From assembly GCA_023444045.1 (NCBI GenBank), contig JAEZRQ010000006.1, forward strand, positions 29,533-93,532: a stretch of 64,000 nt of DNA. The letters are read 5' to 3'. This DNA comes from Candidatus Parcubacteria bacterium (lineage in GTDB: Bacteria > Patescibacteriota > Patescibacteriia > Patescibacteriales > UBA12465). The number at the start of each line of letters is the position of its first letter. The stretch's first letter is position 1. The notes beneath the pieces were generated by a model that saw nothing but the letters and a program-made list of their open reading frames with translations, made no database searches and was not told the origin of the DNA. This document shows positions 1 to 64,000 of the stretch, piece after piece. The translations under genes were made by a program, and so were the position numbers.

Positions 1-37
1 CTTTAATCTAATCAATTCTTTAAGTGAAGCAAAGCTT

Positions 38-1972
38 ATGATTGGGATATTTAATTTTAATTCTCCTGACAAAATGTATTATCAAAATACCACTGATTTA
101 TATAGCTCTGAAAATTTAGAAGCCATAAGAAAAGAAGATAAACAATTTAATCATAAGCAACAAGAAGGTGAGTCTAAAGAAGATTATGAAAAAAGAATGG
201 CTGTATATAAGGAGAAAATACGTAGTCGTTTAGAGAAATTTGATGTTGGACAACGCTTATCCGTCTTCTTAAATTATCAAGAAAAAAAACAAAACAAAAA
301 AGAATTAATCTTCTTAGCCAAGAAAGCTGGTAAAGGAGCTTTGATGGGTGCTAGTTTTGCGGCCGCTGGTGCTTTCTTAGCTGACAAGCTCGGACTTGAT
401 AGTCTATTTTCTAAATCTGATGGAGGGGTTGGCGGCACTGGAACAGCCACTCCTGAAACAATGGTTGGTTCTAGTGCTGAGAGCAGCATTGTTGTCCCAC
501 CAGTTATAGCTGGTGATTCTGTTGCGGAAAATATTGTTAACCCCAATGAAGCAATTATTCCCGAAGTTGAAAGTGCAAGTATCGCCGGAACTGACACAAG
601 TAAATATTCTGATGTCATCTCTAATAAAGAATTAAATGGTAAAAGTGATTCAATTTGGCGATCGGTCAGGGAGATATTTAAGAAGAACGCCGCTGACCTT
701 GGATATAAAGGGGATTTAGATGATGTTCAAGCGATTAATAAATGGGCAGAAACACAAACAGCCGTGGCAGTTAATAATAGTGAGGGCATGGATCAGGTTG
801 TTTTCGAGGGCAACAAAGTAGAGTTAGTTCGCGATGGTGATAGTTTTAAAATTAATTTAGAGAAAGGTGATGGCATAGAGCCAAAGGAGGTAGGCGTCGT
901 TTCTACAAACCGTGCAGAAGACTTAAAGGATCTTGAAATAGAGCGTCCTGGACTCAAGCAAGAGGTGCCTCAAGAAGAAATTAGTGCTAAGACTATCAGA
1001 GAGCAAGTATCTGCTAATAGTGCTTCAGCGGAGCAAATTACATCAACAGCTCCAAATGAATCAGTTGAAGAAGCTGCGACAAATGAAACCGAGGTAGAAC
1101 AACCAGTTTCTAAAGTTGATACTCCAAGGGAAGATGTAAATGACTTAGCAGCTAAAAAAATGGCCAGATTAGTTAAGGGAGGTAATATTGCTCATAATGT
1201 TAGTGGGGAGGTTTATAGTGGCCGTTTCAAGGGTGCTGAAGAATTTTTAAGCAGACTTGATTCTTTTAATAAGGAATTGGGTGTTGAGTTATCCGATGCT
1301 CAAAAAACGGAAGCCAGCGGTATTTGGGACAGTTTCAAGTCGCACAATGATTACAATATTTTAAGGAGAAATTTAGATGCTTTTGAATCAAGGGTTATTT
1401 CTAGCGCCAACATTCCAACTGAGACTCCTATTGAAAACTCTGTTGACGTAGTGGCGCAAAGTGCAGCCCCTGAAACTAAAATTAGTAATTTAGAGGGTAT
1501 TTCCAAAGAACTAAATCTAAAATCGGAAAGTCTTTCTAAGTTAGGTGATGGTTTAGTTTATGAAAAGAGTGGCTTAGGAAAAATATTCTTAGAAGCTGAT
1601 GGCAAGAGTATTAGCAAAGTGATTGCGCCTGATAATCAAGAAATTCCTCAAGACTTTGTTAAAGAAGCGCTGGGTCGTAGAGATTTAAGTAAATTTGCTA
1701 AGCAAGGCGGTTTGGATAAAATCCTAAATAATTGGAATAAACTTGATTCTAATGATCAACTAACCTTAAGAACAATTGACTGGATTAACAAGAGTCCAGA
1801 AAAATGGCCACCAGCAGAGATTTTTACTCAATTAAAAGCTATCTTTAAGATTAATACCGATAATCTAATTTATGATTCCGCGGGTAAACAAATTTTGGTT
1901 AAGGGTGATACTCGTGCTTTTTCAATGACTCTAAAAGGGCTTAAAGAAATGGCTAAGTATTTAAATAAATAA
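38..1972 (+). CDS. hypothetical protein with Gly/Ala-rich hydrophobic segment and acidic, low-complexity C-terminal half; the frame is open to the window edge upstream of ATG 38, so it may be 5'-partial
   Basis: 644-aa ORF. No stop in frame between position 2 and 38. No family motif recognised by eye. Followed by a strong terminator. Confidence 0.5.
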   Translation: MIGIFNFNSPDKMYYQNTTDLYSSENLEAIRKEDKQFNHKQQEGESKEDYEKRMAVYKEKIRSRLEKFDVGQRLSVFLNYQEKKQNKKELIFLAKKAGKGALMGASFAAAGAFLADKLGLDSLFSKSDGGVGGTGTATPETMVGSSAESSIVVPPVIAGDSVAENIVNPNEAIIPEVESASIAGTDTSKYSDVISNKELNGKSDSIWRSVREIFKKNAADLGYKGDLDDVQAINKWAETQTAVAVNNSEGMDQVVFEGNKVELVRDGDSFKINLEKGDGIEPKEVGVVSTNRAEDLKDLEIERPGLKQEVPQEEISAKTIREQVSANSASAEQITSTAPNESVEEAATNETEVEQPVSKVDTPREDVNDLAAKKMARLVKGGNIAHNVSGEVYSGRFKGAEEFLSRLDSFNKELGVELSDAQKTEASGIWDSFKSHNDYNILRRNLDAFESRVISSANIPTETPIENSVDVVAQSAAPETKISNLEGISKELNLKSESLSKLGDGLVYEKSGLGKIFLEADGKSISKVIAPDNQEIPQDFVKEALGRRDLSKFAKQGGLDKILNNWNKLDSNDQLTLRTIDWINKSPEKWPPAEIFTQLKAIFKINTDNLIYDSAGKQILVKGDTRAFSMTLKGLKEMAKYLNK

Positions 1973-1991
1973 GTTTAAATATTAGGAAAAA

Positions 1992-2015
1992 GCCGGCCCT
2001 TGGGGCCGGCTTTTT
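1992..2015 (+). terminator. Rho-independent terminator
   Basis: GCCGGCCC-tt-GGGGCCGGC perfect GC stem followed by TTTTT, directly after the stop of ORF 38..1972. Confidence 0.8.
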
Positions 2016-2031
2016 GGTCCCTAAAATAATG

Positions 2032-2060
2032 TTGACAATTTTTTGTTTTACTGATATTAT
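2032..2060 (+). promoter_or_regulatory. sigma70-like promoter TTGACA-17-TATTAT
   Basis: -35 TTGACA (2032-2037), exact 17-nt spacer, -10 TATTAT (2055-2060), about 45 nt upstream of ATG 2105. Confidence 0.5.
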
Positions 2061-2104
2061 TAGTGAGTTAGATTAGTACGTAAACAAACAAAAATAGATA
2101 AATC

Positions 2105-2479
2105 ATGAAAAAATTTTTCTTATTATTAGCCCTGATGGTAGCCATTGGTGCTAATGCGCAATTGAGGGTAGCTAACCTTTCAGGCCAAAACCTGAAAGTT
2201 AGTATTGGCAATAAAAGCCAGCAGGTTTCTAATCAGGCACTAGTCACCTTTGCGGACGTACGCCTCAAGGAGGTGTGGCTCAGTTGCCAAACAGTTGCTG
2301 GTGAGACTTACACGTTTTTAAAAGAAGTAAGCCGAAAAGGATATATTGAGGTTCTGCCGGAAGATGTATCTACCACCAATCAAATAAAGGTTACAGCAGT
2401 GGTGGAGGCAAAAAAAGACACCGTTCAATCGGCTGCAAGCCCAGTTCGCATATCTGACCTGGTGAAACAAAAAAAATAA
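2105..2479 (+). CDS. small secreted hypothetical protein
   Basis: 124 aa. N-terminal Sec signal MKKFFLLLALMVAIGANA-Q. No recognisable domain. Confidence 0.5.
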   Translation: MKKFFLLLALMVAIGANAQLRVANLSGQNLKVSIGNKSQQVSNQALVTFADVRLKEVWLSCQTVAGETYTFLKEVSRKGYIEVLPEDVSTTNQIKVTAVVEAKKDTVQSAASPVRISDLVKQKK

Positions 2480-2490
2480 AATTAAAAAAA

Positions 2491-2528
2491 GAAGAGCTTC
2501 TAACTCAAAGTTGGGAGCTCTTTTCTTA
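2491..2528 (+). terminator. putative weak Rho-independent terminator
   Basis: AAGAGCT...(17-nt loop)...GAGCTCTT imperfect hairpin followed by TTTTCTT. Confidence 0.35.
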
Positions 2529-2554
2529 TAAAAGGCTTTATTTTAGCACTTAAA

Positions 2555-2583
2555 TTGACCTTTTAGATTTGACTTGGTATAAT
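2555..2583 (+). promoter_or_regulatory. sigma70-like promoter TTGACC-17-TATAAT
   Basis: -35 TTGACC (2555-2560), 17-nt spacer, consensus -10 TATAAT (2578-2583). Implies the downstream gene starts at ATG 2634, not the TTG at 2595 in the ORF track. Confidence 0.5.
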
Positions 2584-2633
2584 AATATCACAGGTTGAGG
2601 CAACCTTTTTTATTGTTTTTAAACTTATTTAAT

Positions 2634-3287
2634 ATGATTATAACATGGCTTGGGCAATCAGCTTTTAAATTACAAGATAAGATTGGTAGTGATGGCGTAA
2701 CAGTGGTCACTGATCCTTATGGTAAGGAATGTGGCCTTAAAATGCCAAACTTTGAAGCGGATATTATTACAGTTTCTCACAATCATGATGATCATAATAA
2801 TGTTGAAGCTTTGAGAGGAAATCCTTTTATAATTGATTGTGCTGGTGAATATGATACTAAAGGAATCTTAATTGAAGGCATTGATTCTTATCATGATGAA
2901 GAGGAAGGTAAAATCCGTGGTGGTAATATTATTTACCGTATTGAGATTGATGATATTTCTATCGTTCATCTAGGTGATTTAGGACATGTTTTAAGTAATG
3001 AACAGTTAGAGAAATTGGTTGGAGTTGATATTTTGCTGATTCCAGTTGGTGGCAAGCATACCTTAGACGCTAAAAAAGCAGTAGAGGTGATTTCTCAGAT
3101 TGAGCCACGTATTGTTATTCCAATGCACTATAAGATTGAAGGTTTAGCTTATGATGATTTTGATTCCATTGAAAAATTTGTTAAAGAATTAGGGATTGAG
3201 GCTAGTAGTGAAGAGAAATTAAAGATTTCTAAAAAGGATTTACCTCAGGAAGAAATGGAACTGGTAATTCTTACGCCAACTAAATAA
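2634..3287 (+). CDS. metallo-beta-lactamase-fold metal-dependent hydrolase (UPF0173-like)
   Basis: MIITWLGQSAFKL N-terminus and HNHDDH metal-binding motif (H-x-H-x-D-H) typical of the MBL fold. ORF track starts at TTG 2595, but the promoter position favours ATG 2634. Confidence 0.7.
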   Translation: MIITWLGQSAFKLQDKIGSDGVTVVTDPYGKECGLKMPNFEADIITVSHNHDDHNNVEALRGNPFIIDCAGEYDTKGILIEGIDSYHDEEEGKIRGGNIIYRIEIDDISIVHLGDLGHVLSNEQLEKLVGVDILLIPVGGKHTLDAKKAVEVISQIEPRIVIPMHYKIEGLAYDDFDSIEKFVKELGIEASSEEKLKISKKDLPQEEMELVILTPTK

Positions 3288-3310
3288 AATAATATAAATA
3301 TAGAAAATTT

Positions 3311-3913
3311 ATGAACCACCCAAAAAAAGAAAGAACTTTTGTTATCCTAAAGCCTGATGCCGTTCAACGTGGGCTAATTGGTGAAACTATTAGACGTTTT
3401 GAAAATGTTGGTTTAAAGTTAGTTGCTCTTAAGATGATTATGGCCACTGAAGATCAGTGCTGGACTCATTATAATAAGGATGAAGCCTGGTTTTTAAAGA
3501 AGGGGGCCAATATTATCAAAAACCGTGAAGACCTTGGTTTACCGGTAGAAAAAGAGGCTTTAGAATATGGTAAGGATATTATCCGTGCTTTAGTTAAATT
3601 TATGACCGCTGGTCCAATCGTGCCGATGATCTTTGAAGGTAACCAAGCAATGGGAATTGTAAAAAAAATTGTAGGTGGCACTGAGCCATTAACCTCAGAG
3701 GTAGGCACTATTCGTGGTGACTATACTCTAGATTCCTATGAGCTTTCTAGTTATGATGACAGAGCGGTTAGAAATCTGATCCATTGTTCTGATCAAGTTG
3801 AGGAAGCAGAGAGAGAAATTAAAATTTGGTTTGATGAAGATGAGATTTTAAATTACCGTTTAATTTCTGAAGGCATTCTCTATGATGTTAACTTAGATGG
3901 TATCAGAGAATAA
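3311..3913 (+). CDS. ndk: nucleoside diphosphate kinase with two insertions
   Basis: TFVILKPDAVQRGLIGE...RFE N-terminal NDK signature and NLIHCSD active-site His region. About 200 aa versus about 140 canonical; extra about 30 aa between the HY and LVKFMTAGP motifs. Confidence 0.8.
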   Translation: MNHPKKERTFVILKPDAVQRGLIGETIRRFENVGLKLVALKMIMATEDQCWTHYNKDEAWFLKKGANIIKNREDLGLPVEKEALEYGKDIIRALVKFMTAGPIVPMIFEGNQAMGIVKKIVGGTEPLTSEVGTIRGDYTLDSYELSSYDDRAVRNLIHCSDQVEEAEREIKIWFDEDEILNYRLISEGILYDVNLDGIRE

Positions 3914-3918
3914 ATTTT

Positions 3919-4407
3919 ATGGCCGAAAATAATAAAAAAAATTTAGTAAAATTAGTTATTATTGCTATTGCTGCTTTAATTTTTTTTCTATGGCTAGCTA
4001 ATTTACGTAGCGTTTTTTCGGAGCCAGTAAATCAAGAAAATATTTTAGATAATTTTAATAAAGAGCTTGACAAGTCGCTTAAACAGGCGGCGGAAATATT
4101 GGGTGAAGAGGGCAGTAAAGAGAGTTTTGTTGATGACTTACTAGAAAAAGCTAGTAGCACCAAAGCTACTTCCAGTCTTGATATTGAGGACGTTTCAATC
4201 GACATAAAAGAAAACTTGTCAGAAATAATTAAGACCGCCAGCTCTACTTTAAATAATTTGCCGGAAGACAATTATCAAATTCCTGCTCCAGTAAAAGATA
4301 CTAATAAAAATTGTCCAGAATATATTAATTGTATGCCTTCTATTGGTGAAGCGCGCCCTTGTGTAATTCCTCCTGGTTGTGAAGGAATTACTTTAATTGC
4401 TTATTAA
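3919..4407 (+). CDS. membrane-anchored hypothetical protein with Cys-rich C-terminus
   Basis: 162 aa. N-terminal TM helix (LVIIAIAALIFFLWLA). C-terminal NCPEYINC...PCVIPPGC. Confidence 0.45.
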   Translation: MAENNKKNLVKLVIIAIAALIFFLWLANLRSVFSEPVNQENILDNFNKELDKSLKQAAEILGEEGSKESFVDDLLEKASSTKATSSLDIEDVSIDIKENLSEIIKTASSTLNNLPEDNYQIPAPVKDTNKNCPEYINCMPSIGEARPCVIPPGCEGITLIAY

Positions 4408-4422
4408 ATTTTTTGAAGTTTT

Positions 4423-6921
4423 ATGCCTAATGAGATTGAAAAAGTAGAAAGTACTGAAAACATCCGTAAACAAACGGAGTTTGGGATGGTTGAAGAGCAG
4501 CCGATTGTTGAGGAAATGAGTCGCTCTTACTTAGAGTATGCGATGAGCGTTATTGTGTCTCGTGCTTTGCCTGATGTCAGGGATGGTATGAAGCCAGTTC
4601 ATCGTCGTATTTTATATGCGATGTGGAGCATTGGTTTGCGCTCTAGTGCTAAATTTAGAAAATCAGCGACGGTAGTCGGTGAAGTTTTAGGTAAATATCA
4701 TCCTCATGGCGACAGCGCGGTTTATGATTCTATGGTTCGCCTGGCTCAAGATTTCTCAATGCGTTATCCATTAGTTAGGGGGCAGGGAAACTTTGGTTCT
4801 ATGGATGGTGACAGTGCAGCAGCAATGCGTTATACCGAAGCTAAATTAGCCGGCATTGCTGAAGAGATGCTTTTTGACATTGATAAAGATACAGTTGATT
4901 TTATTCCTAACTTTGATGGCTCACAAAAAGAGCCAAGAGTTTTGCCAGCTAAATTACCAAATCTGCTATTAAATGGAACCATGGGTATCGCTGTTGGTAT
5001 GTCTACCAACATCCCTCCTCATAACTTAAGAGAATTATCAGCTGCAATTGTTCGTTTGCTTGATAATCCGGAAGCTAGCATTGAGGATTTAATGGAAGAT
5101 GTTAAGGGACCTGATTTTCCAACTGGCGGTATTATTTATAACAAAAAAGATATTTTAACTGCCTATGCCACTGGTAAGGGTGGTATTGTGATGCGTGGTA
5201 AAGCAGATATTTCCGAAAATAAAAATGGTTTTCAAATTATTATTTCCGAAATTCCTTATCAGGTAAATAAAGCTGACTTAGTGGAGAAAATTGCTGATTT
5301 AGTAAAAGAAAAAAAACTAGATGGTATTAAAGCCTTGCGCGATGAGTCTGATCGTGATGGCGTTCGCGTGGTTATTGAACTTAAAAAAGAAGCTTATCCG
5401 AAAAAAGTTTTAAATGCTCTTTATAAACATACCTCACTGCAGACAACTTTCCATGTTAATATGTTAGCTTTGGTTGATGGTGGTATTCAGCCGAAAGTTT
5501 TAACACTAAAAATGATTTTAGAGGAGTATATTAAACATCGTGAAGAGGTGGTTAGAAGAAGAACGCAATATGAACTTAATAAAGCTTTAGATAGAGCTCA
5601 TATTTTAGAAGGTTTAATGATTGCTCTTAAAAATATTGATGAGGTGATTAAGACTATTAAAGCTTCTAAGGATAAAGAAATTGCTAAAGCTAATTTAATA
5701 AAGAAATTTGACCTATCAGAAAGACAAGCGGTCGCAATTTTAGAAATGCGTTTGCAGAACTTAGCTAACCTGGAGCAACAGAAAATTGAAGATGAACTTA
5801 AAGAAAAGAAAAAATTAATTAAAGAACTGGAGGCTATTTTAGCCTCAGTAGAAAAAATTAGAATTTTAATAAAAGATGAGCTCATTGCTTTAACTGATAA
5901 ATTTGGCGATGAACGCCGTACCGCTGTAGTATCTCACGGTGTTAAGGAGTTTAATATTGAAGATTTGGTTCCTAATGAAGAGGCTCTGGTAATGATGACT
6001 CGCGACGGTTACATTAAACGTACCGAACCGGATACTTTTAAAGTTCAGGCTCGCGGCGGTAAGGGAATTATTGGCTTAACCACCAAAGAAGAGGATTCAG
6101 TTTTATTCATGTTTACTACTTTAACTCATAATGATGTCCTATTTTTCACTTCTAAAGGCAGAGTATTCCAATTAAAAGCTTATGAAATCCCTCAAGCCTC
6201 TCGTATTGCCAAAGGCACTCCGATTGTTAACTTCTTGCAGCTTATTGGTGGTGAACAAATTTCGGCTATTTTGCCGCTTGATAAGTTATCAACCAGCAAA
6301 TACTTATTCTTTGCTACTGAGAAGGGGCTAGTTAAGAAAGTTGAACTTAGCGCCTTTGCTAATGTTAGACGCAGCGGTTTAATTGCAATTAAAATTAAAG
6401 AAGATGACAAATTAATCTGGGCCAAACCAACTTCTGGCAGTGATCATATTCAACTAGTTACCGCTTTGGGTCAGGCTATTCGCTTTAAGGAAACCGATGT
6501 TCGCGACATGGGACGAAATGCGGCCGGTGTTAACGGTATTAGACTGCATAAAAATGATCGGGTAATCGGCATGGGTGTTGCTAAGACCGATAAAGAAAAA
6601 CTCAGAAAATATCAGATTCTAACTATCATGGCTAGCGGTTATGGTAAGCGAACCGAATTTAATTTATATAAAGTTCAGGGTCGCGGTGGTTCTGGCATTA
6701 AGACTGCTAAGATAACTGATAAGACAGGTGAACTAACTAACGCTTTCTTGTTAAACGAGGAAAGTATGAGTGACCGCGATATAATAATTATCTCTGATAA
6801 GGGCCAAGTGATTCGCGTTCCGTTTAAATCAGTCAGTGTTTTGGGTCGTGATACTCAGGGAGTTAGAATTATGAGATTTAAGGATCCGGAGGATAGAGTG
6901 GCGGGCGTGACTTGGGCTTAG
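4423..6921 (+). CDS. gyrA: DNA gyrase subunit A
   Basis: [28 protein letters not shown] signature with catalytic Tyr region. C-terminal beta-pinwheel repeats. 832 aa. Confidence 0.95.
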
Positions 6922-6938
6922 TAAAAAAATATTTAAAA

Positions 6939-6965
6939 AGTCAGGTAAATTTACCTGACTTTTTA
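6939..6965 (+). terminator. Rho-independent terminator
   Basis: AGTCAGGTAAA/TTTACCTGACT inverted repeat followed by TTTT, just after the gyrA stop. Confidence 0.6.
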
Positions 6966-7016
6966 CTTAAAAAAGGTTATACTATAATCAGTAATTAACT
7001 AATTTTCTTATATTCT

Positions 7017-8129
7017 ATGGAAACGCTACTCATTATCTTGATTGTTTTAATCTTAGCTGGTTTAGGTTTAGTAATTAGTCTTTTGCTTAAGAAAAATGAG
7101 ACTAGTACGCCTCTAATGGAAAAACTAGTTACTCAGTCAGAGCAGTTAAGTCAGTTAAATCGTCAAAATTCAGAGTTGCGCCAAGAACTTGATCGTAAGC
7201 TTTCAGAAACCTACCGCGCTAATCAGAGCCAGTTTGAACATACCTCTAAAACTATTCAAAATATTAGTAGTCAATCAAATAAATTAATTGCTGATGTGAC
7301 TGAAAAACTAACCAAGTTAGATGAAACCAATAAACAAGTGATTAATTTTTCTTCTCAATTACAAAGTCTACAAGATATCTTAAAAAATCCTAAGCAGCGC
7401 GGAGTTTTAGGGGAGTACTATTTAGAAGAAACTCTTAAGAATGTTTTGCCACCGAAGTCATATGAACTGCAGTATAAATTTGGCAAGGATGAAAAAACTG
7501 ATAAAGACTTAATTGTTGATGCCGTCGTTTTTGTTAAAGATAAAATTGTGCCAATTGATGCTAAGTTTTCTCTCGAAAATTATGAACGTTTACTTAATTG
7601 TTCTGATGAAGAAGCTCGCAAAAAATTAGAAGCAGCTTTTAAACAAGATTTAAAAAATAGAATTGATGAAACCTCTAAATATGTTCTTCCTGCTAAGGGC
7701 ACTTTAGAATTTGCTTTCATGTTTATCCCCTCAGAATCAATTTATTATGATTTACTAGTCGGCAGTGTTGGTGGTACAAAAATAAATAGCCGTGATTTAA
7801 TAGAATATGCCTTTAGGGAAAAGAAAGTGGTTATTGTTTCGCCTACTTCTTTTCTGGCGTATCTACAAACAGTGCTTCAGGGGCTAAAAGCAATGCAGAT
7901 TGAGGAAAGAGCCAAGGAAATTAAACAGAATGTTGAAAAATTAGGACGCCATATTATTTCTTATGATGAGTTTCTAAAGAAAATGGGTAGTAGTTTGGCA
8001 ACCACGGTCAGTCATTATAACAACGCCTCAGCTGAGTTTAAGAAAATTGATAAAGACGTTATTAAAATTACTGGTGGCGAGAGTGAACTGGAGGCGCTAA
8101 AAATAGAAAAACCAAAAAATGATGATTAA
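7017..8129 (+). CDS. rmuC: DNA recombination protein RmuC
   Basis: N-terminal TM, long coiled coil (QLSQLNRQNSELRQELDRK), C-terminal RmuC nuclease-like region (GEYYLEETLKNVLP...IDAKFSLENY). Confidence 0.75.
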   Translation: METLLIILIVLILAGLGLVISLLLKKNETSTPLMEKLVTQSEQLSQLNRQNSELRQELDRKLSETYRANQSQFEHTSKTIQNISSQSNKLIADVTEKLTKLDETNKQVINFSSQLQSLQDILKNPKQRGVLGEYYLEETLKNVLPPKSYELQYKFGKDEKTDKDLIVDAVVFVKDKIVPIDAKFSLENYERLLNCSDEEARKKLEAAFKQDLKNRIDETSKYVLPAKGTLEFAFMFIPSESIYYDLLVGSVGGTKINSRDLIEYAFREKKVVIVSPTSFLAYLQTVLQGLKAMQIEERAKEIKQNVEKLGRHIISYDEFLKKMGSSLATTVSHYNNASAEFKKIDKDVIKITGGESELEALKIEKPKNDD

Positions 8130-9057
8130 TGATGTCAGCCAACAAAATAATAAAGCAGAAGAGGCTGTTTTGAAGGCTTTAGTTTTTTTTGATCTTTTTA
8201 GCTATCCGCTGACTGACTGGGAGATCTGGCAGGGGGTAAGTTTTAACTTAGATTTTTTATCTTTAAAAAAGATTATTGAGAAGTTGCTTTTAGAAAATAA
8301 AATAGAAACCTTAGAGGGTTTTTATTTTTTACCAGGCAGGCAAGAAATAGTTAGGATTCGTAAGGATCGTTATAATTATACCAATGCTAAAATAAAATTA
8401 GCTCGGTCAGCAGTTAGATTTTTCAGTTGGCTACCGAGTGTAAAATTAGTAGCTGTTTCTAATTTAATCGGACACCATAACCTAAGGGCAGAGAGTGATA
8501 TTGATATCTTTATCGTCACCTCTTCAGGGCGCCTGTGGCTATCCCGTCTTTTTTGTACAGGAATAATGAAACTCCTTAATCGTCGGCCTAATAAAAAAAC
8601 TAAAAAAGATAAGATCTGTCTTAGTTTCTATGTGAGTGCTAGTGGTTTAGATTTGGGAAATTTGCGTTTTAAAAATGGAGACCCGTATTTTGACTATTGG
8701 CTTCTTGGCTTATTTCCTCTTTGTGATAAAGATGATTATCTAAATTATTTTAGGTTTAAAAATCCATGGCTTAAAGAGGTTTTTCCTAATTGTTTATTAT
8801 TTAAGAATGGCGTTTCTGTCCCAGATTCACCAATTAGTTTGTTTGAAAAAAGTTTTTTCTTTTTAGGTGATCAACTAGAAAAACTAGCTAAGAAAATACA
8901 GCTTTTAATTTTACCAAAAAAACTAAAAGACTTAGCCAATCAGAATTCAGGTGTCGTCTTAAGTGATTCAGTGTTAAGATTTTATTTAAATGATCGTCGG
9001 CAAGAGTTTCTAGATAAGTATAAAAAACGTTTAGCAGAAATTGGTATCTATGACTAA
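8119..9057 (+). CDS. hypothetical protein, possible Pol-beta-type nucleotidyltransferase fold
   Basis: GHHNLRAESDIDIFIV resembles the G[SG]...D-x-D NTase motif. Overlaps rmuC by 11 nt and the downstream gene by 17 nt (operonic). Confidence 0.4.
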   Translation: MMINDVSQQNNKAEEAVLKALVFFDLFSYPLTDWEIWQGVSFNLDFLSLKKIIEKLLLENKIETLEGFYFLPGRQEIVRIRKDRYNYTNAKIKLARSAVRFFSWLPSVKLVAVSNLIGHHNLRAESDIDIFIVTSSGRLWLSRLFCTGIMKLLNRRPNKKTKKDKICLSFYVSASGLDLGNLRFKNGDPYFDYWLLGLFPLCDKDDYLNYFRFKNPWLKEVFPNCLLFKNGVSVPDSPISLFEKSFFFLGDQLEKLAKKIQLLILPKKLKDLANQNSGVVLSDSVLRFYLNDRRQEFLDKYKKRLAEIGIYD

Positions 9058-10315
9058 AGATAAAATAGCTAAATACTCCTTCTATCTCTGGTTACTTGTT
9101 TGGCCTTGGCAAACAAAGTTAATTTTGCGCGGTTCCGATTCACCTTATTTAGAAATTTCTTTTTTTCTATCCTTTTTACTTCTGATTATCCCTCTTCTAG
9201 TTTGGGGGCGCCATATTTTAATAAATGATTATTGGCGTTTTAATAAAGAATCGTCTCGCCCTTGGTGGTACTTGGCTTTAATATTTTTTGAACTGATTAC
9301 CTTTGTTTCTATTTTTTGGGCTGAAGATCTTTGGCTAGCTTTTTATCGCTATTTAATTTTAGTTTTAGGTATTTTTTTATTTTATCTAATAAAGAACAAA
9401 GCTTTTATTAAAAGCCAAAAAATAATTAAATATTTCTTAATCGGGCTTATTCCTTCAGCTTTACTCGCTATCTGGCAATTTTTTAATCAAAGTGCTTTTG
9501 CCTTTAAATATTTAGGTTTAGCATATCATTCGGCTGCAGTTCTCGGTGATTCAGTGATTGAGACTGCCTCTAGCCGTATTTTAAGGGCCCATGGTTCTTT
9601 TGATCATCCTAATATTTTAGGGGGGGTGATGGTGCTGGGTATTATTTTACTGCTATATTCCAGTTTGAGACAGAAAACAAGCCGTCGCCAAGAAATATTT
9701 TATTTAATCACCTTAACTATTTTTTATCTAGCTCTTTTAGCCTCTTTTTCTCGTGCTGCTTTTTTATCTTTTTTAGTAAGTATTCCTTTAACTTTTATTA
9801 TTTTTTGGAAAGATTTTCCAGCTGCTAGGAAGAAGATTCTTTTGTATTTAGGATTAATTGTTTTTACTGCCGCTATTTTTATTCTACCTCGCCAAGATTT
9901 ATTTTTAACTAGAGCCCAGACCGAAAGCCGCTTGGAGCTTAAATCAATTTCTGAAAGGGAAGTGTACTTTAATCAGGCTCTAGATGTAATAAAATTAAAA
10001 CCCCTCTCAGGAGCTGGGGTTGGCGGCTATATAAATGAGATTAAAAAAATAGATAGCTATAGCAACCCTTATTGGTATTACCAGCCAGTACATAATTATT
10101 GGCTGCTTATTTTGTCCGAACTGGGTGTTGTTGGCCTTATCTCAATGCTTATATTTTGGGGGGCTTTGTTTTTCTTAGGCCTTAAAAATAAACTTTGGCC
10201 GATTATTATTGCTCTATTTATCTTAAGCCTTTTTGATCACTGGCTATGGACCCAGAATTTAGGGGTACTAATCTTTTTTGTAGTTTCAGGGTTATTTTTT
10301 AGAGATGATATTTAG
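9041..10315 (+). CDS. Wzy_C/O-antigen-ligase-family polytopic membrane protein
   Basis: About 10 predicted TM helices. Central loop SFSRAAFLSFLVSIPL and HGSFDHPN resemble WaaL/PglL-type Wzy_C proteins. Confidence 0.55.
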   Translation: MVSMTKDKIAKYSFYLWLLVWPWQTKLILRGSDSPYLEISFFLSFLLLIIPLLVWGRHILINDYWRFNKESSRPWWYLALIFFELITFVSIFWAEDLWLAFYRYLILVLGIFLFYLIKNKAFIKSQKIIKYFLIGLIPSALLAIWQFFNQSAFAFKYLGLAYHSAAVLGDSVIETASSRILRAHGSFDHPNILGGVMVLGIILLLYSSLRQKTSRRQEIFYLITLTIFYLALLASFSRAAFLSFLVSIPLTFIIFWKDFPAARKKILLYLGLIVFTAAIFILPRQDLFLTRAQTESRLELKSISEREVYFNQALDVIKLKPLSGAGVGGYINEIKKIDSYSNPYWYYQPVHNYWLLILSELGVVGLISMLIFWGALFFLGLKNKLWPIIIALFILSLFDHWLWTQNLGVLIFFVVSGLFFRDDI

Positions 10316-10348
10316 CTTAGTACTTTCTTTCTATTAAAAAAAACGAAC

Positions 10349-10561
10349 CTATTTGATCCGTTTTTTTATTTGGTATTTCTTTTGCAGTAACATTAAATCA
10401 TCATGTAGCTCTTGGTATTCTTTCTTGGGCCACTTTTTATCTTGTTGCCAGAGAGATAAGATAGTGGCTAGAGTTCCAAAATAATCATCTGACTGAACAT
10501 GAAACCTCACACTTTCCTCATCATGCAAAATGAAATTATAGGACTTTATTTGATAAGTCAT
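10349..10561 (-). CDS. small hypothetical protein downstream of radC
   Basis: 70-aa ORF co-oriented with radC, 31 nt downstream. No motif. Confidence 0.3.
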   Translation of the reverse strand: MTYQIKSYNFILHDEESVRFHVQSDDYFGTLATILSLWQQDKKWPKKEYQELHDDLMLLQKKYQIKKRIK

Positions 10562-10592
10562 AAATAAATGAATCTTGAGGGGAAAGACTTCG

Positions 10593-11315
10593 TTATTTTA
10601 GGGGCACGCTAATAAATTTATTACCAGCAATAATCAAATGATCTAGGACATCAATACCGAGCACACGACCCGCTTCCGCTAAATTAGCACTAACCTCTAA
10701 ATCGGCCGCACTAACTTTAAGTGATCCTGAAGGATGGTTGTGAGCAATAATAACGGCCACGGCGCTATATTCAAAGGCTGGTTTAAAAACCTCTCTTGGA
10801 TGGACCAAGCTGGAAGTCAGGCTGCCCACAGAAATCACCTCATCGTGGACTAATTGGTAGCGACTGTTTAGGTAAAGGCCTCTGAAGTTTTCTTTACCTA
10901 AATTACCCATATCCTTTAAATGATCAAAGGCCTGTTTGGCGCTTCTAATAGTAATTGAGCCATGAGGTTTTTTCTGAAAAAAGCGACGTCCCAGCTCAAA
11001 ACAAGCGACAATCTGACAGGCCTTAACTAATGGAATGTCTAGTTCTTGAGCTAACTTTTCCGGCTTAGTCTCACTAATAATTGCTTTTTCGCCGTATTCT
11101 TTAAGTAGTCTGGCACTTAGCTCTAAAACACCCTCTTTCTTATTACCAGTATTTAAAACAATAGCCAGTAGTTCTGCTGAAGAGAGCTCAGAAACACCCC
11201 TTTCAATCAGTTTTTCTCGGGGTTTGTCTTTTTCAGCTAAATCCTTAACCCTCAGAACATATTTTTTGTCTTGACTGACCACAATATCATGGTCCTTTAT
11301 TTGATAATTAGCCAT
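10593..11315 (-). CDS. radC: RadC-like JAB-domain protein (UPF0758)
   Basis: HhH-containing N-terminus (ELLAIVL) and C-terminal JAMM-like HNHPSG motif. Confidence 0.85.
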   Translation of the reverse strand: MANYQIKDHDIVVSQDKKYVLRVKDLAEKDKPREKLIERGVSELSSAELLAIVLNTGNKKEGVLELSARLLKEYGEKAIISETKPEKLAQELDIPLVKACQIVACFELGRRFFQKKPHGSITIRSAKQAFDHLKDMGNLGKENFRGLYLNSRYQLVHDEVISVGSLTSSLVHPREVFKPAFEYSAVAVIIAHNHPSGSLKVSAADLEVSANLAEAGRVLGIDVLDHLIIAGNKFISVPLK

Positions 11316-11412
11316 AAGTTTAGCATTAGGGCCAGAATTTACTTAGTCTGACTAGTTTCAATTATAGCAAAGTTATGATAAATTTAAAGGGTGAAAATAA
11401 TTAAAATTATCT

Positions 11413-12687
11413 ATGAAATCATATTACGTCAACACTTTATCCAATAACTTAAAATATTTAAAAGCGCCGCAAGTTGGCACCAAAACAGTCACTGTTTTAG
11501 TAGTTGTTAAAACTGGTTCAAAATATGAAACTCGTCGTCAGAGCGGATTATCTCATTTCTTGGAGCATATGTTTTTTAAGGGCACAGTCAAAAGACCAAC
11601 CACTCTAGCTCTCACTTCGGAGCTAGATAGTATTGGTGGAGAATATAACGCCTTTACTTCTAAAGAATACACAGGATATTGGGTTAAGGTAGCCACTTCT
11701 AAAACCGACATCGCCTTAGAGTTGCTATCTGATATGTTACTTAATTCTAAATTTGAAGCGGCTGAGATAGAAAGAGAAAAGGGCACCATTATTGAAGAAA
11801 TAAACATGTATGAAGATAATCCTTTAATGAAAATCGAGGATGTCTTTGAGGCCTGTCTTTATGGTGATACTCCGGCCGGCTGGGATACCGCGGGTTCAAT
11901 TGAAAATGTCAAAGCTTTTAAGCGTCAAGATTTTATTAATTATTTTAAGACTCAATATGGTTCTAAAAGCTCAACATTAATTGTCGCCGGCGCCCTGCCT
12001 AAAAATATTGATAGTTTGGTTAAAAAACATTTTTCATCATTTAATAAAAATACCCGGAAGGATAAAATAAAAGTTAAAGAAAATCAAAAAACTCCAGCAA
12101 TCAAAACTATTATCAAAAAAACTGATCAAGTTACCCTGTCTTTAGGAGTCAGAACCCCGAGTGTTGGCCATCAAGATGAATTCATTGTTAAATTACTGGC
12201 AGTTATTTTAGGTGGCTCTATGAGCTCGCGTTTATTTATTGAAATTCGTGAGCGTCGCGGCTTAGCTTATGTTGTTAGGACAAGCACCGAAAATTATTCA
12301 GATTCGGCTTATCTAAACACTACAGTGGGTGTTAAGTTAGGAAAAGAAACTGAGGCAGTTAGATTAATTATTGAAGCTTACCAGCGACTTACTCAGGAAC
12401 TTATTAGTGAAGAAGAACTTTTAAGAGCTAAAGATATGATTAAAGGTAGATTAGCTATTTCACTGGAGGCTTCCGATGATTTAGCTAATTGGTATGGTCG
12501 CCAGGCAGTAATGCGTAAAAAATATTTAACGCCGGAAGAATATACTTTAATGATTGATAAGATCAGTGCTAGTGATTTAAAAAGGGTAGCAAAAAAGATT
12601 TTTGTAACCAATAATTTAAACTTAGCTTTAATTGGTCCTATTAATAAAAACCAGGAAAGAGCTTTAAAAAAACTTTTAAAAATTTAA
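11413..12687 (+). CDS. M16-family (pitrilysin/insulinase-like) zinc peptidase
   Basis: Inverted zinc motif HFLEHMFFKGT (HxxEH) near the N-terminus; about 420 aa, typical for M16B. Confidence 0.8.
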   Translation: MKSYYVNTLSNNLKYLKAPQVGTKTVTVLVVVKTGSKYETRRQSGLSHFLEHMFFKGTVKRPTTLALTSELDSIGGEYNAFTSKEYTGYWVKVATSKTDIALELLSDMLLNSKFEAAEIEREKGTIIEEINMYEDNPLMKIEDVFEACLYGDTPAGWDTAGSIENVKAFKRQDFINYFKTQYGSKSSTLIVAGALPKNIDSLVKKHFSSFNKNTRKDKIKVKENQKTPAIKTIIKKTDQVTLSLGVRTPSVGHQDEFIVKLLAVILGGSMSSRLFIEIRERRGLAYVVRTSTENYSDSAYLNTTVGVKLGKETEAVRLIIEAYQRLTQELISEEELLRAKDMIKGRLAISLEASDDLANWYGRQAVMRKKYLTPEEYTLMIDKISASDLKRVAKKIFVTNNLNLALIGPINKNQERALKKLLKI

Positions 12688-12690
12688 TTT

Positions 12691-15600
12691 GTGATAGATG
12701 AATTATTACAAAAATTAAATAAAGCGCAGCAAGAAGCGGTCACCCATGAAAATGGCCCACTCTTAATTGTGGCTGGGGCGGGAACTGGTAAAACAACGGT
12801 TTTAATTAATCGTTTAGCTTATTTAGTACTAGAAAAAGGTTTATCAACCGAAGAGATTTTATTACTGACTTTTACTGAGAAATCAGCCGCTGAGTTAGAA
12901 GAAAGAGCTGATAAATTATTACCTTACGGTTATGTTGATTTATGGATCCACACTTTTCATGGTTTTTGCGAACGTATTTTACGCGAACGTGCTTTAGATA
13001 TTGGCTTGTCAGCCGATTTTAAATTGCTATCAGCAACTGAACAATGGATTTTGATAAAGAAAAATTTAGCCAAATTTGATTTGGATTATTATAAACCACT
13101 TGGTAATCCTACTAAATTTATTTCTGAGCTGTTGCGCCATTTTTCTCGCTTAAAAGATGAAAATATTTCAGCTGACGATTATTTAAAAACTGTGAAAGAA
13201 AGTAATGAAGAGGATGAAATGGAATTAAAGCGGCTCCAGGAACTAGCTAGTGCTTATAAAACCTATAATCAGCTGCTGATTGAAAATAATTATTTAGACT
13301 TCGGTGACTTGATTGTTTATACCATTAAATTATTTAGAGACAGACCAAATATTTTGCATCTTTATCAGAAGCAATTTAAACATATTATGGTTGATGAATT
13401 TCAGGATACCAACTGGGCCCAGTATGAGTTAGTGAAGATGCTAGCACAACCAAACAATAATCTCACGGTTGTCGGCGATGACGATCAATGTTTACCAGGG
13501 AGCGCTTTAATAGAAACAGATAAGAAAATTAAAAAAATTAAAGACATAAAAGTTGGCGATGAAGTAGTAACAGCGGTTGGTAAAGGGTATTTAAGTTATT
13601 CTAAGGTTAACTTGATAAATAAAACAAAAAAGAAATGCCGTCTTTTAACATTTAATTTAAAATCTGGTAAGAAAATAATGGTAACAGATAATCATAAGCT
13701 ATTTTCTTTTACTCCTCGCATTTCTAATAAGACATATTTTTATGTTTATTTAATGCTTAAGCAAGAATTAGGTTGGCGAATGGGCATGACTAACGACTTA
13801 GCGACTCGTTTAAGATTGGAACGGGGAGCAGATAGTATTATTCCGGTTGGTTGCTATAAATCTTTAGAAGAAGCTCGCTTTCATGAAGTATTATTTTCTT
13901 TAAAATATGGTATTCCGACCTCTTGTTTTCAAGAGCGCGGTGGTATCATGGATAAAAAAAATTGGAGTGAAAAATTGTATCAAGAATTAAAAGTAGACGA
14001 TGCTGTTAGATTGTTGGCTCAAGACAAGAATATTGATTTAAACTACCCACCCTATTGTTTACAGGCAGTTAAGAGAGGTTCTAAATCTAGAATTATAATC
14101 AGCTTAGAAATGTGTTGTCGCCGTTATCGTTCTAAATATGATAAGAATGGTTTTTTAGATCATCCTCAGGTTCTACATTCCTTGAACTTAGAAACAAGCG
14201 ACACGGAAGCAATTACTAAGCTTAAAAAACTTAATTTGCCTCTTACAGCCGCCAAAAAAGGTAAACGGGTTAGGGTTACTAGCACTGATTTGGTTCATTT
14301 AGGGGAAGTGGCTAAAAAAATTCAGCAGCAGGTTGGTGGGTTTATTGAGGTCAAGATGAATATTGCTAAGGATAAAACCAAGTACTTAAAATCTTTAGTT
14401 ATTCCGGCTAAAAATATTTTTCCTGGTATGTTATTGCCTATAATGTCTGATAAAGGTTTGGTTTATGAAGAAATAATTAGCCGCAGTGAAAAAGATAAAT
14501 TAGAAACTGTATATGATTTAGAAGTTGACCGCACTCATAATTTTATTGCTAATGGAGTGGCGGTTCATAATTCTATCTATAAATTCCGCGGGGCCTCCAT
14601 TTCTAATATTATGCAGTTTAAAGATGACTATCAAACTGCTAAAGAGTTAGTGCTAGTTGATAATTATCGTTCCCGCCAAGAAATTTTGGATTATTCTTAT
14701 GAGTTTATTAAACATAATAATCCTAATCGCCTGGAAGAAAAATTAAAGATTAATAAAAAGCTAAAATCTGGCGCTAACTTTGAAAATAAAGAAACTGCGG
14801 CTGTAAAATATTTGAATTTTGATCGCGGCGAAGAAGAGGTTTCTTTTGTTGCTTCACAAATTAGCGATTTACATCAGCAGACCGGTGCTAATTGGTTTGA
14901 TTTCGCAATTCTAGTTAGAGCTAACGATACAGCTGATGCTTATGTAAAAGAATTGAATCGCTTAGGGGCGCCTAATCAATTTGTTTCTTTAAAAGGTCTT
15001 TATTTTAAACCAATTATTTTGGATTGTTTAGCATATCTTAGGTTACTTGATAATTATCATGAATCTTCAGCCCTTTTCAGGGTCTTAAATATGGAACCTT
15101 TTAAAGTTAGTCACTTAGATATTATTACGATTAATAAATTTGCTAAGCGAAAAGTTTGGTCTTTATTTGAGGCTTTAAAAAATATTGAAGCAATTCCTGG
15201 CATTTCTAAGTTAGCTAAAGAAAATACCAAAAAACTTTTAACTCTAATTGAAACTCATTCTAAGTTGGTAGCAGAATCATCGCCCAGTAAGATATTTTTA
15301 AGATTCGTCTATGATTCAGGAATGCTCTCGGCTTATGATTTTGATCGTGATCAAGAACTTTTTTCCTATTTAAATCAGTTCTATCAAAAAATTAAAAAGT
15401 TTGAAGAAACCCTGCCATCGGCTAAGCTGCAAGATTTTATGCAACTAATGGATTTAGAATTAGAAGCAGGTGAGGTTGGTGCTTTAAGGCTTGATTTTGC
15501 TGATAATGATACTGTAAAAATAATGACCGTTCATGCAGCCAAAGGTTTGGAATTTAAGTATGTCTTTTTAGTTAATATTGTTGATAAGAAATTTCCGACT

Positions 15601-16677
15601 ATTACCCGGAGTGAAAAAATCAGTATTCCCGATGAACTAGTCAAAGAAAAAATTAGTGTGAGCAAAGATTTTCATCTGGAAGAAGAACGTCGGCTATTTT
15701 ATGTCGCGATTACCCGGGCTAAAGAAGAATTATTTATTACTGGCGCTAAAGATTATGGTGGTGCCCGCGAGAAAAAACCATCACCTTTTGTAGCGGAAAT
15801 GGGTTTAAATATTACCGAGGTAAGCGGTGACGAAAACTTTATTAATAAGTTAGAGCTTTTAAGAGACTTAGAAAGATTAAATCAGGGTGAGCCGGAAAAA
15901 ACAGAGCAGCTGGTGTTACCAGAAAAATTTTCTTTTTCCCAGTTAGCCGCTTTTTCAACTTGCCCCTTACAATATAAATTTGCTTTTGTTTTAAAGATTC
16001 CCGCACCAAGCGATAAAGCTTCTTTGATTTTTGGTCGAGTGCTGCACAATGTTTTACATGATTTTCTAGAACCACTAGAAGTGGGCGGACTTCAGGAAAG
16101 TTTATTTACTAAGAAAGAAGTAAAACTAGAGGAGAAAAAGTTATTGGCGCTTTATGATGAAAGGTGGCAAGCTGATGGTTATGAGGATAAAGAAGAGCGA
16201 GAGAAATATTATCAAAAAGGCAAAAAGATACTACGAGCTTTTTTTGATAATTTAAAGAACGAAGATGTTCCTAACATTCTTTATCTTGAGAAAAACTTTA
16301 CTTTTAAAATTGGCGGCGGGATAATTAAGGGGGCGATTGATCGAGTTGACCGTTTACCAGACGGTACTTTGGAAATTATTGACTATAAGACCGGTAACCC
16401 TAAAGAAAAACTTGAGCTAAAGGATAAAAAACAATTAATTCTTTATAAAATATTTTTGGAAGAATTTTTACAAATTAAGGTTAGTAAGTTAAGTTATTAT
16501 TATTTAGAGGGAACCTATAAAACCTCTTTTGAGGCTAAAGAAAAAGAAGTAGAAAAATTAAGGGCAGAGGTTTTAGAGGAAATCAATGAAATTAAAAAAG
16601 GGAATTTTCCTCCTAATCCAACCGAAATGTGCAAATTCTGTGATTTTCGCAGTATTTGCCAGTGGCGGTTAAAATAA
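12691..16677 (+). CDS. UvrD/PcrA/AddA-type SF1 helicase fused to a C-terminal Cas4/AddB-like Fe-S PD-(D/E)XK nuclease; contains an intein
   Basis: Walker A AGAGTGKT, motif II VDEFQDTN, motif III GDDDQ|intein|SIYKFRGA. C-terminal Cys cluster (STCPLQYKF ... CKFCDFRSIC) with an EIIDYK-type nuclease motif. Confidence 0.85.
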   Translation: MIDELLQKLNKAQQEAVTHENGPLLIVAGAGTGKTTVLINRLAYLVLEKGLSTEEILLLTFTEKSAAELEERADKLLPYGYVDLWIHTFHGFCERILRERALDIGLSADFKLLSATEQWILIKKNLAKFDLDYYKPLGNPTKFISELLRHFSRLKDENISADDYLKTVKESNEEDEMELKRLQELASAYKTYNQLLIENNYLDFGDLIVYTIKLFRDRPNILHLYQKQFKHIMVDEFQDTNWAQYELVKMLAQPNNNLTVVGDDDQCLPGSALIETDKKIKKIKDIKVGDEVVTAVGKGYLSYSKVNLINKTKKKCRLLTFNLKSGKKIMVTDNHKLFSFTPRISNKTYFYVYLMLKQELGWRMGMTNDLATRLRLERGADSIIPVGCYKSLEEARFHEVLFSLKYGIPTSCFQERGGIMDKKNWSEKLYQELKVDDAVRLLAQDKNIDLNYPPYCLQAVKRGSKSRIIISLEMCCRRYRSKYDKNGFLDHPQVLHSLNLETSDTEAITKLKKLNLPLTAAKKGKRVRVTSTDLVHLGEVAKKIQQQVGGFIEVKMNIAKDKTKYLKSLVIPAKNIFPGMLLPIMSDKGLVYEEIISRSEKDKLETVYDLEVDRTHNFIANGVAVHNSIYKFRGASISNIMQFKDDYQTAKELVLVDNYRSRQEILDYSYEFIKHNNPNRLEEKLKINKKLKSGANFENKETAAVKYLNFDRGEEEVSFVASQISDLHQQTGANWFDFAILVRANDTADAYVKELNRLGAPNQFVSLKGLYFKPIILDCLAYLRLLDNYHESSALFRVLNMEPFKVSHLDIITINKFAKRKVWSLFEALKNIEAIPGISKLAKENTKKLLTLIETHSKLVAESSPSKIFLRFVYDSGMLSAYDFDRDQELFSYLNQFYQKIKKFEETLPSAKLQDFMQLMDLELEAGEVGALRLDFADNDTVKIMTVHAAKGLEFKYVFLVNIVDKKFPTITRSEKISIPDELVKEKISVSKDFHLEEERRLFYVAITRAKEELFITGAKDYGGAREKKPSPFVAEMGLNITEVSGDENFINKLELLRDLERLNQGEPEKTEQLVLPEKFSFSQLAAFSTCPLQYKFAFVLKIPAPSDKASLIFGRVLHNVLHDFLEPLEVGGLQESLFTKKEVKLEEKKLLALYDERWQADGYEDKEEREKYYQKGKKILRAFFDNLKNEDVPNILYLEKNFTFKIGGGIIKGAIDRVDRLPDGTLEIIDYKTGNPKEKLELKDKKQLILYKIFLEEFLQIKVSKLSYYYLEGTYKTSFEAKEKEVEKLRAEVLEEINEIKKGNFPPNPTEMCKFCDFRSICQWRLK
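13489..14571 (+). mobile_element. intein, 361 aa, in helicase motif III, probably with a degenerate endonuclease domain
   Basis: Starts with Cys (CLPGSALIET, block A), has block B TDNH, ends VYDLEVDRTHNFIANGVAVHN followed by Ser (+1). Excising it restores the contiguous GDDDQSIYKFRGA helicase motif. In frame with the host ORF. Confidence 0.8.
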
Positions 16678-16681
16678 TTTT

Positions 16682-17356
16682 ATGGGCATGTCTTGGTTTA
16701 AGTGGCGTTACTTTCTTTATCTGGCAATTATTGGGTTATGGTTTATTTGGTTTGTTAATATTAGAGTGAATTCAGCGTCCAATTTAATTGCTGTTGATTG
16801 TGATCGAAATATTGATTCTTTCCCAGTTGGCATTGTTTTAGGGGCTAGAGTTTTTAGCGATAAATCACTGAGCGATGTTTACCGTGACCGCTTAGATACC
16901 GCAATCAGGATTTATGAAAACGGGAAGATAGATAAAATTTTAATTTCCGGTGATCATGGTCAGTTAAATTATGATGAGGTAAATGCTGGAAAAAATTATC
17001 TACTGGAAAACGGTATTCCTGGGAGTGATATTTTTTTAGATCATGCTGGTTTTGATACTTATGACTCTATCTACCGAGCAAAAAATATTTTTCAAATTGA
17101 TAAGGCCTTAATCATCACCCAAAAATTTCACCTGCCACGAGCCCTTTATTTTAGTGAGGCGCTGGAAATTAATGCTTTAGGTTGTGAGGCGGATTTGCAT
17201 GAGTACCGGGATATTTCTAAAATGAAACAAAGGGAAATATTTGCTCGCGTCAAAGCTTGGTTTAGTGTCGCTTGTGGAGCTAACCCAAAATATTTAGGGC
17301 CAGTTCATGATATTGGTGGCGATGGCGAACAAACTTGGGACGAAATTAATTATTAA
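16682..17356 (+). CDS. SanA/YdcF-like DUF218 membrane protein
   Basis: N-terminal [11 protein letters not shown]...[23 protein letters not shown]...[11 protein letters not shown] matches the DUF218/SanA pattern. Confidence 0.65.
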
Positions 17357-17360
17357 TCAT

Positions 17361-18362
17361 ATGGAAGAGGAGAGAATTACTAGCCCTCAAGAACAGGGGA
17401 ATGAAGACTTATTTGATTTTTCATTGCGCCCAAAAACCTTAAGTGAATATGTGGGGCAAGAAAAGGTAAAACTTAATTTAGAGATTGCTATTTCAGCGGC
17501 CAAAAAAAGACAAGAGCCAATGGAACACGTTTTATTATATGGAGCGCCTGGTTTAGGAAAGACTACCTTGGCTCATGTGATTTCCAATGAAGTTGGTAAT
17601 AATATTAAAGTTACTTCCGGACCAGCAATTGAAAAAAGTGGTGATTTGGCAGCCATTTTAAGTAATTTAGAGGAGGGTGATATTTTATTTATTGACGAGA
17701 TTCATCGTCTTAATAAAAGCATTGAAGAAATTCTTTATCCGGCGATGGAAGATTTTGCTTTGGATATTGTAATGGGCAAAGGGCCAAGTGCCAGAACGCT
17801 ACGCTTAGACTTGCCACGTTTTACTATTATTGGCGCCACTACCATGGTCAGTCTTTTATCAGCACCACTCCGCGATCGTTTTGGTCACATTTATCATTTA
17901 AATTTTTATGAGTCAGCTGAGATTGAAAAAATTATTAGAAGAAGCGCCAAACTTTTAAAAGTTGATTTAGATAGAGAAGCGGTCTCTTTAATTGCTAATA
18001 GATCAAGGAAGACTCCGAGAATTGCTAATCGTCTACTTAAAAGGGTAAGAGATTATGCCCAAGTAAAAGGTAATGGTTATATTGATTTAAAAATTTGTGA
18101 GGAAGCTTTTAAGGTGCTTGAAGTTGATAATATTGGGCTTGATCATGTTGATCGTAAAATACTTTTAACCATTATTGATAAATTTAAGGGCGGTCCGGTT
18201 GGTCTTAACACCTTAGCGGCCGCTACTGGTGAGGAAATAGATACTATTTGTGATGTCTATGAACCTTACTTATTACAAATTGGTTTTTTAGATCGCTCGG
18301 CTCGTGGACGTGTAGTTACTGAAGCAGCCTATAAACACTTAAATCTAGAATTTTTAAGTTGA
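17361..18362 (+). CDS. ruvB: Holliday junction DNA helicase RuvB
   Basis: [17 protein letters not shown] Walker A and RuvB C-terminal winged helix. Start placed at ATG 17361, since ORF-track start 17307 overlaps the upstream gene. Confidence 0.9.
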
Positions 18363-18364
18363 TT

Positions 18365-19399
18365 ATGTTTAGACTAAAAGATTTTGATTATTATTTGCCA
18401 CCTGAATTAATTGCCCAAGAGCCAGTAAATCCGCGCGATAGGGCGCGGCTTTTAATTGTGGATAGAAAAGATAAAAAGATAGAACATAAACATTTCTTTG
18501 AAATATTAAATTATCTAAAAAAGGGTGATGTTTTGGTGGTTAATGATTCTAAAGTTTTTAAAGCGCGTTTATTTGGGCACAAAAAAGAAAGTGGCGGAGC
18601 GGTAGAAATTTTTTTACATAAACAGATAGATGGTAAAACCTGGGAGTGTCTTTTAGGTGGCCGGGTTAAAGAAGGTTTAGAAATAATTTTAGCTAATAAG
18701 TTCACCGCCTTTGTTTTAAAAAATAATCAAGACGGCACTTGGTTAGTAGAGTTTAACAAAACCGGCGCTGATTTTTTTAAAGAGGTTGGTCGTATCGGGC
18801 ATCTACCTTTACCGCCTTATATAAAAAGAAATACTGATAATGAGGAAGACGACAGAAACTACCAAACTGTTTATGCTAATGCAAAAAAAATTGGTTCAGT
18901 GGCGGCACCAACAGCGGGCTTGCATTTTACACCGGAGCTTATTAGCCAGATAAAAAAAATTGGTGTTAAAATTGAGAGAGTAACTCTTCATGTTGGGCTA
19001 GGCACTTTCTCGCCAGTTAAAACCGAAAATATCTTAGAGCATAAGATGCACTCCGAATATGTGGAAATTGATTCTAAAACAGCCCTTAGATTAAAAAAAG
19101 CCAAACAGGCGGGTCAGAGAATTATTGCCGTTGGCACCACTAGTTGTCGGACTTTAGAGTCTTGGGGGCAAGCCGGTTTTCCTAGTTCCTTTAATTCCTG
19201 GACAAATATCTTTATTTATCCAGGATATCAATTTTTGGCGATTGATGCCCTGATTACTAATTTTCATTTACCTAAATCCACCCTATTAATGCTCGTTTCG
19301 GCTTTTGGAGACGCCGATTTAATTAAAAAAGCTTATCAGGAAGCTATTTCTCAAAATTATCACTTTTTTTCCTATGGTGATGCGATGTTTATTTGCTAG
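18365..19399 (+). CDS. queA: S-adenosylmethionine:tRNA ribosyltransferase-isomerase
   Basis: MFRLKDFDYYLPPELIAQEPVNPRDRARLL canonical QueA N-terminus. Start 3 nt after the ruvB stop. Confidence 0.9.
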   Translation: MFRLKDFDYYLPPELIAQEPVNPRDRARLLIVDRKDKKIEHKHFFEILNYLKKGDVLVVNDSKVFKARLFGHKKESGGAVEIFLHKQIDGKTWECLLGGRVKEGLEIILANKFTAFVLKNNQDGTWLVEFNKTGADFFKEVGRIGHLPLPPYIKRNTDNEEDDRNYQTVYANAKKIGSVAAPTAGLHFTPELISQIKKIGVKIERVTLHVGLGTFSPVKTENILEHKMHSEYVEIDSKTALRLKKAKQAGQRIIAVGTTSCRTLESWGQAGFPSSFNSWTNIFIYPGYQFLAIDALITNFHLPKSTLLMLVSAFGDADLIKKAYQEAISQNYHFFSYGDAMFIC

Positions 19400-19555
19400 T
19401 TTTAATAAAAAAATACTCAAAAATAACATAAAAACCGCTGGGTTGCTTTTTTTTGTTTTTAGTGCTAGAATTGACAAAAGTTAGTTATATTTTTTAAATC
19501 TAGATCAATCTATTTGTTTTAGACTTTTGTTTTAGTAGGCTCATTTTTAATATAT

Positions 19556-20122
19556 ATGTTCAAAAAGGCTTTTTTATTTTTGCTGGAATTTGTTAAATTA
19601 TCAGCAATCGCCCTGCTTATTATCATTCCAGTGCGTTATTTTTTAATTCAGCCATTTTATGTTAAGGGGGCCTCAATGACGCCAACCTTTCATGATTATG
19701 AATATTTAATTATTGATGAGTTAAGCTATCGTTTTGATGAACCAAAGCGCGGAGAAGTGGTGGTGTTTAGATATCCCAAGGATCCTCAGGAGCATTTTAT
19801 TAAAAGAGTGATTGGTCTACCTGGTGAAGAGGTGCAAATAAAAAATGGTGCTGTTTATATTTATAATCAAGACAATCCAGACGGACTTATTTTAAATGAA
19901 CCTTATTTGGCCGCCGGAGAAGTGACGACAGCTAATAACGAGAATAAAATTTTACTAAAAGACCGTGAATATTTTGTTCTTGGTGATAACCGTAAAGCTT
20001 CCCAGGACTCCCGTATTTTTGGTCCGGTAAATCGTAGTTTTATCACTGGCAAAGTTTGGTTGCGCGGTTTCCCGATCAGTAAAGCCCAGGTTTTTAATGA
20101 AAATAATTTACCAAAATATTAA
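19556..20122 (+). CDS. lepB: signal peptidase I
   Basis: N-terminal TM, catalytic Ser in GASMTPT, Lys in KRVIGLPGE, and VLGDNR...SQDSR S26 boxes. Confidence 0.85.
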   Translation: MFKKAFLFLLEFVKLSAIALLIIIPVRYFLIQPFYVKGASMTPTFHDYEYLIIDELSYRFDEPKRGEVVVFRYPKDPQEHFIKRVIGLPGEEVQIKNGAVYIYNQDNPDGLILNEPYLAAGEVTTANNENKILLKDREYFVLGDNRKASQDSRIFGPVNRSFITGKVWLRGFPISKAQVFNENNLPKY

Positions 20123-20123
20123 T

Positions 20124-21515
20124 ATGCCAAAGCAAAAAAGCAAAGTGAGTGTTAAAAAAACCAGCACTGCTTCAAAAAGCGAAAGCCATACCGTTAAACG
20201 GGTGGAGAGAAAAAGCGCTAAAGCAGTTAGTCGTCTTTTAGGTTTGAAAGACTATCTTGGTAATGATTTTTTAAGTTGGGATTTAGGCATGGCTAAAGCT
20301 TGGGAGCTCGCTAGAATATTTGGTTTTTCTCCACTCCGTACTCCGATTATTGAAGACTTTAATTTATACAAGAAATCAACCAGAAAAAACTCAGATAAGG
20401 AATTTTATTTTGTTGATTTTGAAAGAGGAGAGAAAGCAATTCTTCGTCCAGAATTAACTCAAGGAATAGTTAGGGCTTATTTAGAAAATAAAATGGAGGA
20501 ATTACCTCAACCAGTTCGATTGTTCTCAGTTGGTCCTATTTTTAGACAAGAGAAATTACAGAGCGGCCGCTATCGTGAGTCAAATCAATTTGATTTAGAA
20601 ATTATTGGTGAAAAAAAACCGATGGCTGAAGCTGTTTTAATTAATACCGCTTATCGTTTTTTTAAAGAACTAAATATTAATGTCCAATTACAAATTAATA
20701 GTTTAGGTGACGCTGATTCTAGAAAAGAGTTTAATAGTAAGCTATTAGCTTTTTATAAAGAAAGGGGGCGTCGTTCAAAACTGTGTACAAATTGTAAAAA
20801 GAATTTAGGTAAAAATTCTTTAGCCTTACTGGACTGTCGTGAGGATTCTTGTGTAAAGGCTAGAGAAAATGCTCCCCAAATTGCTGACTATTTATCAGCT
20901 TTTAGCAGAGAACATTTTGCTAAAGTACTTGAATATCTAGATGAATTAGGCGTGCCTTATAACTTTAATTCTTATTTAGTAAGAGGGCTTAGTTATTATA
21001 ACGATACTGTATTTGAATTTTGGCCGGTCAATGAGGATGGCGTAGCTAGCGGTAAGTTAGCTTTAGCTGGTGGTGGTCGTTGTGACGCTTTGGTTGAAAG
21101 TTTAGGCGGAAAATCGACTCCGATGGTTGGCTTAGCGGTTGGAATGGAAAGAGTAATGCTCAAACTTAAAGAAAAAAATTCTTTTATTAAATATGCTGAT
21201 GAAGAAGAATTAGTTTATGTCGCTCAAATTGGTGAGCAGGCCAAAACCAGAGCCTTGCTGTTGTTTGAGGAATTAAGAGTAGCTGGATTTAATGTCAGAC
21301 AATCATTTTCGGTTGATAGTTTAAGATCGCAAATTGATGAAGCTAATGAACTAAAAGCTAAAGTGGCTTTAATTCTTGGTAAAAAAGAAGTGATGGATGA
21401 AACTATTTTAATGAGAGATATGGAATCAGGCGTCCAAGAAACAGTCGCTCAAAAAAAGATTAAAGAAAAATTAGAAAAAAAAATAAATAGAAAGGTGGGT
21501 GTTATTTATGGCTGA
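20124..21515 (+). CDS. hisS: histidyl-tRNA synthetase with Lys-rich N-terminal extension
   Basis: Class II motif 1 (LRPELTQGIVRAY), HisRS motif 2 (FRQEKLQSGRYRESNQFDLEIIG), C-terminal anticodon-binding domain. Start placed at ATG 20124 immediately after the lepB stop. Confidence 0.8.
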   Translation: MPKQKSKVSVKKTSTASKSESHTVKRVERKSAKAVSRLLGLKDYLGNDFLSWDLGMAKAWELARIFGFSPLRTPIIEDFNLYKKSTRKNSDKEFYFVDFERGEKAILRPELTQGIVRAYLENKMEELPQPVRLFSVGPIFRQEKLQSGRYRESNQFDLEIIGEKKPMAEAVLINTAYRFFKELNINVQLQINSLGDADSRKEFNSKLLAFYKERGRRSKLCTNCKKNLGKNSLALLDCREDSCVKARENAPQIADYLSAFSREHFAKVLEYLDELGVPYNFNSYLVRGLSYYNDTVFEFWPVNEDGVASGKLALAGGGRCDALVESLGGKSTPMVGLAVGMERVMLKLKEKNSFIKYADEEELVYVAQIGEQAKTRALLLFEELRVAGFNVRQSFSVDSLRSQIDEANELKAKVALILGKKEVMDETILMRDMESGVQETVAQKKIKEKLEKKINRKVGVIYG

Positions 21516-21741
21516 TTGTAAAAGAAAATCAGGAGAAAGTTTTGAAAGTTTTTTACGCAAGTTCAAGAAGGCTTTGAAAAATGGTAAGCGTTTAGAAAAG
21601 GCTCGTGAGAAGCAACACTTAGTTCCTAAAAAAACTAAGCGTCAACAAAAGAAATACGCGATTACTAGTTTGAAGTTAAAGAAAGAAAAAGATTTCTTGC
21701 GTAAAACCGGTAAACTCTCTGAAGAAGAAATGAGAAGATAA
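21508..21741 (+). CDS. rpsU: 30S ribosomal protein S21
   Basis: Basic 77-aa protein (FESFLRKFKK...KAREKQHLVPKK). SD-like AAAGGTGG 10 nt upstream of ATG 21508. Overlaps the hisS stop. Confidence 0.8.
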   Translation: MADCKRKSGESFESFLRKFKKALKNGKRLEKAREKQHLVPKKTKRQQKKYAITSLKLKKEKDFLRKTGKLSEEEMRR

Positions 21742-21780
21742 AATACAAAAAGGACTTTGGTAATTGCCAGAGCCCTTTTT

Positions 21781-23247
21781 TTATTTATTTATCCCCGGAA
21801 TAAAACGTTTAATACTTTCTAAGGTTGATTTCTTGGCGTATTGTTTGATATGGTCACGCGCTCTTTTAGTTTTAACAAATTTTAACCAATCTTTGCTGGG
21901 GTGCAACCTATTTTTTTCTGTGATTACTTCAACCAAATCACCATTTTTTAATTCTTGATCAAGGCGTCCTTGTTTATCATTAATAAGAGCGCTAGAGGCT
22001 TGATTGCCAATTTTACTATGAATGGCATAAGCAAAATCAATTGGAGTAGACCCTTCTGGCAGTTCAAAAACATCTCCTTTGGGAGAAAAAACAAAAATAC
22101 GGTCCCGAAAAACATTTAACTTAACATTTTTAACAAATTCAGAGGTATTAGTTATTTCTTTCTGCACGTCAGCAATCTCCTGAATCCATTTTGGTTGCTT
22201 TTCAAACTCTTTATTATTTTGAGCTTTGTAATACCAGTGGGCGGCAATACCATAAACAGATTCTTCATGCATTTCCATTGTTCTTATTTGAAATTCAACG
22301 GCTTTTCCTTCCGGGCCAAATACAGTTGTGTGCAATGATTGATAGCCATTTGGCTTAGGTACAGCAATATAGTCTTTAAAGCGGTTAGGCTTTGGTTTCC
22401 AAATGGTATGAATTATTCCTAATACTTTATAGCAATCATTGATATTATCTACTATTAAACGCAGGGCAAATACATCATAGATTTCATCAAAACGACGATT
22501 CTTATTCTGCATTTTCTTCCAAATGCTATATAAGTGTTTGAAACGCACTTCAATATCATAATTGACACCAGAGTCTTCTAATCTTGGGGCTAAAATATTC
22601 TTTACTTTTTGAAAATAAAGGTTACGCTCGGCTTTCTTTTCCACTTCATATTCTTGCTCTAAGCTGTTAAATTCTTCTGGGTATAAAAATTTAAAACATA
22701 GATCCTCCATCTGCCACTTTAGACGCCAAATTCCCAGCATACCAGCAATTGGAGCATAAATTTCCAAGGTTTCTTTAGCAATTCTTTTTTGTTTATCATC
22801 GGGCAGCGAATCAAGTGTTCTTAGATTATGAAGACGATCACAGAATTTAATTAAGATAATTCTAATATCACTAGTCATTGCTAAAAACATCTTTTTTAGA
22901 TTTTCTCGGTATCTTTCAATGCCGCGGTATTTTAATTTACCAAGCTTAGTAACCCCCTGAACTAAAATAGCTACTTCAGTGCCGAAGTTTTTTTCAACAT
23001 CTTCAAATGAGCAGTCAGTATCTTCCGGGACATCATGCAGCAGACCAGCAGTGACAGTTGTTAAATCGGCTTTCATTTCGGTTAATAAATAAGCGGTGTG
23101 TAGGGGGTGATTGATGTATGGTTCGCCGTTTTTTCTAAATTGATTTTTATGAGCCGCTTCAGCAAAATCATAAGCCAACCATAAAATTTCCGCGTCTATT
23201 TGCGGGTGGGTTTCTTTGAATTTTTTTACAATGCGATCAATTGTCAT
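21781..23247 (-). CDS. rel: short-form RelA/SpoT homolog (HD hydrolase + synthetase + TGS, lacking C-terminal ACT/RRM)
   Basis: HD motif HPLHTAYLL...LHDVPEDT, synthetase motif YQSLHTTV, TGS-like IFVFSPKGDVFELPEGSTPIDFAYAIHS. 488 aa. Confidence 0.85.
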   Translation of the reverse strand: MTIDRIVKKFKETHPQIDAEILWLAYDFAEAAHKNQFRKNGEPYINHPLHTAYLLTEMKADLTTVTAGLLHDVPEDTDCSFEDVEKNFGTEVAILVQGVTKLGKLKYRGIERYRENLKKMFLAMTSDIRIILIKFCDRLHNLRTLDSLPDDKQKRIAKETLEIYAPIAGMLGIWRLKWQMEDLCFKFLYPEEFNSLEQEYEVEKKAERNLYFQKVKNILAPRLEDSGVNYDIEVRFKHLYSIWKKMQNKNRRFDEIYDVFALRLIVDNINDCYKVLGIIHTIWKPKPNRFKDYIAVPKPNGYQSLHTTVFGPEGKAVEFQIRTMEMHEESVYGIAAHWYYKAQNNKEFEKQPKWIQEIADVQKEITNTSEFVKNVKLNVFRDRIFVFSPKGDVFELPEGSTPIDFAYAIHSKIGNQASSALINDKQGRLDQELKNGDLVEVITEKNRLHPSKDWLKFVKTKRARDHIKQYAKKSTLESIKRFIPGINK

Positions 23248-23271
23248 ATCTTTTTCTTTTTCTAGCTTTTC

Positions 23272-23280
23272 TGGTATAAT
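23272..23280 (+). promoter_or_regulatory. extended -10 promoter element (TGgTATAAT) for the giant-protein gene
   Basis: TGGTATAAT about 37 nt upstream of ATG 23317, in the divergent rel/giant-gene intergenic region. The -35 is weak. Confidence 0.3.
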
Positions 23281-23316
23281 TATTATATCACAATAATTAA
23301 ATATTAATATAAATAA

Positions 23317-26010
23317 ATGAGAAGAAGACTGGCCTCTTTTTTGAAAAGATTTGCCTTGCCATTTTTATTAATTTTGGCGTTTTTTCTATTGTTTAATAGC
23401 GTTTCTGCAGCTACAGTTGATGTGGGAATAGACCAGGTAGATAGTAATATTGGTCTAGAGAATAATAGCCCAACTACAATTGTCATTAGAATTATTCAAA
23501 TAATTTTAGGACTACTGGGAATAATTTCGGTTGTCATTGTTATCTATGGAGGGTTTTTATGGATGACTTCTAGTGGCAGTGAAGAAAAAATTTCTAAAGC
23601 TAAGAGATTGTTAAAAAATGCTGTCATTGGTTTGATTATTATTTTATCTTCTTGGGGGATTGTTTATTTTGTTTTAACCAAATTACTAGGTATTAGTGAT
23701 TCAGTCAGTTTGTTTAGATCTCCTAGCAATGTTAGTAATTCTAATAATTTAAGTTTAGGAGCTTTAGGTTCTTGTTCGCTGGAATCTGTCTATCCCAGTC
23801 CCGGTGCTACAGATGTTCCTAGAAATTCCACTATCTTAATAACTGCTAAAGAAGCTTTTCAGCTAGACACTGTTTGTCTTAATAAAGATACTAAAAGGCC
23901 TTGTGCTTGTGATAATACCGCTAATTGCAATTTATTAAATTTTGAAAATATTCAAATATACCAAACAAATGAGGGCAATTCCTGTTCCCCTGGCAACTGC
24001 GGAACTAATTTAAAAGAGGTGGAAGTCTCTGTTCCGGCTGGCAATAAAACTATTGTTTTAAAGCCGCTAGTTAATCTAGGGGCCGCTAGTGGAAAAGTAG
24101 AGTATGGAGTTAAGCTAACAAATGATCTTAAAAAATTTGGTGGCGAAGCTCTTTTTTCGTCTTGTTCATCTGACTATTTAGAATGGTTTTTTGAAGTTAA
24201 TAATACTTTAGATCTTACCCCACCCCAAGTAACCTCTGGCGGATTTTTTCCTCAAGTGGACAATGCGGCTGATTTAGTAAAGATAAATTCCGAGGCTAAG
24301 GCCGCTTCAGGGAAAATTGTTATTACCAGTTGCCCAAATACCTACACCCCCGCCAGTTTAAGTAATGTTACCAAGATTGGGAATTCGGTTGACGCTGAAG
24401 TTTTAGTAAATCCAAATTATTCAGGAATCATTACGGATTTTAAAGTTGAGGTTGCTGGTAATAAAATGCGTCTTTTTAGTGGCAACAGTCTCTTGGATTC
24501 GGTAGACATTGTTAATAATGAGGCTAATTTTTCTAGCTATTTTTTGGTCAAGTTATCTAGTGTTAGTTCGGGTAATTCCTGGAATGTTATTGTTAAGCCC
24601 GTTCAGGCGGCTGATACTTTAGCAGTGGGCTCAAATTCTTACATCTTCGCTGACCGTGAAAAAAATGCCAACAATGAAATCGCTGTTCCTGATAATTGTT
24701 CACCAACTGCTATGGCTACTAATATTGAAATTGCTTTAAGTGGCCACAAGGAGATTAATGTTGTAAGTTCGGGTGGGACTTTGACGCTATTTGCTAAACA
24801 AACTGGCATATCTGGTAATAGTTTGCCACTTTCTTCCAGTGCCAAAGGATTGGAATTACAACCATTTTCTGGTGGGGCCGAAAAAAGTGATTCTTATGAA
24901 ATAAGGGGCGTGCAGGATAAACCAATGAATTCAATCATTCAAATTAATTTTAATGAACCGATTAATCCAATGGTTCTTTCTGGTACGTCTGATGAATTAA
25001 GTAATTTTGTTCAGATAGTTAATGCTAATGCTTCTGCTAAATCTGCTGGCGAGTCTTGTTCTTTAGACAGTGATTGTTTGTCTTATAGCTGCCAAGCTAC
25101 TAAATGCGCTGGTAATTATATTAGCGGCACCTTTTCTTTAGATAACTCTTACCAAACGGCGGAATTTGTTTCCAATAAAGAATGTGGTGTTAATAGTTGT
25201 GGGGAGAAAATGTATTGTCTACCAGCTAGTAGCCACTTAGCTGTTAGACTTAAGGCGGCTACTTTAAAGTCCTGTAGCACCGTTTCTGATTGCAGCGCTT
25301 TAGCTCCTTATTCAGAATGTGTTAGCAGTGTTTGCCATAACAGTAGTACGGGTGAGAACTATCCGGTAGCTAATTCTTTACAGTTAGACGGTATCGTTGA
25401 CTTAGCCTTTAACTCTTTAGACGGTAATCGCGATGGACTAGCTGATGGACCAATAATAAAAGTTTACCCTTACTTTGTAGAGGGGGATGCTAATTTAGAA
25501 AAAAGAGATGGTTTTGAATTCTCTTTCTTTATTAGTAATCAACTAAACTTAACACCACCAAGCATTGCCTTAACCTCTCCAAGACTCGAGGAAGATGGGG
25601 TAATGCTCTCAGCTCCAGTAGTAATTGATTTTAATGACTTAATGATGCAAAGCACTTTAAAATCCGGCAGCCTTTCTATGAGTAATGAACTAGTAAAGAC
25701 TGAGCATAAGTTAATTAATATAAAAAGCTCAGTTGATAAGCCTTTAGGTTATTGGATAGAAAGCGAGAACAAAGAAATTGGTACTCTTGATGGAATTCCT
25801 GATTATACTTCAGCCAGAATTTTACATTCAGATTTTTTTGAATCAGTTACTTATATTTCCCAAATTGGTTCAGGAGTTAAAAATATTTATCAAAATTGTT
25901 TTAAACCAAGTATTGGTCCGGGTTGTTTTAATCTAAGCGAAGCTAATCCTTCTTGCTGTTTTGGTGAGGGAACAAATGCCTTAGATGCTAACGGCAACTG
26001 TGCCAATTAA
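23317..26010 (+). CDS. large secreted surface protein (897 aa): signal peptide + two-helix membrane-hairpin module + Ig-like (SbsA/Big-type) domains + Cys-rich region
   Basis: Sec signal (…NSVSA-ATV). Two hydrophobic helices flanking GGFLWMTSSGSEEKISKAK. Big-like motifs (VYPSPGATDVPRNSTILITAKEAF; PMNSIIQINFNEPINPMVL). Paired Cys in the C-terminal half. Confidence 0.7.
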   Translation: MRRRLASFLKRFALPFLLILAFFLLFNSVSAATVDVGIDQVDSNIGLENNSPTTIVIRIIQIILGLLGIISVVIVIYGGFLWMTSSGSEEKISKAKRLLKNAVIGLIIILSSWGIVYFVLTKLLGISDSVSLFRSPSNVSNSNNLSLGALGSCSLESVYPSPGATDVPRNSTILITAKEAFQLDTVCLNKDTKRPCACDNTANCNLLNFENIQIYQTNEGNSCSPGNCGTNLKEVEVSVPAGNKTIVLKPLVNLGAASGKVEYGVKLTNDLKKFGGEALFSSCSSDYLEWFFEVNNTLDLTPPQVTSGGFFPQVDNAADLVKINSEAKAASGKIVITSCPNTYTPASLSNVTKIGNSVDAEVLVNPNYSGIITDFKVEVAGNKMRLFSGNSLLDSVDIVNNEANFSSYFLVKLSSVSSGNSWNVIVKPVQAADTLAVGSNSYIFADREKNANNEIAVPDNCSPTAMATNIEIALSGHKEINVVSSGGTLTLFAKQTGISGNSLPLSSSAKGLELQPFSGGAEKSDSYEIRGVQDKPMNSIIQINFNEPINPMVLSGTSDELSNFVQIVNANASAKSAGESCSLDSDCLSYSCQATKCAGNYISGTFSLDNSYQTAEFVSNKECGVNSCGEKMYCLPASSHLAVRLKAATLKSCSTVSDCSALAPYSECVSSVCHNSSTGENYPVANSLQLDGIVDLAFNSLDGNRDGLADGPIIKVYPYFVEGDANLEKRDGFEFSFFISNQLNLTPPSIALTSPRLEEDGVMLSAPVVIDFNDLMMQSTLKSGSLSMSNELVKTEHKLINIKSSVDKPLGYWIESENKEIGTLDGIPDYTSARILHSDFFESVTYISQIGSGVKNIYQNCFKPSIGPGCFNLSEANPSCCFGEGTNALDANGNCAN

Positions 26011-26030
26011 TCGATAAATTTTGTTTTTAT

Positions 26031-29000
26031 ATGTTTAAAAAAAATATCAAATTATATAGTTTAATATCTATTCTTGGGGTAGTATTTTTATTTTCTGCTA
26101 AAGCTGTTTTGGGTGTTGATGCTGGCATTGATACTGTTGGTAGTGATTTGTCTCTATCTGATAAAAGTCCAATCCAAATTGCCACCAGCATTATTAATGT
26201 AATCATGAGCATTCTTGGACTGTTAGCCGTTGCTTTTGTGTTGTGGGGTGGTTTTATCTGGATGACTTCAAATGGGAGTGAAGAAAAAATTGCTCAAGCT
26301 AAAAAAATTCTTAGAAATGGTGGTATTGGTTTGGTAATTATTTTATCTGCCTGGGGAATTACTTATTTTGTCTTAACTAAGTTATTAGATTCTGTTGGTA
26401 CCGGTAACGGTGGTTTTGATGGCTGTACTAGTGGCGCGACATCTTCTTGCGGTTGTGGTGGTGAGCAAACCTGCACTAATGGCAGTTGGGGACCATGTCT
26501 TGGCTCTTCTTGTCAGCCACTTATTGACGGACCAACCAGCTGTGACGGAAAACCGGCGGTTGACAAGTGTCAACCAGATGCTGGTTTGTGTGGGGATGAT
26601 TATTTCTGTAATGAAAATAGTTGTCTGTGCGAGCCAAAAGCTAGCTTAGGAGAATCTTGTAACGCTAATTCAAGTGGAACTTGTTCGGCTGATGATAGCT
26701 TGTGCGGTCCTTATTTAAAATGTGACCCCAATGATTGTGTTTGTGTTGGCCCTCCGGTAATTACCGGCGTTAGTCCAGCAGGAGGATTCTGTGTTAACGA
26801 TCAAAACAGGGGCTGTAACACCGATGCTGATTGTTTAGGTGGAGCAAAGTGTGATGTTATTACTCCCAATGGTGGCAGTAATAATTTTCTTACTATCTAT
26901 GGTTATAATTTTGGGACAGCTACTAACCTGTTTGAAAATATTTTAACTAATATTGATTTTGAAAAGGGGGCAGAAGGGGCTCTGCCAAATGATTGGACCG
27001 CCTCTAATCAAAAGAATTCTAAAGTAGGAATTTCTAAGAAAGAAGCTCGCTCAGGGGAGCAGAGTGTTTTGATTCATCAGGATTCTAACATAGTCTATCC
27101 AGGCACCTGCACTAAGAGTATTTGTCAAAATTTATCTTCTTGTTCTTGGAGTGATGCTAATAAAACTTGTACTTTCCTGCAGGGCGACGATGCACATAGA
27201 CAAGCGCCAGCAGTTTATAGTGAAGGACAGAGTTTAGTTTGGGGAAACACTAATAGGACTATGTGGGCCAAACTGACATATAATTTAGCCCCTCTTGACT
27301 TTCAGGTTGGCGATACTTATTCAATTCAATTTTATTATAAAGGAAAAAACACAGCCAACGTTTCAGTGGGAATTGGCTATAATTTAGGCTGGACATCTCA
27401 GTGTATTGGTTATTCTTCATATGGAGCTTTAAAACCTGGTTACAGTTGGAATGGGTCAGCTGTTACTCCAACTCCCCCTGAAGGAGAAGATCCTTGTGCT
27501 CCTGCTTATGGGAAAACTTGTGCTGATCAACAAAATACTTGTTGTGTTAATGCCCCAAATCAAACTAAGTGTTATCAGTTTTTAAACATGACGGCTATTC
27601 CTAAGGGGAATGTTGATGATTGGACCCTTTATTCTTATACCTTTCAATATACTCCAGAGATGGATTCTTGGTTAAATAGCGCTGGGAAAAAGGCGATTGA
27701 AATTGGAATGTCAATTGGATATAACTCTACTCTAACAGGAACAGATTTATATATTGATGATTTTACCGTTACTAAAATTTTAAATACCGGACAAATAACT
27801 TTTTTGGGAGCAGACCAGAGTCAACAACAATTAGCTAATTTTCCAAAACTTTTAAATCCCAATTGTGTTAGCTATTGGACTGATCGGCAAATTACTATTG
27901 CGGTGCCATCTGGTGCGGCTACTGGTCCAATTCAGATAAAAAGGGAAGGTGAATTTGCTGATAATATTGACACCACCAACAATGAAGTTGGCCCAATTAT
28001 TCCAGATTTTATTAAAAACGACATATCTAGACCAAGTTTGTGCCAAATCAGCCCTAGTCAGGGATTATTAGGTGAGAAGGTTGATTATCAGGGAATTAAT
28101 TTAAAAAATGGCGTGGCTTACTTTGGAGAATATTCCAACGCTTACAGAGGAATAAACTCTATTTTTACTGCTGATAATTTATCGGGCCAAACTATGGCGC
28201 CAAATATAGTTCCTGGTAAAACTACTACTTTTATTGAAAGAACCGCGGCCGGGATTAATCAAAAAAGTAATGCTTTGATGTTTGTTAAAGAAAGAGAGGC
28301 TGAGGCTGGTCCTTATATTTCCTCATTTTATCCAAAGACAGGTGCCGCTGGTCAATACGTTACCATCCTAGGTGGTGGTTTTGGTAATCTCCGTGGTAGC
28401 AGACAGGTATTTTTTGGAGATAAAGAAGCCTCATACTCTTTCCCAGAAGTTTGTTCAAATTCAGTTTGGAGTGATAGTCAAATCATTGTTAAAGTGCCTG
28501 ATGGTTTAAACCCTGGTAATTATCAAATTAAAGTGAATTTAGGGGATAAAACAGTAAATACTGATTTATTAGCCCCAAATCATAATTTTAAATATGACCC
28601 CAGTCAAACTCTAAAAACTAGTTTATGTAAAATAGACCCAAGTAGGGGGCAGGTTGGTGATAAAGTTACTCTGTGGGGTGAATATTTTGGTAATCAAGAA
28701 ACAGATGCTCTAGTAGTTTTTAACCGTGGTGTTAATATTACTTCAAAAATTACTAAAGATGGTTTAGCTGATAAAGTTGAAACAATTGTTCCGGTAGATG
28801 CTAGTAAAAATCCTCCAGTTAGCGCTATCACTGGCCCTGTTAAGGTAATGAAAAATAGTGAGTGGGGCAATGAACTTAATTTTACAGTTGGTAAATGTTC
28901 TTCTAATAATGAATGTAGCGCTTCTAGTCCAGTTTGTTGTCCTGGGAATACATATAAATCTGGTTCCTGTGCGGCCTCAACAATGGCTTGTTATTTTGAT

Positions 29001-32000
29001 GTCCCTAATTCTGTCTATGAAACTAAATTTGATACAACCATAGGTTCTGTTAACGTGGAAGATTTTAGTAGTTGTATTGAAATGGCTACTTTCTATAACG
29101 GTTGCCAGACCGGACAATTCTGTCCTAATTCTCCAGGTAAGTGTTCCCCCTTTAATCCAATTGGCGTTATGGAAGTTGTAAGTGCTTGTGGAGCTAATGG
29201 CTTAGAGTGTGGTAGTATTAAATCTTGTGAGTTAGATGATAAAACCACGCCACGTATTATGTACTGGGCGGGCAAGGTTAATCAGCACTGGGATTTAGCT
29301 AGTGGTAGTTTTGTGACTGATCCTGACGGCTCTTCTGGCGCTGGTTTAAATAAACTGTCATATTGTCAGAAGTTTTATCCAGAGACAGAAAGTGTGGTCG
29401 CTTATAAAAAAGAGACCAGTAATACTTGGAAAAATGCGGGTAATTTAGATAATTTTACTGGCACCGCCCTTTCTTATCGTTGTGTCTTAAAAGGCGAAAC
29501 CGTGTGTTCTTATGACAAGAATAATGATAATTGTCAGATTAAAGATTCTCTACTGCAAAATAAAACTTGTCTTTTAGAAAAGGAATTAGAATACTCCTTA
29601 GCGGGGCAAAACTATAAAGGCAGTCTAAGTTGTCGCTCTTATCAAGATAAAGTTAGTGGTCAAAGTTATTTTGCTAAACACCTCAAGGTTTCCACTTCTT
29701 GTCCTCAAGGCTGGTTAAATGTTGGTGGTGGTTACTGTATTGATGCTGCCTTAACTAAATGTGACCCTTGTGCTGATGGTTTCAAGTGTGTGGATAATAA
29801 TAATGATGATTTTGGAATTTGTGAGTCTGATAAAATTTGCCCCGCCTCTTCTTATTGTGGTATTAATCCTAATGATTCCAAGCAGCTAGCTTGTTTAAAG
29901 GATCAGGATAAGAGTTGTGATTGTTGTTGTGAAATTGGTCAAGATACCAGAGATTGTTGCGCTCCGCTTACATGTGCTGGTACTTGTGGTAGTGACACTA
30001 CTAATGATGGCAAGGGTTATGGTAGTTGTTCTGGTTGCGCTGATGTTCCTGGTGATCAAAAAATAAAAGATGCCGCCTGCAATTGTAGTACTACTAGCGG
30101 TAAGTTCTGTGATATCACTAAACCTGGTGGTATCTGTGTTGATTGTGCAGCGCTTGATGAAGCCTCTTGTTCACTTCATGCTACTCAATGCTGCTTTGAT
30201 CAAATGAAAGGTATTTGTCAGGGAGGTGACGGAACACAATTACCTGGTGGTAAATGCGCTTATTATGATTGCGATGCTGAAAATCAAACTTGTAACCAAA
30301 ATCCTTTAGCCACAGGACGATTCACTTCGCCCGATGTTTGTGAAACCTCTTGTAAAGATAATCCAACAACAGTTTGCGATTTACCAGCAAGTCAAAATCC
30401 TCAGAGCTGTTCGGCTTTAGATAACTGCTGTTTTGATGATAAAAATAAAAAATGTCTTTCCGGTCTAGACGCTATTAATGTTTCTGGCGTTAAATATTGT
30501 GCTTATTATGATTGTGATTTTAGCCAGTTAGACGGTGCCTCGCTTTATAAGTGTAGCGCTGCTAAAATTTCGGGAAATTATTTGAGCCTGGCTAATTGTC
30601 AAGATGCTTGTGGTAATACTAATACTAATTTACCAGGTTCAAGCTGTCAGTCTGACACAGCTGATGTTTGTGATGTCAGTGCTTGTTCGGGAGATTACTC
30701 TTGTTTAAGTGAATCCGGAAATCCTCCTTCCACATCAGGCTGTGGTACTTGCTGCTGTGACCCTAAAAATGAGAACTCTTGTTCTGGTACAGATAATTTG
30801 ACCTGTACACCTAATGTGGGATCTTGCAGTGGAAATGATCGCGGTTTGTGTTGTGGATGTACTTCCGATAGTCAATGTGGTATTGCCTCAGCTGGTTGTG
30901 GGACAGATACTTGTTGTCATGGCAGACCACAAATAGTAAAAACTTCACCAGTAAATGGTCAAGAAAAGGTGTGCCGCAATAGCCAAATTGTTATTAATTT
31001 CAACGAAGAAATGGACGCTACTAGCTTGGGTAATAATATTCTTCTAATTGAAGAAAAAGAATATGGCAAGGAGCTGTGTAATCTTGGTACAGCAGTTTCT
31101 TTAGAGAATACTAACCCTAATAGAAATTTCTTGGCTACTATTTATAGAAAAATAGCACTGATCTTTAATAGAATATTTAACAAGCAAGCTTATCAAGTCT
31201 TAGCTTCTATGCCTTCAGAAGACAAATTATATTGTATTATTCCCGGTACCGTTGATACTCAAACAGAATATGCTCCTAACGGGGTAACTTCAACAGTTGC
31301 TTATATTAAACCGAACAGTGTCCTTAATGCTAACAACAATTATTTTGTAGTTGTTAAAGGTGATGAAAATATGGATAGTAATTCTGGAATTATGAGTCTG
31401 CAAAAAATTGGTTTTGATGGTTCTGCTGCTAAACCGCTAGGAGACACAACTCTTCTTACTGGGGCAGAATTTAACAAAGTTTCCTTTAAAAATTCTTATG
31501 TCTTTAGTTTTAAGACTATGGACGATAATAGTGGTAAGGATGGTTTATGTACAATTGATAAAGTTGAGGTTAAGCCCAGCTCTTTCTTAATTAAAACAGA
31601 TGAAAATAATCCTTCAGATGATAATCCTTCAGATAATAACTTTGATAAAATAAATGATAATGACAGGTTGCTGACAGCTATGGCATATAGCGCTGATAAC
31701 CAACTTATTCAGCCAGTCACGGGGTACTATTGGACTTTTAATTGGAGCATTGATGATACTTCAGTGGCTCAAAAAATTGACAAATCGGGCTTAAAAAATA
31801 ATCAGTTGTTAGTAAGATCGGTCACTGGAGTAACTGATAAGAGTACCAAAATTTCTGCCAAAGTTAATATGAACAATTTCAAAACATCAAGCGGTTGTTC
31901 TGTAAATTGTGTTTGCAATGATAATAATTGTGATAACAGATGCTGTAACGCTAATTTTGAGGGGGAAAATGCTACTAGTGAATCAACTCTTTATGTTTTC

Positions 32001-33221
32001 TTATGCGCTAATCCTTGGCCGGCAGAAAAGAATGGTATTTGGAGTCCTTGGTATGATACCGGGGAATGTCGTGATGCTAATCAGAATATTATTCCTTGTG
32101 CTAACTATAATTATAAGTTCTACTATTGTCGTGATGCCGGAGAACCTGGTACTTTTGATGATTTACCAGTTGTTTCTGACCCGGCCTTGATTCTTGGTCC
32201 TTCAAGTAATTTAATCTGTAGCACAGATGGTCTTCCTTGCAGTACACAAGGGGCAGTTTGCGGTAACAATGGAACCTGTGTCTGGAGCGTGTTAAAAGAA
32301 TCATACTTCTTTAGAGAAGCCGCTCCTCAAGCTGGGCGTATTAACAAAATACTTAGTACTGGTGTTGGCGGAGAGATAGCATTAGGCTGGAATTCACCTA
32401 TTAACACAGAAGCACCAATCAGCTCTTTTAAAGTTTATTATGGGCTTAGCTCTGGTGGTTCAACTTTATTAAAAACATTATCCTTGGCTGAAGCTAATTG
32501 TAAAACGGAGAATAATGAGCTGAATTGTTCTTATATATTAAAGGATTTGGTGAATGGACAAAAATATTATTTTAGAGTTTCATCTTTAACCGAGAAGAAA
32601 ACTGAGAGCCCACTTTCTGGCGGCATGGAGATAATTCCCACTGATACCACTCCACCAGATAGACCAGCAAGATTAAAAATAGTTGGTTCCGGTGATGATT
32701 TATTGGTTACCTGGTATCCTGATACTAAGAATGACACTTTATATTATCGCTTATTTCATGGCATATTCCCTGGAAAAATAATGGATTCGTTTGATTCTCA
32801 AGAAAAGGCTACTAGTTTAACTCTTAAACAGAGTGATTATCGCGCAGGCGATCATTACTTTTCTTTAGCAGCTATTGATTCTTATGGAAATATCAGTGAT
32901 AAGTCTAGTGAAATTAAGGTGACTATTCCTAATACCCCAACCAATGTAACTGTTGCTGATAATAGGTATTATTTAACCGTTTCTTGGAATAAGAATAATA
33001 ATCCAGGAAATACTAAGTATGCAGTTTTTATGAGTAAAGATGGTGGCGGTGAAATACGTGCTAATGATCTTAATCAGGAGCTAATTGATCAATCATCCTT
33101 TAATATTGATTCCAAAAAATATGAAAATGGCACTTATTATATTTCTGTTGAGGCCTATGATCACCAAAATTTTAAGAGTAAAAGATCGGAATCATTTAAA
33201 ATTGATATAAATAAAAATTAA
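26031..33221 (+). CDS. giant secreted surface protein (2396 aa): same N-terminal module as upstream gene, jelly-roll/CBM-like domain, several IPT/TIG-like domains, about 600-aa extremely Cys-rich region, SbsA-Ig-like and FN3-like C-terminal domains
   Basis: N-terminus paralogous to 23317 gene (GGFIWMTSNGSEEKIAQAK; WGITYFVLTKLL). IPT/TIG-like PVITGVSPAGG..., ISSFYPKTGAAGQYVTILGGGFG, CKIDPSRGQVGDKVTLWGEYFG. FN3-like PDRPARLKIVGSGDDLLVTW. Confidence 0.75.
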   Translation: MFKKNIKLYSLISILGVVFLFSAKAVLGVDAGIDTVGSDLSLSDKSPIQIATSIINVIMSILGLLAVAFVLWGGFIWMTSNGSEEKIAQAKKILRNGGIGLVIILSAWGITYFVLTKLLDSVGTGNGGFDGCTSGATSSCGCGGEQTCTNGSWGPCLGSSCQPLIDGPTSCDGKPAVDKCQPDAGLCGDDYFCNENSCLCEPKASLGESCNANSSGTCSADDSLCGPYLKCDPNDCVCVGPPVITGVSPAGGFCVNDQNRGCNTDADCLGGAKCDVITPNGGSNNFLTIYGYNFGTATNLFENILTNIDFEKGAEGALPNDWTASNQKNSKVGISKKEARSGEQSVLIHQDSNIVYPGTCTKSICQNLSSCSWSDANKTCTFLQGDDAHRQAPAVYSEGQSLVWGNTNRTMWAKLTYNLAPLDFQVGDTYSIQFYYKGKNTANVSVGIGYNLGWTSQCIGYSSYGALKPGYSWNGSAVTPTPPEGEDPCAPAYGKTCADQQNTCCVNAPNQTKCYQFLNMTAIPKGNVDDWTLYSYTFQYTPEMDSWLNSAGKKAIEIGMSIGYNSTLTGTDLYIDDFTVTKILNTGQITFLGADQSQQQLANFPKLLNPNCVSYWTDRQITIAVPSGAATGPIQIKREGEFADNIDTTNNEVGPIIPDFIKNDISRPSLCQISPSQGLLGEKVDYQGINLKNGVAYFGEYSNAYRGINSIFTADNLSGQTMAPNIVPGKTTTFIERTAAGINQKSNALMFVKEREAEAGPYISSFYPKTGAAGQYVTILGGGFGNLRGSRQVFFGDKEASYSFPEVCSNSVWSDSQIIVKVPDGLNPGNYQIKVNLGDKTVNTDLLAPNHNFKYDPSQTLKTSLCKIDPSRGQVGDKVTLWGEYFGNQETDALVVFNRGVNITSKITKDGLADKVETIVPVDASKNPPVSAITGPVKVMKNSEWGNELNFTVGKCSSNNECSASSPVCCPGNTYKSGSCAASTMACYFDVPNSVYETKFDTTIGSVNVEDFSSCIEMATFYNGCQTGQFCPNSPGKCSPFNPIGVMEVVSACGANGLECGSIKSCELDDKTTPRIMYWAGKVNQHWDLASGSFVTDPDGSSGAGLNKLSYCQKFYPETESVVAYKKETSNTWKNAGNLDNFTGTALSYRCVLKGETVCSYDKNNDNCQIKDSLLQNKTCLLEKELEYSLAGQNYKGSLSCRSYQDKVSGQSYFAKHLKVSTSCPQGWLNVGGGYCIDAALTKCDPCADGFKCVDNNNDDFGICESDKICPASSYCGINPNDSKQLACLKDQDKSCDCCCEIGQDTRDCCAPLTCAGTCGSDTTNDGKGYGSCSGCADVPGDQKIKDAACNCSTTSGKFCDITKPGGICVDCAALDEASCSLHATQCCFDQMKGICQGGDGTQLPGGKCAYYDCDAENQTCNQNPLATGRFTSPDVCETSCKDNPTTVCDLPASQNPQSCSALDNCCFDDKNKKCLSGLDAINVSGVKYCAYYDCDFSQLDGASLYKCSAAKISGNYLSLANCQDACGNTNTNLPGSSCQSDTADVCDVSACSGDYSCLSESGNPPSTSGCGTCCCDPKNENSCSGTDNLTCTPNVGSCSGNDRGLCCGCTSDSQCGIASAGCGTDTCCHGRPQIVKTSPVNGQEKVCRNSQIVINFNEEMDATSLGNNILLIEEKEYGKELCNLGTAVSLENTNPNRNFLATIYRKIALIFNRIFNKQAYQVLASMPSEDKLYCIIPGTVDTQTEYAPNGVTSTVAYIKPNSVLNANNNYFVVVKGDENMDSNSGIMSLQKIGFDGSAAKPLGDTTLLTGAEFNKVSFKNSYVFSFKTMDDNSGKDGLCTIDKVEVKPSSFLIKTDENNPSDDNPSDNNFDKINDNDRLLTAMAYSADNQLIQPVTGYYWTFNWSIDDTSVAQKIDKSGLKNNQLLVRSVTGVTDKSTKISAKVNMNNFKTSSGCSVNCVCNDNNCDNRCCNANFEGENATSESTLYVFLCANPWPAEKNGIWSPWYDTGECRDANQNIIPCANYNYKFYYCRDAGEPGTFDDLPVVSDPALILGPSSNLICSTDGLPCSTQGAVCGNNGTCVWSVLKESYFFREAAPQAGRINKILSTGVGGEIALGWNSPINTEAPISSFKVYYGLSSGGSTLLKTLSLAEANCKTENNELNCSYILKDLVNGQKYYFRVSSLTEKKTESPLSGGMEIIPTDTTPPDRPARLKIVGSGDDLLVTWYPDTKNDTLYYRLFHGIFPGKIMDSFDSQEKATSLTLKQSDYRAGDHYFSLAAIDSYGNISDKSSEIKVTIPNTPTNVTVADNRYYLTVSWNKNNNPGNTKYAVFMSKDGGGEIRANDLNQELIDQSSFNIDSKKYENGTYYISVEAYDHQNFKSKRSESFKIDINKN

Positions 33222-33238
33222 ATTTTAAATATAAAAAC

Positions 33239-36200
33239 ATGAGGGCTACAAAAATAAAATGGCAGAAATGGGGAATATATCTCTTATTTCTATTCATTAT
33301 TGCAATACTAAGCTTTCAGGCTAGAGCAACGACTCAGTCTGATGCGATTGCTGTTAGAGTTCTACCTAATATTAATCATGACAGTATTGATGTTTGGTAC
33401 AAAAATCAGGGTTATAAAGGCTCTCCTCAAAGCTTAACGGTTGATGGTTATGAGGCGATTAGAGACGGCCGAACAGTTTTTGTCAATGCTGCTAATTTAG
33501 ATACAGTCAATAAAAAGTTATATACCAACGTTTACCTGATTTCCTATAATCAAGATTCGGAAGTCAAAACTCTAGATGTATTAGGGCAATTAATTTCTCA
33601 TTGGAAATTTAACAATAATATTAATACCACCGGTTCTTGTTCAATCTCTAACTTTAATTGTAGTGCTGATACCGATTGTCCCAGTGGTTATATCTGCTCT
33701 AATTCTAATTCCATGGGCTCTGATCATTCATCAGCTTCTAATAAAGGAAAGTGCATTCTAGAAAAAGGAAAAACTTGTTTACTTGATAGTGATTGTCCAG
33801 TGAATTTATTTTGTGATAGCTTAAAAGCGCGTACCATAAGAGATGTTAGAAGATTAGGTGATATGAATCAATTGAAAGAAGCTATTGAAAGGTTTAAAAA
33901 TAATAATAATACTTATCCAACCCTATTAACAGGAACTTATTTAAGCGGCGGGACGCTATCTGTTTGGCCAAGCTGGAAAGATACTTTATCAACTCAACTT
34001 GGATTAAATAAAATTATTTCTGATCCTATTAATTCTTTAGGCTATTGCGAGGGGTATGATCCTAAAACTTGTTGGGATGAAACAAAAAAATCTTTCGTTA
34101 ATTCCGATTTAGTTTTACCTTATGGCAGCTACGCTTTAGCTTACAAGTCCTCACCAAACGGCATCTCTTATAGTTTGTGTTCTACTTTTGAGACTAAAGA
34201 TTTGGGTTATGATACAGCTGGTGGGAGATTTGCCAAAGAGAATTGTTTAGAAAGTATTTTTTATAGCGGCAATGTTTCAAATACGGCTCCTAAAGTAATC
34301 GGGTCATTCACTCAAGGGCAAACAAGTAAGGAGTTTAATGGTTATATTAGAGCCATTGATGCTGAAGGTGATAGTATTTCTTGGAATCTTGGAGTAACTT
34401 CACCTAGTTCTTGGGTAAACAGTGGGTGGCAAGTTGGCCCAAATCTAATCCCTACATTAAGAGACACTGATAACCCTAATCAAAAGCAAATCTATCACCC
34501 CACAACAGGAAGGGCTGGTAAGTACGAGATGTTGTTAACTTTAACAGATAGTCGTGGAGCAGTTAGTACTAGCACAATTATTCTTGATATTAGTGCTGTA
34601 GCTAAGCCAAGGATAGAAGCTGATAATGCTGATTACTTTGTTGATCCAATAAATCCATTAAAATATACTTTTTATTTAGAGGGAGAGAACTCTGTGCCAA
34701 CTTATAATATCACTCCAGCTAACCCTAGTCATGCCTCTGCTAAATTAGCTGATTTTGCTACTATGACTAGCAGTCAAACATCTGTCGGTTTAAATCGGGT
34801 TAGAGTAGATCTTTCTTTTAATGTCCTGACTTCGGTTAATATACCAGAGAATATTTCTATTCCTTTTAAAATAACTGCTACTGCCGCTGGAGTTTCGTCT
34901 ACTAAAGAGGTGACTATTAATTTTAGAATTGAAAAACCGCTGTTAAATTTTGATTGTGATTTACTTGCTCGTAAGGGTAAGAGTTATCCGTTAAATGGTA
35001 ATTGTTTTTTAGGCAGAACTAAGAGTGGTAATTTAAACATTAACTATTCAGTGAGCGGGGTAAATGGAATTTCAGTTCAATATGGTGGGCAAGATTCTTC
35101 TGGTTCAAAAGATGCTTTCTTAAGAGGTTTTATCAGTGATACTGGTACTAAAAATATAACTGTCAGAGCAGAAAATGATTATGGCGCTTTCTCTGAAAAA
35201 ACATTTCCTTTAACAGTTAACACTTTTTGTGGTGATGGTATCTTACAGCGACCAAATAGTGAGGGCAGAGGTGGCCTTTATAATGATGGCATGGAAGAAT
35301 GTGATATTAAAGCTGGGGTTACTGATAAAATTAGTACCTCTTCCGCATTGCAATATGCTTGTAATAGTGGCAGTAATACCCCATTTCCAATAGTTGATAA
35401 TAATAGCTGTATTTTTAAACCGGCTGATAAGGGGGGCGGCTTTTGTGGTGATGGTGTTTGTCAGTTTAAAATTGAGGGTGGGGTAATGATGGAAAATTGT
35501 TGGAATTGTTCACAAGATTGTGGTCAATGTTTAGCAACAATTATCTCTAAGGCTGATGATGAACACGCTACTTATTTAAATAGTGAGCCTCTCTACTCTG
35601 GCACTCAAGGTGCTACTCAAAGAATGCTGGTGCCTGGAAAAAATATTTTTACCTTTGCTGCTTATAATAGTCAAGATAATGACTATGGGGTGGCTTTTAA
35701 AATAAAAATTGGTCCAACTTCAGCTAAGTTAAATGCTGATGGTTTTGACTCTAGTCATGGATTCTTTGATATTGAAAATAGCTTTGCGCAAATTGATTCC
35801 TCCAGCGGTCTTCTAAAATGTGTTGCTTTAAAAGATGAGGAAGCTAAAACAAACTTTCAAAGTGATGGGTCTTATAATTGGACTCAGCTTGGTTATAGTA
35901 AGTTATGGCCAAAAGCAAAAGTTAATACTAAAAAATTATCATTTTTAGGCAGTCCATATATTTGGGCAGCAGATGGTAATGGTAAAAGTGAAAATATTTG
36001 GTGCCGTTTAGTCTTTGATTATAGTAATTATAACACCGAAGTATGCCAACCGGACTGTAGTGGTAAAAAATGTGGCTCAGATGGTTGTGGTGGAGTATGT
36101 GGCACCTGTTCTGATGATAAAGATTGTTCTTCTGATGGAAAGTGTTTGTCAAAATGTGTGCCTAATTGTGTAGGAAAATGTGGCGGTGATGATGGCTGTG

Positions 36201-36637
36201 GAGGAACCTGCAAGAGCTTTTGTATATTGCCGCTTACTTGTGGTGGTAGCGGGATAACTAATGTTTGCGGTTTAGCCTCAGAAAACACTAACAATCAAAC
36301 TTGCACCCCCGATTGTGTGGGTAAGTGTGGCGGACCGGATGGTTGTGGTGGAACTTGTGTAAACACTTGCTGCTCAGGATATGTTTGCTCAAATAGCGTT
36401 AAATGTAATCCCGTTGCTTCAGGGGTTGAGACTGAAAGAACTGGGATGTGTTATTCAAATTCTGATTGTCCGAGTGATTCTTGCTATGATAATTTATGCC
36501 GTTCCGATGGTCTGACTGAGTCAACAAAATGTTGTATTGGTGTTTGTAAGCCAAGCTCTTTGGACACTGGAGGTGTTGGTGGTGGCAGCGGTAACTATCG
36601 TAGTTATTATGAGAACGACTCCCTTGAGAGAAACTAG
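33239..36637 (+). CDS. large secreted Cys-rich protein (1132 aa) with CGDG...EECD repeats and three tandem C-x-PDC-x-GK-CGG-x-DGCGG-x-C repeats
   Basis: Sec signal (FQARA-TTQ). FCGDGILQRP...MEECD and FCGDGVCQF... (myxococcal-type Cys repeat pattern). C-terminal CQPDCSGKKCGSDGCGGVCGTC / CVPNCVGKCGGDDGCGGTC / CTPDCVGKCGGPDGCGGTC. Confidence 0.7.
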   Translation: MRATKIKWQKWGIYLLFLFIIAILSFQARATTQSDAIAVRVLPNINHDSIDVWYKNQGYKGSPQSLTVDGYEAIRDGRTVFVNAANLDTVNKKLYTNVYLISYNQDSEVKTLDVLGQLISHWKFNNNINTTGSCSISNFNCSADTDCPSGYICSNSNSMGSDHSSASNKGKCILEKGKTCLLDSDCPVNLFCDSLKARTIRDVRRLGDMNQLKEAIERFKNNNNTYPTLLTGTYLSGGTLSVWPSWKDTLSTQLGLNKIISDPINSLGYCEGYDPKTCWDETKKSFVNSDLVLPYGSYALAYKSSPNGISYSLCSTFETKDLGYDTAGGRFAKENCLESIFYSGNVSNTAPKVIGSFTQGQTSKEFNGYIRAIDAEGDSISWNLGVTSPSSWVNSGWQVGPNLIPTLRDTDNPNQKQIYHPTTGRAGKYEMLLTLTDSRGAVSTSTIILDISAVAKPRIEADNADYFVDPINPLKYTFYLEGENSVPTYNITPANPSHASAKLADFATMTSSQTSVGLNRVRVDLSFNVLTSVNIPENISIPFKITATAAGVSSTKEVTINFRIEKPLLNFDCDLLARKGKSYPLNGNCFLGRTKSGNLNINYSVSGVNGISVQYGGQDSSGSKDAFLRGFISDTGTKNITVRAENDYGAFSEKTFPLTVNTFCGDGILQRPNSEGRGGLYNDGMEECDIKAGVTDKISTSSALQYACNSGSNTPFPIVDNNSCIFKPADKGGGFCGDGVCQFKIEGGVMMENCWNCSQDCGQCLATIISKADDEHATYLNSEPLYSGTQGATQRMLVPGKNIFTFAAYNSQDNDYGVAFKIKIGPTSAKLNADGFDSSHGFFDIENSFAQIDSSSGLLKCVALKDEEAKTNFQSDGSYNWTQLGYSKLWPKAKVNTKKLSFLGSPYIWAADGNGKSENIWCRLVFDYSNYNTEVCQPDCSGKKCGSDGCGGVCGTCSDDKDCSSDGKCLSKCVPNCVGKCGGDDGCGGTCKSFCILPLTCGGSGITNVCGLASENTNNQTCTPDCVGKCGGPDGCGGTCVNTCCSGYVCSNSVKCNPVASGVETERTGMCYSNSDCPSDSCYDNLCRSDGLTESTKCCIGVCKPSSLDTGGVGGGSGNYRSYYENDSLERN

Positions 36638-36662
36638 GGTTATTTAATTAAATATTATTTCT

Positions 36663-36905
36663 ATGCTACAATTAAGTAAAAATAAAAAAATATTAATTCT
36701 TCTTATAATTTTATTCTTATTAATATTTATTTTTGTTTTATTAATAAAAAAACAGAATAATGGCGTTAACATTCCTGATCAGACAACTTCAGCAACAAGA
36801 GAGATGACGGAAATTGAAAAATCAATGGTGGTCGGTATTGACCCATCACAAGAGGCTGAGGTGTTAAATGAGTCAGATGGTTTATATATTTATCGTATTA
36901 AATAG
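36663..36905 (+). CDS. small single-pass membrane protein
   Basis: 80 aa, N-terminal TM (ILILLIILFLLIFIFVLLI). Confidence 0.4.
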   Translation: MLQLSKNKKILILLIILFLLIFIFVLLIKKQNNGVNIPDQTTSATREMTEIEKSMVVGIDPSQEAEVLNESDGLYIYRIK

Positions 36906-36926
36906 CAAATAATAATAAAAAATTTT

Positions 36927-37700
36927 ATGTTTAATGATCTAGATCAAAACAAAGGAGTTGCTCCACAAACTACGCCAGTTGATGATATTTTTGCTGATAC
37001 TGACAAAAGCAGTGAAGAGAAGAAAATTTCCGGCTATTACAACACATCAGGAGCTGGTCTTTCTCAATCAGAAATAGAGGCTCAAAAAATTGGTTTAGCC
37101 GCTTCTCAGGGGCCAGCAGTTTCTAATAAGGGGAAAACCCTGAAGATTGTTTTGTTGGTTGTTTTAACAATTTTAGTAATTAGTTTAGGGGTGGTGGTAT
37201 ATTTTAAATTTCTTGCTAATCCGGTGACAACTGAGATTGAGGAGCCAATTAACACTAACCAAATTACAACTCAAGCAACATCTCAGCAGCAAACTCCAGA
37301 AGTGATAGAACCGACTGTGCCACTTGAAAATGATATTACTACTACGACTAATGAGTTAACTGCAACATCAACAACCTCTACTCCGGCAGTGGTTGAGGTA
37401 TTAGATACTGACGGCGATGGTTTGTCCGATGAAGAAGAAATGATTTTAGGCACAGACTCTAATTTAAAGGATTCTGACGGTGATGGTCTGTCAGACTTTG
37501 AAGAGATTAAAACCTATAGTACTAATCCAAATAAAGTAGATTCAGATGAGGATGGTCTCTCTGATTATGAAGAGATTATGATTTATAAAACTGACCCAAA
37601 TAATTTAGATACTGATGGTGATAGTTATGGCGATGGTCAGGAAGTTGGTGGTGGTTATAATCCTTTAGGAGAAGGCAAGCTTCTTAGTATTGAAGATTAA
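36927..37700 (+). CDS. membrane-anchored protein with thrombospondin type-3-like Ca-binding repeats
   Basis: Central TM (IVLLVVLTILVISLGVVVYF). Four tandem D-x-D-G-D-G-L-S-D-x-E-E repeats (DTDGDGLSDEEE, DSDGDGLSDFEE, DSDEDGLSDYEE, DTDGDSYGDGQE). Confidence 0.6.
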   Translation: MFNDLDQNKGVAPQTTPVDDIFADTDKSSEEKKISGYYNTSGAGLSQSEIEAQKIGLAASQGPAVSNKGKTLKIVLLVVLTILVISLGVVVYFKFLANPVTTEIEEPINTNQITTQATSQQQTPEVIEPTVPLENDITTTTNELTATSTTSTPAVVEVLDTDGDGLSDEEEMILGTDSNLKDSDGDGLSDFEEIKTYSTNPNKVDSDEDGLSDYEEIMIYKTDPNNLDTDGDSYGDGQEVGGGYNPLGEGKLLSIED

Positions 37701-37702
37701 TT

Positions 37703-37900
37703 ATGGATTATTTAGGTGTAAAAAATAAAGTTAAAGCTGTAAATAATCAACGTCTTTCCAAAGCTGGTTCTAAGATATTTTTGGGGTTGCACGTAATGCC
37801 GCAAAAAAAAGAATCAAAAGATGTTCGTGTTTTTAGTTGGTTAACAGCTATTTTATTAATCTTAACTAGTTTGATTATTTTTTTAATGATTTATGTTTAA
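37703..37900 (+). CDS. small membrane protein
   Basis: 65 aa, C-terminal TM (WLTAILLILTSLIIFLMIYV). Tightly packed between paralogous TSP3 genes. Confidence 0.3.
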   Translation: MDYLGVKNKVKAVNNQRLSKAGSKIFLGLHVMPQKKESKDVRVFSWLTAILLILTSLIIFLMIYV

Positions 37901-38921
37901 AAGAGCTGTTAAAGTAAAAGAAGAATTAGCAAAGAATCCAACTGAAGAGCAAGTTAAGCAGGATTTTGTAACCAGAAATATGCCAGATTTTAGCCGCTTA
38001 TCTTCGCAAACCTTCGCTAGCTCGGTAAACACTCCAAGTGCCAATAAGGGCAAAATTGATATTCCAAAAAAAGAGAACCATCAGAAAGTTGGGGTAGTGA
38101 TTATTATTTTAGGAATAATCTTTGTTTTAGTTTTGATTTATTTAGGCTATCTTTACTTTATTAAGCCAAATTTAGCATCTCCTGAGAGTGAGGTTATCTA
38201 TACCCAAGAGACGGTTGAGCAAAATAATGAAGAAAGTAAGGCAGGTGAGGTCATCTTAGAAGATAAAAACATTAACACCGAAGAGCCTATCATTGTAACA
38301 ACCACGCCAGAGATATTAGAGGAAGATGAAGAATTAGTTATGCCAGAGGAACTGCCGATAGTTTCTAATGTTATTACTGTCTCTAAAGTTGATTCTGATG
38401 CTGATGGCCTAACTGACGATGAGGAAACAATTATTGGCACCGATTTAAACAGAGCTGACACCGATGGCGATGGCTATCTAGACTTAGCAGAAATTAAGAG
38501 CGGTTATAATCCTTTGGTGCCAGCAGAAAAACTTTCTGAAAGCGCAGCAATTTATAATTATCAAATTGATTCACTAGCGACGGTAATCTATCCAACATCA
38601 TGGGAGGTAGTAGAGAACGAAAGTAATAACATGGTGATGTTTGCCGATGATGATAGGGCTTTTATTCAAGTTCTTTATCAGGAAAACCCTCAAAAACTAA
38701 CACCAAACTCGTGGTTCGCTGATCAATTTTCTGGTTTAAAACCGGGTGAATCTATTAGCGGCGATTCTTGGGAGGGATTTTTTTCTCAGGACGGGTTGTC
38801 GGCTTATATATTTAATAAAGATTTTTCTAGGGTTTATAATTTTTCCTGTTCTCCGCTGACAGAGGATACTAGCAGCGTGACTATTTTTAACTTAATGATA
38901 AAAACCTTAATAATAAAATAA
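37893..38921 (+). CDS. membrane-anchored TSP3-repeat protein (paralog of 36927 gene) with extra C-terminal domain
   Basis: TM (VGVVIIILGIIFVLVLIYLGYLYF). DSDADGLTDDEE and DTDGDGYLDLAE repeats. Confidence 0.6.
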   Translation: MFKRAVKVKEELAKNPTEEQVKQDFVTRNMPDFSRLSSQTFASSVNTPSANKGKIDIPKKENHQKVGVVIIILGIIFVLVLIYLGYLYFIKPNLASPESEVIYTQETVEQNNEESKAGEVILEDKNINTEEPIIVTTTPEILEEDEELVMPEELPIVSNVITVSKVDSDADGLTDDEETIIGTDLNRADTDGDGYLDLAEIKSGYNPLVPAEKLSESAAIYNYQIDSLATVIYPTSWEVVENESNNMVMFADDDRAFIQVLYQENPQKLTPNSWFADQFSGLKPGESISGDSWEGFFSQDGLSAYIFNKDFSRVYNFSCSPLTEDTSSVTIFNLMIKTLIIK

Positions 38922-38934
38922 AATTCAGATAAAA

Positions 38935-38966
38935 AAAGACCCTTTAAAATTAAAAGGTCTTTTTTT
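38935..38966. terminator. bidirectional Rho-independent terminator between convergent genes
   Basis: AAAGACCCTTT...AAAAGGTCTTT hairpin flanked by A-run and T-run, between the + TSP3 gene and clpP (-). Confidence 0.6.
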
Positions 38967-38974
38967 GTTTTAAA

Positions 38975-39574
38975 TTATTTTAAAACCACATCAATTAAAC
39001 CATATTTTTTTGCCTCTTCGGCGCTCATCCAATTATCTCGGTCACTGTCGCGTTCTACTTTTTCTTTTTTTTGTCCGGTGTGTAGAGATAATATTTCGTT
39101 TAATTTATCTTTAGTTTTTAAAATATGCTCTGCTTGGATTTTAATATCAGAAGCTTGTCCTTCAGTGCCACCCATTACTTGGTGGATCATAACTTCACTA
39201 TTAGGCAGAGCCATTCTTTTTCCTTTTGTGCCGGCTGATAGTAGCAGCGAAGCCATAGAAGCAGCCATGCCGACACAAATAGTAGCAACATCAGCTTTAA
39301 TATATTGCATGGTGTCATAAATAGCTAGCCCAGCGCTAACAGATCCTCCTGGAGAATTAATGTAAAACTTAATATCTTTAGTTTTATCCTCAGCATCAAG
39401 AAATAGTAGTTGAGCGATAATAATATTGGCAACATGGTCATCAATAGCTTCGCCTAAAAAAATAATTCGGTCTTTTAAGAGACGGGAATAGATATCATAA
39501 GCTCTTTCCATTTGTCCCTCTTTTTCAATTACAGTTGGTATAAGTGGCATATTTTTATTTTTATTTGTTAGCAA
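38975..39574 (-). CDS. clpP: ATP-dependent Clp protease proteolytic subunit
   Basis: [22 protein letters not shown], catalytic Ser in [11 protein letters not shown], His in EVMIHQ. Confidence 0.9.
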
Positions 39575-39712
39575 AACAATTATAATTAAAAAACCTGATT
39601 TTGTAAAGGTTAGAGAAACTCTCAGGGCATTGATTTTTTATTAACTTTATTCTAAGATTTAAGGGCAAAATGTAGAATTTTTCTCATTTCGCTTTTTTTA
39701 ATTATATTTTAT

Positions 39713-41254
39713 ATGAAAAATCCGACCAAAGGTTTGTTTTCTTCTAAGAAGTCTCACTTAAGATTTTCTTTATTTCTGGTTTTAATTTTTGCAGCTATTG
39801 CGTTTCTAGCTAGTGCTGGCTCTTATTACAATCGTTTTTCCGATTATTTAGCTGGAGCCACTAAAAATGTTGTTATTCTGCCAAAAACACAAGAAATTCC
39901 TTTTATACTAGGCTTAGATCTGCAAGGCGGAACCCAGCTGACTTATGAAGCTGATGTCACTAACATTCCTGAAGAAGACAGAACTGCTGCTTTAGAGGGG
40001 GTGCGCGATGTGATTGAGCGCCGAGTTAATTCTACTGGTGTGAGTGAACCAGTAATTCAGGTTAATCGCAGTATTAATGGGGAATATCGTGTCATCGTGG
40101 AACTTGCTGGTATTAAGGATGTTAATGAAGCGATTAAAATGATTGGTGAAACACCGCTCTTAGAATTTAAAGAAATAGGTTCTTTGGTTAATGCTTCAGC
40201 TAGTGAAGAAGAGGGTTCTGATAATATTCAGGTAGAGTGGGTAAACACTGAGCTTACGGGTAAAAACTTAGAAAGTGCTGTCTTAACCTTTAATCAAAAT
40301 GATGGATCGCCTGAGGTGTCACTAAAATTTGATGAAGAGGGCGCTAAAATGTTTGAAAGTATTACTGAGAGAAATATTGGCAAAGAAGTAGCAATTGTCT
40401 TAGATGGTTACCCAATCAGTGTGCCAATGGTTAATGAAAAAATCCCTAACGGCGAAGCTCTTATTTCAGGCAGTTTTAGTGTCACTGAAGCTAAATTATT
40501 AGTTCAACGTTTAAATACCGGTGCGCTACCAGTGCCAATTTCTTTAGTTGGACAACAGACTGTAGAAGCTAGTTTAGGTCAAACATCAATTGATAATAGT
40601 TTTAAGGCTGGTTTGGTTGGCTTCCTTTTAGTAGCCCTGTTTATGATTATCTACTATCGTCTGCCGGGGCTTATTTCTGTTGTCTGTTTGGCAATTTATT
40701 CTGTGGCCGTACTGGCTATCTTTAAGATGATGCCTTGGTGGATGATGATTATTTTCTTAGTAACTCTATTTATTTTGTTTATTTCGTCATTTAAAGAGCT
40801 TAAAATTTTTGATGGTGTCCTGTCTTCAATTATGTTTGTGGTTGTCTTCATCTTTTTAGGCTATTATGCCCTTAATCCAGTAACTTTAACTCTAGCTGGT
40901 ATTACTGGTTTTATTCTTTCAATAGGCATGGCAGTTGACGCTAATATTTTGATTTTTGAACGTATGAAGGAAGAATTAAAAGATGGAAAACCCCTAGAAT
41001 TAGCGATTGATGAGGGTTTTAAAAGAGCTTGGCCATCTATTCGTGACGGTAATATTACTACTATTTTAGCCTGTTTTGTGCTGATGAGTTTTGGTACTGG
41101 CCTGGTAAAAGGCTTTGGTGCCACCCTATTTGTTGGTGTTTCAATTTCAATGTTAAGCAGTATTGTTATTACTAGTATTTTAATGAAAGGGTTGGCTGGA
41201 AAATTCTTAGCTCGTCATCCTTGGTTATTAGGCGTTAAGAAAATAAATAAATAA
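39713..41254 (+). CDS. secD: protein translocase subunit SecD
   Basis: GLDLQGG signature, periplasmic domain, C-terminal 6-TM RND-like bundle. Confidence 0.9.
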   Translation: MKNPTKGLFSSKKSHLRFSLFLVLIFAAIAFLASAGSYYNRFSDYLAGATKNVVILPKTQEIPFILGLDLQGGTQLTYEADVTNIPEEDRTAALEGVRDVIERRVNSTGVSEPVIQVNRSINGEYRVIVELAGIKDVNEAIKMIGETPLLEFKEIGSLVNASASEEEGSDNIQVEWVNTELTGKNLESAVLTFNQNDGSPEVSLKFDEEGAKMFESITERNIGKEVAIVLDGYPISVPMVNEKIPNGEALISGSFSVTEAKLLVQRLNTGALPVPISLVGQQTVEASLGQTSIDNSFKAGLVGFLLVALFMIIYYRLPGLISVVCLAIYSVAVLAIFKMMPWWMMIIFLVTLFILFISSFKELKIFDGVLSSIMFVVVFIFLGYYALNPVTLTLAGITGFILSIGMAVDANILIFERMKEELKDGKPLELAIDEGFKRAWPSIRDGNITTILACFVLMSFGTGLVKGFGATLFVGVSISMLSSIVITSILMKGLAGKFLARHPWLLGVKKINK

Positions 41255-41276
41255 CTAAACTATTTCAATTAACTTT

Positions 41277-42179
41277 ATGATTAATTATAAAATTATAAAA
41301 CATCGCAAATTCTGGTTATCTCTATCGGCGGTAATTGTTATAACTTCAATCTTCGCCATGTTTAATTGGGGCTTAAAAGCAGGGATTGATTTTACCGGTG
41401 GCAGCTTACTAGAGGTTAAATTTGCCGGTGGCCAGCCAAGCGTTAGTGATATCCAAAGCAGCTTAAGTGAGGTTAGTGTTAGTAGTTTAATTGTTCAGCC
41501 CACTGGAAACGATACAGTTATCTTACGTTTTCAGGAAACATCACAAGAGAAACATTCAGAAATTATAGAGGCTTTGTCAAAACATGAAATGGCTAAGGAT
41601 GGATTAACAGAAATTCGTTTTGAGTCAATTGGCACCTCTATTGGTGCAGAGTTAAGGAGTAAATCTTTTTGGGTAGTATTTTTAGTGCTTTTAATGATTA
41701 TCCTCTATGTTGCAATTGCTTTTAATAAAGTGTCTAAGCCGGTAGCTTCTTGGAAGTATGGCCTCATTGCTATTATTGCTTTATTTCATGATGTTATTGT
41801 GACTATGGGTGTCTTTTCTTTCTTAGGTTATTTTATTGGCACAGAGGTAAATACCCCTTTTATTGTAGCGATATTAACAGTTTTAGCTTATAGTGTTAAT
41901 GACACTATTATTGTTTTTGATCGTGTTAGAGAAAACCTACCTAAAAGTAAAGGGACTTTTGAAGAAACGGTTAATGACAGTTTAAATCAAACTTTTGTGA
42001 GATCAATTAATACTACTTTGACAGTTTTATTAGCACTGCTGGCCGTTCTTCTTTTAGGTGGCAGCTCCATCCGTGATTTTGCCCTTGCTCTAATGATCGG
42101 CATCTTTGCCGGCGCTTATAGTTCTATATTTGTCGCTAGTCCACTACTAGTTTATTTTAGAAAATGGCAAAATAAATAG
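41277..42179 (+). CDS. secF: protein translocase subunit SecF
   Basis: GIDFTGGS signature. C-terminal TM bundle with DRVRE. Confidence 0.9.
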   Translation: MINYKIIKHRKFWLSLSAVIVITSIFAMFNWGLKAGIDFTGGSLLEVKFAGGQPSVSDIQSSLSEVSVSSLIVQPTGNDTVILRFQETSQEKHSEIIEALSKHEMAKDGLTEIRFESIGTSIGAELRSKSFWVVFLVLLMIILYVAIAFNKVSKPVASWKYGLIAIIALFHDVIVTMGVFSFLGYFIGTEVNTPFIVAILTVLAYSVNDTIIVFDRVRENLPKSKGTFEETVNDSLNQTFVRSINTTLTVLLALLAVLLLGGSSIRDFALALMIGIFAGAYSSIFVASPLLVYFRKWQNK

Positions 42180-42194
42180 TTAATAGTTAATAAA

Positions 42195-42219
42195 AAGACC
42201 TCTCAGAGGTCTTTTTTTA
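42195..42219 (+). terminator. Rho-independent terminator
   Basis: AGACCTCT-ca-GAGGTCT hairpin + TTTTTTT after secF. Confidence 0.6.
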
Positions 42220-42240
42220 AATGTGTGATATAATTTTAGT

Positions 42241-44193
42241 ATGTTTAAAATTGATTTAAAATCTTTATATTCGTTGTCAGCTAAGTTAATTATTTCCGCT
42301 GTCTTATTTTTAGTCCCAGTCTTTTTTGTTTATTTTTATCCCTTAGATATTGATTTAAGTAAGATGGTCTTATTTAAGTGGTTATTACTATTATTGCTGC
42401 TAATAACTGGTCTTTTTTTAATTAATTATAGAATAACTATTAAGCAAGGGGTCTTTAAAAGCTTTAAACCATTAATACTTTTGTTTATTTTTTTAATAGT
42501 ATCTTTATTTTTTTCCAGTGACTTTAATGTTTCCTGGTTTGGCTCTTATGGGCGTTTTGAAGGCCTTACTTCCTGGTTTTTTTATTTGTTATGGATGCTA
42601 CTGACTTGGGTTTATTTGGAAACCAACCCCGGTCAAAAATGGCATAATATAATCTATTTTTTAAAAGTAGCAACTCTTTCCAGCTTACTAGTTTCTGTCT
42701 ATGCCGTCTTGCAGATTTTCGGCGTAGATTTTGTTACTTGGTCTGAACCAGCTCACTTAACTGGCCGGGCCGTTTCTTTCTTTGGACAACCAAATTATTT
42801 AGCATCCTGGCTAATGCTAATTATCCCAGTTAATACTTATTTAATATATCAGACTAGTAAAATAAAATTAAAATTTTTTTGGTTATTTGTTTTCATTCTA
42901 AATTTAGCCGCTTTATTATCTGCCGGGAGTCGGGCAGTTTTTTTAGTATTTTTGCTGATTTCGTTTATCTGGCTTATCTCTTTCTTGAAAAAAACAAATA
43001 AGCTTTCTAAAAAAAATATATATTTAATTATTTCTACTTTTTTTATCTTGGGAGTGTTGTTTTTATCTTCCCTAGCTTTTAGTAATTACTCTCGTTTTGA
43101 AGAGTTAATTAATTTAAAGAAGGGGAGTGCCTCTGACCGTTTTATCCTTTGGAAATCAGGTTTTTCAGCTTTTTTAGAAAAACCATTATTTGGCTATGGT
43201 CTTGATAATCAATCTCAAGCTTATTTTTCAAAATATGAAATTGATTGGGCGGTATATTCGCCACCTAATGTTTATTCAGATAGAGCGCATAACTTAATTT
43301 TAGATATCCTCTTAAGCGTTGGTATTTTAGGGTTAGGATTTTTTATTTATTTTTACTATTGGGTTTTTAAAAATTTGAGAATTGCTTCCAAGGATCTTAG
43401 TAATAACTGTTTACCGTATTTTTTAAGTTGGTCGTTGCTGCTTTATTTAGCGGCTCTAATGTTTAACTTCTCAGTTACGGTAACTAGTGTCTACTTTTGG
43501 TTTTATTTAGCTTTATCTATATCCTTAGTTAAACAATTTTCTATTAATTACTCTGAGAAAAAGAACAAACATTTTCTTCTATCTTTATTTTTAATTATTT
43601 CTTTATTATCTTTTGTTGGACTGGCCACTTTAAAAGAGTTTCGTCGTCTAGAGGCTAATTATTATTATCAGGAGTTTTTAAAAAGTAGTAGTGCTTCAGA
43701 AGATTTTGTCGCTCTGGTGTTTAAAGATTATTTAGATGATGTTTGGCTTAGTAGAACAGAGGCGGATTTTTATAATCGCCAAACCTCTCTAGTTTTAATA
43801 AGTAAGCTTTTAGAAGGTAATGATCCGGTTTTAAGAAAGGCTCTTTCGGATTATTTAACTATCAAGGTGGATTCTTTTTTTAGTAATAGTTTTGAAAATA
43901 AACTTGTGAGAGCTTTCTCTCTGGCAGTGGCAGGGAAGAAATATGAATCATTTACTCTCTTTGAAGAGCTAAGTTTAACTAGCAAAGAAATGCCGAAGAT
44001 TTTTTTAGCCTGGGGGGATTCTTTGATGTTATCTCAAAATTATTCTTTAGCGGCAGAAAAATTTGATCAAGCTTTAAAATTGTTACCAGATACTAATAAT
44101 TATGATTTAGGAGCTAAGCAAAAAAATGATATTATCTCTTATAGAGGTTATTTGCAGGGAAGATTGGACGCTGCTAAGAGTTTAGTTAATTAA
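42241..44193 (+). CDS. Wzy_C/O-antigen-ligase-family membrane protein with C-terminal TPR-like repeats (candidate pilin/protein O-glycosylation enzyme)
   Basis: About 11 TM helices, FFGQPNYLASWLMLIIPV and SDRAHNLILD Wzy_C-like loop. C-terminal soluble repeat region (about 200 aa). Confidence 0.55.
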   Translation: MFKIDLKSLYSLSAKLIISAVLFLVPVFFVYFYPLDIDLSKMVLFKWLLLLLLLITGLFLINYRITIKQGVFKSFKPLILLFIFLIVSLFFSSDFNVSWFGSYGRFEGLTSWFFYLLWMLLTWVYLETNPGQKWHNIIYFLKVATLSSLLVSVYAVLQIFGVDFVTWSEPAHLTGRAVSFFGQPNYLASWLMLIIPVNTYLIYQTSKIKLKFFWLFVFILNLAALLSAGSRAVFLVFLLISFIWLISFLKKTNKLSKKNIYLIISTFFILGVLFLSSLAFSNYSRFEELINLKKGSASDRFILWKSGFSAFLEKPLFGYGLDNQSQAYFSKYEIDWAVYSPPNVYSDRAHNLILDILLSVGILGLGFFIYFYYWVFKNLRIASKDLSNNCLPYFLSWSLLLYLAALMFNFSVTVTSVYFWFYLALSISLVKQFSINYSEKKNKHFLLSLFLIISLLSFVGLATLKEFRRLEANYYYQEFLKSSSASEDFVALVFKDYLDDVWLSRTEADFYNRQTSLVLISKLLEGNDPVLRKALSDYLTIKVDSFFSNSFENKLVRAFSLAVAGKKYESFTLFEELSLTSKEMPKIFLAWGDSLMLSQNYSLAAEKFDQALKLLPDTNNYDLGAKQKNDIISYRGYLQGRLDAAKSLVN

Positions 44194-44197
44194 TTAT

Positions 44198-44986
44198 ATG
44201 ATGAGTGAATATTTAATTTTAGGTCCATTTTTTGCTTTTATTTTTGGTTTAATAATGGGGAGCTTTATCAACTGCTTAGCTTGGCGGCTACATCTAGGAG
44301 AAAGTGTTTGGGGCAGGTCCAAGTGCCCTAAATGCCAAAACCAAATTTCTTGGTATGACAACTTACCTCTTCTTAGTTTTATGCTGTTAAAAGGGCGCTG
44401 CCGTCACTGTCAAAAAGGAATTTCTTGGCACTATCCGCTAGTGGAATTAATTACTGGTTTGCTTTTTTATTTTACTTTTTTATCATTTGCCACCGAGCCC
44501 TTAAAAATGATTTATGCCTTAGTGGTGGTGTCTATTTTAGTCCTAGTTTTTATTTTTGATTATCGCTGGTCTTTAATCCCTGTTTCCTTTCTTACTGGCG
44601 GTGCTTTAGTGGTCTTATTGTTAGGGGTACTAATAAATTATACCAATTTAGGAAATTATCTTTTTTTATCGGTATTTTTTGCTTTTGTAGGGGGATTTTT
44701 CTTTTGGTTGCAATATATTATTACTAAAAAGAAAGGTATCGGCGAAGGGGATATCTGGTTAGGGGTCTTTTTAGGACTGTCTTTTCCGAGCTTTAAGGAG
44801 TTGCTAGTAGTTATTTTGAGTGCTTATTTTATTGGCTCTTTAGTTGGGTTGCTTTTCATCTTGCTCAAGCGCAAACAGTGGGGTAGTCAGCTACCTTTAG
44901 GAGTCTTTTTGACTATTGGGGGTGTTATTGCCCTATTTTGGAGTGAGTTTATCGCTAATTGGTATTTAGGGCTATTTCAGTTATAA
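44198..44986 (+). CDS. pilD: type IV prepilin peptidase (A24 family)
   Basis: Zn-binding CPKCQNQISWYDNLPLLSFMLLKGRCRHCQ motif and 6-8 TM helices. 4 nt after the upstream stop. Confidence 0.85.
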   Translation: MMSEYLILGPFFAFIFGLIMGSFINCLAWRLHLGESVWGRSKCPKCQNQISWYDNLPLLSFMLLKGRCRHCQKGISWHYPLVELITGLLFYFTFLSFATEPLKMIYALVVVSILVLVFIFDYRWSLIPVSFLTGGALVVLLLGVLINYTNLGNYLFLSVFFAFVGGFFFWLQYIITKKKGIGEGDIWLGVFLGLSFPSFKELLVVILSAYFIGSLVGLLFILLKRKQWGSQLPLGVFLTIGGVIALFWSEFIANWYLGLFQL

Positions 44987-44992
44987 AATCGG

Positions 44993-45021
44993 TTGTTAAA
45001 AAAATAAAAATCTAGTATAAT
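44993..45021 (+). promoter_or_regulatory. sigma70-like promoter TTGTTA-17-TATAAT upstream of ftsA
   Basis: -35 TTGTTA (44993-44998), 17-nt spacer, -10 TATAAT (45016-45021), about 95 nt upstream of ATG 45117. Confidence 0.45.
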
Positions 45022-45116
45022 AAATTTAAACAAGTAAAACTCTTTTTGCTCAAGCGAATGTGGTTAAAATCCGTTTTTTCTGGGAGGTTTCGCTTTAGCC
45101 TATATCATTTATATTT

Positions 45117-46373
45117 ATGAGAGATGAAATTATTGCTGGCTTAGATGTTGGTTCAACTGCTATCCGTTTAGTGATTGGCCAAAAAATAGAAACTCCGGCT
45201 GGTGAAGACTTGCAAATTATTGGTGCAGTTGCTTCACCAACAGCAGGAGTTAATAAGGGGGTGGTCAGTAGTATTGAGGAAACAACTTCTTCTATTTCAG
45301 CCTGTTTAGAGAAAGCAGAACGTTTAATTGGCGTTCCAATTTCTAATGTTTGGGTCAGTATCAACGACCCCCATGTTAAGTGTGAGCGCAGCAAGGGGGT
45401 AGTAGCAGTTTCTAAGAGTGATGGCGAGATTAACGAAATTGATGTAAATAGAGCAATTGAGGCTGCTCGCGCTTTAGCGGTTCCGGTTAATTATGAAATT
45501 TTGCATGTTATTCCGGTAAAATTTGCAGTAGATAACCAAACAGATATTAAGGATCCAATTGGGATGAGTGGAATTCGTTTAGAGGTGGAAACTCTTATTA
45601 TTCAAGGCTTGTCTACACAAATTAAAAATTTAACTAAAGCTATTTATCGCACTGGACTAGAAATTGATGATCTAGTTTTAGCGCCTTTAGCTGGTGCCGA
45701 GTCGGTTCTTACTCCAAAACAAAAAGAGTTGGGAGTTGCTTTAATTAATATTGGTTCTTCAACTACCTCGGTGGCTATTTATGAAGAGAGAAACTTACTA
45801 CACACCGCTATTTTACCAATTGGCTCGGAGCATATTACGGCTGATATTGCTATTGGTCTCCGTTGCCCGATAAATTTAGCGGAGAGAATAAAGAGGGAAT
45901 TTGGCAGTTGTAATCCGGCCGATATTAGTAAAGAAGAAGAGGTTGATGTTCGTGCTTTAGTAAAGGAAGAGGATGTCAATGACGATATTGAAACAGTTTC
46001 TAAACATTATGTGGCAGAAATTATTGAAGCTCGGGTAGAAGAAATTTTAGAAAAGGTTGATGCGGAATTTAAAAAGATTGATCGCTCAGGAATGTTGCCT
46101 GCTGGAACAGTTTTTATTGGCAGCGGCGCTGAGCTTAATGGTCTAATTGATCTGGCTAAAAGAAAGTTAAGACTGCCAGCTTGTATTGGTGTTTCAAAAA
46201 ATGTTAATGTAGTAATTGATAAGGTTAAGAGTCCTGAATTTTTAACCTCACTTGGTTTAGTTCTTTGGGGAAACCATAATAGTGCTGAACCAAACAATAA
46301 TAATTTACGTAAAAATTTAGAAGGAGTTTTTGGCAAGGCTAAGAACTTTTTTCAAAGGATAATTCCAAAATAA
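45117..46373 (+). CDS. ftsA: cell division protein FtsA
   Basis: Actin-fold N-terminus IAGLDVGSTAIRLVIGQ. SHS2 insertion. 418 aa immediately upstream of ftsZ. Confidence 0.85.
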   Translation: MRDEIIAGLDVGSTAIRLVIGQKIETPAGEDLQIIGAVASPTAGVNKGVVSSIEETTSSISACLEKAERLIGVPISNVWVSINDPHVKCERSKGVVAVSKSDGEINEIDVNRAIEAARALAVPVNYEILHVIPVKFAVDNQTDIKDPIGMSGIRLEVETLIIQGLSTQIKNLTKAIYRTGLEIDDLVLAPLAGAESVLTPKQKELGVALINIGSSTTSVAIYEERNLLHTAILPIGSEHITADIAIGLRCPINLAERIKREFGSCNPADISKEEEVDVRALVKEEDVNDDIETVSKHYVAEIIEARVEEILEKVDAEFKKIDRSGMLPAGTVFIGSGAELNGLIDLAKRKLRLPACIGVSKNVNVVIDKVKSPEFLTSLGLVLWGNHNSAEPNNNNLRKNLEGVFGKAKNFFQRIIPK

Positions 46374-46384
46374 TTAATAGTTAT

Positions 46385-47584
46385 ATGGCTGAAATCAAAC
46401 CAGAAATTGAAACTTTTGCTAAAATCAAGGTCGTTGGTGTCGGCGGCGGCGGCGGAAGCGCTATTAATCGCATGGTTAATAGTGGTATTAAAGGCGTTGA
46501 ATTCGTGGCAGTAAACACTGATATTCAAGCTCTTCATTATAATAAAGCTGGTGAAAAAATTCATATTGGCAAGACTGTTACTCGTGGTTTAGGGGCGGGC
46601 ATGAATCCGGAATTAGGCAAGGCGGCAGCTGAAGAATCAGAAAATGAAATTAGGGAAGCTCTTAAAGGCTGTGATATGGTTTTTATTACTTGTGGCATGG
46701 GCGGCGGTACTGGGTCAGGCGCTTCGCCAATTGTGGCTAAAATATCTAGAGAATTAGGTGCCTTAACAGTGGCTGTTGTCACTAAACCATTTTCTTTTGA
46801 AGGCGGACAAAGAAAAAACATTGCTGATCGGGCTTTTTCAGAATTGGCTGATAAAGTAGATACTATTATTACTATTTCAAACGACAAACTATTACAAGTG
46901 ATTGATAAGAAAACTTCACTACTTGAAGCTTTTAATATTGCTGATGATGTTTTAAGACAGGGTGTGCAGGGAATTGCGGAAATTATTACCGTTCCTGGTA
47001 TTATCAATGCTGACTTTGCTGATGTTAAAGCGGTTATGTCTAATGCTGGTAGCGCTTTAATGGGTATTGGTCAGGCAAGCGGTGAAAATAAAGCAATTGA
47101 TGCTGCTAAATCAGCTATTAATTCTAGCTTACTTGATATGTCAATTGACGGTGCCAGAGGAATTGTCTTTACTATTACTGGTGGCGCTGATTTGTCAATG
47201 AGTGAAGTCAGTGAAGCCGCTAAAGTGATTACTGCTGCGGCTGATGAAGAGGCAAAAATTATTTTTGGAGCTGTCATTGATGAAAACTTAAAAGATGAAA
47301 TTAAGATTACCGTTGTAGCGACTGGTTTTGATGGCAAGGGCGGCGGAGTTAGCAGTAAAGTAGAGCCGGTTAAGAGTTATACAGCTAATTCTTTTATTGA
47401 AGAAAGTGAAAAGGAAATTCCTAGTGCTCAATCTTGGGCTGACAAAACAAAAACAAAATTATCTGTTTTCAAAAATACCCCAGTTAAGCCAATAATTGAA
47501 AAGAAAATGGAGCAGCCAGCAACTACTAATACCGAAGATGATGATTTAAGTGTTCCAGCCTTTATTCGGAAGAAAATGATGTAA
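46385..47584 (+). CDS. ftsZ: cell division GTPase FtsZ
   Basis: Tubulin signature GGGTGSGASP, VGVGGGGGSAINRM, T7 loop. Conserved C-terminal peptide DLSVPAFIRKK. Confidence 0.95.
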   Translation: MAEIKPEIETFAKIKVVGVGGGGGSAINRMVNSGIKGVEFVAVNTDIQALHYNKAGEKIHIGKTVTRGLGAGMNPELGKAAAEESENEIREALKGCDMVFITCGMGGGTGSGASPIVAKISRELGALTVAVVTKPFSFEGGQRKNIADRAFSELADKVDTIITISNDKLLQVIDKKTSLLEAFNIADDVLRQGVQGIAEIITVPGIINADFADVKAVMSNAGSALMGIGQASGENKAIDAAKSAINSSLLDMSIDGARGIVFTITGGADLSMSEVSEAAKVITAAADEEAKIIFGAVIDENLKDEIKITVVATGFDGKGGGVSSKVEPVKSYTANSFIEESEKEIPSAQSWADKTKTKLSVFKNTPVKPIIEKKMEQPATTNTEDDDLSVPAFIRKKMM

Positions 47585-47609
47585 AAAAACAACAATAAGT
47601 TTCTTAAAA

Positions 47610-47635
47610 AATAGGAGTTACATCCTATTTTTTAT
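47610..47635 (+). terminator. Rho-independent terminator after ftsZ
   Basis: AATAGGA-gttaca-TCCTATT 7-bp stem + TTTTTATTT. Confidence 0.55.
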
Positions 47636-47937
47636 TTATTAAAAAGATAGGTTTTTTTAATACGGTAAAGATTAGCTAATCTAAGCTGAGGCATCTTTTA
47701 ATCCCATCTTTATTGTTTTTTAAACCCCCCACTAATTATCCACAGTTTATAGAAATTAAAAAATAACCTTAAAAAACCTTTAAAATTAGGGACTTGCTTT
47801 AACTTGTCCCCCTCTTGGCTTTTTGTTACAATAGGGGTACATACAAGATGTAGTGGAATAAATAAAAAAATAACTACTAAATGTTGTTTTTGTCACTATT
47901 GACTAAATTTAATTCTTAAGGCAAAAAAACTTCTTTT

Positions 47938-48396
47938 ATGAAATGTCCAATCTGTTACTTTGACGATACTAAGGTGGTTGATTCTCGGGTAGCGATGGAT
48001 GGTTTGTCTATTCGCCGCCGCCGAGAATGTTTAAAGTGTAATTTTCGTTTTTCTACCTATGAAGAGGTCGAAATTTTAGATTTAGCAATTGTTAAGCGTG
48101 ATGGGAGAAGGGAATCATATAATCGTGAGAAATTAGTTAGTGGTCTGAAGAAATCTTTAGAGAAAAGAGCGGTTACCGATGATAAGTTTAAGCAGTTAAT
48201 TCATGGTATTGAAAGGGAATTACAAAAATTGCGTAAGAGTGAAATTACTTCCAGACAGGTCGGACAAATTGCCATGAAACAACTTAAAAAAGTGGATCAG
48301 GTTGCTTATATTCGCTACGCTTCGGTCTATGAACAGTTTAAGGATGCTAATGAGTTTAGAAAAGAACTTAATAAATTAATCAAAGAAAAAAAATAA
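47938..48396 (+). CDS. nrdR: transcriptional repressor NrdR
   Basis: MKCPICYFDDTKVVDSRVAMDGLSIRRRRECLKCNFRFSTYE Zn-ribbon + ATP-cone. 152 aa. Confidence 0.9.
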   Translation: MKCPICYFDDTKVVDSRVAMDGLSIRRRRECLKCNFRFSTYEEVEILDLAIVKRDGRRESYNREKLVSGLKKSLEKRAVTDDKFKQLIHGIERELQKLRKSEITSRQVGQIAMKQLKKVDQVAYIRYASVYEQFKDANEFRKELNKLIKEKK

Positions 48397-48464
48397 TTTA
48401 ATTAAGGTTTTAAGGATTCTAAAATTCTTTAAGTTTATAATCTTTAAAACATTAAGAGTTTCTT

Positions 48465-50531
48465 ATGTCCGAAACAATCACTCAAATTCGCAAGCGTTCC
48501 GGCGCGATCGTTGATTTTGACAAAAACAAAATCACTATTGCTATCAAAAAAGCTCAAGAAGCTATTTCTCAGATTGATGATAAATTAGCTGAAGATTTGA
48601 GTGCTAAAATTATTGCTAAGATTACTACCCATTTTCACAAGAATACTATTCCAGCAGTTGAAGAAGTGCAAGATATTGTTGAGGAAACTTTAATTGAAAA
48701 TAAACAAATTGCCTTAGCTAAAACTTACATCCTTTATCGCGATCAACATCGTCAGATTAGAGATATTAGTAAGGGGACTTCCGATGAAAAGTTGATGGAA
48801 GACTATTTGGGGCGGGCCGATTGGCGCCTTAAGGAAAACAGTAATATGAGTTTCTCTGTGCAGGGTTTAAATAACTATATTGCCTCTGCTGTCTCTGCTC
48901 GTTACTGGCTGAATAAACTCTATCCAGAAAATATTCGTGAAGCTCATGTTGGTGGCGATTTACATATTCATGATCTTGGTTTACTCGCCCCATATTGTTG
49001 TGGTTGGGACTTAAAAGATTTATTAATAAAAGGTTTCCAAGGAGTTCCAGAAAAAGTTCAAAGTAAACCACCAAAACATTTTCGCAGTGCTCTAGGGCAA
49101 ATTGTTAATTTCTTTTATACCATGCAAGGCGAAGCCGCTGGAGCTCAGGCTTTTTCTAACTTTGATACTTATTTAGCGCCATTTATTCGTTATGATAATT
49201 TAACCTACAAGGAGGTAAAACAGGGACTGCAAGAATTCATGTTTAATGTGAATGTTCCTACGAGAGTCGGTTTTCAAACTCCTTTTACCAATGTTACTCT
49301 TGATGTTACTCCTTCAAAATTAATTGGTGAAGAAAATGTTGTTATTGGTGGTGAGGTTAAAGCTGAGAAGTATAAAGATTTTCAAGTAGAAATGGATATT
49401 TTTAATCAGGCTTTTGCTGAGGTAATGCTTGAGGGTGATTCAACTGGACGTGTTTTTGGCTTTCCAATTCCTACTTATCAAATTGATAAAAACTTCGACT
49501 GGGATAGAGAGTGTCTGAAGCCAATGTGGGAGATGACTGCTAAATACGGCGTTCCTTATTTTTCTAATTTTGTTAATTCTGACATGGACCGAGATGATGC
49601 CCGTTCTATGTGTTGTCGTCTAAGACTTGACAATAGAGAACTTCGCAAAAGAGGTGGTGGTTTATTTGGTGCTAATCCTTTAACTGGTTCTTTAGGCGTA
49701 GTAACAATTAACCTACCTCGTTTAGGGTATTTATCAAAAGATAAGGAAGAATTTAAGCAAAGACTAACCGCTTTAATGGAAATTGCTAAAGAGAGCTTAG
49801 AAATAAAAAGAAAGGTGGTAGAAAAATTCACTGATGACGGCCTTTATCCATATTCTCGTTTTTATCTACAAGATATCAGAGAGCGCTTTGGTTCTTACTG
49901 GCAAAATCACTTTAACACCATTGGTATTAATGGTATGAATGAGGCGGCAGTAAATTTAATAGGAAAAAATATTTCTACTCCAGAAGGACAAGCTTTTGCC
50001 GCTGAAATTCTAGACTACATGAGAGAAAAAATGCTGGAGTATCAAGAAGAGAGTGGTAGTTTATATAACTTAGAAGCGACTCCTGGTGAGGGTTGTACTT
50101 ATCGTTTTGCTAAAAAAGATAAAGAAGTTTATCCGGAGATAATTTGTGCTAACGATGCGGCGGTTCGTGAAAATGGTTTACCGCCATATTATACTAACTC
50201 CTCTCACTTACCAGTAGGATTTACTAGTGATATTTTTACCGCCTTAGATTTACAAGATAATCTGCAAACAAAATATACTGGCGGTACAGTTTTACATGGC
50301 TTTATCGGGGAGAGGATTAAGGATGGTGAAGCAACTAAAAAGTTGGTTCAAAAAATTGTAAACAACTACAAATTACCATATTTTACCATTACCCCAACCT
50401 TTTCTATTTGCCCTAAACACGGCTATCTTTCTGGTGAGCATAAATATTGCCCAAAATGCGATGAGGAAATTGGTTATAAACCAGAAAATGATGTTAGTAG
50501 TACTCGTTTAGCTAATACAGATAATAATTAA
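48465..50531 (+). CDS. nrdD: anaerobic ribonucleoside-triphosphate reductase (class III) catalytic chain, lacking the C-terminal glycyl-radical motif
   Basis: N-terminal ATP-cone (ITQIRKRSGAIVDFDKNKI). Glycyl-radical-enzyme barrel with CCRL. C-terminal Zn site TPTFSICPKHGYLSGEHKYCPKC, then stop. No RVxGY motif in this ORF. Confidence 0.85.
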   Translation: MSETITQIRKRSGAIVDFDKNKITIAIKKAQEAISQIDDKLAEDLSAKIIAKITTHFHKNTIPAVEEVQDIVEETLIENKQIALAKTYILYRDQHRQIRDISKGTSDEKLMEDYLGRADWRLKENSNMSFSVQGLNNYIASAVSARYWLNKLYPENIREAHVGGDLHIHDLGLLAPYCCGWDLKDLLIKGFQGVPEKVQSKPPKHFRSALGQIVNFFYTMQGEAAGAQAFSNFDTYLAPFIRYDNLTYKEVKQGLQEFMFNVNVPTRVGFQTPFTNVTLDVTPSKLIGEENVVIGGEVKAEKYKDFQVEMDIFNQAFAEVMLEGDSTGRVFGFPIPTYQIDKNFDWDRECLKPMWEMTAKYGVPYFSNFVNSDMDRDDARSMCCRLRLDNRELRKRGGGLFGANPLTGSLGVVTINLPRLGYLSKDKEEFKQRLTALMEIAKESLEIKRKVVEKFTDDGLYPYSRFYLQDIRERFGSYWQNHFNTIGINGMNEAAVNLIGKNISTPEGQAFAAEILDYMREKMLEYQEESGSLYNLEATPGEGCTYRFAKKDKEVYPEIICANDAAVRENGLPPYYTNSSHLPVGFTSDIFTALDLQDNLQTKYTGGTVLHGFIGERIKDGEATKKLVQKIVNNYKLPYFTITPTFSICPKHGYLSGEHKYCPKCDEEIGYKPENDVSSTRLANTDNN

Positions 50532-50560
50532 TTTAAATATAAAAATTTAAGCATAAAAAT

Positions 50561-50707
50561 ATGAGCCCAATTCAAACTAAAAGACAAGAGTGTATTGTTT
50601 ACAGCCGCGTTGTTGGTTGGTTAACTCCAGTTAGAAATTTTAACCCAGGAAAAACTTCAGAATATGGTGATCGCTTAACATATAAGGTAGAAGACTGCAA
50701 CTGTTAA
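50561..50707 (+). CDS. 48-aa ORF encoding the detached NrdD glycyl-radical tail (not in the ORF track)
   Basis: MSPIQTKRQECIVYSRVVGWLTPVRNFNPGKTSEYGDRLTYKVEDCNC. Matches as recalled the canonical NrdD C-terminus RVCGYLGSP...RPFNAGKQEE...R (RVVGWLTPV..RNFNPGKTSE...R). Own ATG in a different frame, 30 nt after the nrdD stop, with stops in all frames between. Confidence 0.45.
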   Translation: MSPIQTKRQECIVYSRVVGWLTPVRNFNPGKTSEYGDRLTYKVEDCNC

Positions 50708-50796
50708 AAAATAAAACAGGAAAACCTAAGTGACTAAGGTGCTCCTTCCTTTGGTCTGAAGGTTGTCTATCTGGTCCTTTTTCCTTCTGCAAAAAT

Positions 50797-51516
50797 ATGA
50801 TTATTGGCGGACTTGAAAAAATGACTTTAATTGATTATCCAGGACAGGTGGCGGCAATTGTTTTTACTAAAGGTTGTAATTTTAGATGTCACTTTTGCTA
50901 TAACCCATTGCTTGTCTGGCCCGATCAGGAGACAGACGAAAAAAAATATGAAAAAACTTGTCCTCTTATTTCTGAGGATGAGTTTTTTCTTTTTTTGAAG
51001 AATAGGGTAGGGAAATTAGACGGAGTGGTTATTACTGGCGGTGAACCAACTATGCACCGTGATTTACCAGAGTTTATTAAGAGGATAAAAGATTTGGGGT
51101 ATAAGATAAAATTAGATACTAACGGTACTAACCCACAAATGTTGACAGAAATTCTACATCAGAAATTAGTTGATTATTTAGCCATGGATCTTAAGGCCCC
51201 CTTTAATAAGTATCAAGAGGTGGTTGGAGTAAGCATAAACTGTCAGAATTTAGAAAAAAGTGTTAAAATGATAATTGAAAGCGGATTACCGCATGAGTTT
51301 AGAACCACCATTGTCCCCGGATTAATTGAACCAGCAGATATCTCTGTTATGGGTGAGCTTATTGCTGGCGCTAATGCCTGGTATTTGCAGAAATTTAAGT
51401 CTGACGTGGAGTTGGTTGATCGCGGTTTAGAAAAAAAGTCAGCTTTTTCGGAAATAGAAATGCAGGATATGTTAGATTTAGCTAAAAAGTATGTTAAACT
51501 TTGCGAATTAAGATAA
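50797..51516 (+). CDS. nrdG: anaerobic RNR-activating radical-SAM enzyme
   Basis: CNFRCHFCYNP (CxxxCxxC) radical-SAM cluster, GGEPT SAM-binding motif. Position directly after nrdD. Confidence 0.8.
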   Translation: MIIGGLEKMTLIDYPGQVAAIVFTKGCNFRCHFCYNPLLVWPDQETDEKKYEKTCPLISEDEFFLFLKNRVGKLDGVVITGGEPTMHRDLPEFIKRIKDLGYKIKLDTNGTNPQMLTEILHQKLVDYLAMDLKAPFNKYQEVVGVSINCQNLEKSVKMIIESGLPHEFRTTIVPGLIEPADISVMGELIAGANAWYLQKFKSDVELVDRGLEKKSAFSEIEMQDMLDLAKKYVKLCELR

Positions 51517-51520
51517 ACAT

Positions 51521-51766
51521 ATGTCCCAAGAACAAGATAATGAAAAAAATCAAAAAACTAGCTTAAGTCCGGAAGAGTTAAGTCTTCTTAAGAAAAATTT
51601 AGAAGTTAGTGAAGCTGTTTTAGAAAAAATAATCTCTATTAAGAAATATATTAAATTGCAGCAAGTCTGGGCGACCGTGAGATTATTAATTATAATTATA
51701 CCTCTTATTATTGGTTTTCTTTATTTGCCAAATTTTTTAGAAAGATATTTTGATAAAATGTTTTAA
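51521..51766 (+). CDS. small C-tail-anchored membrane protein
   Basis: 81 aa, hydrophilic N-terminal half, C-terminal TM (VRLLIIIIPLIIGFLYL). 6 nt upstream of the ATPase gene. Confidence 0.4.
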   Translation: MSQEQDNEKNQKTSLSPEELSLLKKNLEVSEAVLEKIISIKKYIKLQQVWATVRLLIIIIPLIIGFLYLPNFLERYFDKMF

Positions 51767-51772
51767 TAGTCT

Positions 51773-53536
51773 ATGAGTAATAAAGACATTGCGGTTTTTG
51801 CACAAACAACTTTTAGAAACGAATTTAAAAAATTCGGCATCAAAACTGACGACCGTCGCCGTCATATGTATTTGATTGGAAAAACTGGTATGGGTAAGTC
51901 TACTGTTTTGGAAAATATGATTGTAGATGACATTAGGGCTGGTCGAGGAGTGGCGGTAGTGGATCCTCATGGTGATTTAGCTGAAAAAATCATGCAATAT
52001 ATTCCCGCTGAAAGAGTAAATGATGTTATCTATTTTAATCCGGCTGACATGGAATACCCAATCGCTTTTAACGTTGTAGAACAAGTTGACCATCATCTAC
52101 AACATTTAGTGGCTTCAGGGTTGATTGGTGTTTTTCAAAAACTATGGGCAGATTCTTGGGGACCACGTTTGGAATATATTTTACGTAATGCTATCTTAGC
52201 TATTTTAGATTTTCCGGGATCCACACTTTTGGGGGTAGTCAGGATGTTAAGCGACAAACCATACCGTAAAAGAGTGGTAGCTAACATTAAAGATCCAGTA
52301 GTTAAAGCTTTTTGGGAGAAAGAATTTGCTGGTTATGCTGATAAATTTGCCTCAGAAGCGGTGTCCCCAATTCAAAATAAAGTCGGTCAGTTTTTATCTA
52401 GTGCTCTGATGAGAAATATTGTTGGTCAGGTAAAATCAGCTATTAATTTAAGGCAGATAATGGATGAAGGCAAGATTCTAATCATGAATCTTTCAAAAGG
52501 TAGAATTGGTGAAGACAACTCAGCTTTACTGGGGGCGATGATGATTACTAAAATTCAATTAGCAGCCATGAGCCGTGTTGATATTCCTGAAAAAGAACGC
52601 CGGGATTTCTATTTATATATTGATGAGTTCCAAAATTTTTCTACTGACTCTTTTGCTAATATTCTTTCTGAAGCTAGAAAGTATCGTTTAGACTTAATCT
52701 TAGCTCATCAATATATTGAGCAGCTGACTGAAAAAGTTAAACCGGCTGTTTTTGGAAACGTTGGTACGATGATTTCTTTTCGGGTGGGAGCTTCTGATGC
52801 AGAAGCTCTAGCTAAAGAATTTATGCCGGTTTTTAATGAAGAGGATTTGGTTAATCTCCCTAAGTATGAGATGTATTTAAAATTAATGATTGATGGCGTG
52901 GCTTCTTCGCCTTTTTCTGCTAAGGGGTTGCCACCACTAACTGAAGAAGAAAAGACTGGTCAAGAAGAAAAAGCAGTTAGGTTATCAAGGGAAAAATATG
53001 CCACTCCAAGGGAAATTGTAGAAGAGAAAATAATGAGATGGCACGAAACGGTTGAAGAATTTTCGGCAGCCGCTACTGGCAAATTATCTGTTCCTACTAG
53101 CGAGACTATTCAAGACAGTGCTAAGACTCCGCCGCAAGATGTTCCTGGTTTTGGCTTTAAAACCAATTGCGCACTTTGTGGGGTTACTACCTTTACCCCT
53201 TTTGAACCAGATGGCGTCAGACCAGTTTTTTGCAAACAATGTCTAAGTAAAAAGAAAGAGGAGAGGCGCGTGGAGCTTGAAAATAGGCAAACCCAGAAGA
53301 AAGAACCAACAATAAAAATAGAGCCTAAAAAAGAAGTTATTACTCCAAAAATAAATCCGGTTGTACTAAAAAAGAATCCAAATATTAAGGGGAGAGAAAA
53401 CCAAATAAAAAAACCACAACCTTTTAGGCCTTCTAGTTTAGCAGAATTTGAAGTTAAAGAGACTCCAAAAGAAACAATATCTCTAGAAAGTTTAACAAAA
53501 GTTCAGCCGCTGGATTTTCGTGGCAGGCCAGAATAA
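51773..53536 (+). CDS. VirD4/TraD/HerA-superfamily P-loop ATPase (DUF87/TrwB_AAD-like) with C-terminal C4 zinc ribbon and Lys-rich tail
   Basis: Walker A IGKTGMGKST followed by VAVVDPHGDLAEK. Walker B-like YLYIDEFQNF. C-terminal CALCGVTTFTPFEPDGVRPVFCKQC. No N-terminal TM segment. Confidence 0.55.
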   Translation: MSNKDIAVFAQTTFRNEFKKFGIKTDDRRRHMYLIGKTGMGKSTVLENMIVDDIRAGRGVAVVDPHGDLAEKIMQYIPAERVNDVIYFNPADMEYPIAFNVVEQVDHHLQHLVASGLIGVFQKLWADSWGPRLEYILRNAILAILDFPGSTLLGVVRMLSDKPYRKRVVANIKDPVVKAFWEKEFAGYADKFASEAVSPIQNKVGQFLSSALMRNIVGQVKSAINLRQIMDEGKILIMNLSKGRIGEDNSALLGAMMITKIQLAAMSRVDIPEKERRDFYLYIDEFQNFSTDSFANILSEARKYRLDLILAHQYIEQLTEKVKPAVFGNVGTMISFRVGASDAEALAKEFMPVFNEEDLVNLPKYEMYLKLMIDGVASSPFSAKGLPPLTEEEKTGQEEKAVRLSREKYATPREIVEEKIMRWHETVEEFSAAATGKLSVPTSETIQDSAKTPPQDVPGFGFKTNCALCGVTTFTPFEPDGVRPVFCKQCLSKKKEERRVELENRQTQKKEPTIKIEPKKEVITPKINPVVLKKNPNIKGRENQIKKPQPFRPSSLAEFEVKETPKETISLESLTKVQPLDFRGRPE

Positions 53537-53699
53537 CAGAAACCACAGACTGATTTTATTAAAGAAGATGATAAAAAGATTGAAGAGATTTTTAAGGATT
53601 GGCCAGATGGTGCAGATTTAAGTGAGGGGCAGGAAATAGACTTAAACCAAAATAATTAGTAAATTAAATTTTTAAGACAGTTATTATTGTTATATTTTT

Positions 53700-54272
53700 A
53701 TGTATTTATTTTTTGATACAGAGACCACCGGATTACCACGTGATTATAAAGCGCCGGTTTCTGATTCTAATAATTGGCCGCGCTTAGTACAAATTGCTTG
53801 GGCTTGGTTTGATGCTGATGGTAATGCTTGGGATAGTTATAGTTATGTTATTCGTCCGGATGGTTTTACTATTTCAGAAGAGGTGGCAAAAATTCACCGC
53901 GTAACTCAAGAGAGAGCTGAACGTGAGGGGGTAGATTTAAAGCAAGCGCTGGAGCATTTCTCTGAAGAAGTAAAAAAGGCGGAGTTTATTATCGGCCATA
54001 ACATTGATTTTGATGATAAAATAGTCGGTGCAGAGTTTTATCGGTTACAGATGCCTAACGTTTTAGATTTAGCGAGAAAAATCTGTACCATGAAAAGTAG
54101 TGCGGATGTCTGTAAGATAACTAACAGTTATGGGCGCTATAAGTGGCCAAATTTAACAGAACTTTATAGTTATTTATTTAACACTGGTTTTGAAGAAGCT
54201 CACGATGCGTTGGTGGATGTTAGGGCTTGTGCTAAATGCTTTTTTGAGTTAAAAAATAGAGGCGCTATTTAA
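53700..54272 (+). CDS. DEDDh 3'-5' exonuclease (DnaQ/Pol III epsilon-like)
   Basis: Exo I FFDTETTGL, Exo II IGHNIDFDDKI, Exo III HDALVDVRAC. Confidence 0.8.
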   Translation: MYLFFDTETTGLPRDYKAPVSDSNNWPRLVQIAWAWFDADGNAWDSYSYVIRPDGFTISEEVAKIHRVTQERAEREGVDLKQALEHFSEEVKKAEFIIGHNIDFDDKIVGAEFYRLQMPNVLDLARKICTMKSSADVCKITNSYGRYKWPNLTELYSYLFNTGFEEAHDALVDVRACAKCFFELKNRGAI

Positions 54273-54291
54273 ATACTGATATAAAACTCAA

Positions 54292-55875
54292 ATGACAGAT
54301 TATTTAAAAATTGGCAAGGCTACAGAGCTTTCTGGAAAGGATTATAAATTATACCGAGGTTTAGAAATGATTCCCGGTGTTTTTTCTTTAGGGACCCTTA
54401 TTTTATTAATCGTTTTTTCCTATTTTAAGCCGGTCTGGGTTGCTTATTTTTTAATTGCCTTTGATGTTTATTGGTTACTGCAAGTTATTTATTTGGCGCT
54501 ATATTTAGTTTCCTCCTACCGTAAAGTGCAGAGAAATATCAAAGTTGATTGGCGTCTGCGTTGTCTGTCTTTAATAGCTGAAGACACGAGTCTGCCTAGT
54601 GACTGTTTAGCTAAAGCAGGTGTTCGCTGTGAGGACTTGTATCACTTAATAATTCTACCTACTTATAATGAAGATATTGAGATTATTAGAACCGCCCTTA
54701 ATTCTTTGTTGGAGGATGGTTTTCCGACTCAACAAATGATTGTGGCGTTGGCAATGGAGGAAAGAGCGGGGGCGATTGCTAAGGAAAGAGCGGCTGTAAT
54801 TGAGAGAGAATTTTCTTCTCAGTTTGGCCATTTTATTATTACTTTTCATCCTGATGGCATTGAGGGGGAATTAAAAGGAAAAGGGGCTAATCAGGCTTGG
54901 TGCGGCCGTCAAGTAAAAGAAAATGTTATTGATAGAGAAAATATTCCTTATGATAAGATTTTGGTTTCAGTTTTTGATATTGATACCATTGTTAATCCTG
55001 GCTATTTTTATGCTTTGTCTTATAAATTTTTAACAGTGCATAGTCCTTACAGATCTTCTTACCAGCCAGTGCCGGTGTATCATAATAATATTTGGAGTAC
55101 CCCATTTTTTTCTAGAGTGGCCGCCGCCTCTAATACTTTCTGGCAAATGATGATGCAAATTAGGCAAGAGAAGCTGGTAACCTATTCTTCTCATTCAATG
55201 ACCTGGAAGGCCTTGGTGGATATTGGTTTCTGGTCAACAAAAATGGTTAGCGAAGATTCACGAATTTTCTTTCACTGTTTAGTTCATTATAAAGGTGATT
55301 ATCGGGTAGAACCACTATATGTCATTGTTTCTATGGATGCGACTGCTGATACTAGTTTTAGTAAAACAGCTAGCAGTCTGTATAAACAACAAAGACGTTG
55401 GGCTTGGGGGGCGGAAAATGTGGCATATTTGATTTTTAATTTCATTAAGATGAAAAATGATTCTCGTTCTGGTAAACGAAGAATTTTTAATCATATTTTA
55501 GTTCAACTTTACGGTTTTCATTCTTGGGGAACGAGTGCTTTGATAATTGCCATTATTGGTTGGTTGCCGATGTTATTGGGTGGTGATCGTTTTAACTCCA
55601 CAGTTTTATCAGGAAATCTACCGGCAATTACTTCTACCTTAATGAATATGGCAATGATCGGAATGGTCCTTTCCGCGGTTGTATCCAATTTACTACTGCC
55701 AAAAAGACCTAAGAAGTATTCTATCTGGAAAAGTTTTTCCATGGTGGTTCAATGGATTTTTGTGCCGGTTACAATCATTATCTTTGGCGCTATTCCTTGT
55801 CTTGATGCTCAGATTCGTTTAATGCTTGGAAAATACATGGGATTCTGGGTGACACCTAAAGAAAGGAAAGAATAA
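54292..55875 (+). CDS. processive family-2 glycosyltransferase (cellulose-synthase-like), polytopic membrane protein
   Basis: LPTYNE, DID, KGANQAW and QQRRWAWG (Q-x-x-R-W) motifs, with TM helices at both ends. Confidence 0.7.
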   Translation: MTDYLKIGKATELSGKDYKLYRGLEMIPGVFSLGTLILLIVFSYFKPVWVAYFLIAFDVYWLLQVIYLALYLVSSYRKVQRNIKVDWRLRCLSLIAEDTSLPSDCLAKAGVRCEDLYHLIILPTYNEDIEIIRTALNSLLEDGFPTQQMIVALAMEERAGAIAKERAAVIEREFSSQFGHFIITFHPDGIEGELKGKGANQAWCGRQVKENVIDRENIPYDKILVSVFDIDTIVNPGYFYALSYKFLTVHSPYRSSYQPVPVYHNNIWSTPFFSRVAAASNTFWQMMMQIRQEKLVTYSSHSMTWKALVDIGFWSTKMVSEDSRIFFHCLVHYKGDYRVEPLYVIVSMDATADTSFSKTASSLYKQQRRWAWGAENVAYLIFNFIKMKNDSRSGKRRIFNHILVQLYGFHSWGTSALIIAIIGWLPMLLGGDRFNSTVLSGNLPAITSTLMNMAMIGMVLSAVVSNLLLPKRPKKYSIWKSFSMVVQWIFVPVTIIIFGAIPCLDAQIRLMLGKYMGFWVTPKERKE

Positions 55876-55931
55876 TTAGAATTTTTTTCTCTAGTTTGCT
55901 ATATTATAAGTACCGCTTTTATAATAAAAAA

Positions 55932-56360
55932 ATGATAGATCGTTCTTATGGCCTGAGTCCGGCCGATCGTAGACAAAATAACCAACCGTATTGGCGAAAA
56001 TTTTTAATGAGCCAGCGTTTTTTGGCAATCGTTTTTTTATTAATTATCATGGCTATCATATTTCCTCTGGCTAGAAGTTTGAGCCAAAAAAAAGTAATTG
56101 AGAAAGAGATTGCTGAAATGAAGCGCGACAATGAAATTTATCGGAATAAAAATGAAGATTTAAGGGAAATGATTGAATATTTACAATCAGATATTTCTTT
56201 AGAGGAACAGGCTAGACTCAATTTAGGTTTAAAGAAGGTTAATGAAGATGTGGTGGTGGTAAACCGTCAATCAGTGGCCCAAGTTGCTAGTGTTAGCGAG
56301 GTAGCAGTTAATTCAAGAAATATTAATTGGGATAAATGGTTAAATTATTTTTTTAAATAA
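55932..56360 (+). CDS. ftsB: cell division protein FtsB/DivIC-like (septum formation initiator)
   Basis: Single TM (FLAIVFLLIIMAIIF), coiled coil, C-terminal EEQARLNLGLKKVNEDVVVV motif. Start placed at ATG 55932. Confidence 0.65.
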   Translation: MIDRSYGLSPADRRQNNQPYWRKFLMSQRFLAIVFLLIIMAIIFPLARSLSQKKVIEKEIAEMKRDNEIYRNKNEDLREMIEYLQSDISLEEQARLNLGLKKVNEDVVVVNRQSVAQVASVSEVAVNSRNINWDKWLNYFFK

Positions 56361-56363
56361 AAA

Positions 56364-56394
56364 AACAAGGACTTTTAAATGTTCTTGTTTTTAT
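56364..56394. terminator. Rho-independent terminator between ftsB (+) and tRNA-Thr (-)
   Basis: AACAAG-(14 nt)-CTTGTT hairpin followed by TTTATT. Confidence 0.4.
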
Positions 56395-56396
56395 TG

Positions 56397-56472
56397 TGGA
56401 GCCGAGAATGGGGCTTGAACCCACGACCTGCACGTTACGAATGTGCTGCTCTACCAACTGAGCTATCTCGGC
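56397..56472 (-). tRNA. tRNA-Thr (anticodon CGT)
   Basis: Reverse complement folds as a cloverleaf: acceptor GCCGAGA/TCTCGGC, D-arm GCTC-AGTTGGTA-GAGC, anticodon loop TTCGTAA, T-arm GTGGG-TTCAAGC-CCCAT, 3' CCA encoded. Confidence 0.75.
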
Positions 56473-56524
56473 TAGAGATTTCAGTTTAATTATAGATTTA
56501 TTAATTATTTAAAGTCAAATAAGT

Positions 56525-57991
56525 ATGATAAAAAAAGGTTATAAAATATTGATAATTATTCTTTTATTGTTTGTTTTTAATATTCAAACAACCTCGGCTA
56601 AGGATATTTTGCCAAGTTCAAAATTACCAATTTCAGTTGAGCAACTGGTTGATGAAATAATTTCCCCTTGGGATTATCAAGCGATTACGCCACTATATCA
56701 AATTAGTCTAGATCCCAGTAAATTAGCTAAAGGAAAAACCTATACAGTAGAAATTCCTTATGATGGTAAAAATAATAACTATAAAAAAGTTTTTTATTTT
56801 GACAAAGGAAAAGGAGTTTGGCGTCCACTGCCAACAACCGATGATCCGCAAAATAATAAAGTAAGAGTGGAAGTTCCTTTTACTTTTGTTCGTCTAGCCG
56901 TCTTTGCCAGTCATGATGTCCTAACCGTTGGTAAAGCGAGTTGGTATGCTTATAAAGGAGGTATGTTTACCGCCTCTCCGGACTTTGCTAAAGGCAGCAT
57001 CTTAAGAGTATATAATCTAGATAATGGAAAATTTGTTGATGTCACTGTTAACGATTACGGACCAGAGCGAAAACTCCACCCCGATAGAGTGGTGGATCTT
57101 GATAAGGTTGCTTTTAATAAAATTGCCTCCACTAAATCAGGTGTTATTAATGTTAAAATAGAAGTTTTAAAAGCTGTCGGTAGGAATTTAAACCAAGATT
57201 TAGCACCAGCTACTGAGCCAAATATTTCTGCTTGGTCAGCGGTAATTTTAGATGAGTCTAGTGGTGAAGTTTTGTGGGGGAAAAATGAAAGTAAGGTAAC
57301 GCCACTGGCTAGTTTAACGAAAATTGTGACGGCCTATGTTTTTTTAAGCACTAATCCTACTTTAAGTAATCAAATAGCATATAGCGTACAAGACGAAAAT
57401 TATAATTATAAATATTGCAAGCCATATGAATCTTCGCGACTTAAGGTAAAAGACGGTGAGACAATGACACTAGAAAATGTTCTCTATTCAATGCTAGTTG
57501 GCTCAGCTAATAATTCTGCTGAAACTTTGGTCAGAAATAGTGGTTTAAGCAGGGAACAATTTATTGCCAGAATGAATGAGACAGTTGCTGCCTGGGGCGC
57601 TACTTCAACTTTATTTATTGAACCAAGCGGACTCTCTCCGGATAATGTGAGTTCTCCACTTGATTATGCTATAATAACAAAAGAGGCTTTTAAAAATCCT
57701 CTGCTTAAAAAAATTAGTACTACTTATAAATATTCTTTTTCAACTATAAACACAAAAGCCAAGCATAATCTAACTAATACTAATCAATTAATCAGTGCTA
57801 ATAAATACAATATTATTGGTTCTAAAACTGGTTATTTACATGAATCTCTATATTGTTTGATGACTAAAGTGCAAGTTGGTGGGAAAAATTTAATTGTTGT
57901 TAATTTTGGGTCAAGTAATAAAAACAATAATTTTATAGATAATGAAACTTTAATAAAATATGGTGAGCGGCTTTTAAAAAACAGGATATGA
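56525..57991 (+). CDS. fusion of RlpA-like double-psi beta-barrel domain and D-alanyl-D-alanine carboxypeptidase (peptidase S11, PBP5-like)
   Basis: Signal peptide. DPBB: GKASWYAYKGGMFTASPDF...VTVNDYGPE. S11: SxxK active site (LASLTKIV), SGN-like (GSANNSAE) and KTG (GSKTGYL) motifs. Confidence 0.75.
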   Translation: MIKKGYKILIIILLLFVFNIQTTSAKDILPSSKLPISVEQLVDEIISPWDYQAITPLYQISLDPSKLAKGKTYTVEIPYDGKNNNYKKVFYFDKGKGVWRPLPTTDDPQNNKVRVEVPFTFVRLAVFASHDVLTVGKASWYAYKGGMFTASPDFAKGSILRVYNLDNGKFVDVTVNDYGPERKLHPDRVVDLDKVAFNKIASTKSGVINVKIEVLKAVGRNLNQDLAPATEPNISAWSAVILDESSGEVLWGKNESKVTPLASLTKIVTAYVFLSTNPTLSNQIAYSVQDENYNYKYCKPYESSRLKVKDGETMTLENVLYSMLVGSANNSAETLVRNSGLSREQFIARMNETVAAWGATSTLFIEPSGLSPDNVSSPLDYAIITKEAFKNPLLKKISTTYKYSFSTINTKAKHNLTNTNQLISANKYNIIGSKTGYLHESLYCLMTKVQVGGKNLIVVNFGSSNKNNNFIDNETLIKYGERLLKNRI

Positions 57992-58668
57992 TTAAATTTC
58001 AAAACGTATCAAAATCGTACGCCAATAAAATAAAGATTCTGCGTAATGTTGATTTGCATATTAAGGTTGGCGAATTTGTCTCTATCGTTGGACAATCCGG
58101 CGCCGGTAAAACTACCTTAGTTAAAACTCTAATTGGTGAAGAAAAAGTTGATGAGGGGCGGGTGATTGTCGGTGATTGGGATATTACTAATGTTAGCCGT
58201 CATGATGTGCCTTTCTTAAGACGCCAAATCGGGGTTATTTTTCAAGATTTTAAATTACTTCCTAAAAAGACTTTAAAAGAAAATATTGCCTTTGCTTTAG
58301 AGGTTTGTGGGGCATCTAATTCTAAAATCAATAAAGTTGTTCCTAATGTCCTTAAGATTGTTGGTCTTGAAGATAAAGGCAATCGTTACCCGAGAGAGGT
58401 TTCAGGTGGTGAGCAGCAGCGCGCGGCCATTGCCAGAGCTTTAGTACATCAACCAAAAATATTATTAGCCGATGAACCAACTGGTAATTTGGACGCAATT
58501 AATGCTGATGAAATTATTGATTTACTTCTTAGAATTAATAAGTTTGGTACCACGGTAATTTTGGTCACCCATAATAAGGATATTGTTAATCGTTTAAATC
58601 GTCGGGTTATTACTATGGATAAGGGTGTGGTTATTAGTGACAAAGAACACGGTAAATATTTATTATAA
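57988..58668 (+). CDS. ftsE: cell division ATP-binding protein FtsE
   Basis: Walker A GQSGAGKTTL, ABC signature LSGGEQQRAAIARAL, Walker B LLADEPTGNLD. Followed by ftsX. Confidence 0.9.
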   Translation: MIKFQNVSKSYANKIKILRNVDLHIKVGEFVSIVGQSGAGKTTLVKTLIGEEKVDEGRVIVGDWDITNVSRHDVPFLRRQIGVIFQDFKLLPKKTLKENIAFALEVCGASNSKINKVVPNVLKIVGLEDKGNRYPREVSGGEQQRAAIARALVHQPKILLADEPTGNLDAINADEIIDLLLRINKFGTTVILVTHNKDIVNRLNRRVITMDKGVVISDKEHGKYLL

Positions 58669-58679
58669 CAAGAAATATT

Positions 58680-59588
58680 ATGCTTTCTTTTTTTAGAATC
58701 ATTAAATTTAGTTTTCAAGATATTGTTCGTAATATTTGGCTATCAATTGTCACGATTACGATTCTAATTTTAGCGCTGTTTTCAGTAAACATGTTATTTA
58801 CCGTTAAACTAATTAGTGAAAATGCGGTCACTGCCGTAAAAGAAAAGATTAATATCAGTCTTTATTTTAAGTCCGATGCTTCAGAGGCCATGATATTAGA
58901 TGTGAGGCAAAAAGTAGAGGCAATGCCTGATGTCAGAGAGACCTCGTTTATTTCTAAAAGCGCCGCTCTAGAATCTTTCCGCAGCAAAAACAGAAACAAC
59001 CCGGAAGTTTTAAATGCTTTAAAAGAACTAGGTAAGAACCCGCTATCCCCATCTTTAATTATTATCCCCAAAGACTTTGATAATTCTGCTAACTTAATCA
59101 ACTCTTTAAAGGTGCTAGAAAGTGAAGCGATTGAGTCACGTGATTTTTCTGATAATTCTGCTATCTTAGAAAAAATCCAAATGATTACTGGCAGAATAAA
59201 TGAGATTGGTTTACTTTTAATTCTGATTTTTGTTCTAACAAGTTTACTGGTCGTTTATAATGCGATTCGGGTCGCGATTTATACCCATCGTCAGGAAATT
59301 GAAATTATGAGATTAGTTGGTGCCTCTAACTTCTTTATTTACATGCCCTACCTCTTTTCGGCTTTTACCTATGCTTTAGTTTCCACTTTGATTATTATTA
59401 TCTGTTTTTATCCCTTTTTGACAATCTTACAACCGTATCTTGAAGTCTTCTTCACGGGGTACAATGTTAATATTTTGACTTATTATGTAAATAATTTTTT
59501 GGCTATTTTTGGCATTCAACTGCTAGCTGTTTTCGGTATTACTTTAGTTGCCAGTTTGTTGGCGGCCAGAAAATATGCCAAAATTTAG
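58680..59588 (+). CDS. ftsX: cell division permease FtsX
   Basis: 4-TM topology with large extracellular loop. C-terminal FtsX-type permease helices. Position after ftsE. Confidence 0.8.
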   Translation: MLSFFRIIKFSFQDIVRNIWLSIVTITILILALFSVNMLFTVKLISENAVTAVKEKINISLYFKSDASEAMILDVRQKVEAMPDVRETSFISKSAALESFRSKNRNNPEVLNALKELGKNPLSPSLIIIPKDFDNSANLINSLKVLESEAIESRDFSDNSAILEKIQMITGRINEIGLLLILIFVLTSLLVVYNAIRVAIYTHRQEIEIMRLVGASNFFIYMPYLFSAFTYALVSTLIIIICFYPFLTILQPYLEVFFTGYNVNILTYYVNNFLAIFGIQLLAVFGITLVASLLAARKYAKI

Positions 59589-59644
59589 TTGACTAGTTCG
59601 GCAAAATACCATAATATAGAGGAGGTTTTGGTAGAATTAAATAT

Positions 59645-59715
59645 TCGGGGATCGTCTAATGGTAGGACTCCAGGTTTTGGTCCTGGCTATCGGGGTTCGA
59701 ATCCCTGTCCCCGAG
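59645..59715 (+). tRNA. tRNA-Gln (anticodon TTG), CCA not encoded
   Basis: Acceptor TCGGGGA/TCCCCGA with U1-A72, 3-bp D-stem GTC/GAC, anticodon stem CCAGG/CCTGG with loop TTTTGGT, T-arm CGGGG-TTCGAAT-CCCTG, G73. Architecture parallels E. coli tRNA-Gln. Confidence 0.75.
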
Positions 59716-59792
59716 CAAGTAAAAATAGGCCATACGGTCTATTTTTTGATGCCGCTAATACTATAATCTAGCTTTGTGTTATAATTTCAATT

Positions 59793-60986
59793 ATGAAACA
59801 GGTAAATAAATTTTATTTAGCTTCCTTTCTGAAAAATCAGACCTATTTTGTGCCTATTATGGTTTTATTCTTTCAGGATTTAGGCTTGAATTATAGCCAA
59901 ATTTTTTGGGTATTTACAGTAGGTTCTATTTTTTCATTTATTATTGAGATCCCTACCGGAGTTTTCGCTGACATTTATGGTAAAAGACGTAGCCTTATTT
60001 TGTCTAAATTTTTGATATTTTTAAGTTATTTATCTTTTGGTCTAGCGGGTAATTTTATTACCCTATTGTTAGCTAATCTAATCTTAGAGTTAGGCAAAAG
60101 CTTCCGTTCTGGAACTGAGACAGCCTTTGTTTATAATTACTTATATGAAAACAAGGATAGTGGTCCTACTTATAATAAAGTTAAGTCCGGTCAGAAGTTT
60201 TATGCTCGCCTCTCTGAAAGTATAGGGGCCGCCTTAGGCGGTTTTCTAGCTTATAAGTATGGCTTTAATTTTGTTTTTTTTGTGGCTGCTATTCCGGCAT
60301 TCATTAATTTTATTCAAACACTATCTTGGGAAAAAATATCAGAATTAAATGTTAAGGGACGAGATATGAATTTAAGGACTAACTATGATTTTGCCCTTTT
60401 AGCTTTTAAAAAAATTATCAGAACCAAAGATTTGCGTAACCTGGTATTAAACATTGGTATTTTTTCAGCTGCCTTAGCCGCCATTAATAAGTTCATTCAA
60501 CCATATATGAATAACTTGGGTGTTGAGTTGCAGTATTTTGGTTTCATTTACTCTGGTTTTTTAATTTTTACTGCCTTTTTATTAAAATACTCGTATATAT
60601 TGGAAGAAAGGTTAGGCAATATTCGTCTAATGAATATTTTAACCTGGCTAGCTTTTATCCCTCTTCTAATATTAGGGCTAGGTTTTAATTCTGTAATTGG
60701 TGTTGCCTTATTTTTTATTATTATCATGATAGAAAATATCCGTTCGCCAATCGCCAATACGATTTTCCATCAAAATATTGATTTTGATAATCGTGCCACC
60801 ATGGGGTCTATTTTAGAATTATTTAAATCCATGTTTCAATTATTGATTCTGCCAGTTATTGGTTATGTCGCCGATATAATTTCCTTAGAAACAGCTATTT
60901 TAATCATTAGTTTTGCAGTTTTAGCTAGTGCCTCTTTTTTCTGGGTCTCAACCAAGCGGCTACAAGACAAAGAACTGCGCATCTAA
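59793..60986 (+). CDS. major facilitator superfamily transporter
   Basis: 12 predicted TM helices in 6+6 arrangement. Motif-A-like DIYGKRRS between TM2 and TM3. Confidence 0.7.
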   Translation: MKQVNKFYLASFLKNQTYFVPIMVLFFQDLGLNYSQIFWVFTVGSIFSFIIEIPTGVFADIYGKRRSLILSKFLIFLSYLSFGLAGNFITLLLANLILELGKSFRSGTETAFVYNYLYENKDSGPTYNKVKSGQKFYARLSESIGAALGGFLAYKYGFNFVFFVAAIPAFINFIQTLSWEKISELNVKGRDMNLRTNYDFALLAFKKIIRTKDLRNLVLNIGIFSAALAAINKFIQPYMNNLGVELQYFGFIYSGFLIFTAFLLKYSYILEERLGNIRLMNILTWLAFIPLLILGLGFNSVIGVALFFIIIMIENIRSPIANTIFHQNIDFDNRATMGSILELFKSMFQLLILPVIGYVADIISLETAILIISFAVLASASFFWVSTKRLQDKELRI

Positions 60987-61017
60987 AGTTAGCTTGTGTA
61001 TAACTTAAAATTTATAT

Positions 61018-61130
61018 CAAAAAACACTACTTTTATTAGCATTTAACGAGCATTGCCGCTTTTTGGGAAATTTGTTATTATACTATATGTAGTGTTTTTT
61101 CGTGTTTTTTATACTCAATATGTAGTAATT
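61018..61130 (+). promoter_or_regulatory. candidate NrdR-box operator cluster upstream of nrdJ
   Basis: ACACTAC (61024-61030) and its inverted complement GTAGTGT (61088-61094). ATATGTAGT occurs twice, 33 bp apart (61084 and 61117). A related AGATGTAGTG lies upstream of nrdR (47844-47857). Confidence 0.3.
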
Positions 61131-61189
61131 TAACGGGAAAAACTACTTTTAATAAATTTTATTTTAAAATTAGTGTAATTTAAATTTTT

Positions 61190-63490
61190 ATGACCAAAAA
61201 TAATATAGAAATTGATAAAATCCGTAAACGCAGTGGCCAAGTGGTAAAGTTTGATCCTATCTTTATTGAAAAAGCGGTTGAAAAAGCTTTTAATGAAGTG
61301 GGGCAGGAGATTAATGGTTTTTCTAAGAAAATTAGTAAACAAGTAGAATCTGATTTACAAAAAATTAAGAAATTTTCCACTGATAAAAATTTTATTCCCC
61401 ATGTAGAAATGGTTCAGGATTTAGTGGAGGAGGAACTAATGCGCAATGATTTTGTTAAGGTAGCTAAAGCCTATATATTATACCGCCAGGAAAGAGCAGA
61501 AATTAGAAAAAAGAGACAGGACGTCCCAGAGCACGTTCAAAAACTAAGCGATGAAAGCAAGAAATATTTTAGTAACCCTTTATCAGAATTTATTTTTTAC
61601 AGAAGCTATTCTCGTTGGATTGAAAACGAAGAAAGGCGGGAAACTTGGATAGAGACCGTAGACAGATATATTAAGTACATGAAAGAAAACTTAAAGTCGG
61701 CTCTAACTGATAAGGAGTATGAAGAGATAAAAGAAGCTATTTTAAAACAGGAAATTATGCCTTCTATGCGTCTGTTCCAGTTTTCTGGCAAAGCGGCTGA
61801 CAAGACTAATGTTTGTGCGTATAACTGCGCTTATATTGCTCCAGAGAGTTTTCAAGATGTGGCCGAAATTATGTATGTTTCTATGTGTGGCACCGGTGTT
61901 GGCTGGTCGGTTGAGAGTCAGAATGTGGAAAAGTTTCCTCAGATCTTAAGACAAAAAGGTGGTGAGATAGAAACCTTTGTGATTCCTGATGATAAAGAAG
62001 GATGGGCTGATGCCTTAGCTCTGGGCATGAAAACCTGGGCTGATGGTGGTGATATTAAGTTTGATTATTCTTTACTTCGTCCCGCTGGTGCTCGTCTTAA
62101 AACTATGGGTGGAAAGAGCTCAGGACCTGAGCCGCTAAAACAGTTATTGGACTTTACTCGTAAGAAAATATTAGCTAGACAGGGAAGAAGATTAAGAACC
62201 ATTGATCTTCATGATATCATTTGCATGATTGGTTATTGTGTGGTCTCTGGTGGAGTAAGACGTAGTGCCATGATATCGTTATCAGATTTAGATGATGATA
62301 GTATCCGTGATGCTAAGCAGGGGCAGTTCTATGTGGCTGAGCCTCAAAGGAGTTTAGCAAATAACTCTGCAGTTTACATGCATAAACCAAGTAACAAAGA
62401 GTTTTTAGATGAATGGTTAGCCTTAATTAAGTCAGGCTCTGGAGAAAGAGGAATTTTTAATCGTGGTTCTTTGGTAAAAACCATGCCTAAGCGTCGCTTA
62501 GAACTATTAAAAGAGAAGAAGGGTTATTTTGATGTTACTGGCAACTTTATTATTGGCCAAATGGGCACTAATCCTTGCGGAGAAATTATTTTACAATCCA
62601 AACAATTTTGTAATTTAACAGAAGTGGTTGCTCGTTATAATGATACCGAAGAAAGTTTGCTTAGAAAAATTAGACTGGCTACTATTTTGGGTACCTATCA
62701 AGCCACTTTAACTTATTTTCCTTATTTATCTAAAGGTTGGAAGAATAATTGTGAGGCTGAAAGACTTTTAGGAGTATCAGTTACTGGACAATGGGATTCT
62801 AAAGCTAGCCGAGAAGAAAATATTTTGGCTCGCTTAAAAGATGAGGCAATAAAATGCAATAAGGAATATGCTCAAAAGTTTAATATTAACCCTTCAACCT
62901 CAATTACTTGTGTTAAACCGTCAGGCACGGTTTCTCAGCTAGTAGATTGTGCTTCTGGTATGCATGCCCGTTATGCGCCATATTATATTAGACGAGTACG
63001 TATTTCAGCTACTGACTCTTTGTTCAGAATGCTGAAAGATCAAGGTGTTCCATACAAGCCAGAGGTTGGACAGTCTTATGAAGGAGCCACTACTTATGTC
63101 TTTGAGTTTCCAGTTAAAGCGCCCCAGGGTTCTATTTTTAGTAAAGACTTAAGCGCCCTCGATCAATTAGAGCATTGGAAAAAAGTTAAGCTTAATTACA
63201 CCGAACACAATCCCTCTATTACCATCACTGTTGGTGATGATGAATGGATAGAAGTGGCTAATTGGGTGTATGCTAACTGGGATATAGTTGGTGGCTTGTC
63301 ATTTCTACCGCGTAATGACCACGTCTATGAACTAGCTCCTTATGAAGAGATAGACAAAGAGCATTATGAAAAATTGGTTGAAAAGTTTAAGGATATGGAC
63401 TTTGCTCAAATTGTCAGTTATGAAAAATATGATGAAACTGAGGCTAAAAAAGAACTGGCTTGTGCCGGTGGATCGTGTGAATTAAATTAA
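61190..63490 (+). CDS. nrdJ: class II (adenosylcobalamin-dependent) ribonucleotide reductase
   Basis: N-terminal ATP-cone (IDKIRKRSGQVVKFDPIFI). Active-site NPCGEIIL motif. C-terminal redox Cys pair CAGGSCEL. 766 aa. Confidence 0.85.
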   Translation: MTKNNIEIDKIRKRSGQVVKFDPIFIEKAVEKAFNEVGQEINGFSKKISKQVESDLQKIKKFSTDKNFIPHVEMVQDLVEEELMRNDFVKVAKAYILYRQERAEIRKKRQDVPEHVQKLSDESKKYFSNPLSEFIFYRSYSRWIENEERRETWIETVDRYIKYMKENLKSALTDKEYEEIKEAILKQEIMPSMRLFQFSGKAADKTNVCAYNCAYIAPESFQDVAEIMYVSMCGTGVGWSVESQNVEKFPQILRQKGGEIETFVIPDDKEGWADALALGMKTWADGGDIKFDYSLLRPAGARLKTMGGKSSGPEPLKQLLDFTRKKILARQGRRLRTIDLHDIICMIGYCVVSGGVRRSAMISLSDLDDDSIRDAKQGQFYVAEPQRSLANNSAVYMHKPSNKEFLDEWLALIKSGSGERGIFNRGSLVKTMPKRRLELLKEKKGYFDVTGNFIIGQMGTNPCGEIILQSKQFCNLTEVVARYNDTEESLLRKIRLATILGTYQATLTYFPYLSKGWKNNCEAERLLGVSVTGQWDSKASREENILARLKDEAIKCNKEYAQKFNINPSTSITCVKPSGTVSQLVDCASGMHARYAPYYIRRVRISATDSLFRMLKDQGVPYKPEVGQSYEGATTYVFEFPVKAPQGSIFSKDLSALDQLEHWKKVKLNYTEHNPSITITVGDDEWIEVANWVYANWDIVGGLSFLPRNDHVYELAPYEEIDKEHYEKLVEKFKDMDFAQIVSYEKYDETEAKKELACAGGSCELN

Positions 63491-63497
63491 AATAAGT

Positions 63498-64000
63498 ATG
63501 TATTATACCGGTGCAGGCGATAATGGCACCTCCACCATCTTTAATTCTAAAGAGAGGCTAAGTAAAAGCAGCGCCATCTTTGAGTTACTGGGGTCCTTAG
63601 ATGAGTTAAATTCCTGGCTTGGTTTATGTGTGGTGGAGGCGGCTGATTTTTTAGAAATTAAAGATATTCTTAGAAATACTCAACATAGCTTATTTACCGT
63701 TCAGGCTTATTTTGCTCAGGCGAATATAGATTTCCCAGTCAGCATCTTAAATAGAATAGAGGAGGAAATAAAAAATCTCTCCTTAAAAATAAAAGAAAGA
63801 AAAAGTTTTATTTTAAGTGGTGGTTGTCGCTTGAGTGCCTTACTTGATATTACTAGATCAATAGCACGTCGCGTAGAGAGATGTGCTGTTAGACTGTCAG
63901 ACAAGCAGCCGCAGAAAATTAACTCCACAGTACTTGCTTATTTAAATCGTTTATCAAGTTTATTCTATGTCCTGGCAAGACTAGCTAATGATTTAAGTGA
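63498..64000 (+). CDS. pduO: PduO-type ATP:cob(I)alamin adenosyltransferase (3'-partial at window end)
   Basis: MYYTGAGDNGTSTIFNSKERLSKSSAIFELLGSLDELNSWLG and ...LAYLNRLSSLFYVLARLAN match the PduO/MMAB family. Starts 8 nt after nrdJ. No stop before the window end. Confidence 0.8.
   Translation, partial: MYYTGAGDNGTSTIFNSKERLSKSSAIFELLGSLDELNSWLGLCVVEAADFLEIKDILRNTQHSLFTVQAYFAQANIDFPVSILNRIEEEIKNLSLKIKERKSFILSGGCRLSALLDITRSIARRVERCAVRLSDKQPQKINSTVLAYLNRLSSLFYVLARLANDLS

What the first reader, a model, noticed from the sequence alone, without database searches (positions are those of the whole stretch)
13489..14571. Intein (361 aa) in motif III of a UvrD/AddA-type helicase-nuclease
Directly visible in the translation. 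The helicase motif GDDDQ is followed by CLPGSALIE..., and 361 residues later ...THNFIANGVAVHN is followed by SIYKFRGA. Removing the insert reconstitutes the canonical GDDDQSIYKFRGA motif III. Block A (Cys1), block B (TDNH) and blocks F/G (terminal HN, +1 Ser) are present. The roughly 200-aa central part probably holds a homing-endonuclease domain, but I could not find a clean LAGLIDADG pair. Inteins are well known in replication/repair ATPases, but an insertion at this UvrD position in a CPR-like genome is worth cataloguing. It also tests whether the endonuclease is still active.
Basis: partly seen in the sequence, partly recalled or inferred. Interest (0 to 1): 0.6.

Follow-up and report, generated by a model that had tools for sequence, protein, structure and literature searches.

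The report
Helicase intein with GIY-YIG-like nuclease
A genuine self-splicing protein insert (intein) interrupts the motor motif of a DNA-repair helicase, and its middle part is not one of the usual intein nucleases but a conserved, previously unnamed module that looks like a GIY-YIG nuclease, a type the literature says was not known inside inteins.

Summary
Window 13489-14571 encodes a 361-aa class-1 intein (Cys1, T-D-N-H, His-Asn, +1 Ser) inserted between Q and S of SF1-helicase motif III (GDDDQ|SIYKFRGA) in a 1328-aa UvrD/PcrA helicase fused to a PD-(D/E)XK nuclease. Pfam Intein_splicing and Hint score above threshold, and the spliced protein is colinear with PcrA. UvrD inteins are already catalogued, and this allele is annotated in some coliphages. 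The new part is the central 220 aa. It has no Pfam, LAGLIDADG or HNH match. It defines a family of at least 158 clusters, almost always in inteins at this motif-III site. A confident AlphaFold model shows a beta-beta-alpha-beta-alpha subdomain plus a second alpha/beta subdomain. Several weak, concordant tests place the first subdomain beside GIY-YIG nucleases, with Arg replacing the 'YIG' Tyr. The module is under strong purifying selection (omega about 0.06) in the window's clade. In phi92-like coliphages the intein shows precise presence/absence, a co-conversion tract, and much younger DNA than its host gene. Best reading: a mobile intein carrying a GIY-YIG-like homing endonuclease. Nuclease activity is inferred, not shown.

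The parts
12691..16677 (+). Host gene: precursor of a UvrD/PcrA-type SF1 helicase fused to a C-terminal PD-(D/E)XK (Cas4/AddB-like) nuclease; 1328 aa including the intein, 967 aa after splicing
   Evidence: ORF. Pfam UvrD-helicase E 4.6e-75, UvrD_C E 3.4e-49, PDDEXK_1 E 7e-38. TIGR00372 cas4 69.1 bits against a cut-off of 65. The same gene call appears on the source scaffold.
12691..13488 (+). N-extein (266 aa): helicase motifs I to the first half of motif III, ending ...VVGDDDQ
13489..14571 (+). Intein, 361 aa, class 1 (Cys1 ... His-Asn)
13489..13722 (+). N-terminal Hint half (intein aa 1-78): block A Cys1 (13489-13491) and block B T-D-N-H (13684-13695)
   Evidence: Pfam Hint on aa 1-81. TIGR01445 on aa 1-72 at 23.3 bits, just under its 24.5 cut-off. 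Residues checked.
13723..14382 (+). Central module (intein aa 79-298): the conserved, unnamed two-subdomain insert that is the putative homing endonuclease
   Evidence: No Pfam hit at E<=10. 158 relatives found in the exhaustive search. AlphaFold2 pLDDT 90.5, pTM 0.78. Absent from the natural mini-intein P0009.
13738..13908 (+). GIY-YIG-like subdomain (intein aa 84-140; beta-beta-alpha-beta-alpha). Family-invariant residues: Y87 (13747), R97 (13777), G99 (13783), R107 (13807), E111 (13819), E133 (13885), Y140 (13906)
13957..14025 (+). Two-helix hairpin linking the two subdomains (intein aa 157-179)
   Evidence: AlphaFold2 secondary structure; coordinates
14095..14358 (+). Second alpha/beta subdomain (intein aa 203-290; beta-beta-alpha-beta-beta-alpha-beta). 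No assignable family; inferred to be the DNA-binding/target-recognition part
   Evidence: Only weak fold hits (LAGLIDADG meganucleases E>=0.018 at TM 0.2; eIF1/SUI1-like; BMC shell proteins). No Pfam hit for its consensus.
14383..14571 (+). C-terminal Hint half (intein aa 299-361): blocks F and G, ending V-H-N (His-Asn at 14566-14571)
   Evidence: Pfam Intein_splicing, TIGR01443, alignments to DnaB/DnaX/gp41-1 mini-inteins, DNA
14572..14574 (+). +1 Ser codon (TCT), the nucleophile of the C-extein
14572..16677 (+). C-extein: second half of motif III (SIYKFRGA), helicase domains 2A/2B and the PD-(D/E)XK nuclease (about 15928-16662)

Best explanation
Window 13489-14571 is a class-1 intein. Shown from sequence: it is translated in frame inside the helicase-nuclease precursor, it carries all canonical splicing residues (Cys1, Thr66/His69 of block B, His360-Asn361, Ser+1), and removing it rebuilds helicase motif III exactly. 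Inferred: it removes itself by the standard four-step protein-splicing reaction, which the host needs because motif III would otherwise be split. Its central 220 aa are a dedicated mobility module. The first part is a compact GIY-YIG-like domain with a remodelled catalytic set: Tyr87, Arg97 in place of the 'YIG' tyrosine, Gly99, Arg107, Glu111 in place of the usual His/Tyr, and Glu133. A helical hairpin and a second alpha/beta domain follow, and these probably read the DNA encoding motif III. Inferred: the excised intein, or the precursor, cleaves intein-less helicase alleles at or near the motif-III codons. Recombinational repair from the intein-bearing copy then copies the intein in, together with a few tens of bases of flanking extein. 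Shown for relatives in coliphages: precise presence/absence, a co-conversion tract, and an intein much younger than its host gene. In the window's own CPR clade the element looks vertically inherited over the sampled depth, but it is kept under strong purifying selection.
For: Intein identity. Pfam and NCBIfam hits are above their cut-offs. The C-terminal blocks align to solved DnaB, DnaX and gp41-1 inteins. The spliced extein is colinear with PcrA and UvrD. 40 of 43 orthologous CPR loci lack the intein and module (35 with a readable uninterrupted motif III); only the three nearest relatives carry the intein.

The module is a real, separable family. The exhaustive search found 158 clusters at E<=1e-3. 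Nearly all are flanked by both Hint halves and inserted at GDxxQ|[S/C]IYxxRGA. Intein length is tightly peaked at about 356-366 aa. The natural mini-intein P0009 at the same site lacks the module. Y9, M11, G21, E55 and P65 are invariant, and R19, R29 and E33 are at least 90% conserved at about 32% mean identity. All are present in the window copy.

GIY-YIG likeness.
- A confident model (pLDDT 90.5) has beta-beta-alpha-beta-alpha topology.
- After the self-family, Foldseek hits in BFVD are dominated by GIY-YIG nucleases: E from 4e-3, probabilities up to 1.0, rmsd 3.3 A over 95 columns to PBCV-1 Q99169.
- PF01541 is the top Pfam hit for all four family consensus sequences (E 0.001-0.026), in register, followed by T5orf172 and MUG113. 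PF01541 and T5orf172 are also the only recurrent families among 40 members.
- The top PDB sequence hit of the subdomain profile is the UPF0213 GIY-YIG protein 1zg2 (E 0.043), in the same register.
- hhalign against the YhbQ family gives P 1.5e-4. Two true GIY-YIG families give 1.1e-4, the module's C-half gives 0.55, and none of 60 shuffles is better.

Function is retained. Omega is about 0.06 for both module halves in L048 vs L052, similar to the Hint halves (0.03-0.07) and the exteins (0.02-0.05). Window vs L048 gives pN 0.066 vs pS 0.55.

Mobility of the family.
- Intein-plus phages (JohannJBalmer, phi92) and intein-minus phages (EmilieFrey, alia) differ by exactly the 346-aa intein. 25 of 41 substitutions lie within -27..+50 nt of the junction.
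- Between JohannJBalmer and Klebsiella phage KP2025, intein pS is 0.10 against extein pS of 0.74-0.81.
- Inteins that are 42-51% identical sit in helicases whose exteins barely align.
Confidence: 0.67

Rival explanations
1. It is a true intein, but the central module is no longer (or never was) a nuclease. It is kept only because a misfolded insert would block splicing of a needed helicase, or it binds DNA without cutting. In this CPR lineage the element would be an immobile, vertically inherited passenger.
For: The 'YIG' Tyr is replaced by Arg and no conserved Asn was identified. The window sequence has no Pfam nuclease hit. Intein and extein divergence are similar in the window's clade and composition matches the host gene. 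No activity data exist.
Against: A folding-only constraint does not explain invariant charged and aromatic residues (Y, R, R, E, E) that line up with the GIY-YIG catalytic positions across members only about 25-30% identical. In phages the same module travels with clear recent mobility, which needs a nuclease. Mini-inteins at this site (P0009) show that splicing does not need the module, so an inert module should decay, yet omega is about 0.06. T5orf172, a GIY-YIG subfamily, is documented as having Glu-dependent nuclease activity (PMC10448857).
Confidence: 0.2
2. The module is a homing endonuclease of a different or new fold, for example a degenerate LAGLIDADG-derived domain. On this view the GIY-YIG resemblance of its first 60 residues is convergent or spurious.
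For: The top (non-significant) Foldseek PDB hits are monomeric LAGLIDADG meganucleases (E 0.018-0.5), and the second subdomain has a beta-beta-alpha-beta-beta-alpha topology reminiscent of a LAGLIDADG half-domain. All GIY-YIG scores are below the usual thresholds.
Against: The LAGLIDADG matches have TM about 0.2 and rmsd about 16 A. No LAGLIDADG or HNH Pfam hit appears for the window, for 40 members, or for the consensus sequences. Four independent GIY-YIG comparisons agree on one residue register and on the fold. The strongest family invariants lie in the first subdomain, not the second.
Confidence: 0.08
3. The intein has been domesticated. The module senses DNA or damage and gates splicing, so the helicase-nuclease is activated conditionally, and purifying selection reflects host benefit rather than homing.
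For: Purifying selection on the module is as strong as on the host protein, in a clade where inheritance looks vertical. Inteins cluster in replication and repair ATPases, which has prompted regulatory hypotheses (PMC4760082).
Against: There is no direct evidence. 40 of 43 orthologues do without the intein. The same module in phages behaves as a classical selfish homing element.
Confidence: 0.04
4. The 361-aa segment is not an intein but a lineage-specific insertion in the helicase (a 1B/2B-type accessory domain) that stays in the mature protein.
For: None beyond the fact that SF1 helicases tolerate large insertions.
Against: Hint and Intein_splicing score above threshold. The canonical junction residues are present. 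The insertion splits the invariant motif III between Q and S. Precise presence/absence is seen among orthologues and among 98%-identical phage genes.
Confidence: 0.01

Closest known systems
Canonical class-1 inteins with an embedded homing endonuclease (e.g. PI-SceI-type LAGLIDADG inteins, HNH inteins)
   Same: Same Hint splicing fold split by an inserted mobility domain between blocks B and F. Same Cys1 / T-x-x-H / H-N / +1 nucleophile chemistry. Same habit of targeting an invariant ATPase motif.
   Different: The inserted domain has no LAGLIDADG or HNH signature. It is a two-subdomain module whose first part resembles GIY-YIG nucleases.
Catalogued UvrD inteins (16 in Novikova et al. 2016, PMC4760082) and the annotated intein of phi92-like coliphage UvrD/Rep helicases (BASEL phages Bas62 JohannJBalmer and PaulScherrer)
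   Same: Same host family. For the phage elements, the same insertion point (GDEFQ|C...HN|CIYQFRG) and the same central module with all invariants.
   Different: About 25% identity to the window intein. +1 is Cys in the phages and Ser here. The published mentions only count or annotate the intein; none of the papers found describes its endonuclease domain.
GIY-YIG homing endonucleases (I-TevI, Seg proteins) and T5orf172-type homing endonucleases of ICP1 phages
   Same: A beta-beta-alpha-beta-alpha catalytic core near the N-terminus, followed by a linker and a separate DNA-binding part ('beads on a string'). Conserved Tyr, Gly, Arg and Glu in the same order and spacing.
   Different: Those enzymes are free-standing or intron-encoded. 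Two papers state that GIY-YIG was not known in inteins (PMC1564403; PMC2677866). Here the 'YIG' Tyr is Arg, the His/Tyr four residues after the Arg is Glu, the Arg-to-Glu spacer is short (26 aa), and there are no NUMOD/HTH hits.
Fractured genes: split inteins with a free-standing GIY-YIG or Vsr-like endonuclease gene between the halves (Dassa et al. 2009, PMC2677866)
   Same: An association of a GIY-YIG-type nuclease with an intein in a replication/repair gene. It offers a plausible evolutionary route by which an intein acquires such a domain.
   Different: There the nuclease is a separate ORF and the intein is split. Here nuclease and intein are one contiguous in-frame polypeptide, and no alternative-frame ORF of at least 60 aa lies inside the intein.
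UPF0213 / YhbQ compact GIY-YIG nucleases (PDB 1zg2; E. coli YhbQ)
   Same: The best sequence-level comparator. The register is Y-x9-[Y/R]-x-G-x-T-x5-R-x3-[H/E] ... E-A-x3-E, with hhalign P 1.5e-4.
   Different: YhbQ proteins are about 100-aa stand-alone cellular enzymes with the canonical Tyr and His. Similarity to the module is at the level seen between different GIY-YIG families, not within one family.

Membership tests
Intein (Hint superfamily, class 1) | N-terminal Cys/Ser (block A) and T-x-x-H (block B) | tested here: met
   C1 and T66-D-N-H69. Pfam Hint 33.1 bits against a cut-off of 29.7.
Intein (Hint superfamily, class 1) | C-terminal His-Asn (block G) followed by a Ser/Thr/Cys +1 nucleophile | tested here: met
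   ...VAVHN|S. TIGR01443 33.8 bits against a cut-off of 15.6. Pfam Intein_splicing 66.2 bits against a cut-off of 35.8.
Intein (Hint superfamily, class 1) | In-frame insertion whose exact removal restores a colinear, conserved host protein | tested here: met
   The spliced extein aligns without a gap across GDxDQSIYxxRGA of PcrA and UvrD.
Intein (Hint superfamily, class 1) | Precise presence/absence among orthologues | tested here: met
   3 of 43 CPR orthologues carry it; the other 40 lack it, 35 with a readable uninterrupted motif III. Intein-plus and intein-minus phage alleles are colinear after removal of 346 aa.
Intein (Hint superfamily, class 1) | Protein splicing activity | not testable with these tools
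   Needs expression and detection of ligated exteins plus free intein.
LAGLIDADG homing endonuclease domain | One or two LAGLIDADG helices / Pfam LAGLIDADG models | tested here: not met
   No Pfam hit at E<=10 for the module, for 40 members or for the consensus sequences. Fold hits only at TM about 0.2.
HNH homing endonuclease domain | HNH/beta-beta-alpha-metal motif / Pfam HNH models | tested here: not met
   No hit.
GIY-YIG nuclease superfamily | 'GIY' tyrosine on strand 1 | tested here: met
   Y87 (module Y9) is invariant in 145/145 sequences and aligns to the GIY Tyr of 1zg2, YhbQ and PF01541.
GIY-YIG nuclease superfamily | 'YIG' tyrosine and glycine on strand 2 | tested here: not met
   The Gly is invariant (G99), but the Tyr position is Arg in 147/149 sequences (R97).
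GIY-YIG nuclease superfamily | Conserved Arg in helix 1 | tested here: met
   R107 (146/150) aligns to the conserved Arg of 1zg2 and YhbQ, 8 residues after the Gly.
GIY-YIG nuclease superfamily | Conserved metal-binding Glu in helix 2 | tested here: met
   E133 (151/152) sits in E-A-x3-E and aligns to the E-A-x-x-W-E of 1zg2.
GIY-YIG nuclease superfamily | Conserved Asn after helix 2 | tested here: inconclusive
   No invariant Asn. The corresponding stretch is S-x-x-Y-G-I-P-T, and no structural superposition was available.
GIY-YIG nuclease superfamily | Three-stranded sheet with flanking helices (beta-beta-alpha-beta-alpha core) | tested here: met
GIY-YIG nuclease superfamily | Score above Pfam PF01541 gathering threshold | tested here: not met
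   The window sequence gives no hit. The best consensus score is 19.7 bits against 22.6. It is therefore filed as GIY-YIG-like, not as a member.
GIY-YIG nuclease superfamily | Metal-dependent DNA cleavage | not testable with these tools
   Requires purified protein and substrate.
UvrD/PcrA/Rep SF1A helicase (host protein) | Helicase motifs and domain order; equivalog-level score | tested here: inconclusive
   Pfam UvrD-helicase and UvrD_C hits are strong. All NCBIfam equivalogs (pcrA 456 vs 911, uvrD 346 vs 1144, addA 148 vs 708) fall below their cut-offs. It is a UvrD-family helicase-nuclease fusion, not assignable to PcrA, UvrD or AddA.

The most novel reading that the evidence does not exclude
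This module is the founding example of a new class of intein-borne homing endonuclease. It would be a compact 'GIY-RIG' variant of the GIY-YIG nuclease, fused in frame to a novel DNA-recognition domain and specialised on the DNA encoding SF1-helicase motif III. It would be spread across bacteria, CPR and phages, and still actively homing in cultured coliphages. That would overturn the textbook statement that intein endonucleases are LAGLIDADG or HNH, and it would provide an E. coli-tractable system.
Probability: 0.5. Interest if true: 0.72.

Novelty: new variant of a known kind. Interest (0 to 1): 0.6.

Why it matters
Inteins in UvrD helicases are ordinary. Their mobility domains, however, have been described as LAGLIDADG or, rarely, HNH, with Vsr-like and EndoVII-like genes reported in non-canonical arrangements. 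Two papers state explicitly that GIY-YIG domains were not known in inteins. A large, conserved, in-frame GIY-YIG-like module would add a nuclease class to intein biology. It would support the idea that inteins repeatedly captured free-standing homing endonucleases. It would also supply a new compact DNA-targeting scaffold with an unusual catalytic set (Arg for Tyr, Glu for His). The hypothesis is directly testable, because intein-plus and intein-minus members exist as near-isogenic cultured E. coli phages (BASEL Bas62 vs Bas61). For annotation, the module currently has no Pfam or NCBIfam model, so at least 158 protein clusters carry about 220 unannotated residues.

Tried and rejected
1. LAGLIDADG and HNH identity of the central part was rejected: no Pfam hit for the window, 40 members or the consensus sequences.
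2. A hidden endonuclease ORF in another frame or on the antisense strand, as reported for actinophage inteins, was rejected: there is no ORF of at least 60 aa inside 13489-14571 other than the intein frame.
3. The whole-module profile against PDB sequences gave nothing relevant.
4. Foldseek against the PDB gave no significant hit.
6. hhalign against 12 I-TevI-type domains gave P 0.028, barely better than shuffles, and was treated as inconclusive.
7. The search for homologous proteins with the short N-subdomain profile returned nothing, not even the family itself, so it was uninformative.
8. The last homologous-protein search returned only close enterobacterial YhbQ proteins, which gave a low-diversity comparator.
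9. A rough all-against-all comparison of intein vs extein identity was noisy (r = 0.37, with degenerate alignments). Only pairs re-checked by BLASTP are used.
10. A search for other inteins, or for a GIY-YIG protein such as UvrC, within the window found none.
11. PHROGs gave only weak Hint-region hits.
12. No RNA element is involved: Rfam found only two tRNAs far away.
Full report
OBSERVATION. The window holds one long ORF, 12691..16677 (+), of 1328 aa. Translating 13489-14571 gives 361 residues without a stop. They begin CLPGSALIE and end THNFIANGVAVHN, preceded by VVGDDDQ and followed by SIYKFRGA.

IS IT AN INTEIN? Yes.
- Pfam Intein_splicing scores 66.2 bits (gathering score 35.8) and Hint 33.1 bits (29.7).
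- NCBIfam intein_Cterm scores 33.8 bits (cut-off 15.6). intein_Nterm scores 23.3 bits, just under its 24.5 cut-off.
- The C-terminal 50-60 residues align to solved DnaB, DnaX and CDC21 mini-inteins, the N-terminal part to the gp41-1 intein.
- Cys1, T66-D-N-H69, H360-N361 and Ser+1 are all present.
- With the 361 residues removed, the 967-aa protein aligns colinearly with PcrA 1pjr (E 2.5e-97) and D. radiodurans UvrD 4c2u, with no gap across vGDaDQSIYrwRGA. From established knowledge of SF1 helicases, this is motif III.
- The host is a UvrD-family helicase fused to a PD-(D/E)XK, Cas4/AddB-like nuclease. It does not reach the equivalog cut-offs for PcrA, UvrD or AddA.
- The window comes from a 542,604-bp metagenome scaffold, and its orthologues are all in Patescibacteria/CPR MAGs.

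IS IT NEW THAT UvrD HAS AN INTEIN HERE? No. Novikova et al. (PMC4760082) list 16 UvrD inteins across five phyla. tblastn of the window intein against 50,697 phage genomes finds full-length colinear matches in 55 records, in the UvrD/Rep helicases of phi92-like coliphages among others. The BASEL phages JohannJBalmer and PaulScherrer already annotate an 'intein' mat_peptide there. The BASEL paper only says that inteins were delimited by comparative genomics.

THE CENTRAL MODULE. Intein residues 79-298 have no Pfam hit even at E<=10, so this is not a recognisable LAGLIDADG, HNH or GIY-YIG domain. No alternative-frame ORF of at least 60 aa lies inside the intein.
- The word-indexed search found only 10 relatives, all in UvrD helicases. 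One of them, P0009, is a 176-aa mini-intein at the same site that lacks the module.
- The exhaustive phmmer search of 1.84 billion representatives found 158 clusters at E<=1e-3.
- Almost all have the module between an N-Hint and a C-Hint segment, and almost all sit at GDxxQ|[S/C]IYxxRGA in very diverse SF1 helicases.
- Intein length is sharply peaked at about 356-366 aa.
- Family invariants cluster in the first 70 residues of the module. Y9, M11, G21, E55 and P65 are invariant. R19, R29, E33, A51, Y62 and F69 are at least 90% conserved, at 32% mean column identity.
- The window copy keeps every one of them.

STRUCTURE. AlphaFold2 on a 40-sequence alignment gives a confident model (pLDDT 90.5, pTM 0.78).
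- Module residues 6-62 form beta-beta-alpha-beta-alpha.
- Residues 79-101 form a two-helix hairpin.
- Residues 125-212 form a beta-beta-alpha-beta-beta-alpha-beta subdomain.

IS THE FIRST SUBDOMAIN GIY-YIG-LIKE? Several independent tests were run. Each is weak on its own, but all agree.
(a) Foldseek against BFVD. Ranks 1-3 are phage proteins that carry the same module (E 6e-10 to 2e-6). From rank 4 the list is dominated by GIY-YIG nucleases: phage Yoshi (E 4e-3), PBCV-1 Q99169 (probability 1.0, rmsd 3.3 A over 95 columns), intron-associated endonucleases and a SegE-like protein.
(b) Pfam. Among 40 members, the only recurrent families are GIY-YIG (3 members) and T5orf172 (2 members). For four family consensus sequences, PF01541 is the top hit every time (E 0.001-0.026; 15-19.7 bits against a gathering score of 22.6). 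Module residues 6-43 align to profile positions 2-40. T5orf172 and MUG113 come next. Barth et al. describe T5orf172 as a GIY-YIG subfamily with Glu-dependent nuclease activity.
(c) PDB sequences. The N-subdomain profile's best hit among 177,635 PDB sequences is 1zg2, a UPF0213 protein (E 0.043). Y9 aligns to the GIY Tyr, R19 to the YIG Tyr, G21 to Gly, T23 to Thr, R29 to the conserved Arg, E33 to His, and E-A-x3-E55 to E-A-x-x-W-E. The 1zg2 fragment is PF01541 at E 6.7e-9. UPF0213/YhbQ is named a GIY-YIG exodeoxyribonuclease by the databases.
(d) hhalign. The compact N-subdomain alignment against a YhbQ-family alignment gives P 1.5e-4 (probability 51%). Two bona fide GIY-YIG families, I-TevI-like vs YhbQ, give P 1.1e-4. 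The module's C-half gives 0.55. The best of 60 column shuffles is 7e-4.
My reading is that the subdomain is a divergent GIY-YIG-superfamily domain (probability about 0.75-0.8). Two defining tests are not met: the 'YIG' tyrosine is Arg, and the Pfam score is below the gathering threshold. I therefore call it GIY-YIG-like rather than a member. The second subdomain has no assignable relative. By analogy with the modular build of GIY-YIG homing endonucleases, I infer that it binds the target DNA.

IS THE MODULE STILL FUNCTIONAL IN THIS LINEAGE? A scan of one genome per species found 43 orthologous CPR loci.
- Only three carry the intein (L048, L052, L057). They are the three nearest relatives by N-extein identity (86%, 82%, 62%). 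The other 40 lack both intein and module; 35 of them have a readable uninterrupted motif III.
- Codon-level comparison shows strong purifying selection. For L048 vs L052, omega is 0.061 for the GIY-like part and 0.063 for the rest of the module, against 0.03-0.07 for the Hint halves and 0.02-0.05 for the exteins.
- For window vs L048, the GIY-like part has pN 0.066 against pS 0.55. Synonymous sites are near saturation in the window pairs, so those omega values are rough, but pN is far below pS in every region.
- A decaying remnant is therefore excluded.
- In this clade, intein and extein divergence are similar and GC content is equal. Recent transfer into this genome is not indicated.

IS THE FAMILY MOBILE? 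Yes, in phages.
- The JohannJBalmer helicase gene (2,775 bp) matches phi92-like phages either in full or, at about 98% identity, in two pieces spanning exactly 1,737 bp.
- After removing the 346-aa intein (C...HN, +1 Cys), intein-plus alleles (JohannJBalmer, phi92) and intein-minus alleles (EmilieFrey, alia) are colinear.
- Of the 41 differences between JohannJBalmer and EmilieFrey, 25 lie between -27 and +50 nt of the junction, mostly at synonymous sites. That is about 32% divergence, against about 1% elsewhere. This is a co-conversion tract.
- Between JohannJBalmer and Klebsiella phage KP2025 the exteins are saturated at synonymous sites (pS 0.74-0.81), while the N-Hint and GIY-like parts have pS 0.10. 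The GIY-like part shows 1 nonsynonymous against 5 synonymous changes.
- Elsewhere in the family, inteins 42-51% identical over their whole length sit in helicases whose flanks align only over motif patches.

MECHANISM (steps marked shown or inferred).
- Shown: an in-frame Hint domain with a complete catalytic set splits motif III. Its exact removal restores the helicase. The module is conserved, structured and selected. Relatives are horizontally mobile with co-conversion.
- Inferred: self-splicing by the class-1 pathway. Cleavage of intein-less motif-III DNA by the GIY-YIG-like subdomain, using Y87, R97, R107, E111 and E133. Target recognition by the second subdomain. Copying of the intein by recombinational repair.

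LITERATURE AND NOVELTY. Dunin-Horkawicz et al. 2006 state that GIY-YIG enzymes had not been found in inteins. Dassa et al. [quoted passage not shown] A 2025 preprint lists the intein-associated types reported so far (in-frame HNH, antisense LAGLIDADG, Vsr-like, EndoVII-like) and mentions GIY-YIG only in a generic list that cites older work. Searches for intein with GIY-YIG, T5orf172, UvrD or phi92 found no description of this module. The library lacks most subscription journals, so prior description cannot be excluded.

VERDICT. The intein is real and ordinary as a kind. Its endonuclease module is a widespread, unannotated, GIY-YIG-like variant that appears undescribed and is directly testable in cultured coliphages.

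Noticed in passing
L017, L018, L020, L027, L029, L030, L032, L045, L053 (motif III, about locus position 3300): Several intein-less CPR orthologues, including the closest ones (60-66% identity), read DDDQ-A-IY, with Ala at the residue that would be +1. Others read DDDQ-S-IY. Ala cannot act as the splicing nucleophile, so such alleles could not tolerate this intein and may be 'immune' sites.
   Followed up: partly
L013 2501-3538 vs L060 (phage inteins): The phage intein is mosaic. Between JohannJBalmer and Klebsiella phage KP2025, the N-Hint and GIY-like part has pS 0.10, while the rest of the module and the C-Hint have pS 0.36-0.42. The putative DNA-binding half evolves faster (omega 0.25 vs 0.03-0.05). 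This suggests a recombination breakpoint inside the intein and possibly retargeting.
   Followed up: partly
Phage records OZ035770.1 (H84) and MN850632.1 (H93, L015): Two records named Justusliebigvirus alia / Escherichia phage alia differ in the intein: one has the full 2,775-bp helicase gene and the other the 1,737-bp intein-less gene.
   Followed up: partly
P0079 (1872 aa), P0089 (2536 aa), P0139 (2308 aa): Some family members lie far from the usual position. P0079 seems to carry a second intein after DEAQDLNK (helicase motif II) as well as the motif-III one. P0139 has a non-helicase-like C-flank (SKQIPMTCKA). A BFVD hit with the module is labelled adenine-specific DNA methyltransferase. 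The module may therefore occur at other insertion sites.
   Followed up: no
P0067, P0071, P0072, P0099, P0140: Short proteins of 350-380 aa consist of little more than the intein (Hint halves plus module). They start with Met, have degenerate or missing splice-junction residues and lack helicase flanks. They could be free-standing derivatives or pieces of fractured genes.
   Followed up: no
window 25992-33218 (+): A giant ORF of 2409 aa, followed by another of 1140 aa (33215-36634). Not examined.
   Followed up: no
window 16544-16674 (C-terminus of the host protein): The PD-(D/E)XK nuclease domain ends with a Cys cluster (…EMCKFCDFRSICQW) and passes the NCBIfam Cas4 cut-off (69.1 vs 65 bits). 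The helicase therefore carries a Cas4/AddB-type, probably Fe-S, nuclease, although no equivalog (AddA, RecB) is reached.
   Followed up: no
method note (vs 24): The word-indexed protein search found 10 relatives of the intein, whereas the exhaustive search found 158 clusters for the module alone. With a 73-column profile the indexed search returned nothing at all, not even the family itself.
   Followed up: yes
PMC11162368: [quoted passage not shown] Yet GenBank records of BASEL phages (2021) annotate the UvrD/Rep helicase intein, and phi92-like coliphages carry it.
   Followed up: no

Follow-up and report, generated by a model that had tools for sequence, protein, structure and literature searches.

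Why do two neighbouring genes for giant proteins with unrelated ectodomains begin with the same small membrane module, and what does that module do? This question is raised by a 64,000-nucleotide stretch of patescibacterial DNA (hereafter the window, in whose numbering all positions are given). Patescibacteria may make up a large share of bacterial diversity and, to our knowledge, every member in culture lives attached to another microbe. VirB2-type pilins, which the module recalls, are described in reviews as small two-helix proteins. The original prediction, made for this locus from its sequence, was that the module may anchor or sort giant adhesins.

Two giant genes share one N-terminal module

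The two ORFs were found as predicted, both on the + strand. Gene A (23317..26010) encodes 897 aa, comprising a VirB2-type pilin hairpin and an Ig-like multidomain ectodomain (Pfam PF18895 and Big_5), and gene B (26031..33221) encodes 2396 aa, comprising the same type of hairpin and a cysteine-rich ectodomain with TIG, Big_5, and fn3 (Pfam). A third giant gene, at 33239..36637, is referred to as C. Ahead of A, an extended −10-like element, TGnTATAAT, is located at 23272..23280 (+), 36 nt upstream of the ATG and within the 69-nt gap to a divergent relA/spoT gene; read from the sequence as a consensus match only, it is given low weight.

Similarity between A and B is confined to the first ∼125 residues, in which a signal peptide and an acidic stretch precede two hydrophobic helices that flank a basic loop. 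BLASTP of the first 140 aa gave 60 identities over 112 positions (54%, E 8e-40), and identity was 57% for the mature module and 61% for the hairpin, so that the earlier figure of about 60% was a fair one. The D-x-G-I-D-x-V motif was located where it had been anticipated, after the signal peptide (A 35–41 and B 30–36), with G37 its sole conserved position across relatives; the loop GGF(L/I)WMTS(S/N)GSEEKI(S/A)(K/Q)AK(R/K) and the closing WGI(V/T)YFVLTKLL were likewise both found. Past the module the ectodomains are unrelated, as had been claimed, except for a Big_5-type Ig motif (best BLASTP E 0.022). Within the 64-kb window, A and B hold the only copies of the module; a possible third copy in the TSP3 protein at 37893..38921 (E 0.002) was rejected, as this protein is single-pass and the motif is absent.

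By Kyte–Doolittle scan, three hydrophobic segments could be identified, all in the first 126 residues, with none beyond. AlphaFold2 (AF2) modelling returned helices at residues 52–84 and 89–129 of A, with pLDDT about 88–93.

Parts of proteins A and B

Residues 1–31 of A (23317..23409, +) form a Sec-type signal peptide, with an RRR/K n-region, a hydrophobic core, and V-S-A followed by A; the corresponding hydropathy segment is 5–38, and A31 is invariant in 59 homologues. In B, the signal peptide (residues 1–25, 26031..26105, +; A-K-A then V) was assigned by hydropathy and alignment to A. From the AXA-type sites and the invariance of A31, we infer that A is cut after A31 and B after A25. An acidic extracellular N-terminal stretch follows, which in A contains the D-x-G-I-D-x-V motif (residues 32–50, 23410..23466, +; conservation low, 0.36) and in B was recognized by alignment to A and by charge (residues 26–45, 26106..26165, +).

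The hairpin of A consists of hydrophobic helix 1 (residues 51–78, 23467..23550, +; Kyte–Doolittle maximum 2.82, AF2 helix 52–84), a conserved basic loop, GGFLWMTSSGSEEKISKAKRLLKN (residues 79–100, 23551..23616, +), and hydrophobic helix 2, which ends in WGIVYFVLTKLL (residues 101–124, 23617..23688, +; Kyte–Doolittle 2.45, AF2 helix 89–129). Its Kyte–Doolittle segments run from 51 to 87 and from 98 to 126, and the PF18895 match from 51 to 119. In B, the hairpin spans residues 46–119 (26166..26387, +), with helix 1 at 46–73, the loop GGFIWMTSNGSEEKIAQAKKILRN at 74–95, and helix 2 at 96–119; here the Kyte–Doolittle segments are 47–80 and 97–119, and PF18895 matches residues 49–114 with 55.3 bits.

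A variable low-complexity linker in A (residues 125–148, 23689..23760, +; pLDDT <50 at 125–143, conservation 0.25) leads into a beta-rich ectodomain (residues 149–897, 23761..26007, +) of Ig-like sandwiches with conserved cysteines, modelled at pLDDT about 90 (mean for the AF2 model of A, 80.7). The top Foldseek matches of this ectodomain were the S-layer protein SbsC (best) and alpha-2-macroglobulin, both chains of Ig-like domains. An enzymatic role was considered and rejected, because no catalytic family of Pfam or NCBIfam was matched and the fold matches were to Ig-chain proteins only. In B, a Gly-rich linker seen in the translation (residues 120–131, 26388..26423, +) stands ahead of the first cysteine, and the ectodomain (residues 132–2396, 26424..33218, +) contains 136 Cys (5.7%). 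Protein A has 26 Cys, none of them in the module; overall, the ectodomains contain 2.9–5.7% Cys and the modules zero, and extracytoplasmic disulfide machinery is enriched in Patescibacteria (PMC6744442). Because of their Ig-like, TIG, and fn3 content, A and B may be regarded as putative adhesins. Homologues of A number 319, nearly all of 870–920 aa, 41–98% identical and with PF18895 in every one; orthologues of B range from 1670 to 4410 aa, each with the N-terminal module.

The module is related to VirB2-type pilins

No named family had been recognized for the module in the original prediction, which proved to be wrong. Both modules lie above the gathering threshold of PF18895 (T4SS_pilin, 26.6 bits), with 45.9 bits for A and 55.3 bits for B, and are thus members; all 42 fused modules of relatives also match. 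Against PF04956 (TrbC/VirB2), A scored 25.1 bits (E 2.1e-5), under the gathering threshold of 27.9, and B gave no match, with 13 of the 42 fused modules matching at E<0.01 (best E 6.1e-8); these scores indicate remote homology, not membership. Together, the PF18895 and PF04956 matches mean that the suspected resemblance to VirB2/TrbC pilins is one of homology. NF045849 (Mbov_0395 pilin-like, 40-bit cut-off) was matched by 42 of 42 fused modules and gave 40.1 bits with the full A protein, 44.5 with the A module, and 36.7 with B. Searching PDB with a profile of the module yielded only spurious matches to glycine-receptor TM segments.

A match to a well-characterized family of known function had been offered as grounds for giving up the original prediction. 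The family match was indeed obtained, with PF18895, so that on a formal reading these grounds have been reached. However, experimental knowledge of this family in Patescibacteria so far amounts to gene essentiality in one species, shown for a free VirB2-like pilin of Ca. Southlakia epibionticum (PMC10633639). In structure, the modules conform to PF18895, having a leader, two membrane-length hydrophobic helices, and a short charged loop. In size they do not: a family member is expected to be little more than the hairpin once mature, and A and B have 897 and 2396 aa, with relatives of up to 4410 aa.

Two other assignments were rejected. Type IV (T4P) pilins are defined by a class III signal peptide (a short basic leader, G then F/M, and a conserved E5) and a single N-terminal helix; A and B have AXA-type leaders, then an acidic stretch and two helices. 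As their leaders are not class III, the prepilin peptidase encoded at 44198..44986 must have other clients. Anchoring by sortase/LPXTG or SLH was discounted, as no hydrophobic segment follows residue 126 and no SLH or Gram_pos_anchor Pfam match was obtained; the C-termini read ...NGNCAN in A and ...KIDINKN in B. With no other hydrophobic segment and no C-terminal sorting signal, the hairpin is left as the sole anchor of both proteins.

Topology of the hairpin

An N-out, loop-in, C-out topology is supported by hydropathy, charge bias, AF2 models, poly-hairpin proteins, and the restriction of cysteines to the ectodomains. Of 42 modules, 41 have a net negative N-terminal stretch and 30 a net positive loop. 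In tandem poly-hairpin proteins, one signal peptide serves a series of hairpins separated by short linkers, so that the two ends of each hairpin must be on the same side. The loop GGFLWMTSSGSEEKISKAKRLLKN of A would accordingly face the cytoplasm if the hairpin is in the membrane, or the lumen if it is in a pilus.

Conservation and co-evolution of the hairpins

The loop is the best-conserved segment of A, with a mean pairwise identity of 0.67, compared with 0.50 for the ectodomain and 0.25 for the linker. Across 47 species, the modules of A and B are 58.7% identical when taken from the same genome and 46.5% across genomes (p<1e-5), and the B module of its own genome ranks first for 31 of the 47 A modules. 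When pairings were permuted, none of 100000 permutations reached the observed value. Amino-acid composition was rejected as the cause of this same-genome likeness, as it accounts for 0.15 of the 12 points, and so was recent gene conversion, with longest identical nucleotide runs of 14–23 nt. Identity at fourfold sites is raised modestly only. Old, repeated gene conversion between the adjacent paralogues could nevertheless have produced the signal in place of selection for a shared partner.

Genomic context of the pair

Synteny of the A–B pair extends over 47 ABY1 species (Falkowbacteria and Magasanikbacteria; ABY1 is a class), and the order SPase I–HisRS–RelA(−)/A/B/C is kept in 6 annotated loci and these 47 species. 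The setting is one of housekeeping genes, not T4SS genes; in the 6 annotated loci, no T4SS Pfam family was found within 10 kb. An ORF scan of the window identified a single T4CP-like gene, for a weak T4CP-like ATPase 18 kb downstream, which is absent in all 85 related loci examined. Signal peptidase I (S26, Pfam; 19556..20122, +) is encoded no more than 10 kb upstream of A–B in 42 of 47 species, and this synteny link makes it a candidate for the enzyme that processes A, B, and C.

Gene C (33239..36637, +) encodes a secreted, cysteine-rich protein of 1132 aa that has a signal peptide of its own but no anchor, its one hydrophobic segment being 8–32. The B polypeptide of 13 of the 47 species ends in the C-type region, minus signal peptide, and C is predicted to be a functional partner of B. 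Further downstream (36927..38921, +) are genes for two membrane proteins, each single-pass and with TSP3 calcium-binding repeats (Pfam TSP3_bac), kept downstream of C in L002, L005, and L006; it is uncertain whether they belong to the A–B–C system. Arrays of free-standing pilin genes were also inspected in ABY1. These adjoin a solute-binding-protein gene, not virB4, which was not found beside the arrays in the ABY1 loci; the neighbours were SBP_bac_1, SMC, RpoB, Wzy, and MFS.

A proposed role for the hairpin: an exapted pilin as anchor

We propose, with a probability of about 0.5, that the pilin hairpin has been exapted to anchor, and probably to co-assemble, a core surface complex of ABY1, and that it stays in the membrane. 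Anchoring or sorting of giant adhesins, as put forward in the original prediction, is compatible with all results and is the leading reading. Proteins A and B are chimeras of a complete VirB2-type pilin unit, a flexible linker, and a giant Ig- and disulfide-rich ectodomain. The Sec system would insert them, and signal peptidase I would presumably cut off the leader. The hairpin would then lie in the cytoplasmic membrane with its basic loop in the cytoplasm and both ends outside, as the topology evidence supports; with the hairpin ends outside, the ectodomain would be displayed on the cell surface, the hairpin being its only anchor.

That the loop is the best-conserved segment and that hairpins of the same genome co-evolve suggests that the hairpin does not serve as a passive anchor alone, and that the hairpins of A and B may touch each other or one common membrane partner. 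Such contact could nucleate a hetero-oligomeric surface complex with secreted C, which would be a core envelope structure of ABY1, whether fibril, coat, or host-contact organelle. Its core, non-mobile character is supported by the fixed ∼900-aa length of A, synteny, and the lack of T4SS genes nearby. The case for the hairpin staying in the membrane is an argument from ectodomain bulk and gene context.

It is also possible, at odds clearly short of even, that A and B are genuine pilus subunits, whose hairpins are extracted by a T4SS with a chromosomal VirB4/VirB6 platform into a VirB2-type pilus. They would be minor, decorating, or tip subunits, with ectodomains hanging outside the filament as host-binding adhesins and providing the missing adhesin/VirB5-like function. 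All conjugative pili solved so far have both termini outside and the loop facing the lumen (bioRxiv 10.64898/2025.12.18.695078), so their topology would permit C-terminal cargo. The fused hairpins can be aligned with free-standing pilins from one end to the other and retain the loop motif; such near-identity and a conserved loop are equally expected under T4SS extraction, and co-evolution of the A and B hairpins fits membership of the same polymer or handling by the same machine. In one Falkowbacteria genome, an A-type fusion exists alongside an array of 8 free pilin genes (L021, L057), VirB4 is listed in 22 of 25 sampled Falkowbacteria drafts, including HGW-Falkowbacteria-2 (A orthologue P0103), and Patescibacteria have yielded no PrgB-like adhesin, with VirB5 found in rare Gram-negative-type systems only (PMC12102498). 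Gene context argues the other way, given the 10 kb free of T4SS genes in the 6 annotated loci, the distance and poor conservation of the sole T4CP-like gene, and the fact that even the inspected ABY1 free-pilin arrays adjoin a solute-binding-protein gene instead of virB4. Moreover, a cargo of 760–4300 aa per subunit is far outside the range seen for VirB2-type pilins, and a T4SS pilus of Patescibacteria has never been visualized, the solved filaments being of another, Ig-fold system (bioRxiv 10.64898/2026.03.03.709456). It is doubtful that A and B represent the first "modular VirB2 pilins," with which the essential chromosomal T4SS of Patescibacteria would polymerize or cap its pilus, each hairpin bearing a giant adhesin. 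Were it true, A–B–C would be the host-contact tip or sheath of a conduit for exploiting hosts, the missing adhesin/VirB5-like component would be identified, and a conjugative-type pilus could bear cargo hundreds of times the subunit size.

Less probable still, and unlikely in our estimation, is a pro-protein or carrier, in which the hairpin is a transient device for export and insertion and a cut in the linker leaves a free pilin and frees the ectodomain, which would go to the envelope or medium. C-terminal trimming before cyclization is established for RP4 TrbC and Ti VirB2 (see also PMC13031515 and PMC13434634); the linker is disordered and variable, and C is secreted without an anchor, yet part of the system. 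However, the linker contains no conserved cleavage motif in 59 A homologues or 42 modules, and no TraF-like cyclase was seen within the window. A normal signal peptide would suffice for export, which leaves an extra two-helix unit with the best-conserved loop unexplained. As for an artefact, in which a frameshift, assembly error, or wrong genetic code has joined a small pilin gene to the giant gene downstream of it, free-standing pilin genes are common and often tandem, and many multi-hairpin database proteins look at first like merged gene calls. The chance of this is very slight: the fusion is uninterrupted in 319 A homologues and 47 independent species assemblies, complete genomes included, the frames are open under code 11, and poly-hairpin proteins show one signal peptide, with no start-like leaders further along the chain. 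Conservation of the fusion across species refutes a merged gene.

The unusual part is the fusion: characterized VirB2-type pilins consist of the hairpin only, and A and B carry ectodomains of 760–2265 aa. Literature searches returned no description of a pilin hairpin fused to a giant ectodomain, and the module would be a conserved, apparently undescribed means of holding giant proteins on a cell without an outer membrane. No T4SS adhesins were reported from a survey of 3,035 Patescibacteria genomes; a co-evolving giant pair on a pilin hairpin is a concrete, testable candidate for either an envelope/host-contact anchor or a T4SS-pilus adhesin. As a general principle, an N-out/C-out two-helix hairpin may anchor very large ectodomains in monoderm cells without sortase substrates. 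For annotation, "pilin" labels on proteins of 900–4400 aa conceal a distinct architecture.

Comparison with known systems

The closest relatives of the A and B modules are the free pilins of Patescibacteria (PF18895), with which they share the signal peptide, acidic N-terminus, first helix, WMT-G-x-K-x-x-AK loop, and second helix, and over whose entire length they align. The free pilins are 115–175 aa long and end 1–45 residues past helix 2, whereas A and B run on for 760 and 2265 residues beyond the hairpin. Free pilins also come in arrays of 2–11 genes, in contrast to the fixed A–B pair in a housekeeping locus, and are found near virB4 in many Patescibacteria classes (PMC12102498). With the Gram-negative TrbC/VirB2/TraA pilins (PF04956), A and B share a leader and a two-helix hairpin with a short charged loop, but they show no sign of cyclization or of a TraF/TraQ-type partner, and none of the solved pilins of this type has a large C-terminal domain.

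PrgF(B2) and related VirB2-like proteins of Gram-positive plasmids resemble A and B in having a pilin-type two-helix hairpin in a monoderm envelope, and are proposed to assemble on VirB6; unlike A and B, they are 50–150 aa long, plasmid-borne, and encoded beside virB6, with no ectodomain fusion reported (bioRxiv 10.64898/2025.12.18.695078). The Mbov_0395 family of Mycoplasma ICEs (NF045849) is linked by the profile match and by a host that is also wall-less or monoderm, although its model describes an 80-position small ICE protein and A–B lies in a housekeeping region of the chromosome with no ICE. A report of a novel pilus system in CPR was rejected as describing the same thing, as its Ig-fold Pam pilins are unrelated (bioRxiv 10.64898/2026.03.03.709456). 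With VirB5 tip proteins, PrgB-type adhesins, and "extended VirB6" proteins of T4SSs (PMC12857230), A and B may share a role, the placing of large surface domains on T4SS parts for contact with target cells, but they are related to none of these in sequence or fold. Proteins A and B attach through the pilin unit itself, a mode undescribed for these three groups.

Modular type IV pilins, such as PilB and PilC of Streptococcus sanguinis, have C-terminal functional modules grafted onto an N-terminal polymerization/anchor module. They belong to another superfamily and use other machinery, with a class III signal peptide, a prepilin peptidase, and a single N-terminal helix, unlike A and B. The likeness is one of design only: in A and B too, an N-terminal anchor module is combined with a surface-exposed C-terminal module.

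The shared N-terminal module is a VirB2-type pilin hairpin

The ORFs of A (23317..26010, 897 aa), B (26031..33221, 2396 aa) and C (33239..36637, 1132 aa, a separate secreted protein in the window) all lie on the + strand, with gaps of 20 nt between A and B and 17 nt between B and C. The module common to A and B, comprising a signal peptide, an acidic stretch and a two-helix hairpin, occurs in two copies only within the window. Over the first ~125 residues A and B are 54% identical (E 8e-40), and 57–61% over the mature module, in good agreement with the ~60% of the original prediction; every motif cited there is present in both proteins. The downstream ectodomains are unrelated, as had been claimed, barring a Big_5-type Ig motif (best E 0.022). 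Exactly three hydrophobic segments are found in each protein, all inside the first 126 residues. AlphaFold2 modeling from a 68-sequence alignment gave a leader helix, a disordered acidic stretch and two long helices (residues 52–84 and 89–129) with pLDDT ~90, matching the proposed hairpin.

The suggested VirB2/TrbC relationship was right, and the module, for which no named family had been recognized, does have a name: PF18895 (T4SS_pilin) matched A and B at 45.9 and 55.3 bits, against a Pfam gathering threshold of 26.6. With PF04956 (TrbC/VirB2), A scored 25.1 bits, just under the threshold of 27.9. All 42 fused modules taken from relatives matched PF18895 and NCBIfam NF045849 (pilin-like conjugal transfer protein of Mycoplasma ICEs), and 13 of the 42 matched PF04956 (best E 6e-8). 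The fused modules also align along the whole of 117–155-aa free pilins (free-standing PF18895 proteins consisting of the hairpin alone), the WMT(S/A)xGxxxKxxxAK loop included. Structure searches with the isolated hairpin gave no informative match, as expected of a helical hairpin, and a sequence search of the module against the PDB found nothing. From the family matches and the free-pilin alignment, the module is therefore placed among the VirB2-like pilins of Patescibacteria, a family already known, and its identity as a VirB2-type pilin hairpin is strongly supported. A survey of 3,035 genomes has covered this family (PMC12102498), and in Ca. Southlakia epibionticum its members are essential (PMC10633639).

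Fusion of the pilin unit to giant ectodomains

Of 1.84 billion representative proteins searched with a profile, 65,803 were family members at E ≤ 1e-3, and architectures were counted for the 146 new proteins among the best 150 of these matches. Free pilins made up 27 of the 146, tandem poly-pilins with 2–17 hairpins in one polypeptide 74, and proteins with a lone N-terminal hairpin followed by 127–4265 more residues 45; these 45, within the same best 150 matches, fall into two ectodomain families only, A-like and B-like. The A family has 319 homologues, nearly all of 870–920 aa and 41–98% identical, labeled "pilin," "Ig-like domain-containing," or "hypothetical" in databases. Giant surface proteins that begin with a pilin unit are widespread in one Patescibacteria class and visible in databases, and no paper on them was found in the literature searched; the "novel pilus system in CPR" of a recent preprint consists of unrelated Ig-fold pilins. 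The poly-pilins (P0129, P0133, P0137, and 71 others) carry a single signal peptide and then 2–17 PF18895 hairpins joined by short linkers, without internal leaders. No description of concatenated pilins was seen in the literature, where the pilin genes of an array are separate.

A, B, and C form a conserved unit

GC content of the window is low (~35%). A is identical in sequence on a 542-kb metagenomic scaffold (ENA ERZ28596294, LEMO22-1 scaffold_4), and its closest named relatives are Candidatus Falkowbacteria. A divergent relA/spoT lies 5′ of A across a 69-nt gap that contains a TGnTATAAT element. Six annotated loci, one of them in a complete 977-kb Falkowbacteria genome, share the order SPase I, HisRS, small ORF, RelA/SpoT (− strand), A, B, C-like giant, TSP3 membrane protein, with A identity down to 42%. 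When one genome per species was taken, 79 loci were obtained, and 47 species had the adjacent short-plus-long fusion pair. HisRS was found close to the pair in 43 of these 47, and SPase I in 42; of 45 testable loci, 29 had a divergent RelA gene directly upstream. Named hosts, including Falkowbacteria, Magasanikbacteria, and Kerfeldbacteria, all belong to class ABY1. Such conservation of the fusion excludes an annotation or assembly artifact. C is a separate downstream ORF in 23 of the 47 species, as in the window; in 13 of the 47 the B polypeptide itself ends in the C-type region, and the resulting proteins of 3300–4400 aa lack the C signal peptide. Because of these B-C fusions C is counted as part of the A-B unit, and A, B, and C as one conserved unit of class ABY1 is strongly supported.

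The two genes 3′ of C (36927..37700 and 37893..38921, + strand) encode single-pass membrane proteins that contain bacterial thrombospondin type 3 (calcium-binding) repeats, and both are conserved downstream in several relatives. Many MAG records with the same A-B locus and neighbors (L008–L012 and many others) are clearly Patescibacteria and yet are titled "uncultured Gammaproteobacteria bacterium," which looks like a placeholder or mislabel.

Gene content of the window is otherwise housekeeping (gyrA, addA, ruvB, queA, clpP, secDF, ftsAZ, and nrd genes). The 1328-aa AddA/UvrD-type helicase-nuclease (12691..16677, + strand) has Hint (residues 265–347) and Intein_splicing (420–627) matches; orthologues at three related loci (L002, L003, and L006) are 1003–1014 aa and have neither, so the window copy appears to carry an intein within its helicase domain. 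A type IV prepilin peptidase (44198..44986, + strand) and two O-antigen-ligase-like Wzy_C membrane proteins (9041..10315 and 42241..44193, + strand), of which one contains TPR repeats, show that the genes of a separate toolkit for a type IV pilus and for glycan attachment lie close by. Also found were an anaerobic class III ribonucleotide reductase (NrdD and a radical-SAM activase) with NrdR and a second RNR-like gene, of B12 type, which carries an ATP-cone of its own (48465..51516 and 61190..63490, + strand).

Topology and ectodomains

After the AXA-type leader, the mature N terminus carries a net negative charge in 41 of the 42 modules and the inter-helix loop a net positive one in 30 of them, and a slightly acidic region follows helix 2. 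By the positive-inside rule, the acidic N terminus and positive loop therefore indicate an N-out, loop-in, C-out arrangement, the known membrane topology of VirB2-type pilins. Poly-pilins, with one signal peptide and short-linked hairpins, can exist only with the two ends of each hairpin on one side of the membrane, independent support for this predicted topology.

Cysteines number 26 in A, 136 in B, and 58 in C, with none in the modules, and such Cys-rich ectodomains fit an extracytoplasmic location; disulfide machinery of the MdbA-like and VKOR kinds is enriched in the phylum (PMC6744442). The A ectodomain was modeled confidently as a chain of Ig-like sandwiches, with S-layer protein SbsC and α2-macroglobulins as best structural matches, and B contains TIG, Big_5, and fn3 domains. 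That the A and B ectodomains lie outside the cell is strongly supported. Neither sequence has a C-terminal sorting signal or further hydrophobic segment, leaving the hairpin as the only anchor, and its status as sole membrane-interacting element is likewise strongly supported.

Co-evolution of the A and B hairpins

No part of A is better conserved within its family than the loop (residues 79–100): mean pairwise identity is 0.67 there, 0.57–0.64 in the helices, 0.50 in the ectodomain, and 0.25 in the linker. Across the 47 species, A and B modules are 58.7% identical within a genome and 46.5% between genomes; orthologous modules are 47.0% (A-A) and 48.6% (B-B) identical. Of the 47 possible partners, the one from the same genome was the closest for 31 A and 24 B modules, and the observed sum was reached by none of 100,000 partner permutations. 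Composition explains only 0.15 points of the same-genome excess, and in variable columns only the values are 49.1 versus 33.7%. Recent gene conversion was ruled out, there being no long identical DNA tracts; old or repeated conversion may lie behind the similarity. The two hairpins co-evolve, which together with loop conservation is evidence of a role beyond anchoring.

Type IV secretion genes

In the annotated loci, no T4SS families were found within 10 kb of the A-B pair. The sole T4SS-flavored gene of the window, 18 kb downstream, encodes a soluble 587-aa TraD/VirD4/HerA-like P-loop ATPase (51773..53536, + strand; weak match) that has a zinc ribbon (CxxC-x17-CxxC) at its C terminus and no evident membrane segment, and it had no counterpart in 85 related loci. 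The lineage does possess T4SS genes: VirB4 is recorded in 22 of 25 sampled Falkowbacteria drafts, including HGW-Falkowbacteria-2, the bearer of A orthologue P0103, and one Falkowbacteria genome has both an A-type fusion and an 8-gene free-pilin array (L021 and L057). In three ABY1 species, free PF18895 arrays (7–9 genes) start directly 3′ of an extracellular solute-binding protein gene, SBP_bac_1 (L051, 3934..5352; L062, 6003..7403; L086, 5699..7111). No virB4 was found near these arrays in the DNA examined, raising the question of whether such "pilins" always work with a T4SS.

Proposed role of the hairpin

The anchoring role put forward in the original prediction stands, as a reading of sequence. 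Sec would insert A and B and SPase I would cleave the leader, after which the two hairpins may contact each other or a common partner. We favor, at a probability of roughly 0.5, an exapted pilin hairpin that stays in the membrane, where it would anchor and nucleate a core hetero-oligomeric surface structure, for example a coat, a fibril, or an organelle for host contact. This reading is preferred because the locus is a housekeeping one, A and B form a fixed stoichiometric pair, the cargo is bulky, and the Ig chains are S-layer-like. The main rival, which we regard as possible but the less likely of the two, is extraction of the hairpins by a T4SS into a pilus as adhesin-carrying minor or tip subunits; loop conservation, hairpin co-evolution, and the outside location of pilin C termini are just as compatible with it. 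Release of the ectodomain through cleavage of the linker, in which there is no conserved site, is improbable.

A pilin hairpin carrying a giant ectodomain departs from the VirB2 homologues characterized so far, which are described as small two-helix membrane proteins with N and C termini on the pilus exterior (bioRxiv 10.64898/2025.12.18.695078): there the pilin unit is the whole of a small protein, whereas in A and B it forms the N terminus of giant proteins.

Follow-up and report, generated by a model that had tools for sequence, protein, structure and literature searches.

A predicted surface protein of Falkowbacteria-type Patescibacteria that joins a pilin-like hairpin to a long, cysteine-rich ectodomain

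We propose that a 2,396-residue protein, encoded on the plus strand at 26031..33221 of the 64-kb stretch of DNA analysed here (the window), would serve as a membrane-anchored, disulfide-rigidified surface scaffold with variable binding modules, a reading to which we give roughly even odds. To judge from its sequence, its most likely function would be contact with other cells or surfaces. The host is an ultra-small groundwater/lake CPR bacterium, a Falkowbacteria-type (class ABY1) Patescibacterium; the CPR origin that an earlier note had suggested for this DNA is borne out by the taxonomy of homologues and genomes. The protein is encoded in at least 105 species-level genomes, the taxonomically named ones being Falkowbacteria or Patescibacteria, and its architecture is shared by 153 homologous clusters.

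The gene and its cysteines

The open reading frame is exactly as the earlier note had described it, 2,396 aa from an ATG start. Its product contains 136 cysteine residues (5.7%), as against 115 among the 15,415 residues (0.75%) of the 39 other open reading frames of the window (binomial p = 6e-72). A composition like this could come from a mis-assembled chimera, a pseudogene or low-complexity sequence taken for a gene; the first and the last of these had been raised by the earlier note itself. An artefact of any such kind is already refuted and keeps practically no probability. An identical protein occurs on 4 contigs, one of them 542 kb long, orthologues of similar length are present in the 105 species genomes, one of which is a closed, complete chromosome, and the same architecture recurs across the 153 clusters. 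Between 23300 and 38950 the DNA lacks direct repeats of at least 30 nt, and its tandem repeats are trivial; the target gene itself has two of them (15-18 nt, 2.3 copies each). The conservation of cysteine positions and motifs extends to individual alignment columns: across 38 homologues of 30-70% identity, 113 of the 136 cysteines are retained in 80% or more, and mean conservation is 0.86 for cysteine versus 0.33 for other residues. Since so many cysteines are conserved among such diverged homologues, the cysteine-rich region must be structured, being neither low-complexity sequence nor the product of mis-assembly, and the conserved cysteine pattern that the earlier note described is confirmed. 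Its limits for the dense core, residues 900-1500, need to be moved to about 950-1650; the cysteine-rich string quoted there begins only at residue 1584. A further dense block, absent from that note, spans aa 131-275 with 22 cysteines; its main part, aa 131-240, is encoded at 26421..26750 (plus strand, as for all features below unless stated), and 21 of the 22 cysteines within aa 101-300 are kept in at least 80% of homologues.

The N-terminal hairpin and the conserved gene cluster

What the earlier note left as an unnamed "N-terminal module" is, by profile comparison, a VirB2-like type IV secretion system (T4SS) pilin domain, which alters the mechanistic picture of the protein. A Sec signal peptide is predicted at aa 1-25 (26031..26105) from a hydropathy peak at aa 5-33 and from a reading of the sequence (KK, hydrophobic core, and AKA at the putative cleavage site). 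Behind it, at aa 49-116 (26175..26378), lie two hydrophobic helices with a short charged loop between them, which match PF18895 (T4SS_pilin) over profile positions 7-71 of 71 (E=5.4e-13, 49.3 bits, cutoff 26.6). The Mbov_0395 pilin-like conjugal transfer family of NCBIfam also matches the N-terminus (E=2.5e-9), and NCBIfam NF045849 reaches 36.7 bits, slightly under its cutoff of 40. Hydropathy analysis gives hydrophobic segments only at aa 5-33, 47-80 and 97-119, and the target is apparently held in the membrane by this conjugation-pilin-like hairpin. With small stand-alone pilins, relatives of 115-177 aa, the domain shares 43-58% identity; for P0279, a 148-aa pilin that terminates just past helix 2 and belongs to an array of at least nine pilin genes, the alignment covers both helices (43% identity, E=3e-23). 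The first 120 residues of the target thus resemble the VirB2/TrbC-type T4SS pilins of Patescibacteria (PF18895) in having a signal peptide followed by two hydrophobic helices. Unlike these small, hairpin-only proteins of about 115-180 aa, the 2,396-aa target runs on for 2,280 residues past helix 2, and its gene lies in a housekeeping neighbourhood and not beside T4SS genes.

Far from being an accessory adhesin that varies between genomes, the target is encoded by a core gene of fixed synteny. A 69-nt divergent spacer separates relA, on the minus strand, from the first gene of the cluster; an extended -10-like element, TGGTATAAT, was read there at 23272..23280 and is a possible promoter of the cluster, and our consensus promoter scan did not list it. 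The first gene (23317..26010) encodes UP897, an 897-aa paralogue of the target with a signal peptide and T4SS_pilin hairpin (E=7e-11) followed by a Big_5 Ig-like domain (E=8e-7) and a cysteine-containing ectodomain. Over aa 2-163 it shares 42.6% identity with the target, all 26 of its cysteines are conserved (mean 0.99, 45 orthologues), and it stands immediately upstream of the target in 76-78 of 84 loci. Immediately downstream, in 77 of the 84, comes DN1132 (33239..36637), an 1,132-aa secreted protein with 58 cysteines and C-terminal CxPxCxGKCGxxDGCGGxC repeats. Pfam, NCBIfam and PDB searches gave no match for DN1132, 31 of whose cysteines are kept in at least 80% of orthologues (0.71 vs 0.30). 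The genes that follow encode an 80-aa single-pass membrane protein (36663..36905); TSP3a (36927..37700), 257 aa of bacterial thrombospondin type-3, calcium-binding repeats (TSP3_bac E=1.2e-20; 66 of 84 loci); a 65-aa protein with a C-terminal hydrophobic helix (37703..37900); and TSP3b (37893..38921), 342 aa with a TSP3/EF-hand-like calcium-binding motif (TSP3_bac E=1.1e-5; 65 of 84 loci). Both tiny proteins are called genes in locus L001; the 80-aa protein is weakly conserved in sequence (7 loci), and a small gene occupies the same position in L002-L004. Intergenic gaps within the cluster are 17-26 nt, with a single 8-nt overlap. The order UP897-target-DN1132-TSP3a-TSP3b is kept in essentially all of the 84 loci where the contig allows, between LepB/HisRS/RelA on one flank and ClpP/SecDF on the other.

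The hairpin could be more than an anchor. The VirB2-like domain may be handled by the type IV secretion machinery of the lineage and co-assemble with small VirB2-like pilins. The target and UP897 ectodomains would then be displayed on a conjugative-type filament, either at its tip or at its base, as the contact adhesin missing from surveys of CPR T4SS; we regard this as unlikely. The full-length PF18895 match, the Mbov_0395 match and the identity to small pilins, one of them from a tandem array, speak for it, as does a VirD4/TrwB-like ATPase gene 18 kb downstream of the target. Pilin arrays and T4SS essentiality have been reported for CPR bacteria, and the survey that found the pilins states that "no adhesins, such as PrgB, were detected"; Falkowbacteria genomes are VirB4-positive in its Table S1 (10.1101/2025.01.22.634366). 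Against such an assembly, VirB4, VirB6, VirB3 and VirB8 are missing from the 64-kb window and from the 10-kb flanks of the 84 loci, the neighbourhood is a housekeeping one, and no pilin array lies near the target. Known pilus structures further indicate that a VirB2-type helical filament would have no room for a 2,280-residue extension on each subunit. Since the extension does not fit every subunit, the target would be at best a minor pilus subunit. A bolder form of the idea is more doubtful still: that the hairpin is a true assembly module and that the cluster encodes the contact device so far not found for the Patescibacteria T4SS, with giant, disulfide-armoured adhesins in or on a conjugation-type filament. 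If true, it would mean a cargo attachment to a VirB2 pilus of a kind undescribed in any bacterium and would offer, for the whole lineage, a concrete candidate mechanism by which these ultra-small cells grip their partners.

Beta-sandwich domains and cysteine-dense modules

The predicted signal peptide, the two-helix membrane hairpin without any further hydrophobic segment, and the TIG, Big_5, Ig-like, FN3 and cysteine-rich modules agree with the multidomain extracellular or surface protein that the earlier note had envisaged. The first TIG-like domain is split. Its first half (aa 241-296, 26751..26918), which has a small cysteine-rich loop and the conserved motif PPVITG..SP.GGF, and its second half (aa 588-655, 27792..27995) give a weak Pfam TIG match when spliced together (E=0.01). 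The intervening aa 297-587 (26919..27791) form a clade-specific insert, a gap in about 70% of the 38 homologues; it is possibly the jelly-roll/CBM-like segment reported before, for which we find a sub-threshold Pfam match to CBM_4_9 (E=0.034) and no match in a PDB sequence search. TIG-like domains 2-4 occupy aa 657-953 (27999..28889), and by profile they hit CGTase domain D in the PDB, as well as an IPT/TIG chain. Of the four or more TIG repeats claimed earlier, one is thereby strongly matched in Pfam (TIG3, aa 761-844, E=4.2e-12) and two weakly (TIG1, and TIG4 at E=0.015), while the fourth, TIG2, is recognised by its motif only.

Beyond the cysteine-dense core, the C-terminal domains proposed earlier hold up well. 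An SbsA-type Big_5 Ig-like domain into which a loop is inserted (aa 1632-1837, 30924..31541) matches PF13205 in two stretches (E=4.5e-10), and three FN3-like domains fill aa 2099-2396 (32325..33218), the first and third by fn3 matches (E=3.2e-7 and 5.9e-4), the second by position only. Between them, aa 1838-1985 (31542..31985) are predicted by AF2 as an Ig-like beta-sandwich with pLDDT above 90. Its best Foldseek matches are SbsC (4uic, E=8.6e-4) and SbsB (4aq1, E=2.3e-3), with query-normalised TM-scores of 0.28 and 0.31, followed by Rib, ICAM and invasin; FdeC domains are also among the neighbours. The most conserved stretch of the protein comes next, aa 1986-2098 (31986..32324), with the pattern CxNPWP..WxPWxD..YNYKFYYCRDAG..GTxDDLP..LKESYFFR in invariant columns of two alignments. 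It is of low AF2 confidence and has no match in Pfam or PDB searches; the patterns YNYKFYY and [VI]LKESYFF from within it were the queries that retrieved the 105 genomes. The third FN3-like domain (aa 2306-2396) is clade-specific, aa 2301-2396 being a gap in 69% of homologues. All three inserts, at aa 297-587, about 1070-1157 and 2306-2396, are missing from 57-72% of homologues.

The second of these inserts lies in the core and holds an APP_N-like domain (aa 1073-1170, 29247..29540; PF02177, E=5.8e-7, 30.3 bits, cutoff 22.1). As a single sequence it matches PDB 7mrn_C at E=1.7e-7, and a profile of 11 bacterial APP_N-like copies matches PDB APP chains at E=4.8e-11; these matches make it a homologue of the growth-factor-like domain found in the metazoan amyloid precursor protein. 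About 85-95 residues align with the metazoan family (PF02177; 1MWP, 7MRN), including the motifs P-x-I-x-x-x-x-G-K-x-N-x-H, YC-x-x-x-YPE and YRC[VL]. Unlike the metazoan domain, the copy in the target is an optional insert in a bacterial surface protein, and the module is placed at differing positions among homologues. Human APP has the disulfides C38-C62, C73-C117 and C98-C105, and its heparin-binding function is carried by a disulfide-closed loop of this domain. One of the three is kept in the target (the YC...YRC pair), the other four cysteines being W/A, a gap, K and N in the 7mrn_C alignment. The disulfide that closes the heparin-binding loop is among the two missing, and the loop itself is not conserved. 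The bacterial APP_N-like family comprises 643 clusters at 50% identity, with partner domains of bacterial type that include PG_binding_1, CARDB and TSP3_bac. This large family was previously undiscussed, and so many bacterial relatives bear on the origin of the growth-factor-like domain.

The cysteine-dense core occupies aa 954-1631 (28890..30923). Across aa 950-1650 there are 81 cysteines with a median gap of 7, nearly all conserved, and the density peaks at aa 1296-1631 (15.5% cysteine, median gap 6). Two C..CCFD..C...CAYYDC...C...C modules, rA (aa 1375-1450) and rB (aa 1451-1530), form an internal duplication (30153..30620; hhalign probability 99.3%, E=2.7e-20). Most homologues have 60-62 cysteines in the region corresponding to aa 1195-1640; those with 51-52 have cores about 70-90 residues shorter and would be missing one copy of rA/rB. 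AF2 folds aa 1195-1640 without ligands into compact, strand-rich small modules (pLDDT 83.7), with a pTM of 0.47, so that the arrangement between the modules is not predicted. Pfam gave no family for aa 118-300 or 1195-1640 at E up to 10, a profile search of the core against the PDB gave no match, and Foldseek gave none at E<=0.001, its best being follistatin at E=0.71 with TM-scores of at most 0.12. The core modules, at about aa 950-1650, appear to be new, distinct fold families. The eukaryote-like architecture claimed earlier fails for the core, which matches no EGF, TNFR-CRD, furin-like, follistatin or LDLR-A module by sequence or fold in these searches; the one truly eukaryote-like piece is the APP_N domain, which the earlier note did not see.

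We think that about 68 disulfide bonds probably stiffen the target. Cysteine counts are even in 81 of 108 family members (p=1e-7), and cysteines are lost as local pairs (132-148, 1180-1201, 1224-1236, 1523-1527 and 2157-2166). It would be possible in principle for the conserved cysteines to bind Zn, Fe or Cu or to take part in extracellular redox chemistry instead of forming disulfides. Their density with CxCCC and CC motifs, the anaerobic lifestyle suggested by an anaerobic ribonucleotide reductase (NrdD/NrdG) encoded in the window, and the lack of any DsbA- or VKOR-type disulfide-forming enzyme within the same 64 kb would suit that alternative. The even counts and pairwise losses argue against it, as do the confident ligand-free AF2 fold and the weak, non-significant Foldseek neighbours of the core (follistatin, TNFR, LRP), all of them disulfide-rich modules; by eye, the conserved columns show no Zn-type His or Cys-His motifs. 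We consider it very improbable. For the disulfide reading itself, the reductase and the missing Dsb/VKOR gene count as a difficulty, since the window offers no explanation of how oxidative folding outside the cell would proceed. Disulfide-dense extracellular proteins do occur in bacteria, as in the cysteine-rich repeat proteins of Myxococcales (DUF4215, PF13948), and chlamydial OmcB-type and planctomycete wall proteins are cysteine-rich proteins of the bacterial envelope. DUF4215 is recorded in distant relatives and, weakly, in one DN1132 orthologue. The target differs from all of these in lacking a Pfam match to any, its core modules being apparently distinct families.

A proposed surface scaffold and its significance

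We suggest the following scheme for the target as an anchored scaffold. The protein would be exported through Sec, its signal peptide presumably cut by the signal peptidase I whose gene lies in this conserved neighbourhood, and it would be retained in the cytoplasmic membrane by the N-terminal VirB2-like two-helix hairpin. The remaining ~2,280 residues would form an elongated extracellular chain of four TIG-like domains, Big_5, one Ig-like and three FN3 domains together with small cysteine-knotted modules, made rigid and protease-resistant by the disulfides. Sub-lineages have added further modules to this conserved scaffold, here the possible CBM-like insert, the APP_N-like domain and the extra FN3, and the grafted modules would be the likeliest ligand-binding parts. 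The target probably acts with UP897, DN1132, the two TSP3 proteins and the two tiny membrane proteins, and the cluster products together may constitute a conserved surface apparatus that contacts cells, polymers or surfaces.

A role as an adhesin or in host attachment, as the earlier note had it, would be a plausible reading; Pfam and PDB searches found no domain with a demonstrated ligand in the target. Predicted-adhesin surface proteins are essential in the sole genetically tested Patescibacterium (PMC11665869). With tandem TIG, Big and FN3 domains in a predicted secreted protein, the target recalls the giant Ig-array adhesins (IPT/TIG, Big, Rib and FN3; invasin/intimin-type and Rib/alpha-like), being likewise a long extracellular beta-sandwich chain with Rib, invasin-family and FdeC domains among its structural neighbours. 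It differs from them in having no LPXTG, autotransporter or T1SS signal, with an N-terminal pilin hairpin as its anchor, in that about one third of it consists of cysteine-knotted modules without known relatives, and in being encoded by a core, syntenic gene where theirs are variable and accessory.

For a host-specific adhesin it is unusual to be conserved over its whole length and to keep the same synteny in at least 105 species; a structural component of the envelope would fit these features equally well. The three cysteine-rich proteins and the calcium-binding TSP3 proteins could accordingly make up an S-layer-like or disulfide-cross-linked coat that is mainly structural or protective, although we hold this to be improbable, about on a par with the pilus assembly discussed above. 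Besides the conserved core gene set, the likeness to the Geobacillus S-layer proteins SbsA, SbsB and SbsC points this way, namely a Big_5 (SbsA-type) domain, an Ig-like domain nearest to SbsC and SbsB, and calcium-binding neighbours; moreover, the envelope of all CPR bacteria studied has been described as unclear (PMC5220378). Neither Pfam nor NCBIfam, however, gave an SLH or equivalent wall-anchoring domain for the target, UP897 or DN1132, and the Foldseek matches are to generic Ig-like folds (E about 1e-3, query-normalised TM-scores 0.27-0.32). A 2,396-aa, cysteine-rich membrane protein anchored by a hairpin is also far larger than, and unlike, known S-layer subunits, and ligand binding explains the lineage-specific inserted modules more easily.

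Little is known of how CPR/Patescibacteria make their envelope and attach to other cells. In one large lineage, we find a pilin hairpin fused to a 2,280-residue, probably disulfide-rich ectodomain; the gene has kept its place on the chromosome, beside four to six partner genes, across more than 100 species. The protein supplies several apparently new cysteine-rich fold families and is a specific, conserved object for proteomics, cryo-ET and structural work.

Gene integrity and the cysteine complement

The open reading frame occupies positions 26031..33221 of the window on the plus strand, exactly where the earlier note had placed it, and runs for 2396 codons from an ATG start. Its product contains 136 cysteine residues (5.7%), compared with 115 in 15,415 residues (0.75%) summed over 39 other ORFs from the window (binomial p = 6e-72). 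The cysteine-dense region described in the earlier note does exist, but its proposed limits of about aa 900-1500 need to be shifted: 81 cysteines lie within aa 950-1650 at a median spacing of 7, the density peaks at aa 1296-1631 (15.5% cysteine, median spacing 6), and the string quoted as an example from within 900-1500 in fact starts at aa 1584. Another 22 cysteines form a further dense block at aa 131-275. A chimeric mis-assembly of repeats had been named as a possible explanation of such an ORF. Direct DNA repeats of at least 30 nt are absent from 23300-38950, tandem repeats within the gene are trivial only, and the identical protein is present on 4 contigs, the longest being a 542,604-bp scaffold (ENA assembly ERZ28596294). 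These results rule out repeat-driven mis-assembly, and an artefactual origin of the protein is extremely improbable. Scanning for promoters and terminators gave no useful signal, the DNA being AT-rich.

Our search of 5.8 billion proteins retrieved 153 clusters at E <= 1e-5. The best 108 of these have a common architecture of T4SS_pilin, TIG and Big_5 domains, with or without fn3, at 1,560-2,640 aa; the few with names are called “IPT/TIG domain-containing protein” and originate from MAGs of Patescibacteria (Falkowbacteria, Pacebacteria, Parcubacteria). Weaker matches of 3,000-4,000 aa from Magasanikbacteria and Buchananbacteria have the pilin anchor and the Ig-like domains in common with these and differ in their middles. 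The family already has database entries, generically named; our literature search found no published study of it, and nothing specific on giant pilin fusions, Cys-rich CPR surface proteins or CPR S-layer proteins.

In a MAFFT alignment of the protein with 38 homologues, 113 of the 136 cysteines are kept in at least 80% of sequences, and mean conservation is 0.86 for cysteine versus 0.33 for all other residues. The number of cysteines is also nearly constant across the family (about 120-136), and most homologues retain 60-62 of them in the 446-residue heart of the core. Therefore, the idea that this region is of low complexity without conserved spacing does not hold. The count is even in 81 of 108 family members (p = 1e-7), the variable cysteines tend to vanish in local pairs (132-148, 1180-1201, 1224-1236, 1523-1527 and 2157-2166), and every cysteine of the protein lies C-terminal to the membrane hairpin, as would be expected of a fully disulfide-bonded protein. 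Metal binding, as an alternative role for these conserved cysteines, appears very improbable. There is no Dsb-type gene in the window. Genes for NrdR, class III NrdD and NrdG, and a class II-like reductase with a B12-type insertion domain, all within 16 kb (47938-51516 and 61190-63490), suggest an anaerobic or micro-oxic lifestyle, which would sit oddly with a protein needing about 68 predicted disulfides.

The predicted pilin anchor and ectodomain

A Sec-type signal peptide (aa 1-25), inferred from the sequence and hydropathy, is followed by a T4SS_pilin domain (PF18895, VirB2-like; aa 49-116; E = 5.4e-13 with the whole profile covered), which also matches the mycoplasma ICE “Mbov_0395 pilin-like conjugal transfer” family. 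The protein's only hydrophobic stretches besides the signal peptide are its two helices, at aa 47-80 and 97-119. Small proteins of 117-155 aa that consist of PF18895 only show 43-58% identity to the first 125 residues, and one of them, in a Magasanikbacteria MAG (43% identity, E = 3e-23), is annotated “pilin” and belongs to a tandem pilin-gene array. By profile match the protein is a member of the PF18895 family, but it departs from the family in size and gene context. The Magasanikbacteria contig with this array (L085, positions 331-4645; ERZ795064) carries at least 9 tandem T4SS_pilin genes of 115-177 aa, the last of which encodes the closest stand-alone relative of our N-terminal domain. 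The pilin domain could co-assemble with small pilins to give a T4SS-filament adhesin, a live rival to the mode of action proposed below, though of clearly lower probability; that giant adhesins are displayed on a T4SS filament through their pilin domains is rated lower still. No T4SS ATPase lies within 10 kb of the L085 array. The accessible part of a recent survey describes VirB2 arrays and widespread T4SS in Patescibacteria, in which T4SS adhesins were not found, and makes no mention of pilin domains fused to giant ectodomains; its supplementary table places Falkowbacteria in GTDB class ABY1 and gives the listed genomes as VirB4-positive (10.1101/2025.01.22.634366). Besides two pilin-domain proteins, the only T4SS-related gene of the window encodes a VirD4/TrwB-like coupling-protein ATPase (51773-53536; 587 aa, with a treble-clef zinc finger), and no VirB4, VirB6 or relaxase gene is near it.

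After the hairpin comes an N-terminal Cys-rich block (aa 131-240) with no known relative. The first TIG-like domain (aa 241-655) is interrupted by 290 residues (aa 297-587) that are missing in about 70% of homologues, match CBM_4_9 only below threshold and have no PDB match. This is the segment read earlier as jelly-roll/CBM-like, a possible assignment. TIG-like domains 2-4 follow at aa 657-953, one strong, one weak and one recognized by motif only. The repeated IPT/TIG domains proposed earlier are present as four TIG-like domains, one of which gives a strong match, the others being weak, split or motif-based. Beyond the Cys-rich core (aa 954-1631), the predicted SbsA-Ig-like and FN3-like C-terminal domains were both recovered, the former as Big_5 at aa 1632-1837 and the latter as three domains at aa 2099-2396, the last of them specific to this protein's own sub-clade. 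Between them, an Ig-like sandwich is modelled at aa 1838-1985 with pLDDT > 90; its best Foldseek matches are SbsC/SbsB S-layer Ig-like domains (E about 1e-3), and Rib, ICAM and invasin-type domains rank next. The protein itself is excluded from the S-layer proteins by the anchoring-domain test.

The stretch at aa 1986-2098 (window 31986-32324) is the most conserved of the whole protein, with CxNPWP, YNYKFYYCRDAG, DDLP and LKESYFFR; conservation thus peaks here and not in the Cys core. Its NPWP, YYCRD and DDLP motifs are invariant, and AlphaFold confidence is low over it. It has no Pfam or PDB relative; designed WRAP-T repeats, obtained at E about 0.01 when the profile of alignment A3 was compared with PDB, were rejected as relatives. 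Across the whole protein and nine sub-segments, Pfam and NCBIfam gave no match for the Cys-rich blocks or this C-terminal stretch.

The Cys-rich core and its APP_N-like module

Comparing the five core blocks with one another, hhalign related only rA (aa 1375-1450) and rB (aa 1451-1530), an internal duplication (probability 99.3%, E = 2.7e-20). In homologues whose core has 51-52 cysteines and not 60-62, the core is also shorter, by about 70-90 residues, which we take to mean that they are without one repeat copy. AlphaFold2 modelled aa 1195-1640 from a 33-sequence alignment as a string of small strand-rich modules (mean pLDDT 83.7), whose mutual arrangement is undefined (pTM 0.47). The core has no Pfam match even at E = 10, its profile (from alignment A1) has 0 matches among PDB sequences, and Foldseek returned nothing for the model at E <= 0.001 in PDB and BFVD. 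The top rows, for follistatin, TNF receptors and LRP2, were treated as noise (E 0.7-2, TM-scores mostly <= 0.12). Since no relative was found by any of these three routes, the “eukaryote-like” character ascribed to the core holds in style but not in kinship. The core belongs to no known Cys-rich module family, and its modules look like new families.

At aa 1073-1170 (window 29247-29540), the core carries an insert that most homologues lack. The Pfam APP_N family, which describes the N-terminal heparin-binding/growth-factor-like domain of metazoan amyloid precursor protein, matches it at 30.3 bits against a curated cutoff of 22.1. The insert also matches APP E1 crystal-structure chains (E = 1.7e-7), as does a profile of 11 bacterial copies (E = 4.8e-11), and only 1 of the 3 APP disulfides is kept. 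Proteins P0003, P0005, P0007, P0032, P0042, P0056 and P0121-P0269 also have the module; in homologues it can lie elsewhere, around aa 815-910 or towards the C-terminus, and is sometimes present in two copies. Such variation in place and copy number is that of a mobile domain. In 1.84 billion representative proteins, an exhaustive profile search detected 643 APP_N-like clusters at 50% identity (475 at E <= 1e-10), some with proteins carrying up to four copies. Partner domains in the eight proteins scanned were PG_binding_1, CARDB, fn3, TSP3_bac or subtilase, and the one taxon name among ten looked up was Falkowbacteria. Our literature search did not find a paper on bacterial APP_N domains.

The surface-protein cluster and its lineage

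The gene is the second of a tight cluster with spacers of 17-26 nt and one 8-nt overlap, in the order UP897, our gene, DN1132, an 80-aa membrane protein, a TSP3-repeat protein (TSP3a), a 65-aa protein and a second TSP3-like protein (TSP3b). In UP897 (897 aa), a signal peptide and pilin hairpin like those of our protein (42.6% identity over 160 aa) precede Big_5, and all 26 cysteines are conserved. DN1132 (1132 aa) is secreted and has 58 cysteines, 31 of them conserved at 80% or more, and no known domain. Neither has a relative in PDB. A 69-nt tandem duplication in the TSP3a gene (37482-37617; 2 copies, 76% match) corresponds to its calcium-binding repeats.

We propose, with a probability of about one half, the following mode of action. 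Before assembly, VirB2-type pilins have their C-terminal side outward. The hairpin would hold the protein in the membrane in this orientation, and the ectodomain of ~2,280 residues would form a stalk whose beta-sandwich and Cys-knot modules are stiffened by disulfides; at a few nm for each domain, roughly estimated, it would be able to reach across the wall. Lineage-specific modules on it would do the predicted binding, and the protein would cooperate with its cluster partners, working like the giant Ig-array adhesins and surface fibrils. That the cluster instead builds a structural coat is, in our view, a live but less probable alternative, on a par with the T4SS-filament adhesin.

Housekeeping genes neighbor the cluster. 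A Wzy_C (O-antigen-ligase-like) protein with TPR repeats (42241-44193) is encoded just after SecDF, within the conserved synteny; a prepilin peptidase gene (PilD, 44198-44986) follows it, and a second Wzy_C gene lies at 9041-10315. Pilin O-glycosyltransferases also have Wzy_C as their catalytic domain, so the surface proteins could carry glycans. A 77-aa Lys/Arg-rich ORF between HisRS and RelA (21508-21741), which 66 loci conserve at about 71% identity, is a candidate for ribosomal protein bS21. Farther away, an AddA/UvrD-type helicase-nuclease of 1328 aa (12691-16677) contains an intein at about aa 265-627 (Hint and Intein_splicing domains); its orthologues in two related loci (L003 and L004) are 971-996 aa long and have no intein domains.

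Scanning one genome per GTDB species, we found relatives in 105 genomes, one a closed 977-kb chromosome (Falkowbacteria, CP066698.1). Titles that bear a taxon give Falkowbacteria or Patescibacteria, and a few name other phyla. “Uncultured Gammaproteobacteria bacterium” is the title of many TPA metagenome bins with this Patescibacteria-type locus (e.g., L005, L007 and L009), and Bacillota, Balneolaceae and Saccharimonadales each appear in the title of a single bin; the other-phylum titles appear to be wrong or placeholder submitter labels, unusable for taxonomic distribution. UP897 is absent from three divergent loci. Given the 105 genomes and the order fixed in 84 loci as far as each contig reaches, RuvB-QueA-LepB-HisRS-(RelA)-UP897-target-DN1132-TSP3a-TSP3b-(ClpP)-SecD-SecF-Wzy_C, in which “target” stands for our gene, this surface-protein cluster is core to the lineage and vertically inherited, and not an accessory island.
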